Origin: a virus
Taxonomy: Duplodnaviria > Heunggongvirae > Uroviricota > Caudoviricetes
Virus record (IMG/VR): IMGVR_UViG_3300005323_000037
Span: 1 to 51,987 of that record
Strand: one strand, 5' to 3'
Length of the DNA stretch: 51,987 bases
Shown here: piece after piece, positions 1 to 51,987 of the stretch
Numbering within the stretch: the first letter of the stretch is position 1
Layout: each line of letters starts with the position of its first letter
Translations under genes and position numbers: made by a program
The notes under the pieces: generated by a model
Database searches by the model: none
What the model was told of the DNA's origin: nothing
The model's input: the letters and a program-made list of their open reading frames with translations, nothing else

Positions 1-1
1 C

Positions 2-199
2 GGAACTTGGGTTGGGCAGTATCACAGCAAGTATATACACGTTGTGCTCGACGTATCAGGCGCTCCGCGGCAGTGGAAGCGCCTCTGCGATGACAAGTTG
101 TTTCGGTTTGATCGAGACGAGTGGCGGGGGCTCGGGAAGGCGCCTTGCCCGAAATGTGAGGCGAGGCTAAACAAACTACTGGAGGAGGAAGCCGAATGA
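2..199 (+). CDS. 5'-truncated hypothetical protein (C-terminal CPKC)
   Basis: Open frame from base 2 (GTWVGQYHSK...APCPKCEARLNKLLEEEAE*); its TGA overlaps the next ATG. Confidence 0.55.
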   Translation, partial: GTWVGQYHSKYIHVVLDVSGAPRQWKRLCDDKLFRFDRDEWRGLGKAPCPKCEARLNKLLEEEAE

Positions 200-396
200 T
201 CATCTGGCACAGATATGCATCTGTCGGGTGCAGCACTGTCGGGTGTGGCGAGCGGATGACAGTCTATGGCGACACCAAGCGCGCTATCATCAGGCAGTTG
301 CGCCGAGAGGGTTGGTCTTACAGTACAAAGATCGACGCTGACAGCGGATGGAGACTCGAAATCGTACACTGCCCTGAGCACAAGAGGAAGGGGTAA
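196..396 (+). CDS. small hypothetical protein (Cys/His motifs)
   Basis: GGAGGAGG SD upstream, ATGA coupling; CSTVGC...HCPEH. Confidence 0.65.
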   Translation: MIIWHRYASVGCSTVGCGERMTVYGDTKRAIIRQLRREGWSYSTKIDADSGWRLEIVHCPEHKRKG

Positions 397-400
397 CATC

Positions 401-622
401 ATGAGCAAGGTATTTACGCGCAAGTGTCTGTTTCAGCGTGGCACAGATACGACGTATGGGTTGCCCACATGCACTATTTTTGATGCAGGTGACGATGACA
501 GAGGGAGTCTTATCGTTAGTGATATCGAGGAGATTCTTGGTTCGGACGTTGGAGAAGCGTTGCGCGCCATGAGGAACAGGGAAGCGGTCAAGGTGATTAT
601 CACAACGGAGCTAATATCATGA
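401..622 (+). CDS. hypothetical protein
   Basis: Start moved to ATG 401 (GAGGAAGGGG upstream); ATGA overlap with next gene. Confidence 0.6.
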   Translation: MSKVFTRKCLFQRGTDTTYGLPTCTIFDAGDDDRGSLIVSDIEEILGSDVGEALRAMRNREAVKVIITTELIS

Positions 623-1074
623 GCAAATGGCATGATATCACGGAGGCGGGCGACCCGCAGGACCTGCCGACATGTGATGACACGAACAACTATATCGTTA
701 CAACCAAGTCATTGGACGGCGACATATCCGTGATGGTGTTCGACGGAGAGATGATCCACGAGTGCGCACATGGCACATACAAGGACAATCCGCGCGTCAT
801 CGCCTGGCGCAAGATGCCTCGGGCCTACGTGCCCGGCAAGCGCAAGCCGAAGCCATTGATGTTCGAGCATGATGTTACACTCAAGTGCGTAGCTCCTGTT
901 CATCCAGGCTCTTATCCTGTACTCGCTGATAATGGCGAACGTGTGGCCGATATATTATGGAGAACTGTCGATATACTTTTAGGCAAACATGCTGCTATCC
1001 GTACTAATGAAGCTAATGGTAAGCCAGTACATTTCAAAATATACTTGACTGAAATCGAACAGGACAAGCAATGA
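619..1074 (+). CDS. hypothetical protein with N-terminal DUF551-like module
   Basis: KWHDI...DLP...YIV...VIAWRKMP pattern typical of phage DUF551-like proteins. Confidence 0.6.
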   Translation: MSKWHDITEAGDPQDLPTCDDTNNYIVTTKSLDGDISVMVFDGEMIHECAHGTYKDNPRVIAWRKMPRAYVPGKRKPKPLMFEHDVTLKCVAPVHPGSYPVLADNGERVADILWRTVDILLGKHAAIRTNEANGKPVHFKIYLTEIEQDKQ

Positions 1075-1820
1075 ATAATATTTCAACATTTATTACTGCT
1101 CACTCTGATGATCTTTCTCAGACCAATAAGCATAATCTATTTCTAACTATATCTGGATCGCACTTATATGGCACTGCTAAATCTGATTCAGACATAGACT
1201 TGCGCGGCGCATTCGCGTTCTCATTGCGCGACTTACTTGGCATCTATCCATACAAGCAAGCTGCTACATTTACTGAAGAAGTTGCGGGCATAAAAGTAGA
1301 TGCAAGCATACATGAAATAGGAAAATTTGCTCAGCTTATCTTGGGTCATAATGGTAATACATTTGAGGAACTCTATTCGCCGCTTGTAGTATATGATTGT
1401 GGTATACTGAGTGAGTTACGCACCGTATGCAGTAAGTATATTACTGCTGACTTATATCATCATTATCGTGGCTTTCTCAATAAGCAACTATCAATGATGG
1501 TAGGTAAATCAGTATCAACAAAGGATGTATTGTACGCTTACCGTATTGTACTGACCGGCATTCACGTGCTTGAAACTGGCGAGATAGTAAGTAATCTGCC
1601 ATTGCTGTTTGACGCACATAGATCATTCGTTGGGCAAAAGGTTTTGAGTCATCATCTGAACAATGCTGCACCTCCAGTGGGGTATGAAGCTAGTCTTCTT
1701 GGTTGGAGCGATCGTCTTGGTATAGCATATGCTAATTGTAAACTACCTAAGCGCCCCAAGGATATGAGCGAGCTAAATGATTTAGTGGTTAAAGTTAGAA
1801 AGGAATATGGCAATGGATGA
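1071..1820 (+). CDS. DNA polymerase beta superfamily nucleotidyltransferase (YcgL/RlaP-like)
   Basis: SGSHLYGTAKSDSDIDLRG (GS...DxD) motif, HEIGKF, GNGNTFEELYSP, KDVLYAYRIVLTG. Confidence 0.85.
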   Translation: MNNISTFITAHSDDLSQTNKHNLFLTISGSHLYGTAKSDSDIDLRGAFAFSLRDLLGIYPYKQAATFTEEVAGIKVDASIHEIGKFAQLILGHNGNTFEELYSPLVVYDCGILSELRTVCSKYITADLYHHYRGFLNKQLSMMVGKSVSTKDVLYAYRIVLTGIHVLETGEIVSNLPLLFDAHRSFVGQKVLSHHLNNAAPPVGYEASLLGWSDRLGIAYANCKLPKRPKDMSELNDLVVKVRKEYGNG

Positions 1821-1980
1821 AGAAGTAGTTACTTGTTATCCATGTGGTAGGAAATTTCTTGAAGAGATAATAGATTGTGGCGGATATTGGGTGAAGTATC
1901 AAAGTGGTTGGAAATATACGTGTCCGTACTGCGAGTTGAGTGAGAGAATAGATAAGCTAGAAGTTTTAGGAGAAGAATAA
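1807..1980 (+). CDS. small zinc-ribbon protein (57 aa, not in ORF track)
   Basis: MAMDEEVVTCYPCG...YTCPYCEL...; two CxxC pairs; fills the gap between neighbours. Confidence 0.6.
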   Translation: MAMDEEVVTCYPCGRKFLEEIIDCGGYWVKYQSGWKYTCPYCELSERIDKLEVLGEE

Positions 1981-1981
1981 T

Positions 1982-2212
1982 TTGGATAATTCATTTCCAG
2001 TTATAGCTAAAGTATTATTTAGAGCAACCCTTGTTTCTGGTACTGGTATATCAATTGAGGAATGGCCACAACATTTTGAACTTGTAGCTCACGGCGACGA
2101 TGGCGAGGATTATCAATGGCTTTCATTTGATTCAACTGACACACCAATTCTAATTGAGCTATTGCAAAAGCTGGAATCAATTCTGATAGCAAGGAAACTA
2201 TATGATAGCTAG
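1982..2212 (+). CDS. hypothetical protein, paralog of next ORF
   Basis: TTG start after AGGAG; TLVSG...IEEWP...QWLS...LIELLQ. Confidence 0.6.
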   Translation: MDNSFPVIAKVLFRATLVSGTGISIEEWPQHFELVAHGDDGEDYQWLSFDSTDTPILIELLQKLESILIARKLYDS

Positions 2213-2462
2213 TAGCGGAGAATACATTGATATGAACGATTGGTACGAGGCATCAAGCGAAACGTTGGTTAGTGGGATATTCATAGACGGTTGCCGTACG
2301 ACAATTGAGAAATATCCAAACGTACTAGTATTGGTAGTGTATGACGAATATGGAAATGACGGTCAATGGGTATCGCTTGAGCGCGAGGATATAACGACCC
2401 TAATTGGAATGCTTCAGAGAGCAGAACTAATCTTGGCAGAAAGAGATAGCAAGCATGTATAA
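2202..2462 (+). CDS. hypothetical protein, paralog of previous ORF
   Basis: TLVSG...IEKYP...QWVS...LIGMLQ. Confidence 0.65.
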   Translation: MIASSGEYIDMNDWYEASSETLVSGIFIDGCRTTIEKYPNVLVLVVYDEYGNDGQWVSLEREDITTLIGMLQRAELILAERDSKHV

Positions 2463-2823
2463 TTTTGTTACCACAAATCCTATCAGAGTCTCCGTAGACA
2501 GCCATCACGATCATCTATACATACACAATACTGATGTTCTTACTGGTGATGCGGTGGGCGAGATTTGTGTAAGCATTTCCGATGCCGATGATTTCCTCGC
2601 GCTTATCTACGACGCTCTCAATATTCCGAGCCCACTAACTGATGACTGGAATATCCTAAATGGAGATGAGGACAACTTGCCAGACGAAACCGATCGCTAT
2701 CTAATCAGAGACAAAGATGGGCTCTATAATTGTATGGATTTCTATATGAATGATAAGGAATCTAGAAGTGCATGGCTTAGTAGTGTAGATATCTGGACAT
2801 TTCTTCCAGATCAGACAATATAA
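2455..2823 (+). CDS. hypothetical protein with C-terminal DUF551-like module
   Basis: WNIL...DNLPDETDRYLI...VDIWTFLP. Confidence 0.6.
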   Translation: MYNFVTTNPIRVSVDSHHDHLYIHNTDVLTGDAVGEICVSISDADDFLALIYDALNIPSPLTDDWNILNGDEDNLPDETDRYLIRDKDGLYNCMDFYMNDKESRSAWLSSVDIWTFLPDQTI

Positions 2824-2841
2824 TAGCAATCTAAAAACAAT

Positions 2842-2882
2842 GGACCAAGCATTATTTGGATAATCCAACTCTTGCTTGGTCC
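2842..2882. terminator. compound stem-loop between convergent operons
   Basis: GGACCAAGCA (2842-2851) pairs with TGCTTGGTCC (2873-2882); inner TTGGA/TCCAA stem. Confidence 0.6.
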
Positions 2883-2909
2883 TTGTCATTTCTGCTTCAT
2901 GTCAATCAG

Positions 2910-4583
2910 TTATCTTCCTCGATGCCACCTGCTCTTACTGCTCCTTCTATTTGCTATTGGCGCACGCCATGAATTCAATCTGCCATACTCTTCTCTAAGC
3001 ACCGATACTGCGCCCGTTATTGCCCCTAGCTTATCCAGTTCATCCGTTACTATATCAGGCAATGAATCCACAATTGTATTAGTATACGATATACATAACG
3101 CGTCCGCAGTATCTGGACTACGCTTGATCCTTTTCTTGATCTCATCCTTCTCTTCGATCTGAATCTTGCCTCTGTCACCGCGCTTCTTCCTCGGCGCAAT
3201 CAAGTCCCCGCATAGTAAACTATCATTCGGTATAGACATCTTACCTGAGCGCAGCAATTCCTTTACTCTCCACCAGATTTCAGCACGTAGGTTAATGAAC
3301 AGATCAGGTCGATTAGCTTTCTTGCCCACATTTACATATACTACTGGCAACCTCAGTGCTTTAGCTTGGTCTGCTACACCCTTCCCCGAACCAATCTCAT
3401 CAATGAACACCTTCTCCACTTTCCACTCAGATAACTGTTCCTTCAACCACTGCGCAATAGCAATAGTATTATCGCCTTTCATGCGTGCAATCTTTACTAT
3501 ATTATTACCTTGCCTGACCACAAGCGCATTGTCATCGCCACCGTGTGCAGCAGGATCGAAGCCAGCAATCACTCCTTCACTGCTAGTGTCTACATAGCCA
3601 CGTGCTTTAGCTTCATCCACCCAGGCCATGCTAATTAGTTGATCCTCTCCTTGCGCTGGCGCAACTCCTTGCACTTTAGCAGTAAACATATTTTCGGGCT
3701 TATACCATTTACCAGTCCATGGTATTTCTACTGCGTCCTCTGTATGCGGACTAACTTCAATTGCCCATTCGCGTGCACGTCCTTCAATCCAGCCGCGTGT
3801 TACTGCCCCAGGTATAACTTCGCGTCCCTCAATTACATTAGGATGATCGAAGCAACTGATATGAATGTAGTTCCAGTCAGGGTTATTGCACGCATCCCAG
3901 AATGGGCCTTGCTGCTCGATCGGATTACCGATAGCTAGGATTCTACAGTTATCACCAGCGGCCAAGCCAGCAACAGCATCCCATACTTCGGGCGGCAGGC
4001 CAGCAGCTTCGTCCATAATCACTAGCTCAGTCGGACCGTGATAGCCTTGTAGTGTAGTAATATCTTCATTAGTAGACTTGCGTGGTGATAATCCTACCGC
4101 ATAATGATTAGCATCACCCATCTCCCAGCGTGGCGTATCTAAGATTATACCAGGCAAGTTAGTTGCTCGGCCAACGCTACGCATGTAACGCCAGATAATG
4201 TTCTGTACTTGATTATAGGTAGGAGCAATAGTGACTACTACTGAGGGAACTTTTGTAGTTAGGAACCAGCAAGCAATTGCGGCAGAGGCTATCGACTTCC
4301 CGCAAGAGAATCCAGACGATACAATCGTATTATGATTATTTTCTACTGATCGAAGTATCTCTTCAAGTTTGGACCACATCTGGTATCCGAGTACATCAGT
4401 CATAAACTCTACTGGATCATTCGGATAAACTACCTTGCTCTCTTTATCCTTCTCAGTATAAGGCTTGATTGCCTCTTCCCACCCCTGAGAATTTATAATC
4501 ATATGCGCGACAATATCGTCTGGCAAGTACTTCGCTAGACTGACTAATTGATCGCCTGTATTTACTTTCTTACGTCCGGCCAT
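2910..4583 (-). CDS. terL: terminase large subunit
   Basis: Walker A SSGFSCGKS, Walker B VIMDEAA, GNP coupling motif, nuclease GFDPAAHGGDD and SPDTADA. Confidence 0.93.
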   Translation of the reverse strand: MAGRKKVNTGDQLVSLAKYLPDDIVAHMIINSQGWEEAIKPYTEKDKESKVVYPNDPVEFMTDVLGYQMWSKLEEILRSVENNHNTIVSSGFSCGKSIASAAIACWFLTTKVPSVVVTIAPTYNQVQNIIWRYMRSVGRATNLPGIILDTPRWEMGDANHYAVGLSPRKSTNEDITTLQGYHGPTELVIMDEAAGLPPEVWDAVAGLAAGDNCRILAIGNPIEQQGPFWDACNNPDWNYIHISCFDHPNVIEGREVIPGAVTRGWIEGRAREWAIEVSPHTEDAVEIPWTGKWYKPENMFTAKVQGVAPAQGEDQLISMAWVDEAKARGYVDTSSEGVIAGFDPAAHGGDDNALVVRQGNNIVKIARMKGDNTIAIAQWLKEQLSEWKVEKVFIDEIGSGKGVADQAKALRLPVVYVNVGKKANRPDLFINLRAEIWWRVKELLRSGKMSIPNDSLLCGDLIAPRKKRGDRGKIQIEEKDEIKKRIKRSPDTADALCISYTNTIVDSLPDIVTDELDKLGAITGAVSVLREEYGRLNSWRAPIANRRSSKSRWHRGR

Positions 4584-4584
4584 A

Positions 4585-4644
4585 TTATGTCAACCTGTTC
4601 ATTCTATTATTATGTCAACCTACTTGCTTATCCGTTATGTCAAC
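4585..4644. repeat. three direct repeats TTATGTCAAC at 25-bp period
   Basis: Copies at 4585-4594, 4610-4619, 4635-4644 in the terS-terL intergenic region. Confidence 0.85.
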
Positions 4645-4749
4645 TATTGTATTCATCCTTTAGGCACACCTGTATAACTGCCGCTTCTAAACTGGGGAAA
4701 ATATTTTGTTTTCCAGATTGTGAAATACGTCACAAATCCACAAGCCGCA

Positions 4750-5460
4750 TCAATTCTTAGATTTCTTGCTCGGCTTCTTTACTGGAACATTTTCTAATAA
4801 TTTTATCTCGCCATCTATGATATCGTCAGTACTGTCCACTATATCATTGACCGTGCTAATGATGGTGCTATTATCAGTACTATTACTATCCGATGTTCGA
4901 TACTCTGCCGCTACAATTCTTAGTACACTATCGCGTTTACCGTCCGGTAGTGAGCTAATCAGATTAGTGATCTGCGTACCGGATAGATTGCCTAGCTGCG
5001 GAATGGCTGTTCGCTGAATTCCAGATGTAGTTTGCAGCATACCGAGGATGTCACCTAAGCCAAGTATGATATCATCTTTGCCCAATTTGCTCAGCGCGTC
5101 ATCCAGCTTACCTCTAATCTTCTCTGCGATTACATAGTCCGATTCACGCAAGTCCCAGTCGCGCTCGCCCCACTTCTTGTAGCGCTCCTGTAGCATGTTG
5201 ATATCTCTGGACGCAGCACGCTCTTGCCATAACCAAGCGGTTGAAATTTGTCTGAATGTACTGGACATACTCTTGCGGGCACGCGAGGTGTCCTTAGTCC
5301 ACTCGCGCCAAGCGTTAGCAATCGTGCGCTCACTGGGCTTCAGGTTAGCGAATGCTAAGAACATGACATAGAGTGAATCAGTTTCGCCAATGTTGACCTG
5401 TTGATCCCAGATTGGCTCTCGCAGTTCATCTACTGTACGTAGTTCAAATGGTCTGGCCAT
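4750..5460 (-). CDS. terS: probable terminase small subunit
   Basis: Directly upstream of terL; PIWDQQ..GET...YVMFLAF...RTIANAW...WLWQERA pattern, helical middle, low-complexity tail. Confidence 0.7.
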   Translation of the reverse strand: MARPFELRTVDELREPIWDQQVNIGETDSLYVMFLAFANLKPSERTIANAWREWTKDTSRARKSMSSTFRQISTAWLWQERAASRDINMLQERYKKWGERDWDLRESDYVIAEKIRGKLDDALSKLGKDDIILGLGDILGMLQTTSGIQRTAIPQLGNLSGTQITNLISSLPDGKRDSVLRIVAAEYRTSDSNSTDNSTIISTVNDIVDSTDDIIDGEIKLLENVPVKKPSKKSKN

Positions 5461-5472
5461 TACTGTTTACTC

Positions 5473-6537
5473 TCAAGATAGTTTGTCCATCAACTTAGCT
5501 GCCGTCTCGATATTATTTAGCCCAATCATGTCACCAGACTCAGCATCGAATATGATCGCGACCGCAGTAGAATCATTAGGCTTCCTGAAGCCACGCTGCC
5601 TAGCATACTCATCATAGCGCTTGTATGACCCGCACAGTGCCGCCATGCCAGTCTGCCCATGAACGTTGAACTGCCTAGTCAGGCCGCTAGCATGCGTATG
5701 TGCGCCGACGCCCCAGATAAAATCACCATCAAATAGCGCGGCGCGTTCAATACCATGCGTGTCATTGTAGATAGAGTAGCCTCGCCATAAATGCCTGATC
5801 CGGCCAGGAAACTCTCTCTTATTATCTCCAACAACTAATGTAACTCGGCAATCATATGGATCGTATAGGATATTGCGCGCTACATCAGCAATGTCTTTCT
5901 GTAAGAAGTTGATTCCAGTCAGTACGTTCAACCACAGATCATGATTGCCATCAACACTGGCTAGCCACATCGGCGCGATCTTGGTAATATACCTACGAAA
6001 CAGAATCAGTTCTTCCTCGATACCCATCGGTGCATTCATTCTGAGCTTGAGCAACTTATTGATAATAAACATGTCCATCATATCGCCAGCAGTGAATACA
6101 CCTGTATTCTTCATCTCAGAAATTATATCTGCTTCGTAAAATATCCTTCCGGTATCTGTCCCTCTGTTTCCAAAATGTAAATCAGCCACAAAAACGCCAC
6201 AAAATATATTACTGCCGATCTCAATAGTTTGATTATTGCGGAACGAATCAATACTGTCTTCATCCCAATATACTGATCTAGCCCGCTCATACAATTCATC
6301 CTCTCGTGCAAACGAAGTACTGGCTGTAACGCCCCGAATACCGTACTGATTAGACTCTTTGATATCACCTAGCATGCTCTCCATTTCAGAGCACTTTTGC
6401 ATCGCCAGGTCGCGTTCTTTGCGGGCTTCATCTAACTGATCGTACACTCCGACATGTCTGCGTTTGCCATCTGGCAGTGTAATCTTGACTCGAAATCTGC
6501 CGTTGGATCGTCGCTCGATGTACTTGTCATTGTCCAA
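5473..6537 (-). CDS. calcineurin-like metallophosphoesterase with N-terminal AP2-like DNA-binding domain
   Basis: ADLHFG, GDMMD, DGNHD, GAHTH motifs; N-terminal GRFRVKITLPDGKRRHVGVYDQLDEARKERD. Confidence 0.8.
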   Translation of the reverse strand: MDNDKYIERRSNGRFRVKITLPDGKRRHVGVYDQLDEARKERDLAMQKCSEMESMLGDIKESNQYGIRGVTASTSFAREDELYERARSVYWDEDSIDSFRNNQTIEIGSNIFCGVFVADLHFGNRGTDTGRIFYEADIISEMKNTGVFTAGDMMDMFIINKLLKLRMNAPMGIEEELILFRRYITKIAPMWLASVDGNHDLWLNVLTGINFLQKDIADVARNILYDPYDCRVTLVVGDNKREFPGRIRHLWRGYSIYNDTHGIERAALFDGDFIWGVGAHTHASGLTRQFNVHGQTGMAALCGSYKRYDEYARQRGFRKPNDSTAVAIIFDAESGDMIGLNNIETAAKLMDKLS

Positions 6538-6557
6538 GATTCGATCTCCTTGCTAGC

Positions 6558-8105
6558 TCATTCTTCGACTACTGCATAATTAGATTGGGCAGGTAGTTTA
6601 GGCTTACCGTTAGCTTGACCAATAGCAATGTTAGCCTTACGCCTACCAATCAACTCGGCAGGCATCTCAGGTAATCTCCCTAGCTGGCGCATGTGCTGCT
6701 CGACTTCATCGTCCACCGTGATAACATTTCTGCCTACCATAGTATTGATGAATGTGCCGATCTCTTTCAAGTTAGTTACGCCAATATCGCTCATTACCAG
6801 CTCTGGATAACCTGTTATACCTGGGAATGTATTATACCGCAATAGTCTAGGAATAGCAACTCTATTGATTACGTCTACAATTTTATTTAGCCATGCGCCT
6901 ACTGACAGATTGAACAAGTCGGCCTGATCAGTAGATAGCGCATATGAGCCTACTCGGTCCATGCCAAGCATGATGAATTGAGCCAGTACGCTAACCGCTT
7001 TTCTTTTATCCAGCCGCTCAATAATATTACCAACATCATGCGCGCGCATATTAGATGAAGACAGTAGCTCTACCAGCACCCCCATGCCATCGCCAGCGGT
7101 ACCCATCTTGGGCTTAGGAATGACTACGCACATTTGTTCGTCATTACGCAAGTTGACACCGATGTCACGTAAATAATCAACGTCATCTACAGTGCAATCG
7201 TTGCCTGCATAAATAACTGGTACGCCATTTAGGTCGCGCTCTACACCGATGCCCTCAATCTCCATGTAGTTCTTAGTATAATAGTACGGCACATACATGG
7301 CACGATGAATTGGTCGGCCTACTGGACTATTAGCAGGCGCGGCGGTGGTACGAAATAGCAGGATAGATTCAATCGGTAACGCAATTGACTTACCAGTTTC
7401 GCTAGACTGATTGCAGCCTAGTATCTTGCCGTTCTCAATATTCCATTCATTACCTGGTGTAAGTGTTTCTGCTGGCCTGGGTGCCCAATTGCGCCAGCCA
7501 ACGCGACCATCGGTGTACTTGGACTTGCCTGGATCAGCAATATACTTAGGTGGATTGACGCCTAGTCTGCGCTTGTATGTCGGCTCTTCGACTGCAAAGC
7601 CTTGCTCAAGCATGATCATAATATTATCCATGACATCATCAAACGAGCTGCTCATATCATCGAAGCAACTATCGACAAACTCGGCGCATTCTCTGTCATG
7701 AGTTTTGTCGCTAGCTGGTCGCATGCGCCTTACTGCTTGCTTGAGCTTAGATTCAATAGCAAAGAATACCGCGCTGATAACCGGATCGTTAGTACGCATC
7801 TCATGAAATAACTTGATCCCAGATGAGCCAAGCAATTCAGATAATTGCTCATTGTAAATTGTACTCTGATCCCAGCGCGTTAGTCCAGTCGTGCCTAGCT
7901 CGGCATAGTTGACTTTCTCAGGCGGCTTGTTAGGCGATGTCGTACCACTAAGCGCGGCTTCGATATCAGCGCGCCGATAACGCCTGTGGCCACCGCTAGT
8001 CTTTAGTGGCTTGAGCTTACCTTGTTCCTCCCAGTGTAGTAGTGTACTGCGAGCAAAGCCATACTTATCATGAATCTCAGATGTGGTTAATAGTTCTTCT
8101 GCCAT
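6558..8105 (-). CDS. portal protein (DUF935/Mu gp29-like) with N-terminal MerR-like HTH
   Basis: Start at ATG 8105 (AAAGGA SD); LLTTSEI..KYGFARSTLLHWEEQGKLKPLKTSGGHRRY HTH, then GRPIHRAMYVPY...EGIGVERDLNGVP and MGMDRVGSYALS portal motifs. Confidence 0.82.
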   Translation of the reverse strand: MAEELLTTSEIHDKYGFARSTLLHWEEQGKLKPLKTSGGHRRYRRADIEAALSGTTSPNKPPEKVNYAELGTTGLTRWDQSTIYNEQLSELLGSSGIKLFHEMRTNDPVISAVFFAIESKLKQAVRRMRPASDKTHDRECAEFVDSCFDDMSSSFDDVMDNIMIMLEQGFAVEEPTYKRRLGVNPPKYIADPGKSKYTDGRVGWRNWAPRPAETLTPGNEWNIENGKILGCNQSSETGKSIALPIESILLFRTTAAPANSPVGRPIHRAMYVPYYYTKNYMEIEGIGVERDLNGVPVIYAGNDCTVDDVDYLRDIGVNLRNDEQMCVVIPKPKMGTAGDGMGVLVELLSSSNMRAHDVGNIIERLDKRKAVSVLAQFIMLGMDRVGSYALSTDQADLFNLSVGAWLNKIVDVINRVAIPRLLRYNTFPGITGYPELVMSDIGVTNLKEIGTFINTMVGRNVITVDDEVEQHMRQLGRLPEMPAELIGRRKANIAIGQANGKPKLPAQSNYAVVEE

Positions 8106-8126
8106 TATTGTATCCTTTACTAGAGA

Positions 8127-8158
8127 AATGGGCAGGCTCACTGAGGAACCTACCCATT
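8127..8158 (-). terminator. hairpin just upstream of the portal RBS (possible attenuator)
   Basis: Minus strand AATGGGTAGG/CCTGCCCATT 10-bp stem (one G-U) followed by TCTCT. Confidence 0.5.
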
Positions 8159-8316
8159 CCAAGTTACTGATTGTGTGTCACTTGCCTCCTTTCACTGTCA
8201 TATCGTGCAGGTTGGCTTGATAAACTAACCGGATTAGATTCGCATCACCTCCCAGTCAGTGAAATAGCAATTGCATACATTTTTGTCACTTACAACTCAA
8301 TTATCATACTGCATAT

Positions 8317-8345
8317 ATTATATCACATAAACATTTATTTGTCAA
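8317..8345 (-). promoter_or_regulatory. sigma70 consensus promoter for the portal-terminase unit
   Basis: TTGACA (8345-8340), 17-bp spacer, TG extension, TATAAT (8322-8317). Confidence 0.85.
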
Positions 8346-8405
8346 TACTATTGTATCGCATACTATAATATTGTATAACTCGCTACAAATTGGGCTACGA
8401 ATCGC

Positions 8406-8435
8406 TTGACAAGCATACTGCACCTGTGGTAGAAT
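8406..8435 (+). promoter_or_regulatory. sigma70-type promoter, divergent
   Basis: TTGACA 8406-8411, 18-bp spacer, TGG-TAGAAT 8430-8435. Confidence 0.7.
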
Positions 8436-8480
8436 ATAAGTAAGAAGTGAGGCTAGCAATCAGCGTACATAGGATGGCCA

Positions 8481-8762
8481 ATGAGCATATCTGTCATTAG
8501 CGGTCGCACCAAGTACTCAGCTATTCACCCTAAGCGACACTCGGTTACTGACATCTCTGAAGAAGGCTTTGATGAGCCCGAGCTTTCCCTGGCGGTAGCT
8601 TTAGTAGGCGAAGTGTCGCACGATATTCTCAAAGGCGACTATGCTTGGGTCTGCGAGTGGCTAGATACCTGGTTCAACATCAATGGTGCGGGCACAGCGC
8701 TTGCTAGATGCTTTGAAAATCAGAAGAAGAAAACTAGACACAAGGAAAAATCTATGGTATAA
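8481..8762 (+). CDS. hypothetical protein
   Basis: First ORF after promoter; AGGA SD. Confidence 0.6.
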   Translation: MSISVISGRTKYSAIHPKRHSVTDISEEGFDEPELSLAVALVGEVSHDILKGDYAWVCEWLDTWFNINGAGTALARCFENQKKKTRHKEKSMV

Positions 8763-8763
8763 T
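8735..8763 (+). promoter_or_regulatory. sigma70-type promoter for the XRE gene
   Basis: TAGACA 8735-8740, 17-bp spacer, TG extension, TATAAT 8758-8763. Confidence 0.65.
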
Positions 8764-8776
8764 TAGGAGTACAATT

Positions 8777-9010
8777 GTGAAGAAGCCACGCCGAGTCAGG
8801 CAGATACCTAATCGTCTAAAAGATATAAGGAGGATGAAAGCGGTCAAGCAGATTGATCTATCTATTGAAGCAGGAGTATCAGTGAACACGATTAGCTCGA
8901 TCGAGTCACATGACTACTTCCCGACCGCACAGGTGCGTAAGCGGATTTGTAAAGCATTAGGTGTAGAGCATGAAGCAATCTGGAGGAATGTGAGCGTTGG
9001 CAATGAATGA
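8777..9010 (+). CDS. XRE/Cro-family HTH regulator
   Basis: NRLKDIR...KQIDLSIEAGVSVNTISSIE...ICKALGV. Confidence 0.88.
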   Translation: MKKPRRVRQIPNRLKDIRRMKAVKQIDLSIEAGVSVNTISSIESHDYFPTAQVRKRICKALGVEHEAIWRNVSVGNE

Positions 9011-9194
9011 TGTACACGAATTCAGCGAACAGGACGTTGTAGCAGCAGGCGACTTCTCTACTTCATTAGATGAAGCAATCTTGCGCGATCCATACTTTGC
9101 AGTGCTATTCGATAAGCAGCTAGTCAGCGCTAGCAAATATCATCAGCGAGCTCGCGAGCTTGCTGGACTTCCCAAATTTATCCAATCAGTTTAG
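8997..9194 (+). CDS. hypothetical protein
   Basis: Overlap-coupled, GGAGG upstream. Confidence 0.55.
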   Translation: MAMNDVHEFSEQDVVAAGDFSTSLDEAILRDPYFAVLFDKQLVSASKYHQRARELAGLPKFIQSV

Positions 9195-9207
9195 GAGACA
9201 GACAGTA

Positions 9208-10251
9208 ATGGCAGAATATCGTAAGCTAGTTGTCGGTGCAGTACAGGCTATCCCCACTGGTGGCGATCTGGTAAGGGGATTTGTTGCGCCTTGGTCGTCT
9301 AAGGTTATGTATACAGTCGGCACAGAATCTGATGACGTCAAGGAGCTAGGTGCAATCAGAGTCAGAGAATATGCAGAATCAACTTGGCGCACGCTGTACT
9401 TCTTTGACTACAATGCGGCAGTGGCGGCAGCTAAGGCAATTGGAGCGTACAATCCAGCTACAATCTCGCACTTTGAAGCGCCGCTGAAGGATGCTCTAAT
9501 TGATAAAGCGGACAAGTTCGATGATCCCCTGGCTATGGAAATCAATTTGCAAACACTGCGTGCTAAACTGGCCGGGTATCGTTATCAGATGATCTTCTTG
9601 CCTAGCGCGGTAGCGGCAGCGGCTGATCTGTATGGTATTCCTAATGCGGGCTTTGATCTAAGCGAGCTAACTGATGACTCTACTATTGTGACTGATGAAT
9701 TCCAGTGGCATATGGTAGGAAATTCTGATCACAAGCCTGATGGTGAATTCTATTGGGCTAAGTCATTGCTTTGGAAGCAGCGTGTCGAGCTATGGGCATC
9801 ATTGGGCGAACCTGATCCTAGGCGTTACGTAACGGGTCTGACTGTAACTGGTGACAAGAAAGCAATTGTTACATCAGATACGCTCCGTGATTGCTTGTTG
9901 GCTGTGCAGTCAGACTGGACCGATCAGTGGGCTCGCCTGACTAATGTAGCCGATCCAGTTGTCGATGCTAAGACTAAGGCCGGCAAGCGCTTGCAGGTGC
10001 TTACTATCAATAAGCTGTATCAGGATAAGGAAGAAGCGCTCGCAGATAATGGTGATGATGATGGCAGCGTTCCAGTTGTAGCTAATAGTAGCAATACATC
10101 TAGTGTACCCACTGCCTGGAAAGGTCTTGAATCAGAGTTTGCTGAAGAGTTGGCTAACTCAGTCAGCAGCGGTATGAATAATCAGCAGATGGCAGAAGCG
10201 CTCGGTATTACGATTGCTGAGGCTGTCCACTGGCGCAAGACTGTAAGCTAG
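9208..10251 (+). CDS. hypothetical protein with acidic linker and C-terminal HTH-like module
   Basis: Start moved to ATG 9208 (AGGAG SD); C-terminal SSGMNNQQMAEALGITIAEAVHWRK. Confidence 0.75.
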   Translation: MAEYRKLVVGAVQAIPTGGDLVRGFVAPWSSKVMYTVGTESDDVKELGAIRVREYAESTWRTLYFFDYNAAVAAAKAIGAYNPATISHFEAPLKDALIDKADKFDDPLAMEINLQTLRAKLAGYRYQMIFLPSAVAAAADLYGIPNAGFDLSELTDDSTIVTDEFQWHMVGNSDHKPDGEFYWAKSLLWKQRVELWASLGEPDPRRYVTGLTVTGDKKAIVTSDTLRDCLLAVQSDWTDQWARLTNVADPVVDAKTKAGKRLQVLTINKLYQDKEEALADNGDDDGSVPVVANSSNTSSVPTAWKGLESEFAEELANSVSSGMNNQQMAEALGITIAEAVHWRKTVS

Positions 10252-10272
10252 TCGATCTTGATATCTTGATTG

Positions 10273-10312
10273 ATGGTACGCGTGTAGTCATCCTCCGCTA
10301 TGCGCGTACCAT
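10273..10312 (+). terminator. stem-loop after the 9208 gene
   Basis: ATGGTACGCG-TGTAG / CTATG-CGCGTACCAT 15-bp stem (two G-U pairs); weak U tract. Confidence 0.55.
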
Positions 10313-10343
10313 GTTAATATAATGATTGATATTAGGAAAAGCA

Positions 10344-11330
10344 ATGCTCTACTATGATCCCACTGAATCCCGCTCAGGCACACGCTTACCTGATACAGTT
10401 ATCAGAAGTGGCGTCACATTGCCCGGACTAGAGAAGGCAACTGGTGCAGACTTTATCATCTCACCATTGTCTGAGCCAAAGCTAACTGAGATTACTGCTA
10501 GTCGTCCATCACAGATCGGATTGCGTAAGCATACTGAAGCAGGACTGCTCGTACAACGTAAGTCAGGACTAGACTTGATGGGCAGCATTCCTGATCTATC
10601 TAATATACTAGCTAAGATGCTCGATTGGACTGCATACCCGTGGTTGCTAATCGCTGGCGAGTACAAGATAACTAAGCAGAATAAAGTAATGGTCGGTGAG
10701 CGCGAAACTGAATGGAGCTATAACTCACTTCTAGGCGCACTAGAAGATTGGCAGCTACGTGGCGGCTACTACACTATACTATGCAAGGATAGCCTAATTG
10801 GTCCTTGGGTAGCACGTTGGCATGATAAGGTCGATGTATTCAAAGATCAATCTGATAAGATAATTCTGCCACGCAAGCCGACGCAAGCAATTACAATCAG
10901 CAATAGCGATGGCAATGATATGCCTTGGCGCGCTACATTAGCTAGCTTTCCAGGTATAGGCATTGAGACAGCTACTAGCATTGCTAACTACTGTGGTACA
11001 CTAGCTGATAGCTTAGTCTTCCTCAGCGATCAGAACAATATCAGGCTGAAGGAAGTCGTCAGTGAAGATGGCAAGAATGCCTATCCTAAGAATGTTGGAC
11101 TAGCTAAGCTAGTAGATGCTAGACAATGGCTAGGGTTAGAGGTGGTTGATGGGCAGCAGGAAGTGCTGACTCGTATCATTGGCGATAAGGTTATCAGTAA
11201 GACTAAAGAGAAGAAGTATAAGAAGCCTACAATGAAGTCCGTTGCTGATGATGGTAGTATGCTAGTTCAATCTGATAAGGCAATGATTAATCAACCGATT
11301 AGTGGTGAAGAGTTGGGGTTACCATACTAA
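10344..11330 (+). CDS. ERCC4/Mus81-type endonuclease with HhH motif
   Basis: GADF...LLVQRKSGLDLMGSI (ERK-like motif), LLIAGEY, HhH ASFPGIGIETA. Confidence 0.7.
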   Translation: MLYYDPTESRSGTRLPDTVIRSGVTLPGLEKATGADFIISPLSEPKLTEITASRPSQIGLRKHTEAGLLVQRKSGLDLMGSIPDLSNILAKMLDWTAYPWLLIAGEYKITKQNKVMVGERETEWSYNSLLGALEDWQLRGGYYTILCKDSLIGPWVARWHDKVDVFKDQSDKIILPRKPTQAITISNSDGNDMPWRATLASFPGIGIETATSIANYCGTLADSLVFLSDQNNIRLKEVVSEDGKNAYPKNVGLAKLVDARQWLGLEVVDGQQEVLTRIIGDKVISKTKEKKYKKPTMKSVADDGSMLVQSDKAMINQPISGEELGLPY

Positions 11331-11797
11331 TGAGTAGTATAACCAATGAAGAAGTAGTTGCGAACTCTGAGTATTCAATCAAGTTAGAGCACCCCGCGCT
11401 GGTAAAGTGGCTACGTCAAACTTATGATGTAGCAAATCTTGGTATGGGCATTCTTCCGCGCGATGGTATTCGCATGTCATGGTATGACTTCAATCATTGT
11501 GGTAGTAGTTGGTATATGTTTCTCGATACTGACGAGCATGTTATTTTACAATGCCATGCCAGTCTATCTACTGGAGAGATTTATGCTCCGCAAAGTATAA
11601 TAGATAATGTAGATCAGATTATTACTTGCGGTACGGCACGTATGGTTAGTGATAAAGTAGTGCAATTCAAGAACGACGTTGTTTTCTCTACTGTATTTGG
11701 AGATACGATGTATAATATGTCTGTATCATCAAGCGATGATCGGTGTAGAGAAGTATTGGAATACCAGAATTCAGTTACGCGCCAATATCAAAAGTAA
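11330..11797 (+). CDS. hypothetical protein
   Basis: TAATG coupling, 155 aa. Confidence 0.65.
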   Translation: MSSITNEEVVANSEYSIKLEHPALVKWLRQTYDVANLGMGILPRDGIRMSWYDFNHCGSSWYMFLDTDEHVILQCHASLSTGEIYAPQSIIDNVDQIITCGTARMVSDKVVQFKNDVVFSTVFGDTMYNMSVSSSDDRCREVLEYQNSVTRQYQK

Positions 11798-11809
11798 ACA
11801 AATTAGGTA

Positions 11810-11838
11810 TTGACAAACGTACAGACTTATGATATAAT
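11810..11838 (+). promoter_or_regulatory. sigma70 consensus promoter
   Basis: TTGACA 11810-11815, 17-bp spacer, TG extension, TATAAT 11833-11838. Confidence 0.85.
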
Positions 11839-11852
11839 ATGTAGGTGATAGT

Positions 11853-12053
11853 ATGACGAAACAGATGGGACTGAATCTATCCGATCAACAGTATAGTAAG
11901 CTAGTAGATATGTCGAAACGCGATGGTATCAAGATTACTCATCATATCAAGCGTGCATTAGAAGAATACTTCGAGCGCCATTTCAATCCAGATACTAGCG
12001 TTAGGTATGTCATTATCAAAGAGAATGGCACAGAGTATGAGGTAAATAAGTAA
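11853..12053 (+). CDS. ribbon-helix-helix DNA-binding protein
   Basis: KQMGLNLSDQQYSKLVDMSKRDGIKITHHIKRALEEYF; AGGTGA SD. Confidence 0.8.
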   Translation: MTKQMGLNLSDQQYSKLVDMSKRDGIKITHHIKRALEEYFERHFNPDTSVRYVIIKENGTEYEVNK

Positions 12054-13201
12054 TGAGTATCAACAAGCGCGTCATCGTTGTCACTGGTGCAAAGGGTTCG
12101 GGCAAGTCCACCGCGCTAGCTACTTATCCTCCAGCTACTGAAGAGGCAATGGCGGCTACAGTAGTAGTCGATACTGAGGACAGCATGAATGACATCTATG
12201 AGCAGTACTCTGCTGCCAAAATGCCATTTACACTCCTGCGTGCCTACGATCGCTTCAAAGCAGATGATGATCTACTGAAAGCTATCGCCGCAGGCAAGCT
12301 CCCTTGGGTCAATAATGCCAAGCAGAAGTCAGCATTAGTCGGCTATTACGAATGGTTTGTAAAGACCCTCGATGAAACACTCAGCAAGGGCAAGTACAAG
12401 TACCTGATCATTGATACGATTGAGCCTATCGAAGCTGCGATGACTGCTTGGGCTGAGACTAACAAGAATCTATCTGGCTGGTCTGGGACTAAAGCTTATG
12501 GCAGGCTTGAAACTGAAGCTGTGCGCCCACTGTATGAGAACTTACTAGAAGCCTTCACTCAGCGTGGTATCGAGACCATTCTGATGTCCTCACACATCAA
12601 GCGTGTATGGGAAGATGATAAGCCAATCCTGAATAAAGTCCAGCCCGGTGGCCGCATGGCTGTTCTATCTCGCCTATCATCAATGATGTTCTGGGTGGTA
12701 CAGTCAGCAGACAGTATCTATGGCGAGCCAGCAGCAATCGTACTAAAGGCTCGCATGGGCCTGATGGAAGCAGTTAATGGTCGCTGGCAACCTAGACGAG
12801 TGCTCCCTAGGCGCATACCACATTTCAACTGGTCAGCGGTTGATGCCTACATTGCTCATCCTGCGGACTTGACAAATCCCGCGCCTGGTGAGATAATGAC
12901 AAGTGAAGAGCGTGAGATGGTATCAGAGATGCTAACTGATGAGCAGATGCGCTTGATGGTAGTAGGAGCAGAGATTGAGCTAAGCGCGCTGCAACCACCA
13001 ACTGGCATGCTGATTCAATCCAATCCTGCAGTAGCTGAAACGTCAACTGAAACAGTTGAGCAGATCAAGCAGATGATTGCTTCAGAAAAGACCAATGATG
13101 AGATTCGTCAAGCGCTTAGTGTGCCATTGCCAGTAATCATTCGAGCACGAGCAGAACTAAAGCGCGAGCGTAAGGAACAAGATAGCAATGAGCAACAGTA
13201 A
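12053..13201 (+). CDS. P-loop ATPase, Sak4/RecA-like (AAA_24) recombination protein
   Basis: Walker A TGAKGSGKST, VVDTE, Walker B LIIDTI; C-terminal HTH-like tail. Confidence 0.75.
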   Translation: MSINKRVIVVTGAKGSGKSTALATYPPATEEAMAATVVVDTEDSMNDIYEQYSAAKMPFTLLRAYDRFKADDDLLKAIAAGKLPWVNNAKQKSALVGYYEWFVKTLDETLSKGKYKYLIIDTIEPIEAAMTAWAETNKNLSGWSGTKAYGRLETEAVRPLYENLLEAFTQRGIETILMSSHIKRVWEDDKPILNKVQPGGRMAVLSRLSSMMFWVVQSADSIYGEPAAIVLKARMGLMEAVNGRWQPRRVLPRRIPHFNWSAVDAYIAHPADLTNPAPGEIMTSEEREMVSEMLTDEQMRLMVVGAEIELSALQPPTGMLIQSNPAVAETSTETVEQIKQMIASEKTNDEIRQALSVPLPVIIRARAELKRERKEQDSNEQQ

Positions 13202-13421
13202 TCGAATACCGCCGCACTCAGCGCTAACTCGAATAGACATCATTGAGCAGTGTAAAGATGTATGTCCGCAGGGCAACCAGTGCGCGCTAGGCAGGCATTG
13301 CAAGCATCGTTGGCATGTATGTGGTAATGAGTTTTGTGCTTGTCATAGTAAAGGTAGATATGAGCTAGAGAAGAAAATGGATGAGTTAGTTATTTGCAAC
13401 AAAGACTTCCAGCAACCTTAA
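13188..13421 (+). CDS. small Cys/His-rich protein
   Basis: CKDVC..GNQCALGRHCKHRWHVCGNEFCACH. Confidence 0.55.
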   Translation: MSNSNRIPPHSALTRIDIIEQCKDVCPQGNQCALGRHCKHRWHVCGNEFCACHSKGRYELEKKMDELVICNKDFQQP

Positions 13422-13450
13422 ATATACTGCATATTGATTGTAATAGGGTA

Positions 13451-13479
13451 TTGACAAATATCAACAACTGTGCTATAAT
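13451..13479 (+). promoter_or_regulatory. sigma70 consensus promoter
   Basis: TTGACA 13451-13456, 17-bp spacer, TG extension, TATAAT 13474-13479. Confidence 0.85.
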
Positions 13480-13500
13480 ATATACAGCAGTGAGGAAGAT

Positions 13501-13701
13501 ATGCTACTAAAACCGCATGATGCCGCTGCTAGATATGGTGTGTCAATAGCGGCATTAAGAAGGTGGACTAAGATGGGTATATTACAAGAGCATCGCACTC
13601 CAGGCAGGCAATTTCGGTATGATAGCGCAGAGATTGAGAACCTTTTCAATATCTCAAGTAATCACATTCAATCGAAACCATTGGTAAATAAGGAGGAATA
13701 G
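13501..13701 (+). CDS. stand-alone MerR/excisionase-like HTH protein
   Basis: LLKPHDAAARYGVSIAALRRWTKMGILQEHRTPGRQFRY. Confidence 0.85.
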   Translation: MLLKPHDAAARYGVSIAALRRWTKMGILQEHRTPGRQFRYDSAEIENLFNISSNHIQSKPLVNKEE

Positions 13702-13704
13702 CTT

Positions 13705-14751
13705 ATGACATTTAATCCTGACGACTACGGTCCAGAAGATTGTACAACTACTTACTATGGACCAACTCTACTAGAACTCATTGCTCAACAGCAGGCAGCC
13801 AATCCTGCACCTACAGTGATTGAGGAAGGCACTACTCCTTATCGTCGCCTAGTCGTTGGTGCACCTCAAGATATTGCTGGAGCAATGGAAAGAGAAGTCA
13901 AGGCCAGGCACGATACGCGCGTCAGCATATGCGGCACATATGTACGTAACACTGACGGCCACACCGGCAGGTTCGCGCATAGAATGTGGTTATGCGATAT
14001 CTTTAGAGAATGCCCGCGCTGCCTAGAACGACGTGCCGATGCCACCATGCGCAGAATGTATTACGCCTACACTGGGCACCGCATTGTCTACGGCTTCGTT
14101 AGCAAAGAACAAGCTGAAGAGATCCTCAAAGATATTTCTAGTAAACACTATCTACGCTGTCCGGTTGAGGATGGCGTACATTTGTTTATTGAGAATGTTG
14201 ATGATCAGGCTGATTATCTAAAAGAGTATGGATTTGCTTTCTGTATACCAGAGTCGCTGGATTTCTCTAAGATTGTGTATACTCCAGAAGGACAGCGTAT
14301 GACAGGCAAGCTCGGTGCTAAGCCTATCATTCATGACGGGCAAACAATTATTGTTACAGCTAGTCAGATTATGGTTGACAATATCACGTCCACTCAAGAA
14401 ATGATTGCAATGCAGCAAGCAATCAATGAGACCGCAGATAGCTATTTTGAACCAGTAGCTGAAGGTGTAATATTATCGCCCGAGGAATTAATGCAGCTAG
14501 CGCGTACTGTAACCACTGCTATGCAACGTCGAGATAGGGCATTTGTTGAAAATGTAAAAAGACTTGGCGGTAAAGTTAAGTATGCCAGTCAGAGAAAAGA
14601 AACGCTGGAAATAAAGCGTATACAATGGATTAATTATTTCAACGTTAATAGTGATTTGCTAGCCAGAACGCCTGATATCGACGATGAAGAGGTTGCAGAC
14701 CTACTGATTCTCGACAAAATAGCGTTTGCGGCAGCTAATAAGCAAAAGTAA
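13705..14751 (+). CDS. hypothetical protein with Cys motif (possible replication protein)
   Basis: 348 aa; CGTY...WLCDIFRECPRCLERRA; function inferred from position only. Confidence 0.7.
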   Translation: MTFNPDDYGPEDCTTTYYGPTLLELIAQQQAANPAPTVIEEGTTPYRRLVVGAPQDIAGAMEREVKARHDTRVSICGTYVRNTDGHTGRFAHRMWLCDIFRECPRCLERRADATMRRMYYAYTGHRIVYGFVSKEQAEEILKDISSKHYLRCPVEDGVHLFIENVDDQADYLKEYGFAFCIPESLDFSKIVYTPEGQRMTGKLGAKPIIHDGQTIIVTASQIMVDNITSTQEMIAMQQAINETADSYFEPVAEGVILSPEELMQLARTVTTAMQRRDRAFVENVKRLGGKVKYASQRKETLEIKRIQWINYFNVNSDLLARTPDIDDEEVADLLILDKIAFAAANKQK

Positions 14752-14842
14752 GCAGCTAAATGAGCCGACAAAACTGAATAAGGGCAAGCAGCTAGAGTGG
14801 CAGTTGTAGGAACGCGGGTACAAGCTGAAAGAAGATGGATTA

Positions 14843-15166
14843 ATGTTGCTTAGAACAATTGTCAATGAAGCACTTACCCATGAACATGACTCGCTTTACT
14901 ATTATAAGATGATTGAAAGTATAGCCAAGCAGATAGATACCGCATTAGGTTCAGCACCACTTAGCAGTGATGAGCGCGGTCTAGTAACTGCCATTGCCGC
15001 CGCGTACTATGCAGCCGTTATTCCTTGTATTAATGATACTAATCCTGAAGCCGTAGCTAAGATCATGATTAATCTAGCTTCTGTCATGTACGCGATTGGT
15101 ACGCTAGGGGCAACATCAATGATTGGACTGACTGATAGTAGTAGCTTCTCCAATATAATAGTATAG
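14843..15166 (+). CDS. hypothetical protein
   Basis: ORF track; co-oriented array. Confidence 0.6.
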   Translation: MLLRTIVNEALTHEHDSLYYYKMIESIAKQIDTALGSAPLSSDERGLVTAIAAAYYAAVIPCINDTNPEAVAKIMINLASVMYAIGTLGATSMIGLTDSSSFSNIIV

Positions 15167-15179
15167 GAGGGCAGCGATA

Positions 15180-15476
15180 ATGGCTTTTACAGAAACAGAT
15201 TTACTTGTCCTTCAAGCAATTGGGGAACTCGTTACTATACCAGAAGTGCATACGCCAATTGATGGCCTTACCGATAATCTACTAGCATTTGCAGATATGG
15301 TGTTGGCAGTTATGACTAACGAGAAAGTTGATTCAATAGAGTTTGGACAAAAGTATCATAAGCTATTTCGCAATAGCGGTCCACGCGGTTACTTAATGAA
15401 GCCCATAGAATGGTTTGACGAACAGCGCGGAGATGCGCTTATCAAATTATTTCAAATCATAAAAGAGCAAGGGTAA
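15180..15476 (+). CDS. hypothetical protein
   Basis: AGGAGG SD. Confidence 0.7.
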   Translation: MAFTETDLLVLQAIGELVTIPEVHTPIDGLTDNLLAFADMVLAVMTNEKVDSIEFGQKYHKLFRNSGPRGYLMKPIEWFDEQRGDALIKLFQIIKEQG

Positions 15477-15481
15477 CAATA

Positions 15482-15898
15482 ATGGAAGAAACAATTATCA
15501 AATATCTCAATGAGTTGATCAATATTGTGCAAACTGGTTCGCAAGAGCTGTGGAATATTGCAATCAGGCAGGTTATTGTAAATGGTATTATAAACGCCGC
15601 GTGGGCCGCGCTATTTATAGTTATGGGCATTGTCGGTTTCAAGCTTGCTCGATCACGACGTCTGGCTACTAAGATAATGACAGAGGAAGAATACAAAAAT
15701 AGTGGTGAGTCTTGGTATTATGAGTATTGCAACAATATACGTTTCGAGAACCGAGTAAAGGAAATAATTGTACTTATCCTTACTGCGATATGCTTTATAG
15801 TAGCCGCGTGTCAAATAAGCAGTTGCGCGTACTATCTTAGCAATCCGCGCTACTATGCTATTAGGCTACTGATTGATACCATTTCGACTATCAATTAA
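15482..15898 (+). CDS. membrane protein (2 TM)
   Basis: Two hydrophobic stretches. Confidence 0.65.
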   Translation: MEETIIKYLNELINIVQTGSQELWNIAIRQVIVNGIINAAWAALFIVMGIVGFKLARSRRLATKIMTEEEYKNSGESWYYEYCNNIRFENRVKEIIVLILTAICFIVAACQISSCAYYLSNPRYYAIRLLIDTISTIN

Positions 15899-16287
15899 TG
15901 TTTGGTATACTCATCACGACAACAATTATCGGTTTAGCAACTTACTACAATCCTGGCGTAATGGATACAGTTAGAGCAAACAGGAATCTCGAATGCACTG
16001 ATTGCATCGGCTACGTAGCTACTCTAGATTGCAATGCACTAGGCAGCTTAGTCTGGCTACAGCGACCGGGATATAATTCAGAAGGCCCCTACATGATTTC
16101 AGACTGTGCTCACTCTAAGCACGCAAGCAATCTATCAGCTAGAGCTTGGGTAGTAGATGTAGACTGGGAGACCGCAGTAAGATGGGACATGCATGCACCA
16201 ATTGAGAATGTCAAGGTAATTACTGAATCTGAGTATAAGCATATGCATTGTATCAGCAGACCAATTAAACATGGAGCAATAAAATGA
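15898..16287 (+). CDS. secreted RlpA/3D-like double-psi beta-barrel protein
   Basis: N-terminal hydrophobic segment; ATYYNPGVM, GSLVWL, GPYMISDC, VVDVD pattern. Confidence 0.55.
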   Translation: MFGILITTTIIGLATYYNPGVMDTVRANRNLECTDCIGYVATLDCNALGSLVWLQRPGYNSEGPYMISDCAHSKHASNLSARAWVVDVDWETAVRWDMHAPIENVKVITESEYKHMHCISRPIKHGAIK

Positions 16288-16658
16288 TTGGAACCAAGGC
16301 CATAAGAAGCATGTATCTCGAATCCTCGGATTGTAGGATACCAGTATTTGTTACCCTGTATTGCCGAGATTGTGGGTCTAAAATGCTATATAAATTTCAT
16401 AGAAGCTCTGTCTATTCCGAATTTGATGGGGCTGAGCTTCCATATGTATCGTGTACATGTCCAAAATGCAATGTAGAGTATTGGCTAGATGGGAACTCAA
16501 CGCTGCGCTTGAATAATGCGCAGCCTCGGCAAAATCATTTTACTGAAGAGTGGATGGAAAATCTAGAAAGCAAACATGAATTAGAAAATAAACTATTGAT
16601 GATATTTGTCGCATTTCTTATAGTCGCGGGTATTGTAGCCGCTGTATTGTTTGGATAA
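16284..16658 (+). CDS. zinc-ribbon protein with C-terminal TM
   Basis: YCRDCG...CPKC; hydrophobic C-terminus. Confidence 0.65.
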   Translation: MIGTKAIRSMYLESSDCRIPVFVTLYCRDCGSKMLYKFHRSSVYSEFDGAELPYVSCTCPKCNVEYWLDGNSTLRLNNAQPRQNHFTEEWMENLESKHELENKLLMIFVAFLIVAGIVAAVLFG

Positions 16659-16674
16659 ATAGAAGGGCAATAGA

Positions 16675-16920
16675 ATGACTGGCGCTATCATAATTATAGT
16701 TGCTGGCATCGTAGCGTACCTAGCTATCTATTGGGTAATATGTAAGCCTATAGAAGACATGTATAAGAGGCAGCGCGAGCAACAGCACGAGCACGATGAA
16801 GAATTGCGTAGAAAGTTCTTTGCCAAGCTAAGGTATACACGTAACGTCACTCATGATTGGGAAGCGCTTGAGCAATGGAAAAGGGATCATGACTTTTACT
16901 ATGATGGACCAAAACAATAA
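16675..16920 (+). CDS. small membrane-anchored protein
   Basis: N-terminal TM then charged helix. Confidence 0.6.
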   Translation: MTGAIIIIVAGIVAYLAIYWVICKPIEDMYKRQREQQHEHDEELRRKFFAKLRYTRNVTHDWEALEQWKRDHDFYYDGPKQ

Positions 16921-16932
16921 TGGAGATAGAAA

Positions 16933-17214
16933 TTGACAACAGTAACGTATTTCACAGCTAAATGGTGCAGTGGCTGCAAGACTACTACTACAATCTGCAA
17001 TCGCTTGAGCAAGGAGCGCACCGACATTGATCTAATTGTTCATGACGTGGATACAGCAGATGGTAGCGCAGCAGCTTATAAGCACAGCGTGTCATCATTG
17101 CCAGCATTGTTCATTACTGGAGTAGGCGGTACTAAGTCGTTTATCGGCAATCATGTTGGTTATGATATAATCAATGCGGCAATTGATTCTGTTAGCACAA
17201 TCGGTCAGGAATAA
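16933..17214 (+). CDS. thioredoxin-like protein
   Basis: FTAKWCSGCK, VSSLP cis-Pro motif; GGAG SD, TTG start. Confidence 0.85.
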   Translation: MTTVTYFTAKWCSGCKTTTTICNRLSKERTDIDLIVHDVDTADGSAAAYKHSVSSLPALFITGVGGTKSFIGNHVGYDIINAAIDSVSTIGQE

Positions 17215-17216
17215 GC

Positions 17217-18893
17217 ATGAGTCCAGCATCGCCGCGCGCATACAAGCTGCCCCATAACTCCTTTCGTCCACATCAGCACGAATCTATCCTCTGGGCAGAT
17301 GACATCAAGCTCGATCGCTTAGGCAATCCAATTCCAAAGATCACTGAGCAGTCTACTGGCTCAGGTAAATCAGATATTGCAATCGCAACATCAATCAATC
17401 GTAAACAGACTGTCGTACTAACTGAGTCGCGTAACTTGCAGACTCAATACAGCAACATCTTTACAGATGCTATTTCACTCTTTGGGCGTGCAAACTATCC
17501 CTGCGTTCATGAGCAAGCCAAGCTAGGTGCAACCGCAGAGGATTGCTTACATAGAACTAATATGCGTGACTGTTTGCGCTTTGAGACATGTCCATACGTG
17601 CGTCAAAAAGCGTCTGCATTAAGCAGTAATCGAACTATCCTCAATTATGCCTACTGGCTGACAACCTTTTCGCAGTGGAAGCCTGCTTACCTTGTTATGG
17701 ATGAGGCGCATAATCTATCTGATATTGTGCTCAACTATGTTGGCATGACAATTAGCGAGCACGAATGCAAGCGCTGGGGATTGTCGCGTATACCAGTTGT
17801 CGGTGAGCCGTCACGCGGTATGCTTGTTCAATCTGAGTACACAGTTACCGATGCTACTAAAGCAGTCAATGACTGGCTAGAGCGCAGTGTTGATAGACTT
17901 GCTATGCTTGTTAGATATGATACTCATAATGGTCAGTTGACCGAAGATGGCAAACTGGCCTATCGGCTACGCCAAAAATTAGAAAACACGCGCCGTGCAA
18001 TGGAATTATCAGTAGGCACCAATGAGACTGAGCACTGGTATATCAGATCGGGCAAGCAATACGGTTCCTTTCATGGTAAGGAGGAAATGACATTAGTATG
18101 CAAGCCGCTCACCGCGCGCTATGATTTCAAGCGACTATTTACAAAGGAGTTGCGTGCTACATTATTGATGTCAGCCACTATCGGTAACATGAAAACCTTT
18201 GCTAAAGAACTAGGCATCAAGGAGTATGATGGTAGAGTGGTACCTAATCAGTGGAAACCAGAAGAGCGACCAATATACGTACTGCCAATATCCAGTATGG
18301 GTCATAGTAAAACTACTAATGATCCTGAGTTGTTCAATGAACAAGCTAGAGTAATTGCAGAGGCAATCTTAGCACAACCGCATGAATGGTCTGGATTGAT
18401 ACTTGTAACACGTAAGGTAGAGGCTAAGCTATTAGCTGATAGATTGGCTAAGTATGGGGACCTGGCGGGCAGATTATTCATCATGCCTGGATATGATGGT
18501 GAGTATACGCCTACCGAGCAGCAAGTGAAATTGCTCGCTGAGCGCATGCAAGAAGTACCGAATACAATCTGTACCACTTGGTCATTATGGCAGGGCTTTG
18601 ATGGTGTCGATCAGAAAATTTGCATTGTAGCTAAGGTGCCATTTCCATATATTGCAGATGATTTTGAAAAGGAGCGCATGAAATATGATGGCAGCATGTT
18701 CTTGCAAAGAACCGCTTGGCAGCTAGAACAGGGATTGGGGCGCACTAGACGCGGCAATCCAAGTGATTATGATGTCAATGGACAGAAGAATGGATTCGTC
18801 GCGATTGCGGACGGAAGCTGGGTAAGAGTGAAGAAGTATTTGTCAGAGTCTACTAGGGAAGCTATTGTAGATTATCCAAGAGGGACAAACTAG
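17217..18893 (+). CDS. DinG/XPD-family Fe-S helicase
   Basis: STGSGKS, four-Cys region (GRANYPC...EDC...DC...CPY), DEAH, QGLGRTRR. Confidence 0.88.
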   Translation: MSPASPRAYKLPHNSFRPHQHESILWADDIKLDRLGNPIPKITEQSTGSGKSDIAIATSINRKQTVVLTESRNLQTQYSNIFTDAISLFGRANYPCVHEQAKLGATAEDCLHRTNMRDCLRFETCPYVRQKASALSSNRTILNYAYWLTTFSQWKPAYLVMDEAHNLSDIVLNYVGMTISEHECKRWGLSRIPVVGEPSRGMLVQSEYTVTDATKAVNDWLERSVDRLAMLVRYDTHNGQLTEDGKLAYRLRQKLENTRRAMELSVGTNETEHWYIRSGKQYGSFHGKEEMTLVCKPLTARYDFKRLFTKELRATLLMSATIGNMKTFAKELGIKEYDGRVVPNQWKPEERPIYVLPISSMGHSKTTNDPELFNEQARVIAEAILAQPHEWSGLILVTRKVEAKLLADRLAKYGDLAGRLFIMPGYDGEYTPTEQQVKLLAERMQEVPNTICTTWSLWQGFDGVDQKICIVAKVPFPYIADDFEKERMKYDGSMFLQRTAWQLEQGLGRTRRGNPSDYDVNGQKNGFVAIADGSWVRVKKYLSESTREAIVDYPRGTN

Positions 18894-19670
18894 GTGGATG
18901 AGTCTAATATAATCTACAACGAGGACTGCTTTATAACTGCGCGACGCTTAGACAATGAATCAATTGACATGATTATCACTAGCCCTCCATATGACAATTT
19001 GCGCACATACAATGGCTATCAGTTTGATTTTGATAAGCTATCTCTAGAACTATTCCGCATTATCAAGCCAGGCGGAGTAATGGTATGGATAGTAGGAGAC
19101 GCTACAATCAATGGCAGCGAAACGGGCACGAGCTTCAAGCAGGCATTGCGTTTCATGGATGTAGGATTTAGGCTACATGATACAATGATATGGAAGAAGA
19201 GTGGATTTACCGCCACTGGATCGCTAAAGGTACGCTATGCTCCAGTATTTGAATACATGTTTATTCTATCTAAGGGGGCCCCTAAATCATTTCATCCGAT
19301 CAAAGATCGCAAAACTAGGTGTGGCGGTAGTAGTAGAAATCACTGGACGATTAGGCAGCGTAATGGGCTTACTAAGCCTGTATCGAAGCGCATGGTAATT
19401 AATGAATATGGACAGCGCTATAACATATGGGATGTATCGGCACAGAAGTCGCATAAAGACAGTAGTCACCCGTCTTCGTTTCCTGAACAATTGATCTGTG
19501 ACCATATAATTAGTTGGAGTGAAGAAGGTGATTTGGTATATGATCCATTTATGGGCGGCGGCACTACTGCCATAGCTTGTATGCGCACAAGCAGAAGATA
19601 CATTGGTTCAGAAATATCGGCAGAGTATTGTGAAATTGCTAGTAAAAGAATAGCAAGGGCGGAGCGATGA
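18894..19670 (+). CDS. amino-DNA methyltransferase (N6A/N4C, beta class), orphan
   Basis: IITSPPY before DPFMGGGTT; HPSSFP. Confidence 0.92.
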   Translation: MDESNIIYNEDCFITARRLDNESIDMIITSPPYDNLRTYNGYQFDFDKLSLELFRIIKPGGVMVWIVGDATINGSETGTSFKQALRFMDVGFRLHDTMIWKKSGFTATGSLKVRYAPVFEYMFILSKGAPKSFHPIKDRKTRCGGSSRNHWTIRQRNGLTKPVSKRMVINEYGQRYNIWDVSAQKSHKDSSHPSSFPEQLICDHIISWSEEGDLVYDPFMGGGTTAIACMRTSRRYIGSEISAEYCEIASKRIARAER

Positions 19671-20092
19671 ATGATTGTATAAGTACCCTCGACACCATTG
19701 GTGATCAAATAAGAAAGATAACCGGCAATAGCAACCTCACCGATGCTGACATTGACCAGATGCTGATGATAGATAAGGCTAGGAAAAGGAATCGAAAAAG
19801 AGTAGCTAAGAATAATAGAGAGAAGGAGAAAGAAATGAGCTTACTCGCACACGATGATATAGCAATCAAGTTAAAAGGAGCGCATGATTACGACCTACTC
19901 TATATTGAAGATTTAGCAAAGCATGGCTACAGTATTGAGATAAGATCATTCCTAAAGCAATGGCATGTAATGGTTACATATAACAAATGTTCAGCTAGCG
20001 TAGTAGATGCGCATATACTTGATGGCGTACATATCGCGCTAGATTTGATAAGCAACGCAGAGATTGGAAATTATAATGAAAAAGAGGAATGA
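19667..20092 (+). CDS. hypothetical protein (possible internal start at 19835)
   Basis: ATGA coupling; AAGGAG precedes in-frame ATG 19835. Confidence 0.6.
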   Translation: MNDCISTLDTIGDQIRKITGNSNLTDADIDQMLMIDKARKRNRKRVAKNNREKEKEMSLLAHDDIAIKLKGAHDYDLLYIEDLAKHGYSIEIRSFLKQWHVMVTYNKCSASVVDAHILDGVHIALDLISNAEIGNYNEKEE

Positions 20093-20098
20093 TAGAAG

Positions 20099-20362
20099 AT
20101 GATTACTTGCGCCGCGCTTTTTATAGTAGCGATTCCGTTTATAGCTTTTGTATTATTTATAATGAACAAAGAGATCAAATATGAGCAGCAAAAGAAAAGA
20201 TGTGAGGAGCGGATGAAAAATGACGGCGCGAACGAGGGCGCTCAAGCCATGCTAGGCTATGTATTGGGCAATGGCAAGAGTTCCAAAGAATTTTGGAACG
20301 ATTATGAAAAGATATATAAGCGAGAGTGTGAAAATTATAAAGACGAGAGCGAAGATGAGTAA
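20099..20362 (+). CDS. small membrane-anchored protein
   Basis: N-terminal TM segment. Confidence 0.6.
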   Translation: MITCAALFIVAIPFIAFVLFIMNKEIKYEQQKKRCEERMKNDGANEGAQAMLGYVLGNGKSSKEFWNDYEKIYKRECENYKDESEDE

Positions 20363-20645
20363 TGCAATGCATGAGCCCACTCCACTACCCGGTCAATCAA
20401 CTGTAGCAGATAAAGTGATTGAAGATATCAATGAACGTGTCAGTATGGGCTTGAGCAAGTACGGTACTAAGCTTATGACATTCAATGGGCGCAATGCGTT
20501 AGTTGATTTGTATCAAGAGCTAATTGATGCTACAATGTATGTCAAGCAGCTACTAATGGAGGAGGAGGCTATAGATAAGAGCGCAACAGGTTACTTGATG
20601 CATCTAACTACAATGCTTGAAGAAGATAATGCAAGTAGCGAATAA
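20355..20645 (+). CDS. MazG-like all-alpha NTP pyrophosphohydrolase
   Basis: ERVSMGLSKYGTKL...NGRNALVDLYQELIDATMY. Confidence 0.6.
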   Translation: MSNAMHEPTPLPGQSTVADKVIEDINERVSMGLSKYGTKLMTFNGRNALVDLYQELIDATMYVKQLLMEEEAIDKSATGYLMHLTTMLEEDNASSE

Positions 20646-20847
20646 GGTTTATCGCGCCACTACTAAAATTGATAAGGACTTAACGAGCAAACTAAGAAAG
20701 CTGGGCTATCAAGTATATTGCATGCCGAGCTATACTACTGAGATTAGAATGTATGCTAGTAAGTCGGATGAGATAATTGAAGTGGTTGATAAAACTGTAA
20801 CAGGCTGCTTGCGGCATATAATTGCAATGATTGAGGAGGACTGGTGA
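20629..20847 (+). CDS. hypothetical protein
   Basis: Overlap-coupled small ORF. Confidence 0.55.
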   Translation: MQVANKVYRATTKIDKDLTSKLRKLGYQVYCMPSYTTEIRMYASKSDEIIEVVDKTVTGCLRHIIAMIEEDW

Positions 20848-21050
20848 CAGATAACGTATTCAATCTATTAGATGGGCTACGTTTGAGCGAGCATGTAGTT
20901 CATTGCTATCGTGATAATTGCCACTGGATAGTAGAGATAAACAAGCTGGGCTTACGCGTGTCAACTCAAGGCGTATATCTATATACTACTATCAGGGATG
21001 CTAAAGAATTACTTGATGCGTATCTATACGAGGAATACAATGACAAGTAA
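20844..21050 (+). CDS. hypothetical protein, paralog of next ORF
   Basis: GAGGAGG SD, GTG start; LYTTIRDAKELLDAYL. Confidence 0.65.
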   Translation: MTDNVFNLLDGLRLSEHVVHCYRDNCHWIVEINKLGLRVSTQGVYLYTTIRDAKELLDAYLYEEYNDK

Positions 21051-21246
21051 TGCAAAGGATTTATTGGAAGAATTATATTGGAATCACTATGAAGTTACAT
21101 GTCATGAGCGCCCAACTAACGAATGGGTAGTTAGCATGAGTATAGCTAGATGCTATATTAAAAGAACTGGTCTAGACTTATACAATACTATTATAGAAGC
21201 AAAGTCTGATCTCGATCAGTACTTGAATAAGGAACATACCGCATGA
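21040..21246 (+). CDS. hypothetical protein, paralog of previous ORF
   Basis: GAGGA SD; LYNTIIEAKSDLDQYL. Confidence 0.65.
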   Translation: MTSNAKDLLEELYWNHYEVTCHERPTNEWVVSMSIARCYIKRTGLDLYNTIIEAKSDLDQYLNKEHTA

Positions 21247-21722
21247 CTGAACACAGTGAAGAATACAATCGTATCATTGGCCTAATTGCTGAAGAAACAT
21301 TTCATCTAATCCAAGAAATGGGAGGCGATCCAAATGTAGCCCTAGACATGATAGCGGACATGGCTGTTAAGGCCGTCAGAGATGACTTTGTTGGCTTCAA
21401 TGGTGTTGCCGCCATCCGTGCTAACTGGCTTGGTATTGCGGCTATCAAGTACGCAGCCAAGGTTGCATTCGTTGATCCGCCAGAAGGTGTATCTAGAGAT
21501 GAGCTAGACGACTTCTTTGATAGCGTGCTAACCTCCACCATGTTTGTCATGCATGATGCTTCATTCAGGGATGCTACCACGCCTAAAGTAGTTCCTACTT
21601 TGACACCCGAAGAATCATATGCTAAGATTGATCAGGTCCGTGATATCAGGAGCGGCAACGACGATATCTTTGATAGCTTTATTAGTAGCTTGTGTAAAGG
21701 AGAAAGCGGCTTAGTACAATAA
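21243..21722 (+). CDS. hypothetical protein
   Basis: ATGA coupling; last gene of the rightward arm. Confidence 0.65.
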   Translation: MTEHSEEYNRIIGLIAEETFHLIQEMGGDPNVALDMIADMAVKAVRDDFVGFNGVAAIRANWLGIAAIKYAAKVAFVDPPEGVSRDELDDFFDSVLTSTMFVMHDASFRDATTPKVVPTLTPEESYAKIDQVRDIRSGNDDIFDSFISSLCKGESGLVQ

Positions 21723-21795
21723 CAATACAATATAATAGAATGGGCATCAATACGATATCTAAAGTTCGAGCATAAGCAGAAATAGTAGAAATGAA

Positions 21796-21822
21796 AAGAG
21801 ACAGTCCAGCCAACTGTCTCTT
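21796..21822 (-). terminator. intrinsic terminator at the convergence point
   Basis: AAGAGACAGT/ACTGTCTCTT 10-bp perfect stem, 7-nt loop, T-run on the minus strand. Confidence 0.8.
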
Positions 21823-21843
21823 GCTTATTTCAATCATCAATTA

Positions 21844-22044
21844 TCAGGACGTCTTCTTCTTTTCCTTCTTCCTTTGATCAGTAGTATAGAATCCAGGTCC
21901 ATGATAGGTTACTGTTGGTACTGTATAGATTCTCTGCGTGTTAGCATGTCCATGCGGACACTTAGGTAGCTCGTTATCGTCAGCCTTCTTGCTTATCTCA
22001 AACCGATCACCGCAGATAGTGCACTCAAACAGGTATATAGGCAT
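21844..22044 (-). CDS. FmdB-family zinc-ribbon protein
   Basis: MPIYLFECTICG..FE...CPHG...GPGFYTTD. Confidence 0.85.
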   Translation of the reverse strand: MPIYLFECTICGDRFEISKKADDNELPKCPHGHANTQRIYTVPTVTYHGPGFYTTDQRKKEKKKTS

Positions 22045-22050
22045 AATCAA

Positions 22051-23025
22051 TCACTTCCTAGCTTTCCAGCGTTTACCCGCACCACAGTTACAGGCTATTC
22101 TAGCATCACCAGTAATCTGTGAGCCGTCCCTCAGATACAATGATCCATGTGATGCCTGGCCCAGTAAGCATGTACCGCCATCGCAGAATACTGGTATGCT
22201 TTTGCTATCAATTGGCTTCCAAACATTGCCTTCCCAGTCAACGATTGCTTTGCCCTCCATATCCTTGACCCAAGAGCGCTTGACATCATAAGAGTATGTG
22301 CTTAGTCCAGTCTTCTCGACCCGCATACGATTGGTCTGAGCCAATTTATCATCACTGTCTAGCGTCTTGATTACCGTTTGCACAGAAGACAGCATAGACA
22401 CTTTAGCAGCAATGCCGCGGATCAGTTCCAAGTCTTCAGGATAGTCAACTTCCAGCCTATATGGTCGCATGTACACGTTAGGTGGTGGCTCATGATACAG
22501 CGTATTGAATTCATTCCTATGCTGATGATAGTAAGGATCGACATGCTCGCGGGTAGTAGAATTCTTGACAATGGTCTCCCAGCCACGTCTGCTATATGGA
22601 AATTCTCTGCTCCCATACACTGGCGCTATTTGTGGTGGCAAGGCCCACTGAAATGCATCGCCGCCAAATTTATCCATTGTACGGCACATGTGTTCGATCA
22701 ATTCAACCGCATTGAATGGGCAATCACATAAGCCACGCATGACATACTTGCTGTCTGGAGCATAGTAATTTAGCGCCGCATTCATTGAAGATACCACATC
22801 GCCAGCCTTGCTACGGCTAACTGGTACACCCATCGCGTGGCCAAATTTGTCCAGTATATCATCAGTTGGATCAGTAGTGATATCTAGAATGGTATTGCCG
22901 ACAGCCTGCAAGCGCCGCGTGATCCAGTAAATCATTGGCTTACCAGCCACCTCAGCCATAGCTTTACCAGGTAGACGATCGCTATTCATGCGGGCAGTGA
23001 TAATGATTGCTAAGTCTCTACGCAA
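22051..23025 (-). CDS. SpsF/PseF/KdsB-like cytidylyltransferase with C-terminal Cys-rich extension
   Basis: ARMNSDRLPGKAMAEVAGKPMI, EHVDPY, RLEVDYPEDL; tail CDGGTC...CNCG. Confidence 0.85.
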   Translation of the reverse strand: MRRDLAIIITARMNSDRLPGKAMAEVAGKPMIYWITRRLQAVGNTILDITTDPTDDILDKFGHAMGVPVSRSKAGDVVSSMNAALNYYAPDSKYVMRGLCDCPFNAVELIEHMCRTMDKFGGDAFQWALPPQIAPVYGSREFPYSRRGWETIVKNSTTREHVDPYYHQHRNEFNTLYHEPPPNVYMRPYRLEVDYPEDLELIRGIAAKVSMLSSVQTVIKTLDSDDKLAQTNRMRVEKTGLSTYSYDVKRSWVKDMEGKAIVDWEGNVWKPIDSKSIPVFCDGGTCLLGQASHGSLYLRDGSQITGDARIACNCGAGKRWKARK

Positions 23026-23194
23026 TTATCCCTCCTAGCACAATCGCTGTAATTGCTGAAATAATTAGTATAGCCATAATGAATACTTTGATCGCGAATT
23101 CCTCCCTGGTCAGTGTCTTTATATCAGTGAGCATGATGGCAATTAGAAAGTACAGTACTCCGACCGAGTAAAATACTACACTATCTATGCTCAT
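23018..23194 (-). CDS. 58-aa two-TM membrane protein (not in ORF track)
   Basis: MSIDSVVFYSVGVLYFLIAIML...FAIKVFIMAILIISAITAIVLGGIIA*; ATGA overlap with the ATP-grasp stop. Confidence 0.6.
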   Translation of the reverse strand: MSIDSVVFYSVGVLYFLIAIMLTDIKTLTREEFAIKVFIMAILIISAITAIVLGGIIA

Positions 23195-24423
23195 TGCGCT
23201 ACCTCATTCCAGATTATGTCAACATTATTCGCTATATCCATCGCGCACTCAACCGTATTACTTGCGGCCACAATTGCAATCGGGCGATCGTGATGCGAGT
23301 TAGCGCCAGTGAAGTTTATCACACCATTTGACATATCAATTACCTTGACTCGATCGCCATCGCTGCTGTCCAATACCGAGCGCACTATTTGGGCACGATA
23401 TTTTCCTGCTCGTTCTGGCCAAGCAAAGCGAATTACAGAAGCTCGATTGCTCGTATGCCATAAGTGATCTGGATTACACTTACCTTCAGTAGCAAACTCA
23501 GCGTTAGCCAGTGTGATATTTACTCCAATTGCCCATGGCGCAGCTAGTGTACCCATAAAGCCACCCGACATCCTGCCAGCAATCTCAATCACATAGATTG
23601 TTCCATCATGGATAACTAGATCGCCCTTGATTGGGCCATCGTAGATGCCTAGTGCCCTGCCCGCCCGAGTCATGGTATCAGTGATTGCGTAGCCGTATTG
23701 ATGAGCGTACTTGCTAGGCATCTCGCCACCATTCTCAATGATATTAGGTAGTAGATGCTTAGTATCGGCATAGTTGCGATCGAGGACAATGGGCATGTAA
23801 GCGTCGCCATCAATCATCATACCCTCTACTGATAGTTGTGGTCCATCAAGGTATTCTTGTAGCATCAGACGAGTATCTTTGATACAGTATTGCGATGATC
23901 TACTTGCTAAACTTTGTAGCTCGTCTGGATTACGGACCATGAATACGCCACGTGCACCACGATTATCTAGAGGCTTGATTATCATTGGATATACTAGATT
24001 GGTAGCATGAGTAATATCAACGACATCAAACGCACTGTTGGTGATTATATATTGGGGTATCGGTACATAGCTATCCAGCGCCTCTAGCATATCTGCTTTA
24101 TTGCTAACTAGCCTAGCTGCTTCCAATCCGATGCTAGGCAACTCTAGTTTGCTCGCTACATACGCTACCGTCATTGGCGCATCGCACGCTACAGCCATAA
24201 TACCATCAACGCATTCATCAGCTTGAATTAGGTAGCTAGTAAGATTGTTCAGTACCTCTTCTGGACTATAGATAGAAGCTCTTACAAAACCATCTACAAT
24301 ATCCTTAGCAGGCGAGTCTGGATTGCCATCTACCGCAATAACGCGATAGCCAGCATTCTTTAGATCAGTGATGGCTATGCGATGCTCGTGAGACGCGCCT
24401 AGAACAACAAGTGTTTTGTGCAT
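23191..24423 (-). CDS. ATP-grasp ligase
   Basis: VLGAS, AVDGNPDSPA, SNKADM, IIKPLDNRGARGV, QEYLDGPQLSVE, IEIAGRMSG. Confidence 0.88.
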   Translation of the reverse strand: MHKTLVVLGASHEHRIAITDLKNAGYRVIAVDGNPDSPAKDIVDGFVRASIYSPEEVLNNLTSYLIQADECVDGIMAVACDAPMTVAYVASKLELPSIGLEAARLVSNKADMLEALDSYVPIPQYIITNSAFDVVDITHATNLVYPMIIKPLDNRGARGVFMVRNPDELQSLASRSSQYCIKDTRLMLQEYLDGPQLSVEGMMIDGDAYMPIVLDRNYADTKHLLPNIIENGGEMPSKYAHQYGYAITDTMTRAGRALGIYDGPIKGDLVIHDGTIYVIEIAGRMSGGFMGTLAAPWAIGVNITLANAEFATEGKCNPDHLWHTSNRASVIRFAWPERAGKYRAQIVRSVLDSSDGDRVKVIDMSNGVINFTGANSHHDRPIAIVAASNTVECAMDIANNVDIIWNEVAQ

Positions 24424-24665
24424 TATTTGTTCACTATTTCACTGATTGCATATATGATAAGTGCGCCAATAAATATGATTAGAAAGATAACTGCTCCTGC
24501 TGCTACACTACAGATTAGCGGTAGAAATACTGTTAGCCATGGTATATGCGTGATATGTAGCAGATTCAGTACGACCATAGTTACGGTGGCAAAGAAGCAG
24601 AGTGAGCCGATCAAGCCGCTAAAGTCAATTACAACTCTTCTACTGGGAGTATTGTTGTCGCTCAT
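24423..24665 (-). CDS. small two-TM membrane protein
   Basis: Two hydrophobic segments. Confidence 0.7.
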   Translation of the reverse strand: MSDNNTPSRRVVIDFSGLIGSLCFFATVTMVVLNLLHITHIPWLTVFLPLICSVAAGAVIFLIIFIGALIIYAISEIVNK

Positions 24666-25270
24666 TATTGATATCCTTTCGATACGATAGTTGCGTCCTT
24701 GATTACTACATTATCAGGCAGTCGCATAATTGCTATGATTGCATCCACTGCTTCGCCAATAGTCAATGCTAAGTCTGCGTCTGGAATAATGTTTGCTGCT
24801 AGTGGATCATCTTTATACTTATCCCAGAATTTACTATCTATGCCGCCAAAGTTTAGAATAGACAGCTTGGTGCCCATTTTTCTAGCTGTCCTACCACGTA
24901 ACTCAACATACTTGAGCAGAGCAGCTTTTAGCGCAGAGTAGTCCTCCATGTATGGCGCGCCATATCTAGCTGCATTGGAGCCGATAACAATAATGTTCTT
25001 ACACCTGTATGCAATAGCTTCTTCAATAAACATGGTTGGGTAGGTATAATTAGAATGTACTAAATCATCTACTGGCGACTCGAATGGATAGCCAATGTAT
25101 ACCTCTCCAGATAAGCATATAGCATAATCGTATCTCTCGCTTGGATACCTGTCTCTACCAGTAAAAAAGATAGTTGCAGCCATATAAGAAAGTTTTATGT
25201 CTAGTACTCTAGCAATGTCGCCATTGCCACTGCCTGAGATTATTATTGTCTTACCTGCTAAATCGTTCAT
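24665..25270 (-). CDS. short-chain dehydrogenase/reductase
   Basis: KTIIISGSGNGDI Rossmann start, IGSNAA, YSALK (YxxxK), NFGGIDS; start at ATGA overlap 25270. Confidence 0.82.
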   Translation of the reverse strand: MNDLAGKTIIISGSGNGDIARVLDIKLSYMAATIFFTGRDRYPSERYDYAICLSGEVYIGYPFESPVDDLVHSNYTYPTMFIEEAIAYRCKNIIVIGSNAARYGAPYMEDYSALKAALLKYVELRGRTARKMGTKLSILNFGGIDSKFWDKYKDDPLAANIIPDADLALTIGEAVDAIIAIMRLPDNVVIKDATIVSKGYQ

Positions 25271-26412
25271 CCTAGCCAGCAATCTCTTTCTCGACATTCG
25301 CTACATGGATATGGAAACTTGCCATCTATATGGGCCTGTCTTAACTTATTCATATAGTCGCCATGCCACCAGTCATAGAATGAAGTATTCTTGATGTTAC
25401 TACCATCTGTAAGCTCGGTTCGAGCATCGTGACAGCAGCCAGTGTATGCGGAGTTTACAGTAACCGACCCTATCGACCACAAGTGCTGGCACGGCATCTC
25501 GCTTACCACTGCTGCCTTAGCTGCGTCATCTGCTTCAGATACTACCTGCTCCTTCAGCCATGGTCGCATTGAGTCTAGATTCTTAACAAACACATCATAG
25601 ACGCCTCTTTGCTTAATCCAGAAACGAATGAAGTCAACTATCTCATCGCGCGTGCTCTCATTATTGATAATCTGAATTCGGATGCGCAAATTAGACGAAG
25701 GTGATAGCGGTCTATTGTTTAGGAAGTTTAGTACGCGCCTTACTGTGCGATCAAATACTACTTGAGCATTCTCCTTCTTTGCTGATGGCCGATTCTTAGC
25801 ATATGTCTCAGCAGTTATGCCATCAATGCTAATGATCAAATCACCAGACCAGTCTTCATTGAGCAAATGTAAATTATCTACATCACCATTGGTACTCAGA
25901 TTGATCACCTTGAAGCCCGCGCGCTTGCCCCGACTAATCATATCGGCAATTGTATAGTCGCCATCGCGCCAAAGCATCGGCTCGCCTAGTTGGTATAGCG
26001 ACAGTCCGTATACTGGATACTTAGCGCACTCCTTCATTAGCTTATTATATACTTCCCACTTCATCGTGCCATGCCGATTGGTTGCGGTAATTGAGCAGAA
26101 TGTACAGCGTCGATTACAGGCCGTAGTAGGCTCGATGATAAAGTAAGATGGGAAGTCTGGTACAGTTTTGCTTGCATAATCTAAACGCGCTTGCTCAATT
26201 ACTGGTTTAGATAGTGGCCTAAGTGTACTAGCTACTAGCCTATTGATATCATCAGCGGATACATTATTGCCGCGCTCGTTGCTTTTGATGACATTGTAGC
26301 CAGCCGCGCCAAATGACACTCCTTGCTTCTCTGGCACGCCCATCATTGGCACGCCATTGATATCTAGTGGCTCGGCCCAGGTGAATGCAGTGGTTGAGTT
26401 AATTAGTTCCAT
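25267..26412 (-). CDS. radical SAM protein with SPASM/twitch domain
   Basis: CNRRCTFC; GEP; STNG; C-terminal PCQHLWS...GCCHD...PCSEC. Confidence 0.9.
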   Translation of the reverse strand: MELINSTTAFTWAEPLDINGVPMMGVPEKQGVSFGAAGYNVIKSNERGNNVSADDINRLVASTLRPLSKPVIEQARLDYASKTVPDFPSYFIIEPTTACNRRCTFCSITATNRHGTMKWEVYNKLMKECAKYPVYGLSLYQLGEPMLWRDGDYTIADMISRGKRAGFKVINLSTNGDVDNLHLLNEDWSGDLIISIDGITAETYAKNRPSAKKENAQVVFDRTVRRVLNFLNNRPLSPSSNLRIRIQIINNESTRDEIVDFIRFWIKQRGVYDVFVKNLDSMRPWLKEQVVSEADDAAKAAVVSEMPCQHLWSIGSVTVNSAYTGCCHDARTELTDGSNIKNTSFYDWWHGDYMNKLRQAHIDGKFPYPCSECRERDCWLG

Positions 26413-26737
26413 TACTTATTTCTTCTAGCATTATACCTACTAGCGCCCTCAGATTCCAGCATGGATTAGCCGCAATCCACTCATCAAAACTATACCCTGT
26501 CCACCGCCTGAACCAATTACCATCTTTGCCTAGCTTGTGCAAGTACCTTACAATCCCGCCACTGGTACATAGCGTAGTCTTATTCGGCAACTGTATGCCA
26601 TGCTCGCTAGCTAGCTTTTTCCAATACTCATCATCAGGCCAGTCGAACCTCACATTTGAATTCAAGGCCGCGATCTTGGCCGCCCTACGGGCTAGAAGCG
26701 CTTTATCGTGCGCCTCTGGACTATTTATGCTATACAT
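26399..26737 (-). CDS. hypothetical protein
   Basis: Overlap-coupled within the glycan cluster. Confidence 0.65.
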   Translation of the reverse strand: MYSINSPEAHDKALLARRAAKIAALNSNVRFDWPDDEYWKKLASEHGIQLPNKTTLCTSGGIVRYLHKLGKDGNWFRRWTGYSFDEWIAANPCWNLRALVGIMLEEISNGTN

Positions 26738-27572
26738 ACATTCCGTCCCTTATTGAGCCCATCTGCTCCAATAATCTATCAGCCGCTTTTCCATCAATCT
26801 GCTTAGTCATACTATAATCAATCTCATATGGCCTGCTAACAAACTCGGCCATCTTCTCAGGAGTCTCTGGCAAGCCAACAATTGGGTAGGCTCTTGCTAA
26901 TCCTAACGCTTGCATGCTTCTGGCATATACCAAATGATATCCGCTCGGGCTAAACAGGTACATCGGCTTACCTAGAGCAGCGGCCTCCCAAGCTGTTACG
27001 CCCATATAGGTGCATACATTGCGGCAGGCGCGCATAATCTTGTACGTATCGAAGCCCCCATTGCCCGTGCTGCCATCAATGATATACATTGTTGCATTAG
27101 GTAATGCTCGGCCAAGCAACCCAGCTATATCAAATGTGGTCGGTGCACTATTATATACATACCAGTCTGCGCCAGTAAATTCAGAGATCGAGCTATTGAT
27201 AAAGTGCTGCCTAACCAGCGCCTTAGATGGATGGTCAATCACCCAAGGTAGATCGGCATATGTTTCATCTATATCAGCGCCTAGAATGCAAACCTTTACA
27301 CTATGGTACTTGTGTAGATGATTAGTAATCGCTTTTCGATTAGTTGGCACATCTAGAATCACCCAATCAAATGCTGTATGCTCTAGAATCACATCGGCCA
27401 CATTGATATTGAATGAGGGCGGAATGATGTATGTATCAACCGCTATATCTACATTGCTGACAACCTTGACATAATGACCAGCAGCGCGTGCCGCGCGGAC
27501 TACTTCTAGTGAGCGATACATGTGACCGTTGCCATAGTATTTTCCCGCCATGAACCAGACTAATATATTCAT
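26730..27572 (-). CDS. PseG/SpsG-like UDP-sugar hydrolase (GT-B fold)
   Basis: AGKYYGNGHMYRSLE, DWVILD, MGVTAWEAAALGKP, IDGKAADR. Confidence 0.75.
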   Translation of the reverse strand: MNILVWFMAGKYYGNGHMYRSLEVVRAARAAGHYVKVVSNVDIAVDTYIIPPSFNINVADVILEHTAFDWVILDVPTNRKAITNHLHKYHSVKVCILGADIDETYADLPWVIDHPSKALVRQHFINSSISEFTGADWYVYNSAPTTFDIAGLLGRALPNATMYIIDGSTGNGGFDTYKIMRACRNVCTYMGVTAWEAAALGKPMYLFSPSGYHLVYARSMQALGLARAYPIVGLPETPEKMAEFVSRPYEIDYSMTKQIDGKAADRLLEQMGSIRDGMYV

Positions 27573-27585
27573 TGTTCATTCCTGT

Positions 27586-28470
27586 CTAAGTATAGCTAAT
27601 GGTAGATGCCGCTTTAGCTACAACAAATAAGCCGCGGCCCCAGTTGAGCTTGCTATTTAGTAGCCTGTATAGCTTGAACGCTTTGATGCCCATGCGCTTT
27701 TCAAATTGTAGTCTGAGCATGTGACATTTATAGCCGACTTCCGAATTGTTGATATAGTCAAAGCCCATCAAGCCGAATAGCTCCATTGGAAAGGTAGCTG
27801 ATATTGATACTACATTCATATCTGCTTTATGTAGAACAGTTTGAATGGACTGCTTTGAGAAATAATTCACATGTGGAACCTGTGCATAAAATGCACCGAA
27901 CCGCTTGCTAAGCAGGTTTTGTAATGGATTGAATTCATTGGGAATGCAGAGCAGTAAACTAGCCGCTTTATTATAGCCGCAATAGTAACGAATAAAATCA
28001 ACTGGGTCAGCTATATGTTCTAGCACATATGCCATTCTTAGCGAAGTATAATTATTGTGCACCGCGCTGCTATTTGTACTAAACGCGCAAAGCATACTGT
28101 TGACAGCTACTTCTCTAGCTTTGTCCGATGGTTCGATACCGCACGAGCTAAAGTAACCTGGCCTACTAGAATTCCAGTGATGCATGAACCAGCCGTAGCC
28201 ACAACCGATATCTAGCAACTGATTGCGATAGCCATTTCTTAGCAAATTGATCTGCCAATTATAGCACGCGTCCCACAATCCTAGATTGTGCTCTAGCACC
28301 TTCTCCTGATACCACTTATCGTTAGCGTATTCAACATAGAATTTATCATCAGCGCTATAGAATTGATCCAGCCCGCTCGGCATCGGATATTGATGCGCGT
28401 ACCCGCATGTCTTGCAGTCAATTATTGTCATGCTACCAGTCTGTGCTATTGTCGCTCCATAGCAATTCAT
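27586..28470 (-). CDS. class I SAM-dependent methyltransferase with N-terminal Zn ribbon
   Basis: CKTCG, LLDIGCGYG, GIEPS, VLEHIADP, IPNEFN, HVNYFS. Confidence 0.88.
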   Translation of the reverse strand: MNCYGATIAQTGSMTIIDCKTCGYAHQYPMPSGLDQFYSADDKFYVEYANDKWYQEKVLEHNLGLWDACYNWQINLLRNGYRNQLLDIGCGYGWFMHHWNSSRPGYFSSCGIEPSDKAREVAVNSMLCAFSTNSSAVHNNYTSLRMAYVLEHIADPVDFIRYYCGYNKAASLLLCIPNEFNPLQNLLSKRFGAFYAQVPHVNYFSKQSIQTVLHKADMNVVSISATFPMELFGLMGFDYINNSEVGYKCHMLRLQFEKRMGIKAFKLYRLLNSKLNWGRGLFVVAKAASTISYT

Positions 28471-29288
28471 ATACCCGCCCAATAATTATTGATAGCCCAT
28501 AATACTTGCTGCGTCTTATATGCGTCCATAAGATTAGGGTAATGCACCCCATTCAAGAATGTCTTCCACATCGAATGAAACATGCTATCATCAGGAGTAA
28601 GCTGATACTCTTGCGAACCATTCTCGTACACAATCTCAAGATATGTATTGCGCTCTATAGTGTGCCCCATTTCGGCATACTCAAGGATGCTAAACTGGCA
28701 TTCATTATCAGTAATACCTTTGATGCGATACGCGTCATGATCGTCTTCTATCTTTTCATGCACAGCGGATGTAATCCAGTTTATACCACCTGACAAACAA
28801 TTGATTGTATCCACATCATGGCTGACGTGATCGAGTAGCACTCCCCAAACTGGTAAGTCGGGTCGATAATGGCGAGCATGGATATTGTATGCTACCACCT
28901 TACCATACTTCTCAGTATCCACATCCGCCATGGCATGAATGATTGCTGGATGATAGCGCCAATTATATGCTATCATTATCTGGGCTTCATCAGCCATATC
29001 TGCTAAGCTCTTTGCGGTAGCGCTGCTACTAAGATCGCATAAAGGCTTCTCGCATATAGCGGGCATATCCATGCGAATAGCTTTTTGGATGTATTTCAAA
29101 TGACTATCGGGTGGCGTAGCAATTACCATGCAGTCAAATAGCGTATCTGAGTATAGGGCATCCTCTAGGCAGGTATAATCAGCTGCTAGATTAGGGTCAA
29201 CTGTATAGACCTTCAGCCCATAATGAGTAGCATATTTAGCATGACGTTTGCCGGCACGGCCATTGCCAATGATGAGACATGTATCCAA
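28467..29288 (-). CDS. Gfo/Idh/MocA oxidoreductase
   Basis: IIGNGRAGKRH, IATPPDSH, ICEKPL, AYNWRYHP, SHDVD. Confidence 0.88.
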   Translation of the reverse strand: MDTCLIIGNGRAGKRHAKYATHYGLKVYTVDPNLAADYTCLEDALYSDTLFDCMVIATPPDSHLKYIQKAIRMDMPAICEKPLCDLSSSATAKSLADMADEAQIMIAYNWRYHPAIIHAMADVDTEKYGKVVAYNIHARHYRPDLPVWGVLLDHVSHDVDTINCLSGGINWITSAVHEKIEDDHDAYRIKGITDNECQFSILEYAEMGHTIERNTYLEIVYENGSQEYQLTPDDSMFHSMWKTFLNGVHYPNLMDAYKTQQVLWAINNYWAGI

Positions 29289-29290
29289 TA

Positions 29291-29536
29291 TTAGTATCCC
29301 CTCAGTCGTCTTATCATGCGAAGATGGTGCTTGCGGATGCCGCGATATTTCTTATGCTTAGACTTTCCATCAAACTGCGCAGTCGTTAGAGTAACTGTAG
29401 GCTCAGTATAGAGCGGGTCAACAATCTGATAGATGTGTGGATCGGGATCGAGATAGTCAGGAATATCGACAAGCTGATAAGAGTAACCACTTGTGTTGCT
29501 AATATCTCTGACCATTTTGAGCTCTTGCATAATCAC
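29291..29536 (-). CDS. hypothetical protein
   Basis: Overlap-coupled. Confidence 0.5.
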   Translation of the reverse strand: MIMQELKMVRDISNTSGYSYQLVDIPDYLDPDPHIYQIVDPLYTEPTVTLTTAQFDGKSKHKKYRGIRKHHLRMIRRLRGY

Positions 29537-30003
29537 ACTCTGTAATCTCGGAACAGCGCCATATTCACATACCCCTGCATAGGATCGTATTGTACGGTAG
29601 CGGGCGCGACGTTTATACCAGTTATGCGAAGAGCAATATGAGCATGTGGCCCTGTACTATTACCAGTATTACCACTTAGTCCAATTACTTGACCTCGTAC
29701 CACTGTATCATTGAGATTGACTAACATCTGACTAAGATGGGCATAGATAGTATTGTAGCCATCATCTCCTACGCGAATGTATAATCCATAACCACCATTG
29801 AACTTGATAGGATCATCCAGTTTGGCAGTGATAATTATACCATCGTGCATAGCAAGAATAGGTGTGCCAACAATGCAGGAGTAGTCGATTCCCTGATGAT
29901 AGGGATAGCCCAGCTTTTTGTATATTTGTGGATTTTGTCCATACCATTGTGTGGGAATTCCTACTCCACTAGCAAATGGTCTACTTAGGGATATCGCCTT
30001 CAC
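29533..30003 (-). CDS. M23 family peptidase
   Basis: HQGIDY, YAHLS, SGNTGNSTGPHAH. Confidence 0.9.
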   Translation of the reverse strand: MKAISLSRPFASGVGIPTQWYGQNPQIYKKLGYPYHQGIDYSCIVGTPILAMHDGIIITAKLDDPIKFNGGYGLYIRVGDDGYNTIYAHLSQMLVNLNDTVVRGQVIGLSGNTGNSTGPHAHIALRITGINVAPATVQYDPMQGYVNMALFRDYRV

Positions 30004-30268
30004 GCGCTTTCCTCCAGTTTATAATCTCTGTTTCAAACTTGATATTTACATGTACGTTCATTTCATTATCAGCTTCATATAATGCTTTAGCATGATAACG
30101 AATATAATTGTTCTCAGCATCGATTGCGTCCATATGCGCCCATCCTAATGTGCCGTTATATCTACCATCGAGAAGCTCCTCAGCTAGCTTCTGTCCTATC
30201 TCTCTGAATGCATCTTTATAATTTATATTGTACAGTTCCTCGTCGCTGATATTAGATAGATTAGACAT
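29981..30268 (-). CDS. hypothetical protein
   Basis: Start moved to ATG 30268 (GAGGA SD). Confidence 0.55.
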   Translation of the reverse strand: MSNLSNISDEELYNINYKDAFREIGQKLAEELLDGRYNGTLGWAHMDAIDAENNYIRYHAKALYEADNEMNVHVNIKFETEIINWRKAREGDIPK

Positions 30269-30278
30269 TGTATTTCCT

Positions 30279-31049
30279 CTATGCCATAGTCGAACAAATA
30301 CCAATGCATTCAGTTTCTACATCGTCTTCATCATAGTATGATGACAACTCTCCCCTTTCTATTCTACCTCTAAATTCTTCTAGGGTTTCATCTTTAAAGA
30401 AATGAACGTCCTTTCCAAGCCACTCTCTAACCTCGCGCTCAACACGTTCTCTGTCTGCGTATACGTCAGGAAGTTTATCATAAAGTAGTTTCCATTGTTT
30501 TTTGCCGGCCCTAACACACCCTCCCGAGCAATTATTATGAGTAAAACCAAGTTTGTATAGTATTGGCTCTTCGATTTTTGCTTGAACTAGAAAATCGTTT
30601 ACTTGCTTTTTTGTCGTACCATTATCAATTAATGGAAACAGCAGCTTTACTGACTTTCTCGTTCTTGTTGATACCTCCTGATAAACACTAATCAATCTAA
30701 TCGCTCTGTGTGCTTCATTTACCCCTATTCCAAATACAATCGTATCCCCGTCTTTATAAAATCTTTGTAAGCGCAATGCCTTTAGTGTGGCCGAGCAGAA
30801 TGGCATTCTATTATTTGCTAATCCAGAACGGTCATAGAATAACTCCTCTGGCGATCTGCCATCGTCGTCGTGGATTGTTTTATGATTAAAGTATATTTCT
30901 AGATCGGCTAGAAATCTGTATAAATCAGGGTGCTCCCAATGGGTATCATTGAAGTACAGAATAACATCTTCTTTTGGATAGTTTTCTAATACCCAATTAG
31001 CACACCATGCCGAAGTCTTGCCGCCGCTTAGGGCGACGATTATACTCAT
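30279..31049 (-). CDS. PAPS-reductase-like PP-loop protein (phage type)
   Basis: LSGGKTS, DTHWEHPDLYRF, HNNCSGGCVRAG. Confidence 0.8.
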   Translation of the reverse strand: MSIIVALSGGKTSAWCANWVLENYPKEDVILYFNDTHWEHPDLYRFLADLEIYFNHKTIHDDDGRSPEELFYDRSGLANNRMPFCSATLKALRLQRFYKDGDTIVFGIGVNEAHRAIRLISVYQEVSTRTRKSVKLLFPLIDNGTTKKQVNDFLVQAKIEEPILYKLGFTHNNCSGGCVRAGKKQWKLLYDKLPDVYADRERVEREVREWLGKDVHFFKDETLEEFRGRIERGELSSYYDEDDVETECIGICSTMA

Positions 31050-31057
31050 GAGCGCTC

Positions 31058-32305
31058 CTATCTATTAGTAAATAGCCTTCTCGGCAGCCCGTCTTCGCCA
31101 CCTAACGCAGCTAATATTGCTTCGTCATTCATCTCTGCTAGCTTGTTATTTACATCGAACGCCGCTTTTACAGTGTGGTCCACTGCAACTTTATTGTGCG
31201 CCGCACTAGGCACATTCGGTCGATTGATTAGCACGCCATGTTCTTCCATGCCGCGGATAAATCCAGCGCGTCTAATCTCATTCTTGAATTGTAGCACAGA
31301 ACGCGGCGCATGGCCAATTACATCACAGCCAACTGTGCGCAGTCCACTAATTAGCATATCGCCAACTTTATACAACTCATCAATGCGCTTCTGTGTCCAG
31401 TGATCGAGAATATAATCACAAGCGGCTAAGCTGATAGAATCGCCTGCATTAGTTGAAGATACAAATACGGGATCATTCCTAGCAAACCAGCTCATGAATT
31501 CTTTAGGCGCAACTGTAGCAGCGATTGGATAGCCATTACCGAGTGATTTGCCCATACAGATAATATCAGGCTGAATATTGTATTTCTCGCACGCGCCACC
31601 CATACTATACCTGAGTCCGGTAACTACCTCATCTACAATCATCAGGCAGTTATTGCGGTTGCAGAATTCACGTAGCTCGCCGTAGTAATTGATTGGTAGC
31701 TCGTCTATGCCATGCTCGAAGATTACGGCAGCTAGCGCATTCTTACCATCCCATTGATCGAGGCTACTCATATCGCCTAGTACAAATGGGTGCATATGCA
31801 TGCCGACTTCTTTGGGGATGCCATGGGCTGGAGGGGTTAGAATCACAAACTGGTCAGCTTGTCCGTGGTACCCGCTTGAGCAAACTGCATTTTTACCAGT
31901 AATAGCACGACTGAGCCTAATAGCTACATTACATGCATCACTACCACTCTTTACCCAGCGCGTCTGTAGATCAGTATTACTCCAGCCAGGCACATGCCAA
32001 TTCAGTATCTGATTCAGCTTACTTGCTACCGTATACTCAAGATAGTATGGCAACGAGAAGCCATTACCTTTTTCTACATGCATGATGATATGGCTAGTAA
32101 AGGCTGTCTTCTCAGCATCCTGTCCCCAGCCGAGCAAGCATGCGCCTAGCCCGCCTACCCAGTCAATGTACCATGAGCCATTGCTGCCACGTACAGAGTA
32201 GCCGCTGCCTTCTACAATGTATTTGATAGGGAAGTTCTTGCCGCCCCAGAATGTAGAATCCTTGCTGAATGTGCCCGCAATTGGTACGCTATCGAATATA
32301 CTCAA
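31058..32305 (-). CDS. class III PLP aminotransferase (GSA-aminomutase-like)
   Basis: IDWVGGLG, KSGSDA, GYHG, DEVVTG, GKSLGNGYP (PLP lysine). Confidence 0.88.
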   Translation of the reverse strand: MSIFDSVPIAGTFSKDSTFWGGKNFPIKYIVEGSGYSVRGSNGSWYIDWVGGLGACLLGWGQDAEKTAFTSHIIMHVEKGNGFSLPYYLEYTVASKLNQILNWHVPGWSNTDLQTRWVKSGSDACNVAIRLSRAITGKNAVCSSGYHGQADQFVILTPPAHGIPKEVGMHMHPFVLGDMSSLDQWDGKNALAAVIFEHGIDELPINYYGELREFCNRNNCLMIVDEVVTGLRYSMGGACEKYNIQPDIICMGKSLGNGYPIAATVAPKEFMSWFARNDPVFVSSTNAGDSISLAACDYILDHWTQKRIDELYKVGDMLISGLRTVGCDVIGHAPRSVLQFKNEIRRAGFIRGMEEHGVLINRPNVPSAAHNKVAVDHTVKAAFDVNNKLAEMNDEAILAALGGEDGLPRRLFTNR

Positions 32306-32457
32306 CGTTTCTTCTCCTTTAGTGATCGCATTTTCTACGGCTCATTACTTCGATATGAAAATAATATTCATGAGTGTGCATATCGTAAACCCAGCTAGGT
32401 AGCTCGCATAAGCAGAAGCGTTGCCAGAACCAATGATAATTACTGGATGGGCAGCGT

Positions 32458-32763
32458 CTAAAAAGGATTGGAAAACGGTGACCAAGTAACAGTGTCATAA
32501 TCTATACTAGAAGCTCCTTGTTTGGGGGTAAATAAAGCGTCACTGATAACGCGCTGATTATCACCCGTAACTTTCAGCGCACCTGATTCAAGTGCAACCG
32601 TAATTAGATTACGCATATCGGCAGACGTAGAGGCCGATCCCCAAATTGCTATAGCTAAATCTGTACGAGGTCCATACATCTTACGAATTCTATCTAATTC
32701 CGTCAATGCAGAATCATACCCCTCTTGGCTTATAGTGGCATCGTATTCTTTTATAATTGTCAT
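32458..32763 (-). CDS. hypothetical protein
   Basis: ATGA-coupled start at 32763. Confidence 0.6.
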   Translation of the reverse strand: MTIIKEYDATISQEGYDSALTELDRIRKMYGPRTDLAIAIWGSASTSADMRNLITVALESGALKVTGDNQRVISDALFTPKQGASSIDYDTVTWSPFSNPF

Positions 32764-33260
32764 AGTATAGTTACCTTCCATTCTCTGTTACGCACTACAT
32801 TAAGTGATATATTCAGCTTGCCATACTCAATGCTAGTTGTTGGCCCAACTATATCTAATAGCTGGTCAACGTAGAAGCTCCTAAGCTTCATTAGTTCAGT
32901 CTGTGTTACATCATGCTTAGCATCCAGAGTCTTATTATATTTTGTATTAGAAGCGCTCCAAATACTATTGACTAACTCTTTGTCCAATACTGGCTCAAAT
33001 ATGTCTACAATTTGGTCAGCATTCTCGCAGATAAAATCTAGATCATCAATGTTCAATCTATCTGCCAATGGCTGACAAGCACGTGCAAACTCGTCTTCAA
33101 TATCATGCAACGTATTTATTTTTACCACGTCAGCTATATAAGCAACCTTGCCAGTTACTTCAATAATCTGCTTTACTAATTCCTCTACCTTACTATCATA
33201 GTCAGCTACATTGACTATCCTACTGTCCCGGACGCCTTCCATCTTCGCCTCTTCTGCCAT
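32760..33260 (-). CDS. hypothetical protein
   Basis: AGGTGA upstream; in operon. Confidence 0.6.
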   Translation of the reverse strand: MAEEAKMEGVRDSRIVNVADYDSKVEELVKQIIEVTGKVAYIADVVKINTLHDIEDEFARACQPLADRLNIDDLDFICENADQIVDIFEPVLDKELVNSIWSASNTKYNKTLDAKHDVTQTELMKLRSFYVDQLLDIVGPTTSIEYGKLNISLNVVRNREWKVTIL

Positions 33261-34050
33261 ACTTTCTCACCTTCATTTCTAAGCTACTTATATCCTTATG
33301 CGTGCCACAAATATTCTTAGCTGTCTGCAAACTATCAATGTACCTGCTAAAACTACTCACGGTAGTCGATATATCATTGTCTGGATTATCGGGATTATTG
33401 GCTATCTTAACATGCTTTTCGAAATATGTATAGCCTGCTGCGATTGCTAATTGCGCTGGTAAATTATCACCTTTAGTATGATCGCTGTAGCCGATCGCGT
33501 CAACTGCGTATTGTAAGCTCAGTGGCCAGCAGATATTTGCATCTTCAGGCTTGGTTGGATACTCTGCTTTGCACTGCATGAGAATCAATCGTCGTGAATG
33601 TCCAGTCATCTCGATTGCATGATGTACTTCTTCTACAGTGGCTGCGCCAGTAGATAGCATCAGCGGGATACCAATCTTATTGCTTAGTCTGGCTGCCACT
33701 CTAAGCATGTCATCATAAACAATATCGGTAGAGGCAATCTTGATACCTGATAGATACTTAGCGCACTGTTCTAGCTGTTCGATATCAAACACTGATGCCC
33801 ATAGATCAATGTTTTCTCCTTGACAGGCGCGTGCAATACGAGCGATATCTAGATTGGACAACTTGTATGCTTGCATTTTCTGATACGAATCAGGGTCACG
33901 CTCAGCGGAATATAGCTTGTCCAATCCAACCTGTAGCTTCAATGCGTCCGCGCCCGCTCTAGCAATTAGTCTGGCGGCGTAAACAATCTGATTGACGTCT
34001 ATCCAGTTAGTACCTAACTCACCGATAACATAGAAGCCGCGTTCGTTCAA
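33220..34050 (-). CDS. neuB: NeuB/PseI/SpsE-family nonulosonate synthase, no SAF domain
   Basis: VIGELGTN, ADALKLQ, IKIASTDI, LSTGAAT, YPT, GYSDHT, EKHV. Confidence 0.88.
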   Translation of the reverse strand: MNERGFYVIGELGTNWIDVNQIVYAARLIARAGADALKLQVGLDKLYSAERDPDSYQKMQAYKLSNLDIARIARACQGENIDLWASVFDIEQLEQCAKYLSGIKIASTDIVYDDMLRVAARLSNKIGIPLMLSTGAATVEEVHHAIEMTGHSRRLILMQCKAEYPTKPEDANICWPLSLQYAVDAIGYSDHTKGDNLPAQLAIAAGYTYFEKHVKIANNPDNPDNDISTTVSSFSRYIDSLQTAKNICGTHKDISSLEMKVRKYGRRGEDGRRPGQ

Positions 34051-34979
34051 ATAGCACCTCCAAGTTTGGCGATTACTTCTTCTGGCTGCATGCGTGGCGC
34101 TTTATCTGAACGCATATAATCGGGAGTCTCGTCTACTCTCGATCCTTCTTCTGATTCGATTAAGCAGAGATCACTATATCGCTTAGGCAGAATTATGTGC
34201 TCACCTGGCGCTACTAATATCTCATGCTGCTTTTCGCCTGAACCTAGCTCCTGATATTCAATTGGATAATCTGGACCAGCAATGTAGTGCGCTAAGTCAT
34301 TGATTGAGAATGCTTGCAGATTGCCTGGAGCCATTATATAGCCGCCATCGTAGTCATCCATGCAGGCTAAAGCACGCATTACTAAATTGATCGCATCTTC
34401 AACTTTGAGAAAGAATCTAGTAGGGGAAGGCGTGCGCACGATCAGTGGCTGCCCATTCTTGATTGCATCACGCCAGATAGTCAGTACGCTGCCGTTGGAG
34501 CCCATGACATTGCCGTAGCGCAGGGCTGCATAGTTAGAGTATTTAGTATTGTAGCTGCGCCAGATGCGTTCACCGAGAGATTTAGTAGCGCCATAAAAAT
34601 TCAAACTATTCACGCATTTATCAGAGCTAATAAACAGCGCCGTATCCACACCAGCATCCTGACATGCGTGTGCTACAACATCCGTACCTTCAACATTGAC
34701 TCGAATATACTCATTGACTGAGCGCTCACCAGTGTCTACCCGCTTCAATGCAGCAGCATGAATCACTGTATCACAACCTTCGGCTGCCCGATAGATCATT
34801 TTGTAGTTACAGATATCTGTCAGTACGCATCTTACATCTGGATAGCGCTGATGAAACGCTTCCTGTTTATGCGGATCACGTGACACAATTGTGATATCAT
34901 AATCTAGGCGCGTAAAAGCGGCTACTAAAGCATTTCCCAATGTTCCAGTGCCGCCAGTGATTAGAATCTTATTTCTCAT
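34047..34979 (-). CDS. pseB: UDP-GlcNAc 4,6-dehydratase (PseB/CapD family)
   Basis: ITGGTGTLG, HAAALKRV, ISSDK, YGATK, RYGNVMGSNGSV, TRFF, GEKQHE. Confidence 0.88.
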   Translation of the reverse strand: MRNKILITGGTGTLGNALVAAFTRLDYDITIVSRDPHKQEAFHQRYPDVRCVLTDICNYKMIYRAAEGCDTVIHAAALKRVDTGERSVNEYIRVNVEGTDVVAHACQDAGVDTALFISSDKCVNSLNFYGATKSLGERIWRSYNTKYSNYAALRYGNVMGSNGSVLTIWRDAIKNGQPLIVRTPSPTRFFLKVEDAINLVMRALACMDDYDGGYIMAPGNLQAFSINDLAHYIAGPDYPIEYQELGSGEKQHEILVAPGEHIILPKRYSDLCLIESEEGSRVDETPDYMRSDKAPRMQPEEVIAKLGGAI

Positions 34980-35030
34980 ATGCAATGGCTCCCATCCAAG
35001 TTAAGTTTCATTCTATCTATACCATTGCAT

Positions 35031-35059
35031 ATTATATCACATATCTAATAATATGTCAA
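35031..35059 (-). promoter_or_regulatory. sigma70 consensus promoter heading the glycan cluster
   Basis: TTGACA 35059-35054, 17-bp spacer, TGTGA extension, TATAAT 35036-35031. Confidence 0.85.
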
Positions 35060-35090
35060 GTAGGTTGTAAGTGCCACGCTCTATTTTCCG

Positions 35091-35363
35091 CTACTCAAGA
35101 ATCCTATATTTTACACCGCTCTCTTGCGCTGAAGCAATAGAGTCTAGAAAATACATGTGACTAGAAGCGGTTGGGCGCGCCCAGCTAGGATCGTGAAGTA
35201 GCCAGCTACTATGTCGCTTTCTGAGTAAGCTATACTTAGGACAGCGATAGCGAACATGATAGTAGCGTTTACCATTATCAATGTCGTAGAGACGTAATGG
35301 TATGATATCTATATTCAATAGCTCACCACAGTATGTACAGTAGTACTTCTTTAGTTCGAGCAT
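35091..35363 (-). CDS. zinc-ribbon protein
   Basis: YYCTYCG...YRCPK. Confidence 0.65.
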   Translation of the reverse strand: MLELKKYYCTYCGELLNIDIIPLRLYDIDNGKRYYHVRYRCPKYSLLRKRHSSWLLHDPSWARPTASSHMYFLDSIASAQESGVKYRILE

Positions 35364-36004
35364 GTTGCTTCCTTTTTACGATTAGCTATAAACTCTTCTG
35401 CTCGATCATAGAGTTGAAATAAGCATCTAGCTATTCCAACACAGAGTCCAGCATAACCAGCATCGCTGCATTCTTTTGTATCGCCTATAACATAAAATTT
35501 CCAATGTGAGTATACATAATCTTCTTGGTACTGTCTACGCATACACTCGCCTTCGTGCATACTATATTCATATAGTACATTTCGTAACGCGGCGCGCGGA
35601 TTATTCTTATTATCGTATACAATAGCAAACCTAGCAATCTCTGTCATCACGCTGTCCTCGTCGCGATACTCATATGTATCTATTACATACTCGTCGCTAT
35701 AACCGTTGCGAAATAGGTATGCATGCACGTTTGCTAATTCGTTGAGCGCATTATTGATTGCCACGGGAACACTTATCTCATTGTGCGGCCACAGCTTTTC
35801 ATCTTTGAATTTGATAATTGAATCAACGCACGTATGTAATAGCTTTATCGTAGCTGGGCCACAGTACTTATCAATCATCTCATGTAAAAGTATAACTGAA
35901 AATTCAACCATAGCTTCTTCATTACTACCAAACAGATCGGCTATTATTGTAACATTTTTACTTTTCTCGTCCCAAAAGTCATTCGACCTTTCCCTTGTAG
36001 CCAT
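35351..36004 (-). CDS. hypothetical protein
   Basis: 217 aa, TAATG coupling. Confidence 0.7.
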   Translation of the reverse strand: MATRERSNDFWDEKSKNVTIIADLFGSNEEAMVEFSVILLHEMIDKYCGPATIKLLHTCVDSIIKFKDEKLWPHNEISVPVAINNALNELANVHAYLFRNGYSDEYVIDTYEYRDEDSVMTEIARFAIVYDNKNNPRAALRNVLYEYSMHEGECMRRQYQEDYVYSHWKFYVIGDTKECSDAGYAGLCVGIARCLFQLYDRAEEFIANRKKEATCSN

Positions 36005-36630
36005 TACAGTTTCTCCATAACCTTACACACTCTAGCATAATCAATCGGCGCGTAATGCGTACAGTCAACTCCTACATCCATTACTTTACCTGCTCCGATA
36101 TAGTTGCCATGCGAATGTCCATGTAAATGCCACGAGCCATGATATTTCCGATCCCAATCTCCTTGCGGGAAATGGCTCAGTGCAATGTATTGAAACTCTG
36201 CATTTCTCTCAGTAGTCTTGATGCCAATAGTGGGCATCTGCTCAATGATGCTAACCAAATAGCCATCCATAGATGTAATGGTTTGCGCCACCTTTTCCAT
36301 CTCTCGATAATCGCCCACTTTCATGTGGCTAGCATAAGCAGTTGCTATACCCATCTCGGCTAGCCACTGTTTATCATGATGCTTTGGATAACCTAGTACA
36401 TATATCCTACCATGCACGCTCTTGAAGAACTGTTTAGCCGCGCTTATGCCGCCTAGTGTAACATCGGCTAGATGAAATACAATATCAGATGGACTGACTA
36501 CTGCGTTCCAGTTATCCACTAACTGTCTATTCATTTCAGCGGCGTTAGCAAATGGTCGGTTACAATACTTGATAATATTTGCATGTGAGTAATGCGTATC
36601 CGCGGTGAAAAACACATTCGTGGCTGCCAT
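36004..36630 (-). CDS. calcineurin-like metallophosphoesterase (variant motifs)
   Basis: FTADTHYSH, HLADV, LSHFP, HLHGHSH, DVGVD; GAGGAA SD at 36630. Confidence 0.85.
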   Translation of the reverse strand: MAATNVFFTADTHYSHANIIKYCNRPFANAAEMNRQLVDNWNAVVSPSDIVFHLADVTLGGISAAKQFFKSVHGRIYVLGYPKHHDKQWLAEMGIATAYASHMKVGDYREMEKVAQTITSMDGYLVSIIEQMPTIGIKTTERNAEFQYIALSHFPQGDWDRKYHGSWHLHGHSHGNYIGAGKVMDVGVDCTHYAPIDYARVCKVMEKL

Positions 36631-36670
36631 TTCCTCATTGTCGCTATTGATGTCTACAATGTACAAAGTA

Positions 36671-37573
36671 TCATCCTTCTGAACTAGAAACGATTTCTCG
36701 CCACTGTAGCCCCAAGATCGTGGGTGTACCAGTCGATATAACTAGATTGCTGCTCGGATATAGTGTACTGTATGATGAGAACCAGGCCCAAGATTTGATA
36801 TAGTCGCGTTCTGCAAACCGATCCTCATACTCGCACATAGTGTCGAGTAGCTTATCATTCTTGTGCCAGTACAATGCTGTTAGTGCGCCATACTCACTGA
36901 CTACAAAGCCTTGCCCGAATGCGCCAGCTTGCTCTAGCTTACTCTTAGCTACTGCTAGATTATCTAGCTGCTCGTTGACATAAGATGGACTATAAACGTC
37001 ATCTTTCCAGACTGCATTATTATTGTAGACGTGCACATGCCAGCCCGCGCAAGGCCAATCTACATTGTATGTGCTATTCCATGCGTTGAATAAATCAAGC
37101 ATATAGTCTACACGATGAATCTGACAACCGCCAACATAGATCGGTCCCTTCCACGGGCGATTGCCACTGATGCCGGTTTGTACAAGCCTGATCCGCTTGA
37201 TTGCTTCAGCTACTATGAGATTAGATTGATCATTGCGTTCTGGTTCGTTGAAAAGCAAAATGGGCCTACCATCATTGTAAGCCCAGTGCTCGGTGTATAC
37301 GTCTTTGTATACCATTGGAATATAGTTGCTACCAATACCCTTGTAATGCCAGTCGTAATACCAATAGTTAGCTATACCAGATGTAAGCCGATCGGTAAGG
37401 TGTGTATTCTGAGTTGGCCTACCAAAGCCATGCTTAGGCCAGATGTATGGTCCGCCCGCGTTATGGCTAATCAGTGGCATGAAGGCATACTTGTAATCGA
37501 CTGCTCGATTGACTGCAATACCTTCAGCGAATTTCTTACGGCGCATTTGTCTCACTCTTACAGAGTAGATCAT
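36671..37573 (-). CDS. glycoside hydrolase, Glyco_hydro_cc/GH128-like
   Basis: WYYDW...YIPMV, LLFNEPE..DQSN, HVHVY, VVSEYG, WAWF; start uncertain. Confidence 0.75.
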   Translation of the reverse strand: MIYSVRVRQMRRKKFAEGIAVNRAVDYKYAFMPLISHNAGGPYIWPKHGFGRPTQNTHLTDRLTSGIANYWYYDWHYKGIGSNYIPMVYKDVYTEHWAYNDGRPILLFNEPERNDQSNLIVAEAIKRIRLVQTGISGNRPWKGPIYVGGCQIHRVDYMLDLFNAWNSTYNVDWPCAGWHVHVYNNNAVWKDDVYSPSYVNEQLDNLAVAKSKLEQAGAFGQGFVVSEYGALTALYWHKNDKLLDTMCEYEDRFAERDYIKSWAWFSSYSTLYPSSNLVISTGTPTILGLQWREIVSSSEG

Positions 37574-37874
37574 CGAGCCAATAGTCAGTCTCGCTATTAG
37601 CTAGATCAATCATGCTTAGTGGATAATAGCCACGATTATTGGAAAGCCAGCAAGCGCGCTCATAATACCAGCGCGTATGTCGATTATACCAACGGCTCTT
37701 ATCGCAAGCATACTCTACTACATACAGTGGCTCGCCAGTCTTAGAGCTAAACGTATGCGTTGACTTGATATGAACAGTTAGTTGCTTACCGCAAACATCG
37801 CAGTAATACTTATGTAAAGTAAGTTTATTCTCACCCTCAATTACATCCCTGCCATGCTCGTCCATATACGCCAT
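37536..37874 (-). CDS. zinc-ribbon protein
   Basis: YYCDVCG...YACDK; TAATG-coupled start 37874. Confidence 0.6.
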   Translation of the reverse strand: MAYMDEHGRDVIEGENKLTLHKYYCDVCGKQLTVHIKSTHTFSSKTGEPLYVVEYACDKSRWYNRHTRWYYERACWLSNNRGYYPLSMIDLANSETDYWLDDLLCKSETNAP

Positions 37875-39094
37875 TAGTACACCTCTACTGTAATGTGATT
37901 CAAATCCCAATCTCCCTCTTTAGTATACACAAATCCTAATGCGTGTCCTTGCAACACCCAACCATCTACATGTAGTTCATCGGTTAGCCTCACTCCTAGT
38001 CCGGCCTCGTCCGCTTTGACCGACAATGCATATGTAGGAGTATACGGCACTTTCAGTACTTCTGCAAGTTTCTGCCGCATAGTCTCAATTGGCGGTTCAG
38101 TAGACGGAACGACCACTACTGGCGGCTCAGGAGTAGGAATGAATACATTTGGTACAGGCAAGCTGGAAAAGTCTGGCGCGGCGATATAGCCAGTCTTCTC
38201 AACGCGCTTCCACCAGGCATTGAGAAATGTCTGATCTTTCAGATTGAATTGTTCCCAGTGTGGACTACCAATATCATATGTAAATGGCATGATACAGTAT
38301 ATCCTACCATCATCGTAGCAGATTTGGGCGTATTCAAATAACTCATCAACATACCTGGCTGCTTTAGCATCATTAGTGCCTAGTGGCAGCGATCGCCAGC
38401 CGCCATATGAGGTTCCAGTTACACCAGTGTCGATGCCGGTTTCGGTAATCAGTATCGGTACATCATATGGGCATTGCTTATATCTGCCGGCCCACCAAGT
38501 CCAATTCTCCTTGACTCCAGTAAGCGCCCAGTATTCATGCAGCCCAAGAAAGTCCCCAGTACGCATTTCACTGATTGCATCTTCAAAGAAGCTCCACTGT
38601 ACAGCCGCGCCAATACCGCCACCATTACCAGGCCAGCCAACACCAAAGTTGCCGATAACGCCATTGCAATTGATGTTATGTAAATTAGATAGAAAGCGCT
38701 TATAATAACGATTGACTATTGCAGGTGATTCGCCAGCCCATAGCTGCGGCTCATTCAGTCCTTCAAATAGCAGCCTGCTTTTTGGTATACCATTCGCTTC
38801 ACAGTATGTCATCATGCTATAGCACATCTGAGCATGCTGATCGCCAAATGATTCCGGGTTACGAATAAAATCTGGCGATGAGCGCTGGTCATTTAGCTCG
38901 GACATGGGATGATGCCGAATAAGTAGCTTGGAATTAGCTGGCACATCTTCTAGATATGGAATCTTGACATCAGTAGTTACCAGCTTGAATACCGCGGGAT
39001 TCCAGGATTTGAATGTAACCTTATCGGTACTATCTCGATGTGTTGGTATCCAGTGAATGCCGCATATATTTGCTACCAAATTAGTTACCCTCAC
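37874..39094 (-). CDS. clan GH-A-like glycoside hydrolase with C-terminal cell-wall-binding-like domain (candidate endolysin)
   Basis: EGLNEP, GLHEYW, ILITETG; Pro-rich linker then a small domain. Confidence 0.65.
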   Translation of the reverse strand: MRVTNLVANICGIHWIPTHRDSTDKVTFKSWNPAVFKLVTTDVKIPYLEDVPANSKLLIRHHPMSELNDQRSSPDFIRNPESFGDQHAQMCYSMMTYCEANGIPKSRLLFEGLNEPQLWAGESPAIVNRYYKRFLSNLHNINCNGVIGNFGVGWPGNGGGIGAAVQWSFFEDAISEMRTGDFLGLHEYWALTGVKENWTWWAGRYKQCPYDVPILITETGIDTGVTGTSYGGWRSLPLGTNDAKAARYVDELFEYAQICYDDGRIYCIMPFTYDIGSPHWEQFNLKDQTFLNAWWKRVEKTGYIAAPDFSSLPVPNVFIPTPEPPVVVVPSTEPPIETMRQKLAEVLKVPYTPTYALSVKADEAGLGVRLTDELHVDGWVLQGHALGFVYTKEGDWDLNHITVEVY

Positions 39095-39302
39095 TTTCTA
39101 TAACCGCGCCAGATGCTACTTCTGATTGAGCGGCCATGTTGATAAGCGCTTGCAAGCCACGCGCTTCACCACTAAGTAGAGTTAACTCTTGCTCTATCCT
39201 AGCAGCATTACTACGTGCCGCGTTCAGCTCACTTGCTAGCGCCTCCATAGTTCGGCTGACCATGTTTAGTCTTGATTCCAATATTTCTTTGCTGATTTGC
39301 AT
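39081..39302 (-). CDS. small coiled-coil protein
   Basis: AAGGAG SD; heptad pattern. Confidence 0.7.
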   Translation of the reverse strand: MQISKEILESRLNMVSRTMEALASELNAARSNAARIEQELTLLSGEARGLQALINMAAQSEVASGAVIESEGN

Positions 39303-39329
39303 ACCGCTTTCTCCTTGTTAGTTTGCTAT

Positions 39330-39340
39330 ATTATATCACA
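39330..39340 (-). promoter_or_regulatory. extended -10 promoter element
   Basis: TGTGATATAAT, same as at 8317-8327 and 35031-35041; no good -35. Confidence 0.5.
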
Positions 39341-39342
39341 TA

Positions 39343-42300
39343 TTATAGAATCGACCAGTTTGCGCCATTAGATATGATTTGCAATTTATCGTACTGACTG
39401 GATAATGATACAGTCGCGCTGCCATCAATTGTTTCACTATTAGACGCCGAAACAACAACTATGCTAGCAGAAACATTCTTGATATGATAGATTCTACCGC
39501 TGATATTAGATGCAGTCGGTAAGGAGATTGTACTCGCACCATTAGCTAGCAGAACATGATCTGATGCCGCTAATGTGTAGTTGCTAGCTTGAGTAGCAAG
39601 GGCAACTATAAGCGATTTGACCTCAATGCCGTTGTAGGTAGTTTTTAGTCCAGTAAATAGCGACCCGCTAGAGCGATATTGGTTTAGCAGCGCGCTAGCA
39701 GTGACCGCAGTATACCAAGAACCATTAGCGGATGGGCTACCAATGTAGTAGCCGTACAGGCTGCCAGTTTGGATATTGCCAGCTTCCACATCCATATACG
39801 ACGATGGTGACGTAGTACCTATACCAAGTCTACCTGAAGCATCAATGCGCATTCTGGCTACATTGCTTGTATAGAACGCTATGAACGAGCTAGCTGCTTG
39901 CAGGATATTCAAACCACCAGTAGCGGCGGTGGCTTGCAAGTTGACATAAGCACCGGCACCTGCGCCATATACATTAGTCGAGAAGTAGGTAGTCGATGTC
40001 TTAGCCTGCAACACCGCTCTTGCTAATGAGCCAGTGCTGACATTCTGTACTATGAATGACCAGTCGGTATTCCTACCAGTCGCATCGCCCAATGTCATGT
40101 TGCCAGAGGCATTGATATTCGCCCTGGATAATCCAGATGTATAGAAGTAAATTGGCGCGCTAGCATTTTGCAAGATATTGAACGCGGTATTATTCTGCGC
40201 GGTCAGATTGACAAAGCCGCCACGAATACCTGGCGCAACTGACATACGTAGGTCGGCACCGCCACTGGCTGGAATACCAGCGAATAGGTGAACGAACGCG
40301 TCTGAGTTGACGTCCTCAGTGCGATTGTAGATTAGTATACCAGTTGGTGAGCCCGCGCTATTACGCTCAATATGTACAAAGTCGTCAGTATTCGATGGCG
40401 ATGTTGCGCCAATACCAAGGCCGTATTGATTGAGGTGTAGCATTGGGCTGCCATTACTGGACACTCTTAGCACACTACTAGATGTAAGCCCGTCTATATC
40501 AAGCATGTAAATCGGACAAGCGGTGTTAATACCAATTGGGCAGCTAGTAGTAACGCCTTTAGTAAACGCCTGTGCGTAATCAGTGGCACCAGTATAGATA
40601 CCAGTAGTTGGTAATGCAACTTTGTTTACAATTCCACTACCGGACACATCGTACACGCTTGTGTCGCTAGTATCGTTTTCGTAATCTATTTCTAGCTTGA
40701 TCTGACCGCTAGCACTCTCGTTGATCGCGCCCATGGCGGAAGCATTGCTAAACACACTCCACGAACTATTCAACACAATAATATCGCCACCATTGCCGGT
40801 CGATGTGTTCCAAGCTAATATATTGCCACTGGCAGATGGATTGGAATTCTTCAAGTGACATTCCATTACCTCAGCATCGCCAGTAGTGCCATCGTGCTTG
40901 ATAATATACGTTTTAGCAGATGCTCCAGTATTTGGATTGCGAGCATAGATAAATGAGTTATAGAAACGCGAGTCGCCACCGCTACCACTGTGTTGAATAG
41001 CATAGGTTGGACCATTAACTGATGTATTAACTACAATATACGTGTTGGTAAAGTATGTAGTATCATTTACTGGCTTACTGATAACTGACACAATGCCAGG
41101 TGACGGATTGTAAATTGTAATGTTTTCAATATGGTTACTGGAATTAGCAACTAGTGAGCCACTGATAGTAGTTGATTTCCAACTTTGTCCAGCAAGCGAT
41201 ACGTAGTCTGGTAGATTTACATCTTCAGTATAAGTGCCAGACTGTACACTGATGTGGTACGGAGCCGAAGCCGCAGCGTTGCTGGCCGCATTAATGGCAA
41301 CAATTGCCTCGTTGATAGTGATGTAATCGCCGGAACTAGCAGCGTCAACTGTGTATACTCTTGCATATGGCGTATAAAAGCGGGTAGTTTGTAGGCTGCC
41401 ATATATATTCACTTTTGGTGAGGCCGAGTTTATGTTGATAATAGTTGAGCCACTACTGGAATAGACACGTATGGCACTGGAACTATCAGTAATAGCTTGC
41501 CAGGAAGGGGCAATAATGCCGTTGGTAAATGTTTGCGGTGAGGCAGTTGCGCCAACTATTGAACCGCTAGCAAGCAAGTAACCTGAATCACTGGCGGACG
41601 GCATAGTATAGCGCGCATCGGCAGTGTCGCGATTGAGAGCATCCATACCAGAGGTGGCTGCGCCAACATAGCGTAGACGATTGCTATTCGCATTGAAATA
41701 GCCTGTTCCCATAGATATCGCGACATCAGACGCGCTCTGTGTAGTAGCGGATATACCAATACCGCCATTGACTACAGTAGTAAACGCGCCCCCTACATTG
41801 CCACCATACGAACTTATACCGGCATAGCTACCAGAAGTTAGTATGCCATAGCTATCGCCAGTAAATTGACCGGCTGGCTCACCACGCGCAACTAGACCGC
41901 GACCACTAGGCTGGTTGGCATACTTATCCCAATCGCAACGGACATAGTTACCCATGGCACTGGCCTCTTCGAGCTGTGCGCCCCAAGCCCAAAGAGTATC
42001 TACATCACCGCTTTCGCGAATAATTCTACAGCCGTATTCGCTACCGTTCACGTCAGTAAATGTACATGGCGCGCTAAATCTTTGCCACGCTGTAGTTACA
42101 TTAACCAATTGCGAAGTGGGTGTGGTAGTATCAAAAATACCGATATGCGCGGTGCCATTGGCAGATGCTTTCAGCCAGACCGAAAACGTTAGCGTTAATG
42201 GTAGATAACTAAATGCCGTCCATAGTGGCCCACCAGATTGCAGCTCTCCAGTAGACGCACTGAATACAATCTTATCAGCAGTTATACTTAGATCGGGTGA

Positions 42301-43497
42301 CTCCGAATCATTTATAGTTATAGTGCAATCAGTCGCTGCCCAACCACTAAGATCTTCTGACGACGATTGAATAATATTGTCGTATGTACCAAAGCCACCA
42401 AATGGCGTAGCAATGGTTCTGCTAGTACCAACTGATTGTACTATACCGTCCGCTGACATGTAGGCGTTGCCACCAGCCCATTTTAGCTTACCATCAGTAT
42501 CTACATACGCCTGAACTACACCGCTGCTATAGCTGGCAAATCTACCAATACCGCTGCTATTCCAAATCTTCAATCCTGTAGTCGGGCTAGCAAACGTGCC
42601 AGTACCCTGATAGATACCGCCGTCCACTCCAATGGTTAGCACGCCCTGAATCTCGCCCGACAGCATATACACGTGTCCGTATACGTTCAGCACGCCATCT
42701 TCCCAGTTCAATCTTTGCGCATCTTCTGGCCTACCAAAGAAGAATGCCGGTGTAGTTGGGCTAGTCTCTGTGCCAGTCAGTAGACTCCAAACTGCTGCAC
42801 CTGAATGGTCTAAGCAGATAACGCCATATCTTTTCTGCTGCTCGCCATCGGTGTTTAGAATTGGATCACCATTTTCATCTACATCTAATATCTCTTTGAT
42901 CTCGATAGCTGGTCCATGCGGTCTACCCCAGCGCTCGAAGCCATAGATAGTTCTACCTGCACCATCAATAGCTGAGATGAGCTCGTCACCATAGTACCAT
43001 TCAGTAGCAGTATCAGTGTAGCGCGACCACGAGTAACCTCGATTGCCTAGTTCCAGATACCCATCTGAGCTAATGACACCGCGCTGATAATCCCCCTTCA
43101 TCATGAATAGATTGCCAGTCGAATAGTCAAACCAGAAGTGCGAACCAGTCGCGTCGCCTAACGTTGCATCGCCCTCACCGAATGTACGCGTGCCAATAGT
43201 AACGTCTGAAGGATACTCAATAATGCCCGATGATGGGCGTACTGCGGCCACAATGCCGTCCGCTGAGTATTCTGACTGTGTTACTGGTCCAGTCGAGCGC
43301 ACACGAATTGTGTCCCCAACATAGTAGACATCAGTTGATCCAATATTGACAGTAATGCCAGCCTGCCCAGCTACAGTGGCAACAATCTTGCCCGTATTAC
43401 GCCCGTCAGCGCGCATTGGTACAGATGTTACTACTCCTACCAGTACGCGCTGCTTGCGCTCATATTTGCTATTCAGTAATTCAGTAACTTTCGACAA
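39343..43497 (-). CDS. large tail fibre/tailspike protein
   Basis: Beta-strand repeats, CBM-like module (TFSVWLKA...WGAQLE), pectin-lyase-like start (GDYITINEAI...GTYTEDV), RMRIDASGRLGIGTTSP motifs, C-terminal TLPTA...IYHIKN domain. Confidence 0.8.
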   Translation of the reverse strand: MSKVTELLNSKYERKQRVLVGVVTSVPMRADGRNTGKIVATVAGQAGITVNIGSTDVYYVGDTIRVRSTGPVTQSEYSADGIVAAVRPSSGIIEYPSDVTIGTRTFGEGDATLGDATGSHFWFDYSTGNLFMMKGDYQRGVISSDGYLELGNRGYSWSRYTDTATEWYYGDELISAIDGAGRTIYGFERWGRPHGPAIEIKEILDVDENGDPILNTDGEQQKRYGVICLDHSGAAVWSLLTGTETSPTTPAFFFGRPEDAQRLNWEDGVLNVYGHVYMLSGEIQGVLTIGVDGGIYQGTGTFASPTTGLKIWNSSGIGRFASYSSGVVQAYVDTDGKLKWAGGNAYMSADGIVQSVGTSRTIATPFGGFGTYDNIIQSSSEDLSGWAATDCTITINDSESPDLSITADKIVFSASTGELQSGGPLWTAFSYLPLTLTFSVWLKASANGTAHIGIFDTTTPTSQLVNVTTAWQRFSAPCTFTDVNGSEYGCRIIRESGDVDTLWAWGAQLEEASAMGNYVRCDWDKYANQPSGRGLVARGEPAGQFTGDSYGILTSGSYAGISSYGGNVGGAFTTVVNGGIGISATTQSASDVAISMGTGYFNANSNRLRYVGAATSGMDALNRDTADARYTMPSASDSGYLLASGSIVGATASPQTFTNGIIAPSWQAITDSSSAIRVYSSSGSTIININSASPKVNIYGSLQTTRFYTPYARVYTVDAASSGDYITINEAIVAINAASNAAASAPYHISVQSGTYTEDVNLPDYVSLAGQSWKSTTISGSLVANSSNHIENITIYNPSPGIVSVISKPVNDTTYFTNTYIVVNTSVNGPTYAIQHSGSGGDSRFYNSFIYARNPNTGASAKTYIIKHDGTTGDAEVMECHLKNSNPSASGNILAWNTSTGNGGDIIVLNSSWSVFSNASAMGAINESASGQIKLEIDYENDTSDTSVYDVSGSGIVNKVALPTTGIYTGATDYAQAFTKGVTTSCPIGINTACPIYMLDIDGLTSSSVLRVSSNGSPMLHLNQYGLGIGATSPSNTDDFVHIERNSAGSPTGILIYNRTEDVNSDAFVHLFAGIPASGGADLRMSVAPGIRGGFVNLTAQNNTAFNILQNASAPIYFYTSGLSRANINASGNMTLGDATGRNTDWSFIVQNVSTGSLARAVLQAKTSTTYFSTNVYGAGAGAYVNLQATAATGGLNILQAASSFIAFYTSNVARMRIDASGRLGIGTTSPSSYMDVEAGNIQTGSLYGYYIGSPSANGSWYTAVTASALLNQYRSSGSLFTGLKTTYNGIEVKSLIVALATQASNYTLAASDHVLLANGASTISLPTASNISGRIYHIKNVSASIVVVSASNSETIDGSATVSLSSQYDKLQIISNGANWSIL

Positions 43498-43515
43498 TGT
43501 TAGCCTCCGTGCGTA

Positions 43516-46500
43516 TTAGTTCACGCGTCCAAGTGTAGGCGGCTGACGATAGTTCCAGTTATCTGAGCCGTTAGGATAACGCGCCATACAGTAGCCAGCA
43601 TTGGACTGGATGTATACACGCTCATCAATTAGTCGGCCATAAGAGTCATATAGCTGAATGCTGCCGGCTGTCGGCATATCAAAGGACGAGCCAAGTGGAT
43701 AGCGATTAGTGCCTACCACATTCATTAGTTGATTGCCGAAGATTACTTTGTAACTACGCGCTTCGATACGTGTAAATCTAGGTAGATAATATGTAGTACC
43801 AATGTAGTCATTCCAAACAATCGACCAGTTTATCAGATTGACCGCATACGAGAGCGGATTGTATAACTCAATTGCGCGATCATCTATATTGACAGAGCCG
43901 TCTAGATTCTCATCGGCAGTTGGATTGACACAGAACTCATTGAATACAATGTTGCTTACTATCGGCGTCGGTGTGGGTGTAGATGTAGACGCGCTAACAG
44001 TTGGCGTAGATGTCGGCGTAGGCGAGTAGCTTGGATTGGCAATCACAATTGTTGTTGGCGTCAGTGTATAAGTAGCAGTAGGCGTGATAGTTACTGGAAA
44101 ATTCCAAGTAATATCTATGTATGGCGCGGTGCCAATACCTACTGCCATCGGGTTATCAAATAGTGCCCACTCATAGCAGCTAGTACAGCTATTGCGCGGG
44201 TAGATGCCAAAGCCATAGTTGGTATCACCGTTGACAACCCAATCATTAATCATCATGGTGACATCAATTTCATTCCAGCCGACTACAAATGTATGGTTGA
44301 CATAAATTTCGCCACGATCAGCGTAGCCTAATGCTCCTGCTATATCCCAAGATAAGTTGCCCTGCGATGTCTCCCAAGTAGTTTCACTAGCATTCCATTG
44401 CGTCATCATTTGATAGATGCGTGCTGAAACGTTATTATCGGCTGCTTGTAAATCACGCACATATATATGTAAAGTGGCAGTAATTGCACTCGCTGACGCA
44501 TATGGTAAAGCAATATTCTTCCAGCGCCAGAGCGATACGTTCTCGGTAGTACCAGAGTTGAATGAGATTGTTTCAAATGGATTATCATCTAGATTAGTAT
44601 CTGGTCTGGCCGCGCTAATTGTAACGCTTTCAACTTCACCGTCTTGATTGCCGCTACCTGCTTCTACAGCAGTCGGAGTAAGTGTAGGCGATGCGCCAGT
44701 GGGAGTGCTAGTAGGAGTTGGCGTTCTAGATGGCGTTGGCGTATAAGTTGGTGTAGGAGACGGAATTCCCGCGGCACCAGCAATACCAGCCCACTCAACC
44801 CAGAACAGGCTAAGATACTCTGCGCCTAGACCAGTATTGATCTTGAATATTGCAGCAGTATCAGATGGCGCCGAAGTACGCGCCCCAGTCACACTCCACT
44901 CCTCGGTTAACCAGGCTAGTGAGTTAGTTTTAGTGATAGTGTGCGTTTGCAATCCGGCTTGATTGTACCAATTAACTGACAGTGTGTCGGTAAGCACGTC
45001 TAAGTAAGTAAGCTTAATATTATAGATTCCAGATATAGTCGCGTATCGCCAATCTTGATCTAGCCCAATATTTACAGTAGTATTAGCTGGATACATAAGA
45101 ACATCATATGATTCAGGCGCAACTGGCGTTTGCAATTTCTGCGCACAATAAGCTGGTGTAGACTGCGGATGGTTGCTAGCAGCAAACGCTTGCGCAGTTT
45201 CATATGGCGACGGGGCGCAGTATATGATCGGCTGCTTGTCCGCGCTTAGATATGTCAGGTGCGTGAATGAACTTGGATAATCCGAATAACCATACTCGTC
45301 GCCAGTACCGCTGAAGTAGCTGACTTTACCATACACTGCGCCTCTAAACTTGACCCATGCGGCTGGGCTGTCATACGCATTTGTGCCTAGTGTCTGCGTA
45401 ATCATGTAGCGCGCTGAATCGGTCAAATATGGAATCGTCCACGGATAGAATTCAATATTACTAGCCTTGTTCGCAATTGCGCTAGCTACCAATTCATAAT
45501 GATAGCCTTCGGCCTCCTGAGTTGGAATACCGGAGCGCACAGGCGGATTGTCATAATGATAGATCGTACCGCCCATCAAGGTCATACGCTGCCCAGTAGC
45601 ATTGATCGACCAGTTAGCTGGCACACCGTATTGCCACGCGTCCTGACGATAGGCTTGATACAGATCATTCTGAAAACCAACATACATAGGCGTAGCTGTA
45701 ACAAGTAATGGTCCAGATGGCGGTGGTCCAGGAGTAGCGGTAGACTTAGCGCTATACTCCATGAATAGCTGATTAGCCTTCCAAGTTGAAGCGTAATTAG
45801 TACAAGGTGGGCCAACCTGCAAGAATGACGGCTTGCTACTCTTACCGAATTCGTCCATCAGCGTGTAGACAAAGTTCAAGTAGGACGCGCAGGAAACTTT
45901 CTTCTCAAAATTAGCCAGCGCTGACGGACAGTCATTATTACCATCAGGCTTGACTGGAATAGTTTCCTCATCTACGCCCGCATTGATTTTGTAGCCTGCC
46001 ACATTAGGATCGCTGTCAAAAGTAGCAATCATTGATTGTACATATTGCTTAGCCCAAGCAATCATAATCGGTGATGAGTAATCAGGCGCAACATCATTAT
46101 GGGTATTACCATCAATACAGACACCCTTGCTATAGCTGACAGTAGGTACACCAGTAGGTAATCTCACCATGTCAGTAGCAACAGGTGTGCCAGAATCATT
46201 GAAGAAGCTGACGCCTAGATATGCTTGCATGCCCTCAGTAGCAATTGCAGCTACTCTAGTCTTAGCTGAAGCCCAGTTAGGTGTAGATGTAATATTAGTC
46301 TGTATATCATAGCCATATTTATCGTACCAGCTAGCTACGGCTAAATCTTCACCATCGTCAGGTGTAGCGCCATAATCCCACAAGATTACACCATGCCGAT
46401 AGCCGATTGGAGTTGGTGTGCCAGTAGGATAAATGTTAGCTGACACACTTGTAGTATTCATTGAGAATACTAGCACTGCCAGTACGGCTACAATGCCAAC

Positions 46501-46557
46501 GCCAACTAGCGCGCCCTTGATGCATCTTTTGAGTAAGCTATCAATCATTTTGTTCAA
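43516..46557 (-). CDS. secreted modular protein: signal peptide, GH-like TIM barrel, beta-sandwich, Thr/Pro linkers, DNRLRE/CBM96-like domain, lamin-tail domain
   Basis: N-terminal hydrophobic signal ending VSA; PTPTYTPTP linkers; ARPDTN...WNASETTW...WNEIDVT; VFNEF...IELYNP...ARYPNG. Confidence 0.75.
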   Translation of the reverse strand: MNKMIDSLLKRCIKGALVGVGIVAVLAVLVFSMNTTSVSANIYPTGTPTPIGYRHGVILWDYGATPDDGEDLAVASWYDKYGYDIQTNITSTPNWASAKTRVAAIATEGMQAYLGVSFFNDSGTPVATDMVRLPTGVPTVSYSKGVCIDGNTHNDVAPDYSSPIMIAWAKQYVQSMIATFDSDPNVAGYKINAGVDEETIPVKPDGNNDCPSALANFEKKVSCASYLNFVYTLMDEFGKSSKPSFLQVGPPCTNYASTWKANQLFMEYSAKSTATPGPPPSGPLLVTATPMYVGFQNDLYQAYRQDAWQYGVPANWSINATGQRMTLMGGTIYHYDNPPVRSGIPTQEAEGYHYELVASAIANKASNIEFYPWTIPYLTDSARYMITQTLGTNAYDSPAAWVKFRGAVYGKVSYFSGTGDEYGYSDYPSSFTHLTYLSADKQPIIYCAPSPYETAQAFAASNHPQSTPAYCAQKLQTPVAPESYDVLMYPANTTVNIGLDQDWRYATISGIYNIKLTYLDVLTDTLSVNWYNQAGLQTHTITKTNSLAWLTEEWSVTGARTSAPSDTAAIFKINTGLGAEYLSLFWVEWAGIAGAAGIPSPTPTYTPTPSRTPTPTSTPTGASPTLTPTAVEAGSGNQDGEVESVTISAARPDTNLDDNPFETISFNSGTTENVSLWRWKNIALPYASASAITATLHIYVRDLQAADNNVSARIYQMMTQWNASETTWETSQGNLSWDIAGALGYADRGEIYVNHTFVVGWNEIDVTMMINDWVVNGDTNYGFGIYPRNSCTSCYEWALFDNPMAVGIGTAPYIDITWNFPVTITPTATYTLTPTTIVIANPSYSPTPTSTPTVSASTSTPTPTPIVSNIVFNEFCVNPTADENLDGSVNIDDRAIELYNPLSYAVNLINWSIVWNDYIGTTYYLPRFTRIEARSYKVIFGNQLMNVVGTNRYPLGSSFDMPTAGSIQLYDSYGRLIDERVYIQSNAGYCMARYPNGSDNWNYRQPPTLGRVN

Positions 46558-46577
46558 ACCATCCTATTCTTGCAACA

Positions 46578-46588
46578 ATTATAGCACA
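46578..46588 (-). promoter_or_regulatory. extended -10 element upstream of the secreted protein gene
   Basis: TGTGCTATAAT in the 46558-46598 intergenic gap. Confidence 0.5.
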
Positions 46589-46598
46589 AGCTGAGCAA

Positions 46599-49500
46599 TT
46601 ATGCAAGCACAAAGCGGCGTAAAGTTACAGTGGTCTTGAATTCACGACGCTTCTCATTAGATGACCACTGGCGACGTACATTCTCAATTACCCAGTGTCC
46701 ATAGCTAAGGCTGCTTGGTCCTATTGCAAGCGATACGACTTGCTTAGCACGACACCATTCTCCAATGCCTTTGATGTCTAGCGTACAAGTAGTCTGGCTC
46801 TTCTCCTTGCGCCACATAGCTTGTGCTAAGGAGCGCGCGTCCTCTTCTTCTACTACTAGATCAGTGATTTCCTTAAGTGGCGACACCGCATTGGCAGGAT
46901 ATATTTCACGAGATAAGAGCTTGTTATCATGTGTCTTAGCCGAGACTGCTACGCCATTATACTCAGTAGTGTTAGTTTTGAAGCTCCATGGTCCACGCAC
47001 ATGCGTAGGTAATAGATCAGCCTTCGACCAGATATCATAACCATCAGTCTGTGGCCACCACGGGTCACGGTAAATGTGCACTTGCGACTCTGGTGTGTAG
47101 ACTACTAGGCAGCCAGTAGATTCAGCGATCTTGTTTAGCACTTGTGCTAGGCGCTCGATGCCAATTTTCATATCACCGATACGGCCATACAATTGTGACG
47201 GTAGGCTAGAATTAGTTTTGTCCACTATATCATTAGCATCTAAGAAGGTGTTATCAATTAGAATCTTCTTGATAACATAATAGCTGGCCGAGCCATCTAG
47301 ATCAGCGTAGCCAGATTCGTCTACTGATAACTGATCCATAGTAGCTCTGATCCGATTGATTCTGGCACGTCCACTGTCCTGCATTTTATCAATTGTAACT
47401 AGGATTGTGCGCACCCAGCGATAAGATGATGTTTCAGTGCTTAGCACCTGCGTTTGCTTACCGCCGTCCGTGCCAATATTGAGTGGCTTAGCATAGTCAG
47501 CGACAAATAGCGCACTGGCATCGCTTGGTGTGCGCGTATCATGAAAATAGGATGTGTACAATGCCCCTACTTGAATTTTTGGCAAGCCTTCACGGCGATC
47601 AATGGATATACTTGATAGCGGCCAGCCAGTTTGGGCCGTACTGGCAGACATCGGAAATACTGGCGTACCTTGCAAATACATCTGCGATAGTGGCGCAGTC
47701 ATAATTAGTGTACAAGCAGTTCTGGAAGTGTACTCAAATTCCTCTGCTTCAATTAGTCCGCTGCCGCTAGTTGGCCAGCCAGTTGTAGATGTAAGCCGCA
47801 GGACTGATCCACTCTCAGTAATAGCTGGAAAATAATCAGTTTCATCAACCTTAGCATCTTGTGCTTTCAAAGTAATTCTAACCCACTCACGATCGCCTTG
47901 CTCGACATAACCAGCGGGCCAAGGTGCGTTCTCAGCTACCCAATCCGCTGCTGTATCGGTATCGGTCAATGTTGGCTGGCGACGAATGGATTGGCCAGCA
48001 GTAAGACTAGACACGCTTATTGTTGAACCGGACCAATCTATCAATGGCCAAATATCTGTTAGGTCTGTAGAAGCAGATGAATTACCCCAAGCAATATAAT
48101 CATGAACACGCGTGCCGGTGGCTTGTCCTGGGCCACCTTCTCCCCAAACTAGATAGCCATCAGTTGGATGCAGATCAAACGCACAAGCTGTACCGCCCCA
48201 TATTTTCCCGCCTGGTAATACATATTGATAATTACGTGTCGGAAATGACGCTGCTTCAGCCACCCATTCCGCGTCATGATCGCCACCAGTGTACTGCTCA
48301 AAGAATGATGTGCGAGCACAGATGATGCCACGCTCACCGTGCGTGAATTGGTATGGACTCTCCCCCATGTCGAAATCTTTACCATTGCTGCCGTCAAATA
48401 ACTGAAATGCAAACACAGCAGGATTACCATAGGAGTTGCGTGAAATAATCCAATGGTCTCGCCATGCTATGTCCAGTGACGCATCGGGCCAGCCCATATA
48501 GGCCTCAATCCACCAAGTGTTGGCCCTTGACCAACCCGCGGCAGGTGTATTGAAGACCTCATCAAATATTATAGCAACAGGACTAGCAGACGCGACCGCG
48601 GACGCGCTAGGCTCATTCTGCGATATCCAAACTGATTCTAGTCTGTCATCAATAATATTGTCCGCCCCAACTACAGCTTGCGTACCAGCAAACTCCCGAT
48701 AGCTGATGCCATTGTAGGTCTTTACACCAGACTCATCACTCGCTACAGCTAATGTAGATGATACGTCAACAGAGGCGTCCTCTAGCGCATTGATCTCACC
48801 GATGATAATTCTTGGACTATCATATCTTTGTAGTAGCCCATCGAAACTGGACACTCTACAACTCCACTCACCGCCCATGCGGTAGTCGTCCTTATGATCG
48901 TTCTCGGTAATGATGCCAACCCAATCAAATCCCCAGCCTGAATTAGTTGCATAGACTGATACTTTATCTACATACATTACGCTATCGGAATCGACTGCCC
49001 AGAGACGAATACTAACTGATGTGCAACCCGCTGGCGCAGTAAACTCTTTACATATCTTCTGCCATACAGTTCCAGTGACATCAGTTTTGGTATGCGCGAC
49101 AATGTATGCGCTATGTGTACCATCGTAGATTGCATATTCACCAGACACGGACGTGCCATCGCCCTTAGTATAGAAGCATAGCCGATATGTTATGCCCGGA
49201 ACAACAGTGATGCCCCAAGCTAGCCACGCGCCAGATGAGCCAGCTTTGATAATTGCCGCATAGCCATCACCATCGTAGTCGTCTACTGTAGCATCAGTGA
49301 TTGCGCCACTACTGGCACTATTTACTTCGGATATAGTAGCCCAGTCATCAGAAGTATTATCATCTGCGGTACCCGTGAAATCTGAGAACTGCCCATTGGT
49401 TACGCCAGTAATCAAATCCGTACCATAGATTGGTCCATTGTCATCGTACAGGTTATAGCAAGCCAATGACATAATGCCCTTACCCGGACCAAAGTATGCT

Positions 49501-49778
49501 TCATTGAATGTATCGCCCTTTAGATTAGCATCCCATGTCACTGCGCTTTCGCGCCAGTCTTGTGACCAATTGCCAGAAAAGTATACGTACGAGCTTACAT
49601 CAGTCCACTGGCTAGCCGAGACAATTGTATCAGCACAAGCAGACCAGCCAGTGGGAAGACTGTACACAGCATAATCAGACGGCTCAATTGTAGTATAGTC
49701 GCTAATCGAATAATATTTATACCTGACATCAAAGTAGGTAGCCAGTGTATTGCGATCTTCCTGTGCAGTCAACGCCAT
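46599..49778 (-). CDS. baseplate hub/central tail protein with CBM4/9-like insertion
   Basis: Position after tape-measure and distal-tail genes; NGQFS...ITYRLCFYTK...WQKICKEFTAP...DKVSV; C-terminal hub-like strands. Confidence 0.65.
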   Translation of the reverse strand: MALTAQEDRNTLATYFDVRYKYYSISDYTTIEPSDYAVYSLPTGWSACADTIVSASQWTDVSSYVYFSGNWSQDWRESAVTWDANLKGDTFNEAYFGPGKGIMSLACYNLYDDNGPIYGTDLITGVTNGQFSDFTGTADDNTSDDWATISEVNSASSGAITDATVDDYDGDGYAAIIKAGSSGAWLAWGITVVPGITYRLCFYTKGDGTSVSGEYAIYDGTHSAYIVAHTKTDVTGTVWQKICKEFTAPAGCTSVSIRLWAVDSDSVMYVDKVSVYATNSGWGFDWVGIITENDHKDDYRMGGEWSCRVSSFDGLLQRYDSPRIIIGEINALEDASVDVSSTLAVASDESGVKTYNGISYREFAGTQAVVGADNIIDDRLESVWISQNEPSASAVASASPVAIIFDEVFNTPAAGWSRANTWWIEAYMGWPDASLDIAWRDHWIISRNSYGNPAVFAFQLFDGSNGKDFDMGESPYQFTHGERGIICARTSFFEQYTGGDHDAEWVAEAASFPTRNYQYVLPGGKIWGGTACAFDLHPTDGYLVWGEGGPGQATGTRVHDYIAWGNSSASTDLTDIWPLIDWSGSTISVSSLTAGQSIRRQPTLTDTDTAADWVAENAPWPAGYVEQGDREWVRITLKAQDAKVDETDYFPAITESGSVLRLTSTTGWPTSGSGLIEAEEFEYTSRTACTLIMTAPLSQMYLQGTPVFPMSASTAQTGWPLSSISIDRREGLPKIQVGALYTSYFHDTRTPSDASALFVADYAKPLNIGTDGGKQTQVLSTETSSYRWVRTILVTIDKMQDSGRARINRIRATMDQLSVDESGYADLDGSASYYVIKKILIDNTFLDANDIVDKTNSSLPSQLYGRIGDMKIGIERLAQVLNKIAESTGCLVVYTPESQVHIYRDPWWPQTDGYDIWSKADLLPTHVRGPWSFKTNTTEYNGVAVSAKTHDNKLLSREIYPANAVSPLKEITDLVVEEEDARSLAQAMWRKEKSQTTCTLDIKGIGEWCRAKQVVSLAIGPSSLSYGHWVIENVRRQWSSNEKRREFKTTVTLRRFVLA

Positions 49779-49795
49779 GATTGATTGCTCCTATC

Positions 49796-50206
49796 TTACG
49801 CCGCGGCAGTAATATTGCTAACTGCAATCTTTACATCATAGTAGCGCGTTGCCGCACTGCCAGAGCCAATTTCAACGCGACTATACTCGGGCCGCTCAAG
49901 CCAGCCGGTATATCTTTCCCAGAGATTGGTCCTAGGATTTCTAAATGTCAGCCAAAACTCTACATCTACAGCCGTAGCTGAGCCAAAGAATGCTTGCCAC
50001 CAGTGCATACCGCAAGCAGTCATAAGCGTACTATTGATCTCACCGCGTGGGCTACCAAAGCCACCACATAATCTACCCATACCATCGCGCGAGCTAGTAT
50101 CTGGATAAACTACATTCATTGTGCCTGCAAACGTACCGTAGTAAGCCGTCTTAGGTACATCAGTCCATGAACCGGCTGAGCTGGATTTATATTGAAAGTC
50201 ACCCAT
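49796..50206 (-). CDS. probable distal tail/minor tail protein
   Basis: 136 aa directly after the tape-measure-like gene. Confidence 0.5.
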   Translation of the reverse strand: MGDFQYKSSSAGSWTDVPKTAYYGTFAGTMNVVYPDTSSRDGMGRLCGGFGSPRGEINSTLMTACGMHWWQAFFGSATAVDVEFWLTFRNPRTNLWERYTGWLERPEYSRVEIGSGSAATRYYDVKIAVSNITAAA

Positions 50207-51987
50207 TAGTCATTACTCCCTATGATGCTAAGCACCATGGCTTCGATGGCTTTGTAGAAGCCGCCGTTAGGCGTAGACGCTTTATCAATCATGCCTTGCT
50301 CGACATAACCCCAAGTTGATTCGCCGCGTGACTTCAATGACTTCTGATTCTTCTCGTCGCCTAGATATGTATCCATGCTACTCAAGAACATACCAATTGT
50401 ACCAGCAACGATATCTTTGATGTTATCTGAGTCGATGCCTAAGATATTTTTAGCAATGTCGGAATTAGTATCTAAGTCCTTAGCAGCATCTGAGATATTG
50501 GTTTGAATATCTTTGACTGATGCCTCAGTAGCGGCCTTACTATTTGGGGCAATGTTCTTGATTACCTCTTCAAATGGCAAGCCAAATTCATCGGCTATAC
50601 TTTGTGCAAACGCGGCTGATTGATCTTCGCCCTGCATCTGCTGCTTGACTGTATCGGCAATTTGCGCGCGCTGATCGGGTCCGATGTATTGCTGTACATT
50701 CGGTTCCATCCAGAGGCCCATTTCCATGTTCTTTAGAGCAGCGGTGGCTTGTTCTTTAGCCTGATCGAAGCCCATGCCATCAAAGTACATCTGATACCAT
50801 TTACGCGTGTCTACTCCCTCATGTGGCGTGCCAAGATTCTTAGAAATATCAGCTAAGCGGTAGAAGGATTCAAATGGACCATTTGCTCCCGCCGCTAATG
50901 GACCGCCACCATTAGTGCCACCACGGACATCATAGAGATCAATAGCCTGTTTCTGTCCCGTAGCAAGCGCTTCTTCGATGTCTGATTTAGCTTTTTTGGC
51001 CGCATCTTCTAGCTCGCTGCCTACATCATCAAAGTATTGCGAAGCCGTGTCGGCAGTGTCGGCGGCCATTTGTTCCATGGCGCTTTGATATGCGTCCGCT
51101 ACGTTTGGAATAGATAGCACAACCTGCTCCAATGGATTGCTCTCCATTGGGTTATACCAATCCTTGATAGTAGTATCTATTTTTGGCAGGCTGTCCAGTA
51201 GCCCATTAATTAGACCAAGTAGCCACGCGGGTAATCCTACTAGCTTATTCTTGATCCACTCCATAATGCCGCCACCGATACCCTTGCCTACATCGGCAGC
51301 CTTAGATACGGCTTGTGGTTTCGCAACTGAAACAGCGTTACTTATTGGACCAATGAACGAAGAAGCAATGCTACTGATAGCTTTTTTGGCATCTAGTTTT
51401 GGTGCTACTGGAATAGTTAGTGACCAATCTTTGGAGCCTTTAATTACATCCCCTAGTAGCTGTGGAGCATTTTCTACTGTAGCGAGCGGTTTAGTTAGTC
51501 CAGTAATTTGCTTTTGCTCAACCTCTTTACTAGCAAGTGTCTGGTACTCTTTGTATGCAGTTATATAATCATCAGTCGCTAATGCCGCGCCTTTCCACTC
51601 ATTAGCTAGCTTGATTACACTCTCGCTTTGCGCTGCAACTTTTGACGTGCCACCAAACGATGTGCCACCATTGCCAAGAAATGGATTATAGGCTTCCGTA
51701 AATGTAGACCTACCACCGCCCATCGCTTTACCTAGGCGCTCTATATAATCACCGTATTTACTGCTACCGCCGCCAGATGGCCCAACGGAAGATGGCAAAG
51801 CTGCGCCAAATGACGTGCTACCTCCACCGGCTGCAACGCCCAGCTTGTATATTTCATTGAACGAAGTTGCGCCACCACCAGTAGCCCCAATTGACACGGG
51901 TGGCGCAACGCCAAACTGGCTACCGCCGCCGCCCATGGCGACACCCAAGCTATATATATCACTGAAAGACGATGTGCCGCCACCAGA
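50206..51987 (-). CDS. probable tape measure protein, C-terminal part (runs off the window)
   Basis: Frame open to base 51987; Ala-rich helical region; position before tail genes. Confidence 0.6.
   Translation of the reverse strand, partial: SGGGTSSFSDIYSLGVAMGGGGSQFGVAPPVSIGATGGGATSFNEIYKLGVAAGGGSTSFGAALPSSVGPSGGGSSKYGDYIERLGKAMGGGRSTFTEAYNPFLGNGGTSFGGTSKVAAQSESVIKLANEWKGAALATDDYITAYKEYQTLASKEVEQKQITGLTKPLATVENAPQLLGDVIKGSKDWSLTIPVAPKLDAKKAISSIASSFIGPISNAVSVAKPQAVSKAADVGKGIGGGIMEWIKNKLVGLPAWLLGLINGLLDSLPKIDTTIKDWYNPMESNPLEQVVLSIPNVADAYQSAMEQMAADTADTASQYFDDVGSELEDAAKKAKSDIEEALATGQKQAIDLYDVRGGTNGGGPLAAGANGPFESFYRLADISKNLGTPHEGVDTRKWYQMYFDGMGFDQAKEQATAALKNMEMGLWMEPNVQQYIGPDQRAQIADTVKQQMQGEDQSAAFAQSIADEFGLPFEEVIKNIAPNSKAATEASVKDIQTNISDAAKDLDTNSDIAKNILGIDSDNIKDIVAGTIGMFLSSMDTYLGDEKNQKSLKSRGESTWGYVEQGMIDKASTPNGGFYKAIEAMVLSIIGSND
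51660..51987 (-). repeat. about 35-aa Gly/Ser/Phe-rich tandem repeats
   Basis: SGGGTSSFSDIYSLGVAMGGGGSQFGVAPPVSIGA / TGGGATSFNEIYKLGVAAGGGSTSFGAALPSSVGP / SGGGSSKYGDYIERLGKAMGGGRSTF. Confidence 0.8.

Follow-up and report, generated by a model that had tools for sequence, protein, structure and literature searches.

The window analysed here (51,987 nucleotides) covers the opening 52 kb of a phage record 117 kb in length. The record, a metagenomic assembly, lacks terminal repeats and is ~84% complete. TerL, portal, helicase, major head and major tail proteins were all found in the record and bear out the viral context of the whole contig. Within the window, bases 35059-21796 form a single unit on the minus strand, a 13-kb operon (hereafter the cassette) that is bounded by a perfect sigma-70 promoter at one end and a terminator at the other, with all of its genes on that strand. 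The promoter (TTGACA-N17-TG-TATAAT; 35031..35059, minus strand) matches the consensus at 12 of 12 positions and includes an extended -10 TG, whereas the opposite end is marked by a bidirectional terminator-like hairpin (21796..21822). Promoter and leader are kept in two relatives (L002/L003), and the identical perfect promoter type precedes the portal, head and tail operons. The initial annotation of this DNA, which had described a co-oriented block headed by one promoter, was correct in this respect, and all enzyme families named in it were found on the minus strand at their expected positions. Its view that phage-type genes are interleaved with the sugar genes holds for a PAPS-reductase-like gene and an M23 peptidase gene, but not for the CxxC “zinc ribbon” ORFs (35091-35363 and 37536-37910), which are located upstream of the promoter and hence outside the operon.

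The core of the cassette consists of sugar enzymes. A UDP-GlcNAc 4,6-dehydratase of the inverting PseB/FnlA/CapE type (34047..34985; PF02719, 184.6 bits) has PseB as its best NCBIfam model (173 bits against a cut-off of 408; LegB, only 46.9 bits) and 4j2o and 2gn4 as its best PDB matches, and its SxDK...YGATK catalytic motif aligns (D-K...Y...K set). The adjacent gene (33220..34050; PF03102, 127.3 bits) encodes a NeuB-family nonulosonate synthase reduced to the TIM barrel, with no SAF domain. It scores 103 bits with the NeuB model and 90 bits with the PseI model, both far below the cut-offs; the metal-binding motifs SDH and EKH match up in alignments to 6ncs and 8h2c, and it has only two closer relatives among 5.8 billion proteins. 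The SAF domain helps substrate binding in the Neisseria enzyme and is missing from ~30% of nonulosonate synthase homologs (PMC8208679). A 280-aa protein without a Pfam match (26730..27572) has the fold of PseG/SpsG nucleotide-sugar hydrolases: in the Atlas structure search, 10 out of 10 rows represent PseG/SpsG-type families (TM 0.78-0.83, with 0.83 reached over 275 residues), and a G-x-G-H-x-x-R motif is located at the N-terminus. The SpsF-type cytidylyltransferase (22051..23025; PF02348, CTP_transf_3, 63.9 bits) carries a 120-aa Cys-rich C-terminal extension. Its best PDB match is the SpsF-like 6oew, KdsB models reach 38 bits (cut-offs 155-281), and identity to the counterparts in the cassettes of relatives is 38-50%. 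Finally, the cassette encodes a class-III (HemL-like) PLP aminotransferase (31058..32305; PF00202, 111 bits), whose PLP lysine (K253) and D225 do not vary across alignment A1. Homologs at 37-52% identity were found exclusively in phage cassettes or phage-like contigs, and the best match among 185,579 cellular species is 33% identical; by its sequence, the protein is a member of a phage-enriched clade.

Five further enzymes are predicted to tailor the sugar. The gene for a GFO/IDH/MocA sugar dehydrogenase (28467..29288; PF01408, 42.4 bits; weak NCBIfam match to UDP-GlcNAc 3-dehydrogenase) is present in 28 of the 80 viral loci and adjoins the aminotransferase gene in cellular loci. Genes for a SAM methyltransferase with an N-terminal CxxC (Methyltransf_23; 27586..28482) and an ATP-grasp carboxylate-amine ligase (23191..24423; PF02655, 46.8 bits; PF13535, 42 bits) are both kept in the cassettes of relatives. 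The radical-SAM enzyme (25267..26412; PF04055, 33.1 bits; SPASM, 18.3 bits), with CX3CX2C at residues 99-106 and a SPASM/twitch-type C-terminal Cys cluster, is optional among relatives, and a short SDR-like protein (24665..25297) matches adh_short at 20.4 bits, below the Pfam cut-off, with full SDR matches occupying its position in L011. Thus, the dehydratase, PEP-condensing synthase, CMP-transferase and five tailoring enzymes that the initial annotation had recognized are all present under one promoter, its “PseG-like” hydrolase is confirmed by the structure match, and its aminotransferase is where it had been placed but belongs to class III rather than to the DegT family.

The remaining ORFs are mostly small. 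A 166-aa protein (32760..33260) is 67% conserved in close relatives; it has no Pfam or NCBIfam match, and the Atlas search returned no usable match. A 107-aa protein (29981..30304) is 81% conserved in close relatives, and another ORF of 107 aa (32458..32781) is not kept in relatives. Also encoded are an 81-aa basic protein (29291..29536), a 112-aa protein (26399..26737) and an 80-aa protein with two hydrophobic helices (24423..24665), which according to the hydropathy scan is the only membrane protein of the block. The stand-alone M23 peptidase (29533..30003; PF01551, 83.9 bits), 95.5% identical in L002/L003 and not found in distant cassettes, is probably a lysin rather than a sugar enzyme. 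The gene for the PAPS-reductase-like PP-loop protein (30279..31049; PF01507, 30 bits) has a lower GC content (39%), is missing from L002/L003 as well as from all 80 viral loci, and is an accessory insertion.

Four families of the canonical CMP-Pse pathway of Campylobacter and Helicobacter (PseB, PseC, PseH, PseG, PseI, PseF) have a likeness in the phage operon, where the PseB-type inverting dehydratase, PseG-fold hydrolase, NeuB-family synthase and CTP_transf_3 enzyme occur together. The phage set differs from that pathway in having neither a DegT aminotransferase nor a GNAT protein, in its SAF-less synthase and SpsF-like cytidylyltransferase, in scores well below the equivalog cut-offs, in the five added tailoring enzymes and in being phage-borne. 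HMM searches across the 117-kb record yielded no match to PseC (DegT/DnrJ/EryC1, PF01041), the class-III enzyme being the sole aminotransferase, to PseH (GNAT, PF00583), which was also not found among the cassette ORFs, or to a Maf (MptE-like, PF01973) transferase; with PseC, PseH and Maf missing, the canonical pseudaminic pathway is rejected. An Epimerase_2 gene for a hydrolysing 2-epimerase of the NeuC/LegG type was not found in the cassette. Without PseC and PseH, the phage may need enzymes of its host to complete the pathway, and because all core enzymes fall far below the NCBI equivalog cut-offs, the label “pseudaminic/legionaminic” cannot be asserted. Of the “core logic” of pseudaminic/legionaminic synthesis that had been read from this locus, the dehydratase, hydrolase, synthase and cytidylyltransferase stand, but PseC, PseH and equivalog-level scores do not.

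Judged from sequence, the operon most resembles a bacterial trio of cytidylyltransferase, class-III aminotransferase and GFO genes, together with decoration of the Shewanella sfm type. All three members of the trio are present in the phage operon, and in cellular genomes their homologs are either neighbours or fused, and NeuB is close by (L093-L096, L105). One 688-aa protein of a Syntrophales MAG unites the cytidylyltransferase with the class-III aminotransferase and is encoded beside GFO, PseB-like and NeuB genes. The three families look like a recurrent tailoring trio; the phage proteins are ~25-33% identical to the bacterial ones and constitute their own clade. The sfmABCDE operon of Shewanella oneidensis is responsible for flagellin modification and includes a NeuB/PseI-like synthase, an SDR, a SAM methyltransferase and an ATP-grasp ligase; this bacterium lacks clear PseH/G/I/F, and the product is a nonulosonic acid with a further, variably methylated group (PMC3765264). 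The same domain set (NeuB-like, SDR, methyltransferase, ATP-grasp) is present in the phage, a likeness at the level of domain content. Shewanella, unlike the phage, encodes PseC and a Maf transferase and modifies flagellin, whereas the phage adds the GFO, class-III aminotransferase, radical-SAM and PseG-fold enzymes. Nonulosonic acids bearing N-methyl-glutamyl groups provide a further precedent (PMC2674064).

Two glycosyltransferase genes are located between the major head (genome 65966-66886) and major tail (genome 56119-56844) genes of the record, one for a TagF/KpsC-like GT-B of 438 aa (genome 58201-59517) and the other for a protein of 404 aa (genome 59631-60845). The GT-B is similar to the CMP/CDP-donor families Glyphos_transf and Capsule_synth, and its HP motif is invariant. 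It also produces a sub-threshold Epimerase_2 match (26.6 bits against a cut-off of 30.6), and on sequence it could be a NeuC/LegG-like hydrolysing epimerase instead of a transferase. The cassette recurs in distant relatives that have a common capsid protein, where it is always accompanied by two neck-operon sugar-transferase genes, one of them for a TagF/KpsC-like GT-B. The GT-B was found in 5 out of 50 sampled IMG/VR records containing a related aminotransferase, exclusively in those of the methyltransferase/ATP-grasp/SpsF-type subtype, and NeuB is present in 10 of the 12 GT-B-bearing records of at least 33 kb, the other two being 34% and 40% complete. In the wider capsid lineage, seven genomes that are nearly complete have neither GT-B nor NeuB. 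The pairing of cassette and GT-B is confined to one phage clade (capsid 44-67% identical) and amounts to roughly one evolutionary event.

Collectively, virion glycosylation is the best-supported role of the operon, a verdict in which we place moderate confidence, and the phage probably uses a decorated sialic-acid-like sugar to cover its own virion. Among the three roles originally envisaged, the virion coat gained from the linked neck-operon transferases, and DNA modification lost ground. The overall scheme, in which a phage-owned operon would produce a CMP-activated, decorated nonulosonic sugar by a non-canonical route and this sugar would be put on virion proteins, has about an even chance of being correct. 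By homology or fold, the PseB-type enzyme would convert UDP-GlcNAc into a 4-keto-6-deoxy sugar, the PseG-fold hydrolase would release the hexose, the SAF-less NeuB would condense it with PEP, and the SpsF-type enzyme would add CMP. The GFO dehydrogenase may oxidise, and the class-III aminotransferase then aminate, one sugar position; alternatively, the aminotransferase may act in place of PseC. The ATP-grasp ligase could replace PseH by acylating the amine, further decoration might come from the methyltransferase, radical-SAM and SDR-like enzymes, and the resulting CMP-sugar donor would be consumed by the GT-B and the second glycosyltransferase in glycosylating virion proteins. No obvious Ser/Thr-rich acceptor tail was found on the head or tail proteins. 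A related arrangement is known from mycobacteriophages (Freeman et al. 2023, PMC10527164, as cited in PMC12801897), where glycosyltransferase genes are located within the structural operon and the virion is the proposed target of glycosylation. In both of these features, the mycobacteriophages and the phage studied here are alike. The mycobacteriophages of Freeman et al. 2023 reportedly have no sugar-synthesis pathway of their own, use host sugar donors and involve no nonulosonic acid; their virion glycosylation is said to have been demonstrated, whereas here it is deduced from genes.

A possible but considerably less probable reading is that a CMP-nonulosonate made or modified by the phage is placed by host or phage glycosyltransferases on capsule, LPS, flagellin or pili, which would change the receptor and block superinfection. 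Phage-borne tailoring of this kind has a precedent in the epaA/epaB genes of Acinetobacter baumannii prophages, whose products, an SDR and a protein with a CTP_transf_3 domain, modify the pseudaminic acid of the capsule (PMC12053666). Furthermore, a host already making a Pse/Leg-type sugar would explain the missing PseC and PseH, and the cytidylyltransferase, class-III aminotransferase and GFO genes are neighbours within cellular nonulosonate loci. However, epaA/epaB are two tailoring genes of temperate phages that rely on host psa genes to alter the host capsule, whereas the present cassette spans 13 kb and brings its own dehydratase, hydrolase and synthase, which would be superfluous for pure tailoring. 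No integrase was found in the record; no flippase-type or membrane transferase, polymerase or polyprenyl-phosphate transferase gene was seen, the 80-aa ORF being the sole membrane protein in the block; and the linked transferases sit within the head-tail operon. Lytic cyanophages, too, carry ulosonic-acid synthesis and CMP-activation genes, kdsA and kdsB (PMC12801897), but these concern eight-carbon Kdo, involve a different synthase family and have been read as related to the host cell wall.

More doubtful still is that the operon makes no protein- or cell-bound nonulosonate but a different keto-acid derived from PEP, or a small molecule such as a nucleoside-type metabolite assembled by the radical-SAM, ATP-grasp and aminotransferase enzymes. 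The low scores of NeuB, PseB and the cytidylyltransferase relative to the equivalog cut-offs, the lack of SAF and the several conserved ORFs without assignable function would fit such a product, but PseB, PseG fold, NeuB and CTP_transf_3 in combination are the hallmark of nonulosonate loci, SAF is also lacking in many homologs (see above), and the cassette is linked to GT-B enzymes of the CMP/CDP-donor type. Hypermodification of phage DNA, with the sugar placed on bases for restriction evasion, is very unlikely. DNA glycosylation is known in phages (10.1101/2023.12.21.572611), one relative has a Mom-family gene behind its cassette, and the block contains the PAPS-reductase-like gene; the latter, however, is absent from all relatives, the record has no match to PF00303 (thymidylate-synthase-like hydroxymethylase), PF12851 (TET/JBP) or PF01702 (TGT/DpdA), the transferases lie in the neck module, apart from the replication genes, and the DNA-glycan preprint does not mention nonulosonic acids. 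It is scarcely credible that a host sugar locus was fused to phage DNA by misassembly or binning since, even though the assembly is metagenomic and without terminal repeats, the junctions are the same in independent JGI and ENA assemblies, GC and codon usage are unbroken, the phage-type promoter is common to the structural operons, and distant relatives likewise have the cassette behind their tail genes.

Indeed, gene order is identical in the JGI and ENA assemblies, and the succession of glycosyl hydrolase, phosphoesterase, promoter and cassette recurs in both; the distant relatives with the cassette after the tail genes have aminotransferases that are 44-49% identical. GC and GC3 of the cassette (44.8% and 43.2%) are close to those of the structural genes (47.1/42.8), with a codon usage correlation of r = 0.89. 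This ameliorated composition implies long residence in the phage, as had been proposed from the phage-like codon style, and argues against a misassembled host locus, which had been considered at the outset. The literature search found no paper on a full nonulosonate pathway in a phage. Deposited phage genomes almost never contain a NeuB gene (2 of 50,697 records, both uncultured viral), but such genes are common in IMG/VR, where 41 of the 50 sampled records holding a related aminotransferase encode NeuB. The claim of novelty made in the initial annotation consequently applies to cultured phages but not to metagenomic ones: the nonulosonate operon, as yet without a study in a cultured phage, is common in metagenomic phages.

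The record (IMG/VR virus; linear, 117,274 bases, ~84% complete), whose initial 51,987 bases constitute the window, clearly reads by its gene content as a tailed phage. It encodes a large terminase (2910-4583), a Mu-type portal (6558-8162, minus strand), a plus-strand replication module with a Sak4-like ATPase, a helicase and an N6/N4 methylase, and large tail proteins bearing carbohydrate-binding domains (39343-51948); the genes for the major tail protein (genome 56119-56844) and the major head protein (genome 65966-66886) lie past the window end. No tRNAs were found within the window. The portal_Mu domain is preceded in frame by an N-terminal MerR/excisionase-type helix-turn-helix (PF13411, PF12728). 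In a related record, IMGVR_UViG_3300026176_000228, the major head gene matches as two pieces ~850 bases apart (49343-51156), one of them containing a TGA, and may hold an intron, intein or homing element; a cassette neighbor of 1319 aa in the same record carries Hint/LAGLIDADG intein domains. A perfect TTGACA-N17-TG-TATAAT promoter occurs in eight copies across the genome (8345, 11810, 13451, 35059, 57051, 68643, 88653 and 90608), with one further copy with an 18-base spacer at genome 70188. These copies, far more numerous than expected by chance, stand at the start of the portal, replication, sugar, tail, head and early units, which suggests that the host sigma-70 polymerase reads all phage modules.

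The sugar cassette is a minus-strand unit that begins with a perfect sigma-70 promoter of the extended -10 type (35059-35031) and is closed by a bidirectional hairpin (21796-21822). Two relatives preserve this promoter and the 55-base leader almost unchanged, while the sequence upstream diverges. Since the identical promoter type stands ahead of the portal, head and tail operons, the cassette is wired into the transcription program of the phage itself. No Rfam family matched within 21000-36000. Directly upstream of the promoter, on the same strand, are genes for a phosphoesterase (phrog_547) and a Glyco_hydro_cc-type hydrolase (36004-36666 and 36671-37573), both conserved in close relatives; the phosphoesterase may belong to the sugar system.

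All enzyme families named in the initial annotation were recovered, between 34985 and 22051. The PseB-like protein retains the catalytic motif of solved PseB/FlaA1 and CapE-type enzymes, and the NeuB-like protein keeps two histidine motifs that align with those of solved synthases and ends after the TIM barrel, the SAF domain being absent. The aminotransferase belongs to class III, is nearest to glutamate-1-semialdehyde aminomutases and has a PLP lysine invariant in an alignment of 32 homologs. The radical-SAM protein has a cysteine cluster at its C-terminus as well as its CX3CX2C motif. The gene originally described as PseG-like is a 280-aa ORF (26730-27572) without a Pfam match. Its fold assignment comes from a structure search with its own Atlas model, in which PseG/SpsG families occupied 10 of 10 rows (TM ~0.8); a PDB sequence search returned chance-level matches only, and BLASTP against the 259-aa ORF at the corresponding site of a distant relative was not significant. 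An Atlas search with the 166-aa ORF (32760-33260) likewise gave nothing above chance. Residues 206-324 of the cytidylyltransferase (22051-23025) form a 120-residue C-terminal extension, cysteine-rich at its end and with no family match; the homolog in the distant relative is equal in length (323 aa).

That the cassette is a host sugar locus joined to the phage by misassembly is unlikely. Its GC, GC3 and codon usage agree with those of the structural and replication genes, with no break, and independent JGI and ENA assemblies contain the same genes in the same order (52-95% protein identity), including the upstream glycosyl hydrolase and phosphoesterase, so that the viral ownership proposed initially stands. 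The cassette is not a recent capture either. The PAPS-reductase-like gene, missing from both assemblies and lower in GC, is an accessory insertion; its reading as a PseA/WbpG-type amidotransferase was rejected, as it had no NCBIfam match and was absent from every relative. The M23 peptidase (29533-30003) is the best conserved gene among close relatives, but its absence from all distant cassettes rules it out as a pathway member; more probably it is a lysin located in the operon by coincidence. Between the SDR-like and ATP-grasp genes lies an 80-aa ORF with two hydrophobic helices (24423-24665, minus strand), which, along with the M23 peptidase, may be one element of a lysis function dispersed over the operon.

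The core logic of pseudaminic/legionaminic synthesis was initially seen in this block, but the pathway is not a canonical one of either kind: DegT aminotransferase, GNAT and Maf have no match anywhere in the record, and the core enzymes all score far under the NCBI equivalog cut-offs. The aminotransferase, GFO dehydrogenase and cytidylyltransferase probably constitute an oxidise-aminate-activate tailoring unit, although the aminotransferase could alternatively be a replacement for PseC. Amino-acyl and methyl decoration has an experimental precedent in Clostridium botulinum, whose flagellin carries N-methyl-glutamyl legionaminic acid (PMC2674064), and another in the Shewanella sfmABCDE operon (PMC3765264), where genes for a NeuB-like synthase, an SDR, an ATP-grasp ligase and a methyltransferase occur together.

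The NeuB protein proved too divergent as a query, yielding no match in viral contigs when used alone and one weak tblastn match among deposited phages, and the aminotransferase was therefore used as the handle for related loci. It has 323 homologs at E < 1e-20, of which those 44-49% identical sit on long phage contigs with the same enzyme set: PseB-like, SAF-less NeuB, GFO, Methyltransf_23, ATP-grasp, SDR and SpsF-type cytidylyltransferase, radical SAM being optional. On the two longest contigs the set directly follows tail genes, with a tape-measure gene in one. A PseB-like gene lies within 10 kb in 65 of the 80 IMG/VR loci with a related aminotransferase. Of 50 such records, 41 are positive for the NeuB HMM, among them every one of the eight with completeness of 90% or more. 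In cellular genomes, sampled at one per species from 185,579 species, the best relative reaches just 33% identity. At the top cellular loci, a CTP_transf_3 gene either neighbors the aminotransferase gene or is fused to it; in a Syntrophales MAG, the fusion is a single 688-aa ORF with GFO, NeuB and PseB-like genes nearby. In a relative represented by an 88,294-base ENA contig, the cassette includes a pair of radical-SAM genes, of which one is B12-binding, and a Mom-family gene comes after the cassette.

A candidate transferase for the sugar is found in the neck operon. The 438-aa protein encoded there (genome 58201-59517) resembles, by its own Atlas model, Glyphos_transf (TagF), Capsule_synth (KpsC/KpsS) and related GT-B families; its homologs carry PF04464, and the family has an invariant HP motif. 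Families of the Glyphos_transf/Capsule_synth type use CDP- or CMP-linked donors. A sub-threshold Epimerase_2 match was also observed, and the enzyme might instead be a hydrolysing epimerase. The 404-aa neighbor (genome 59631-60845) matches a PHROG glycosyltransferase and is 52% identical in a distant relative. Single-sequence AlphaFold2 models of the two proteins reached mean pLDDT of only 40 and 33, and the fold of the 438-aa protein rests on the Atlas model. This enzyme is present in only 5 of the 50 aminotransferase-bearing viral records, namely those with the methyltransferase/ATP-grasp/SpsF-type cassette, and all five share the major head protein of this phage (44-67% identity). NeuB occurs in 10 of the 12 transferase-bearing records of at least 33 kb, the remaining two being fragments (34% and 40% complete), and both genes are missing from seven near-complete genomes belonging to the wider capsid lineage. 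This pattern fits joint gain and joint retention, but, coming from essentially one clade, it is suggestive and not statistical proof.

Given this co-occurrence, and because no membrane transferase, flippase, integrase or enzyme making a base handle for DNA glycosylation was found, we favor virion glycosylation as the role of the cassette, a proposition we regard as evenly balanced. Host-surface conversion, in which the sugar would be placed on the host, ranks second, followed by another product. Attachment of the sugar to phage DNA, also raised in the initial annotation, ranks last and is unlikely, as the base-handle enzyme was not found. No acceptor motif was recognised on head or tail proteins. 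Under virion glycosylation, a decorated sialic-acid-like sugar would be assembled without PseC and PseH, their place being taken by the phage-specific class-III aminotransferase, the GFO dehydrogenase and the ATP-grasp ligase, and the TagF/KpsC-like GT-B would then transfer it onto virion proteins. That this whole sequence, from new sugar to virion, operates clade-wide is a tentative proposal.

The initial view that a phage nonulosonate pathway is novel holds in part. A canonical NeuB sequence, searched against 50,697 deposited records of phages, matched nothing beyond a marine single-cell viral contig, a bacterial contig and an uncultured phage of 484 kb; we found no paper on a full nonulosonate pathway in a phage, and neither a large phylogeny of the synthases nor a review of giant-virus glycans mentions a viral nonulosonate. 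Nevertheless, such genes are frequent in IMG/VR, and the cassette is one variant of a recurring, unpublished theme rather than a singular discovery. The cassette is distinctive in its set of non-canonical enzymes, in its phage-enriched clade of aminotransferases and in a tie to the TagF/KpsC-like transferase pair that spans the clade. The nearest publications include a mycobacteriophage study, in which virion glycosylation was reportedly shown, as well as work on prophage epaA/epaB tailoring of pseudaminic acid (PMC12053666) and on cyanophage Kdo genes (PMC12801897).

The cassette represents a minimal natural version of a set recurring in bacterial nonulosonate loci (class-III aminotransferase, GFO, SpsF-type cytidylyltransferase, ATP-grasp, methyltransferase and radical SAM), and its 13 kb under a single consensus promoter make a handy unit for expression and analysis. 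If the proposal is correct, it would offer a compact, tractable system in which a reaction could be assigned to the trio of cytidylyltransferase, class-III aminotransferase and GFO/MocA that is widespread in bacterial nonulosonate loci. In bacteria, nonulosonic acids are found on cell surfaces, flagella and capsules, where they influence immune recognition, phage adsorption and motility. On this proposal, the phage would be the first bacteriophage with a sialic-acid-like coat on its particle, and virion glycosylation, for which mycobacteriophages are the demonstrated case to date, would be extended to acidic nine-carbon sugars; coating the particle with a sugar of its own would have a bearing on persistence, adsorption and avoidance of recognition in the habitats of these phages.
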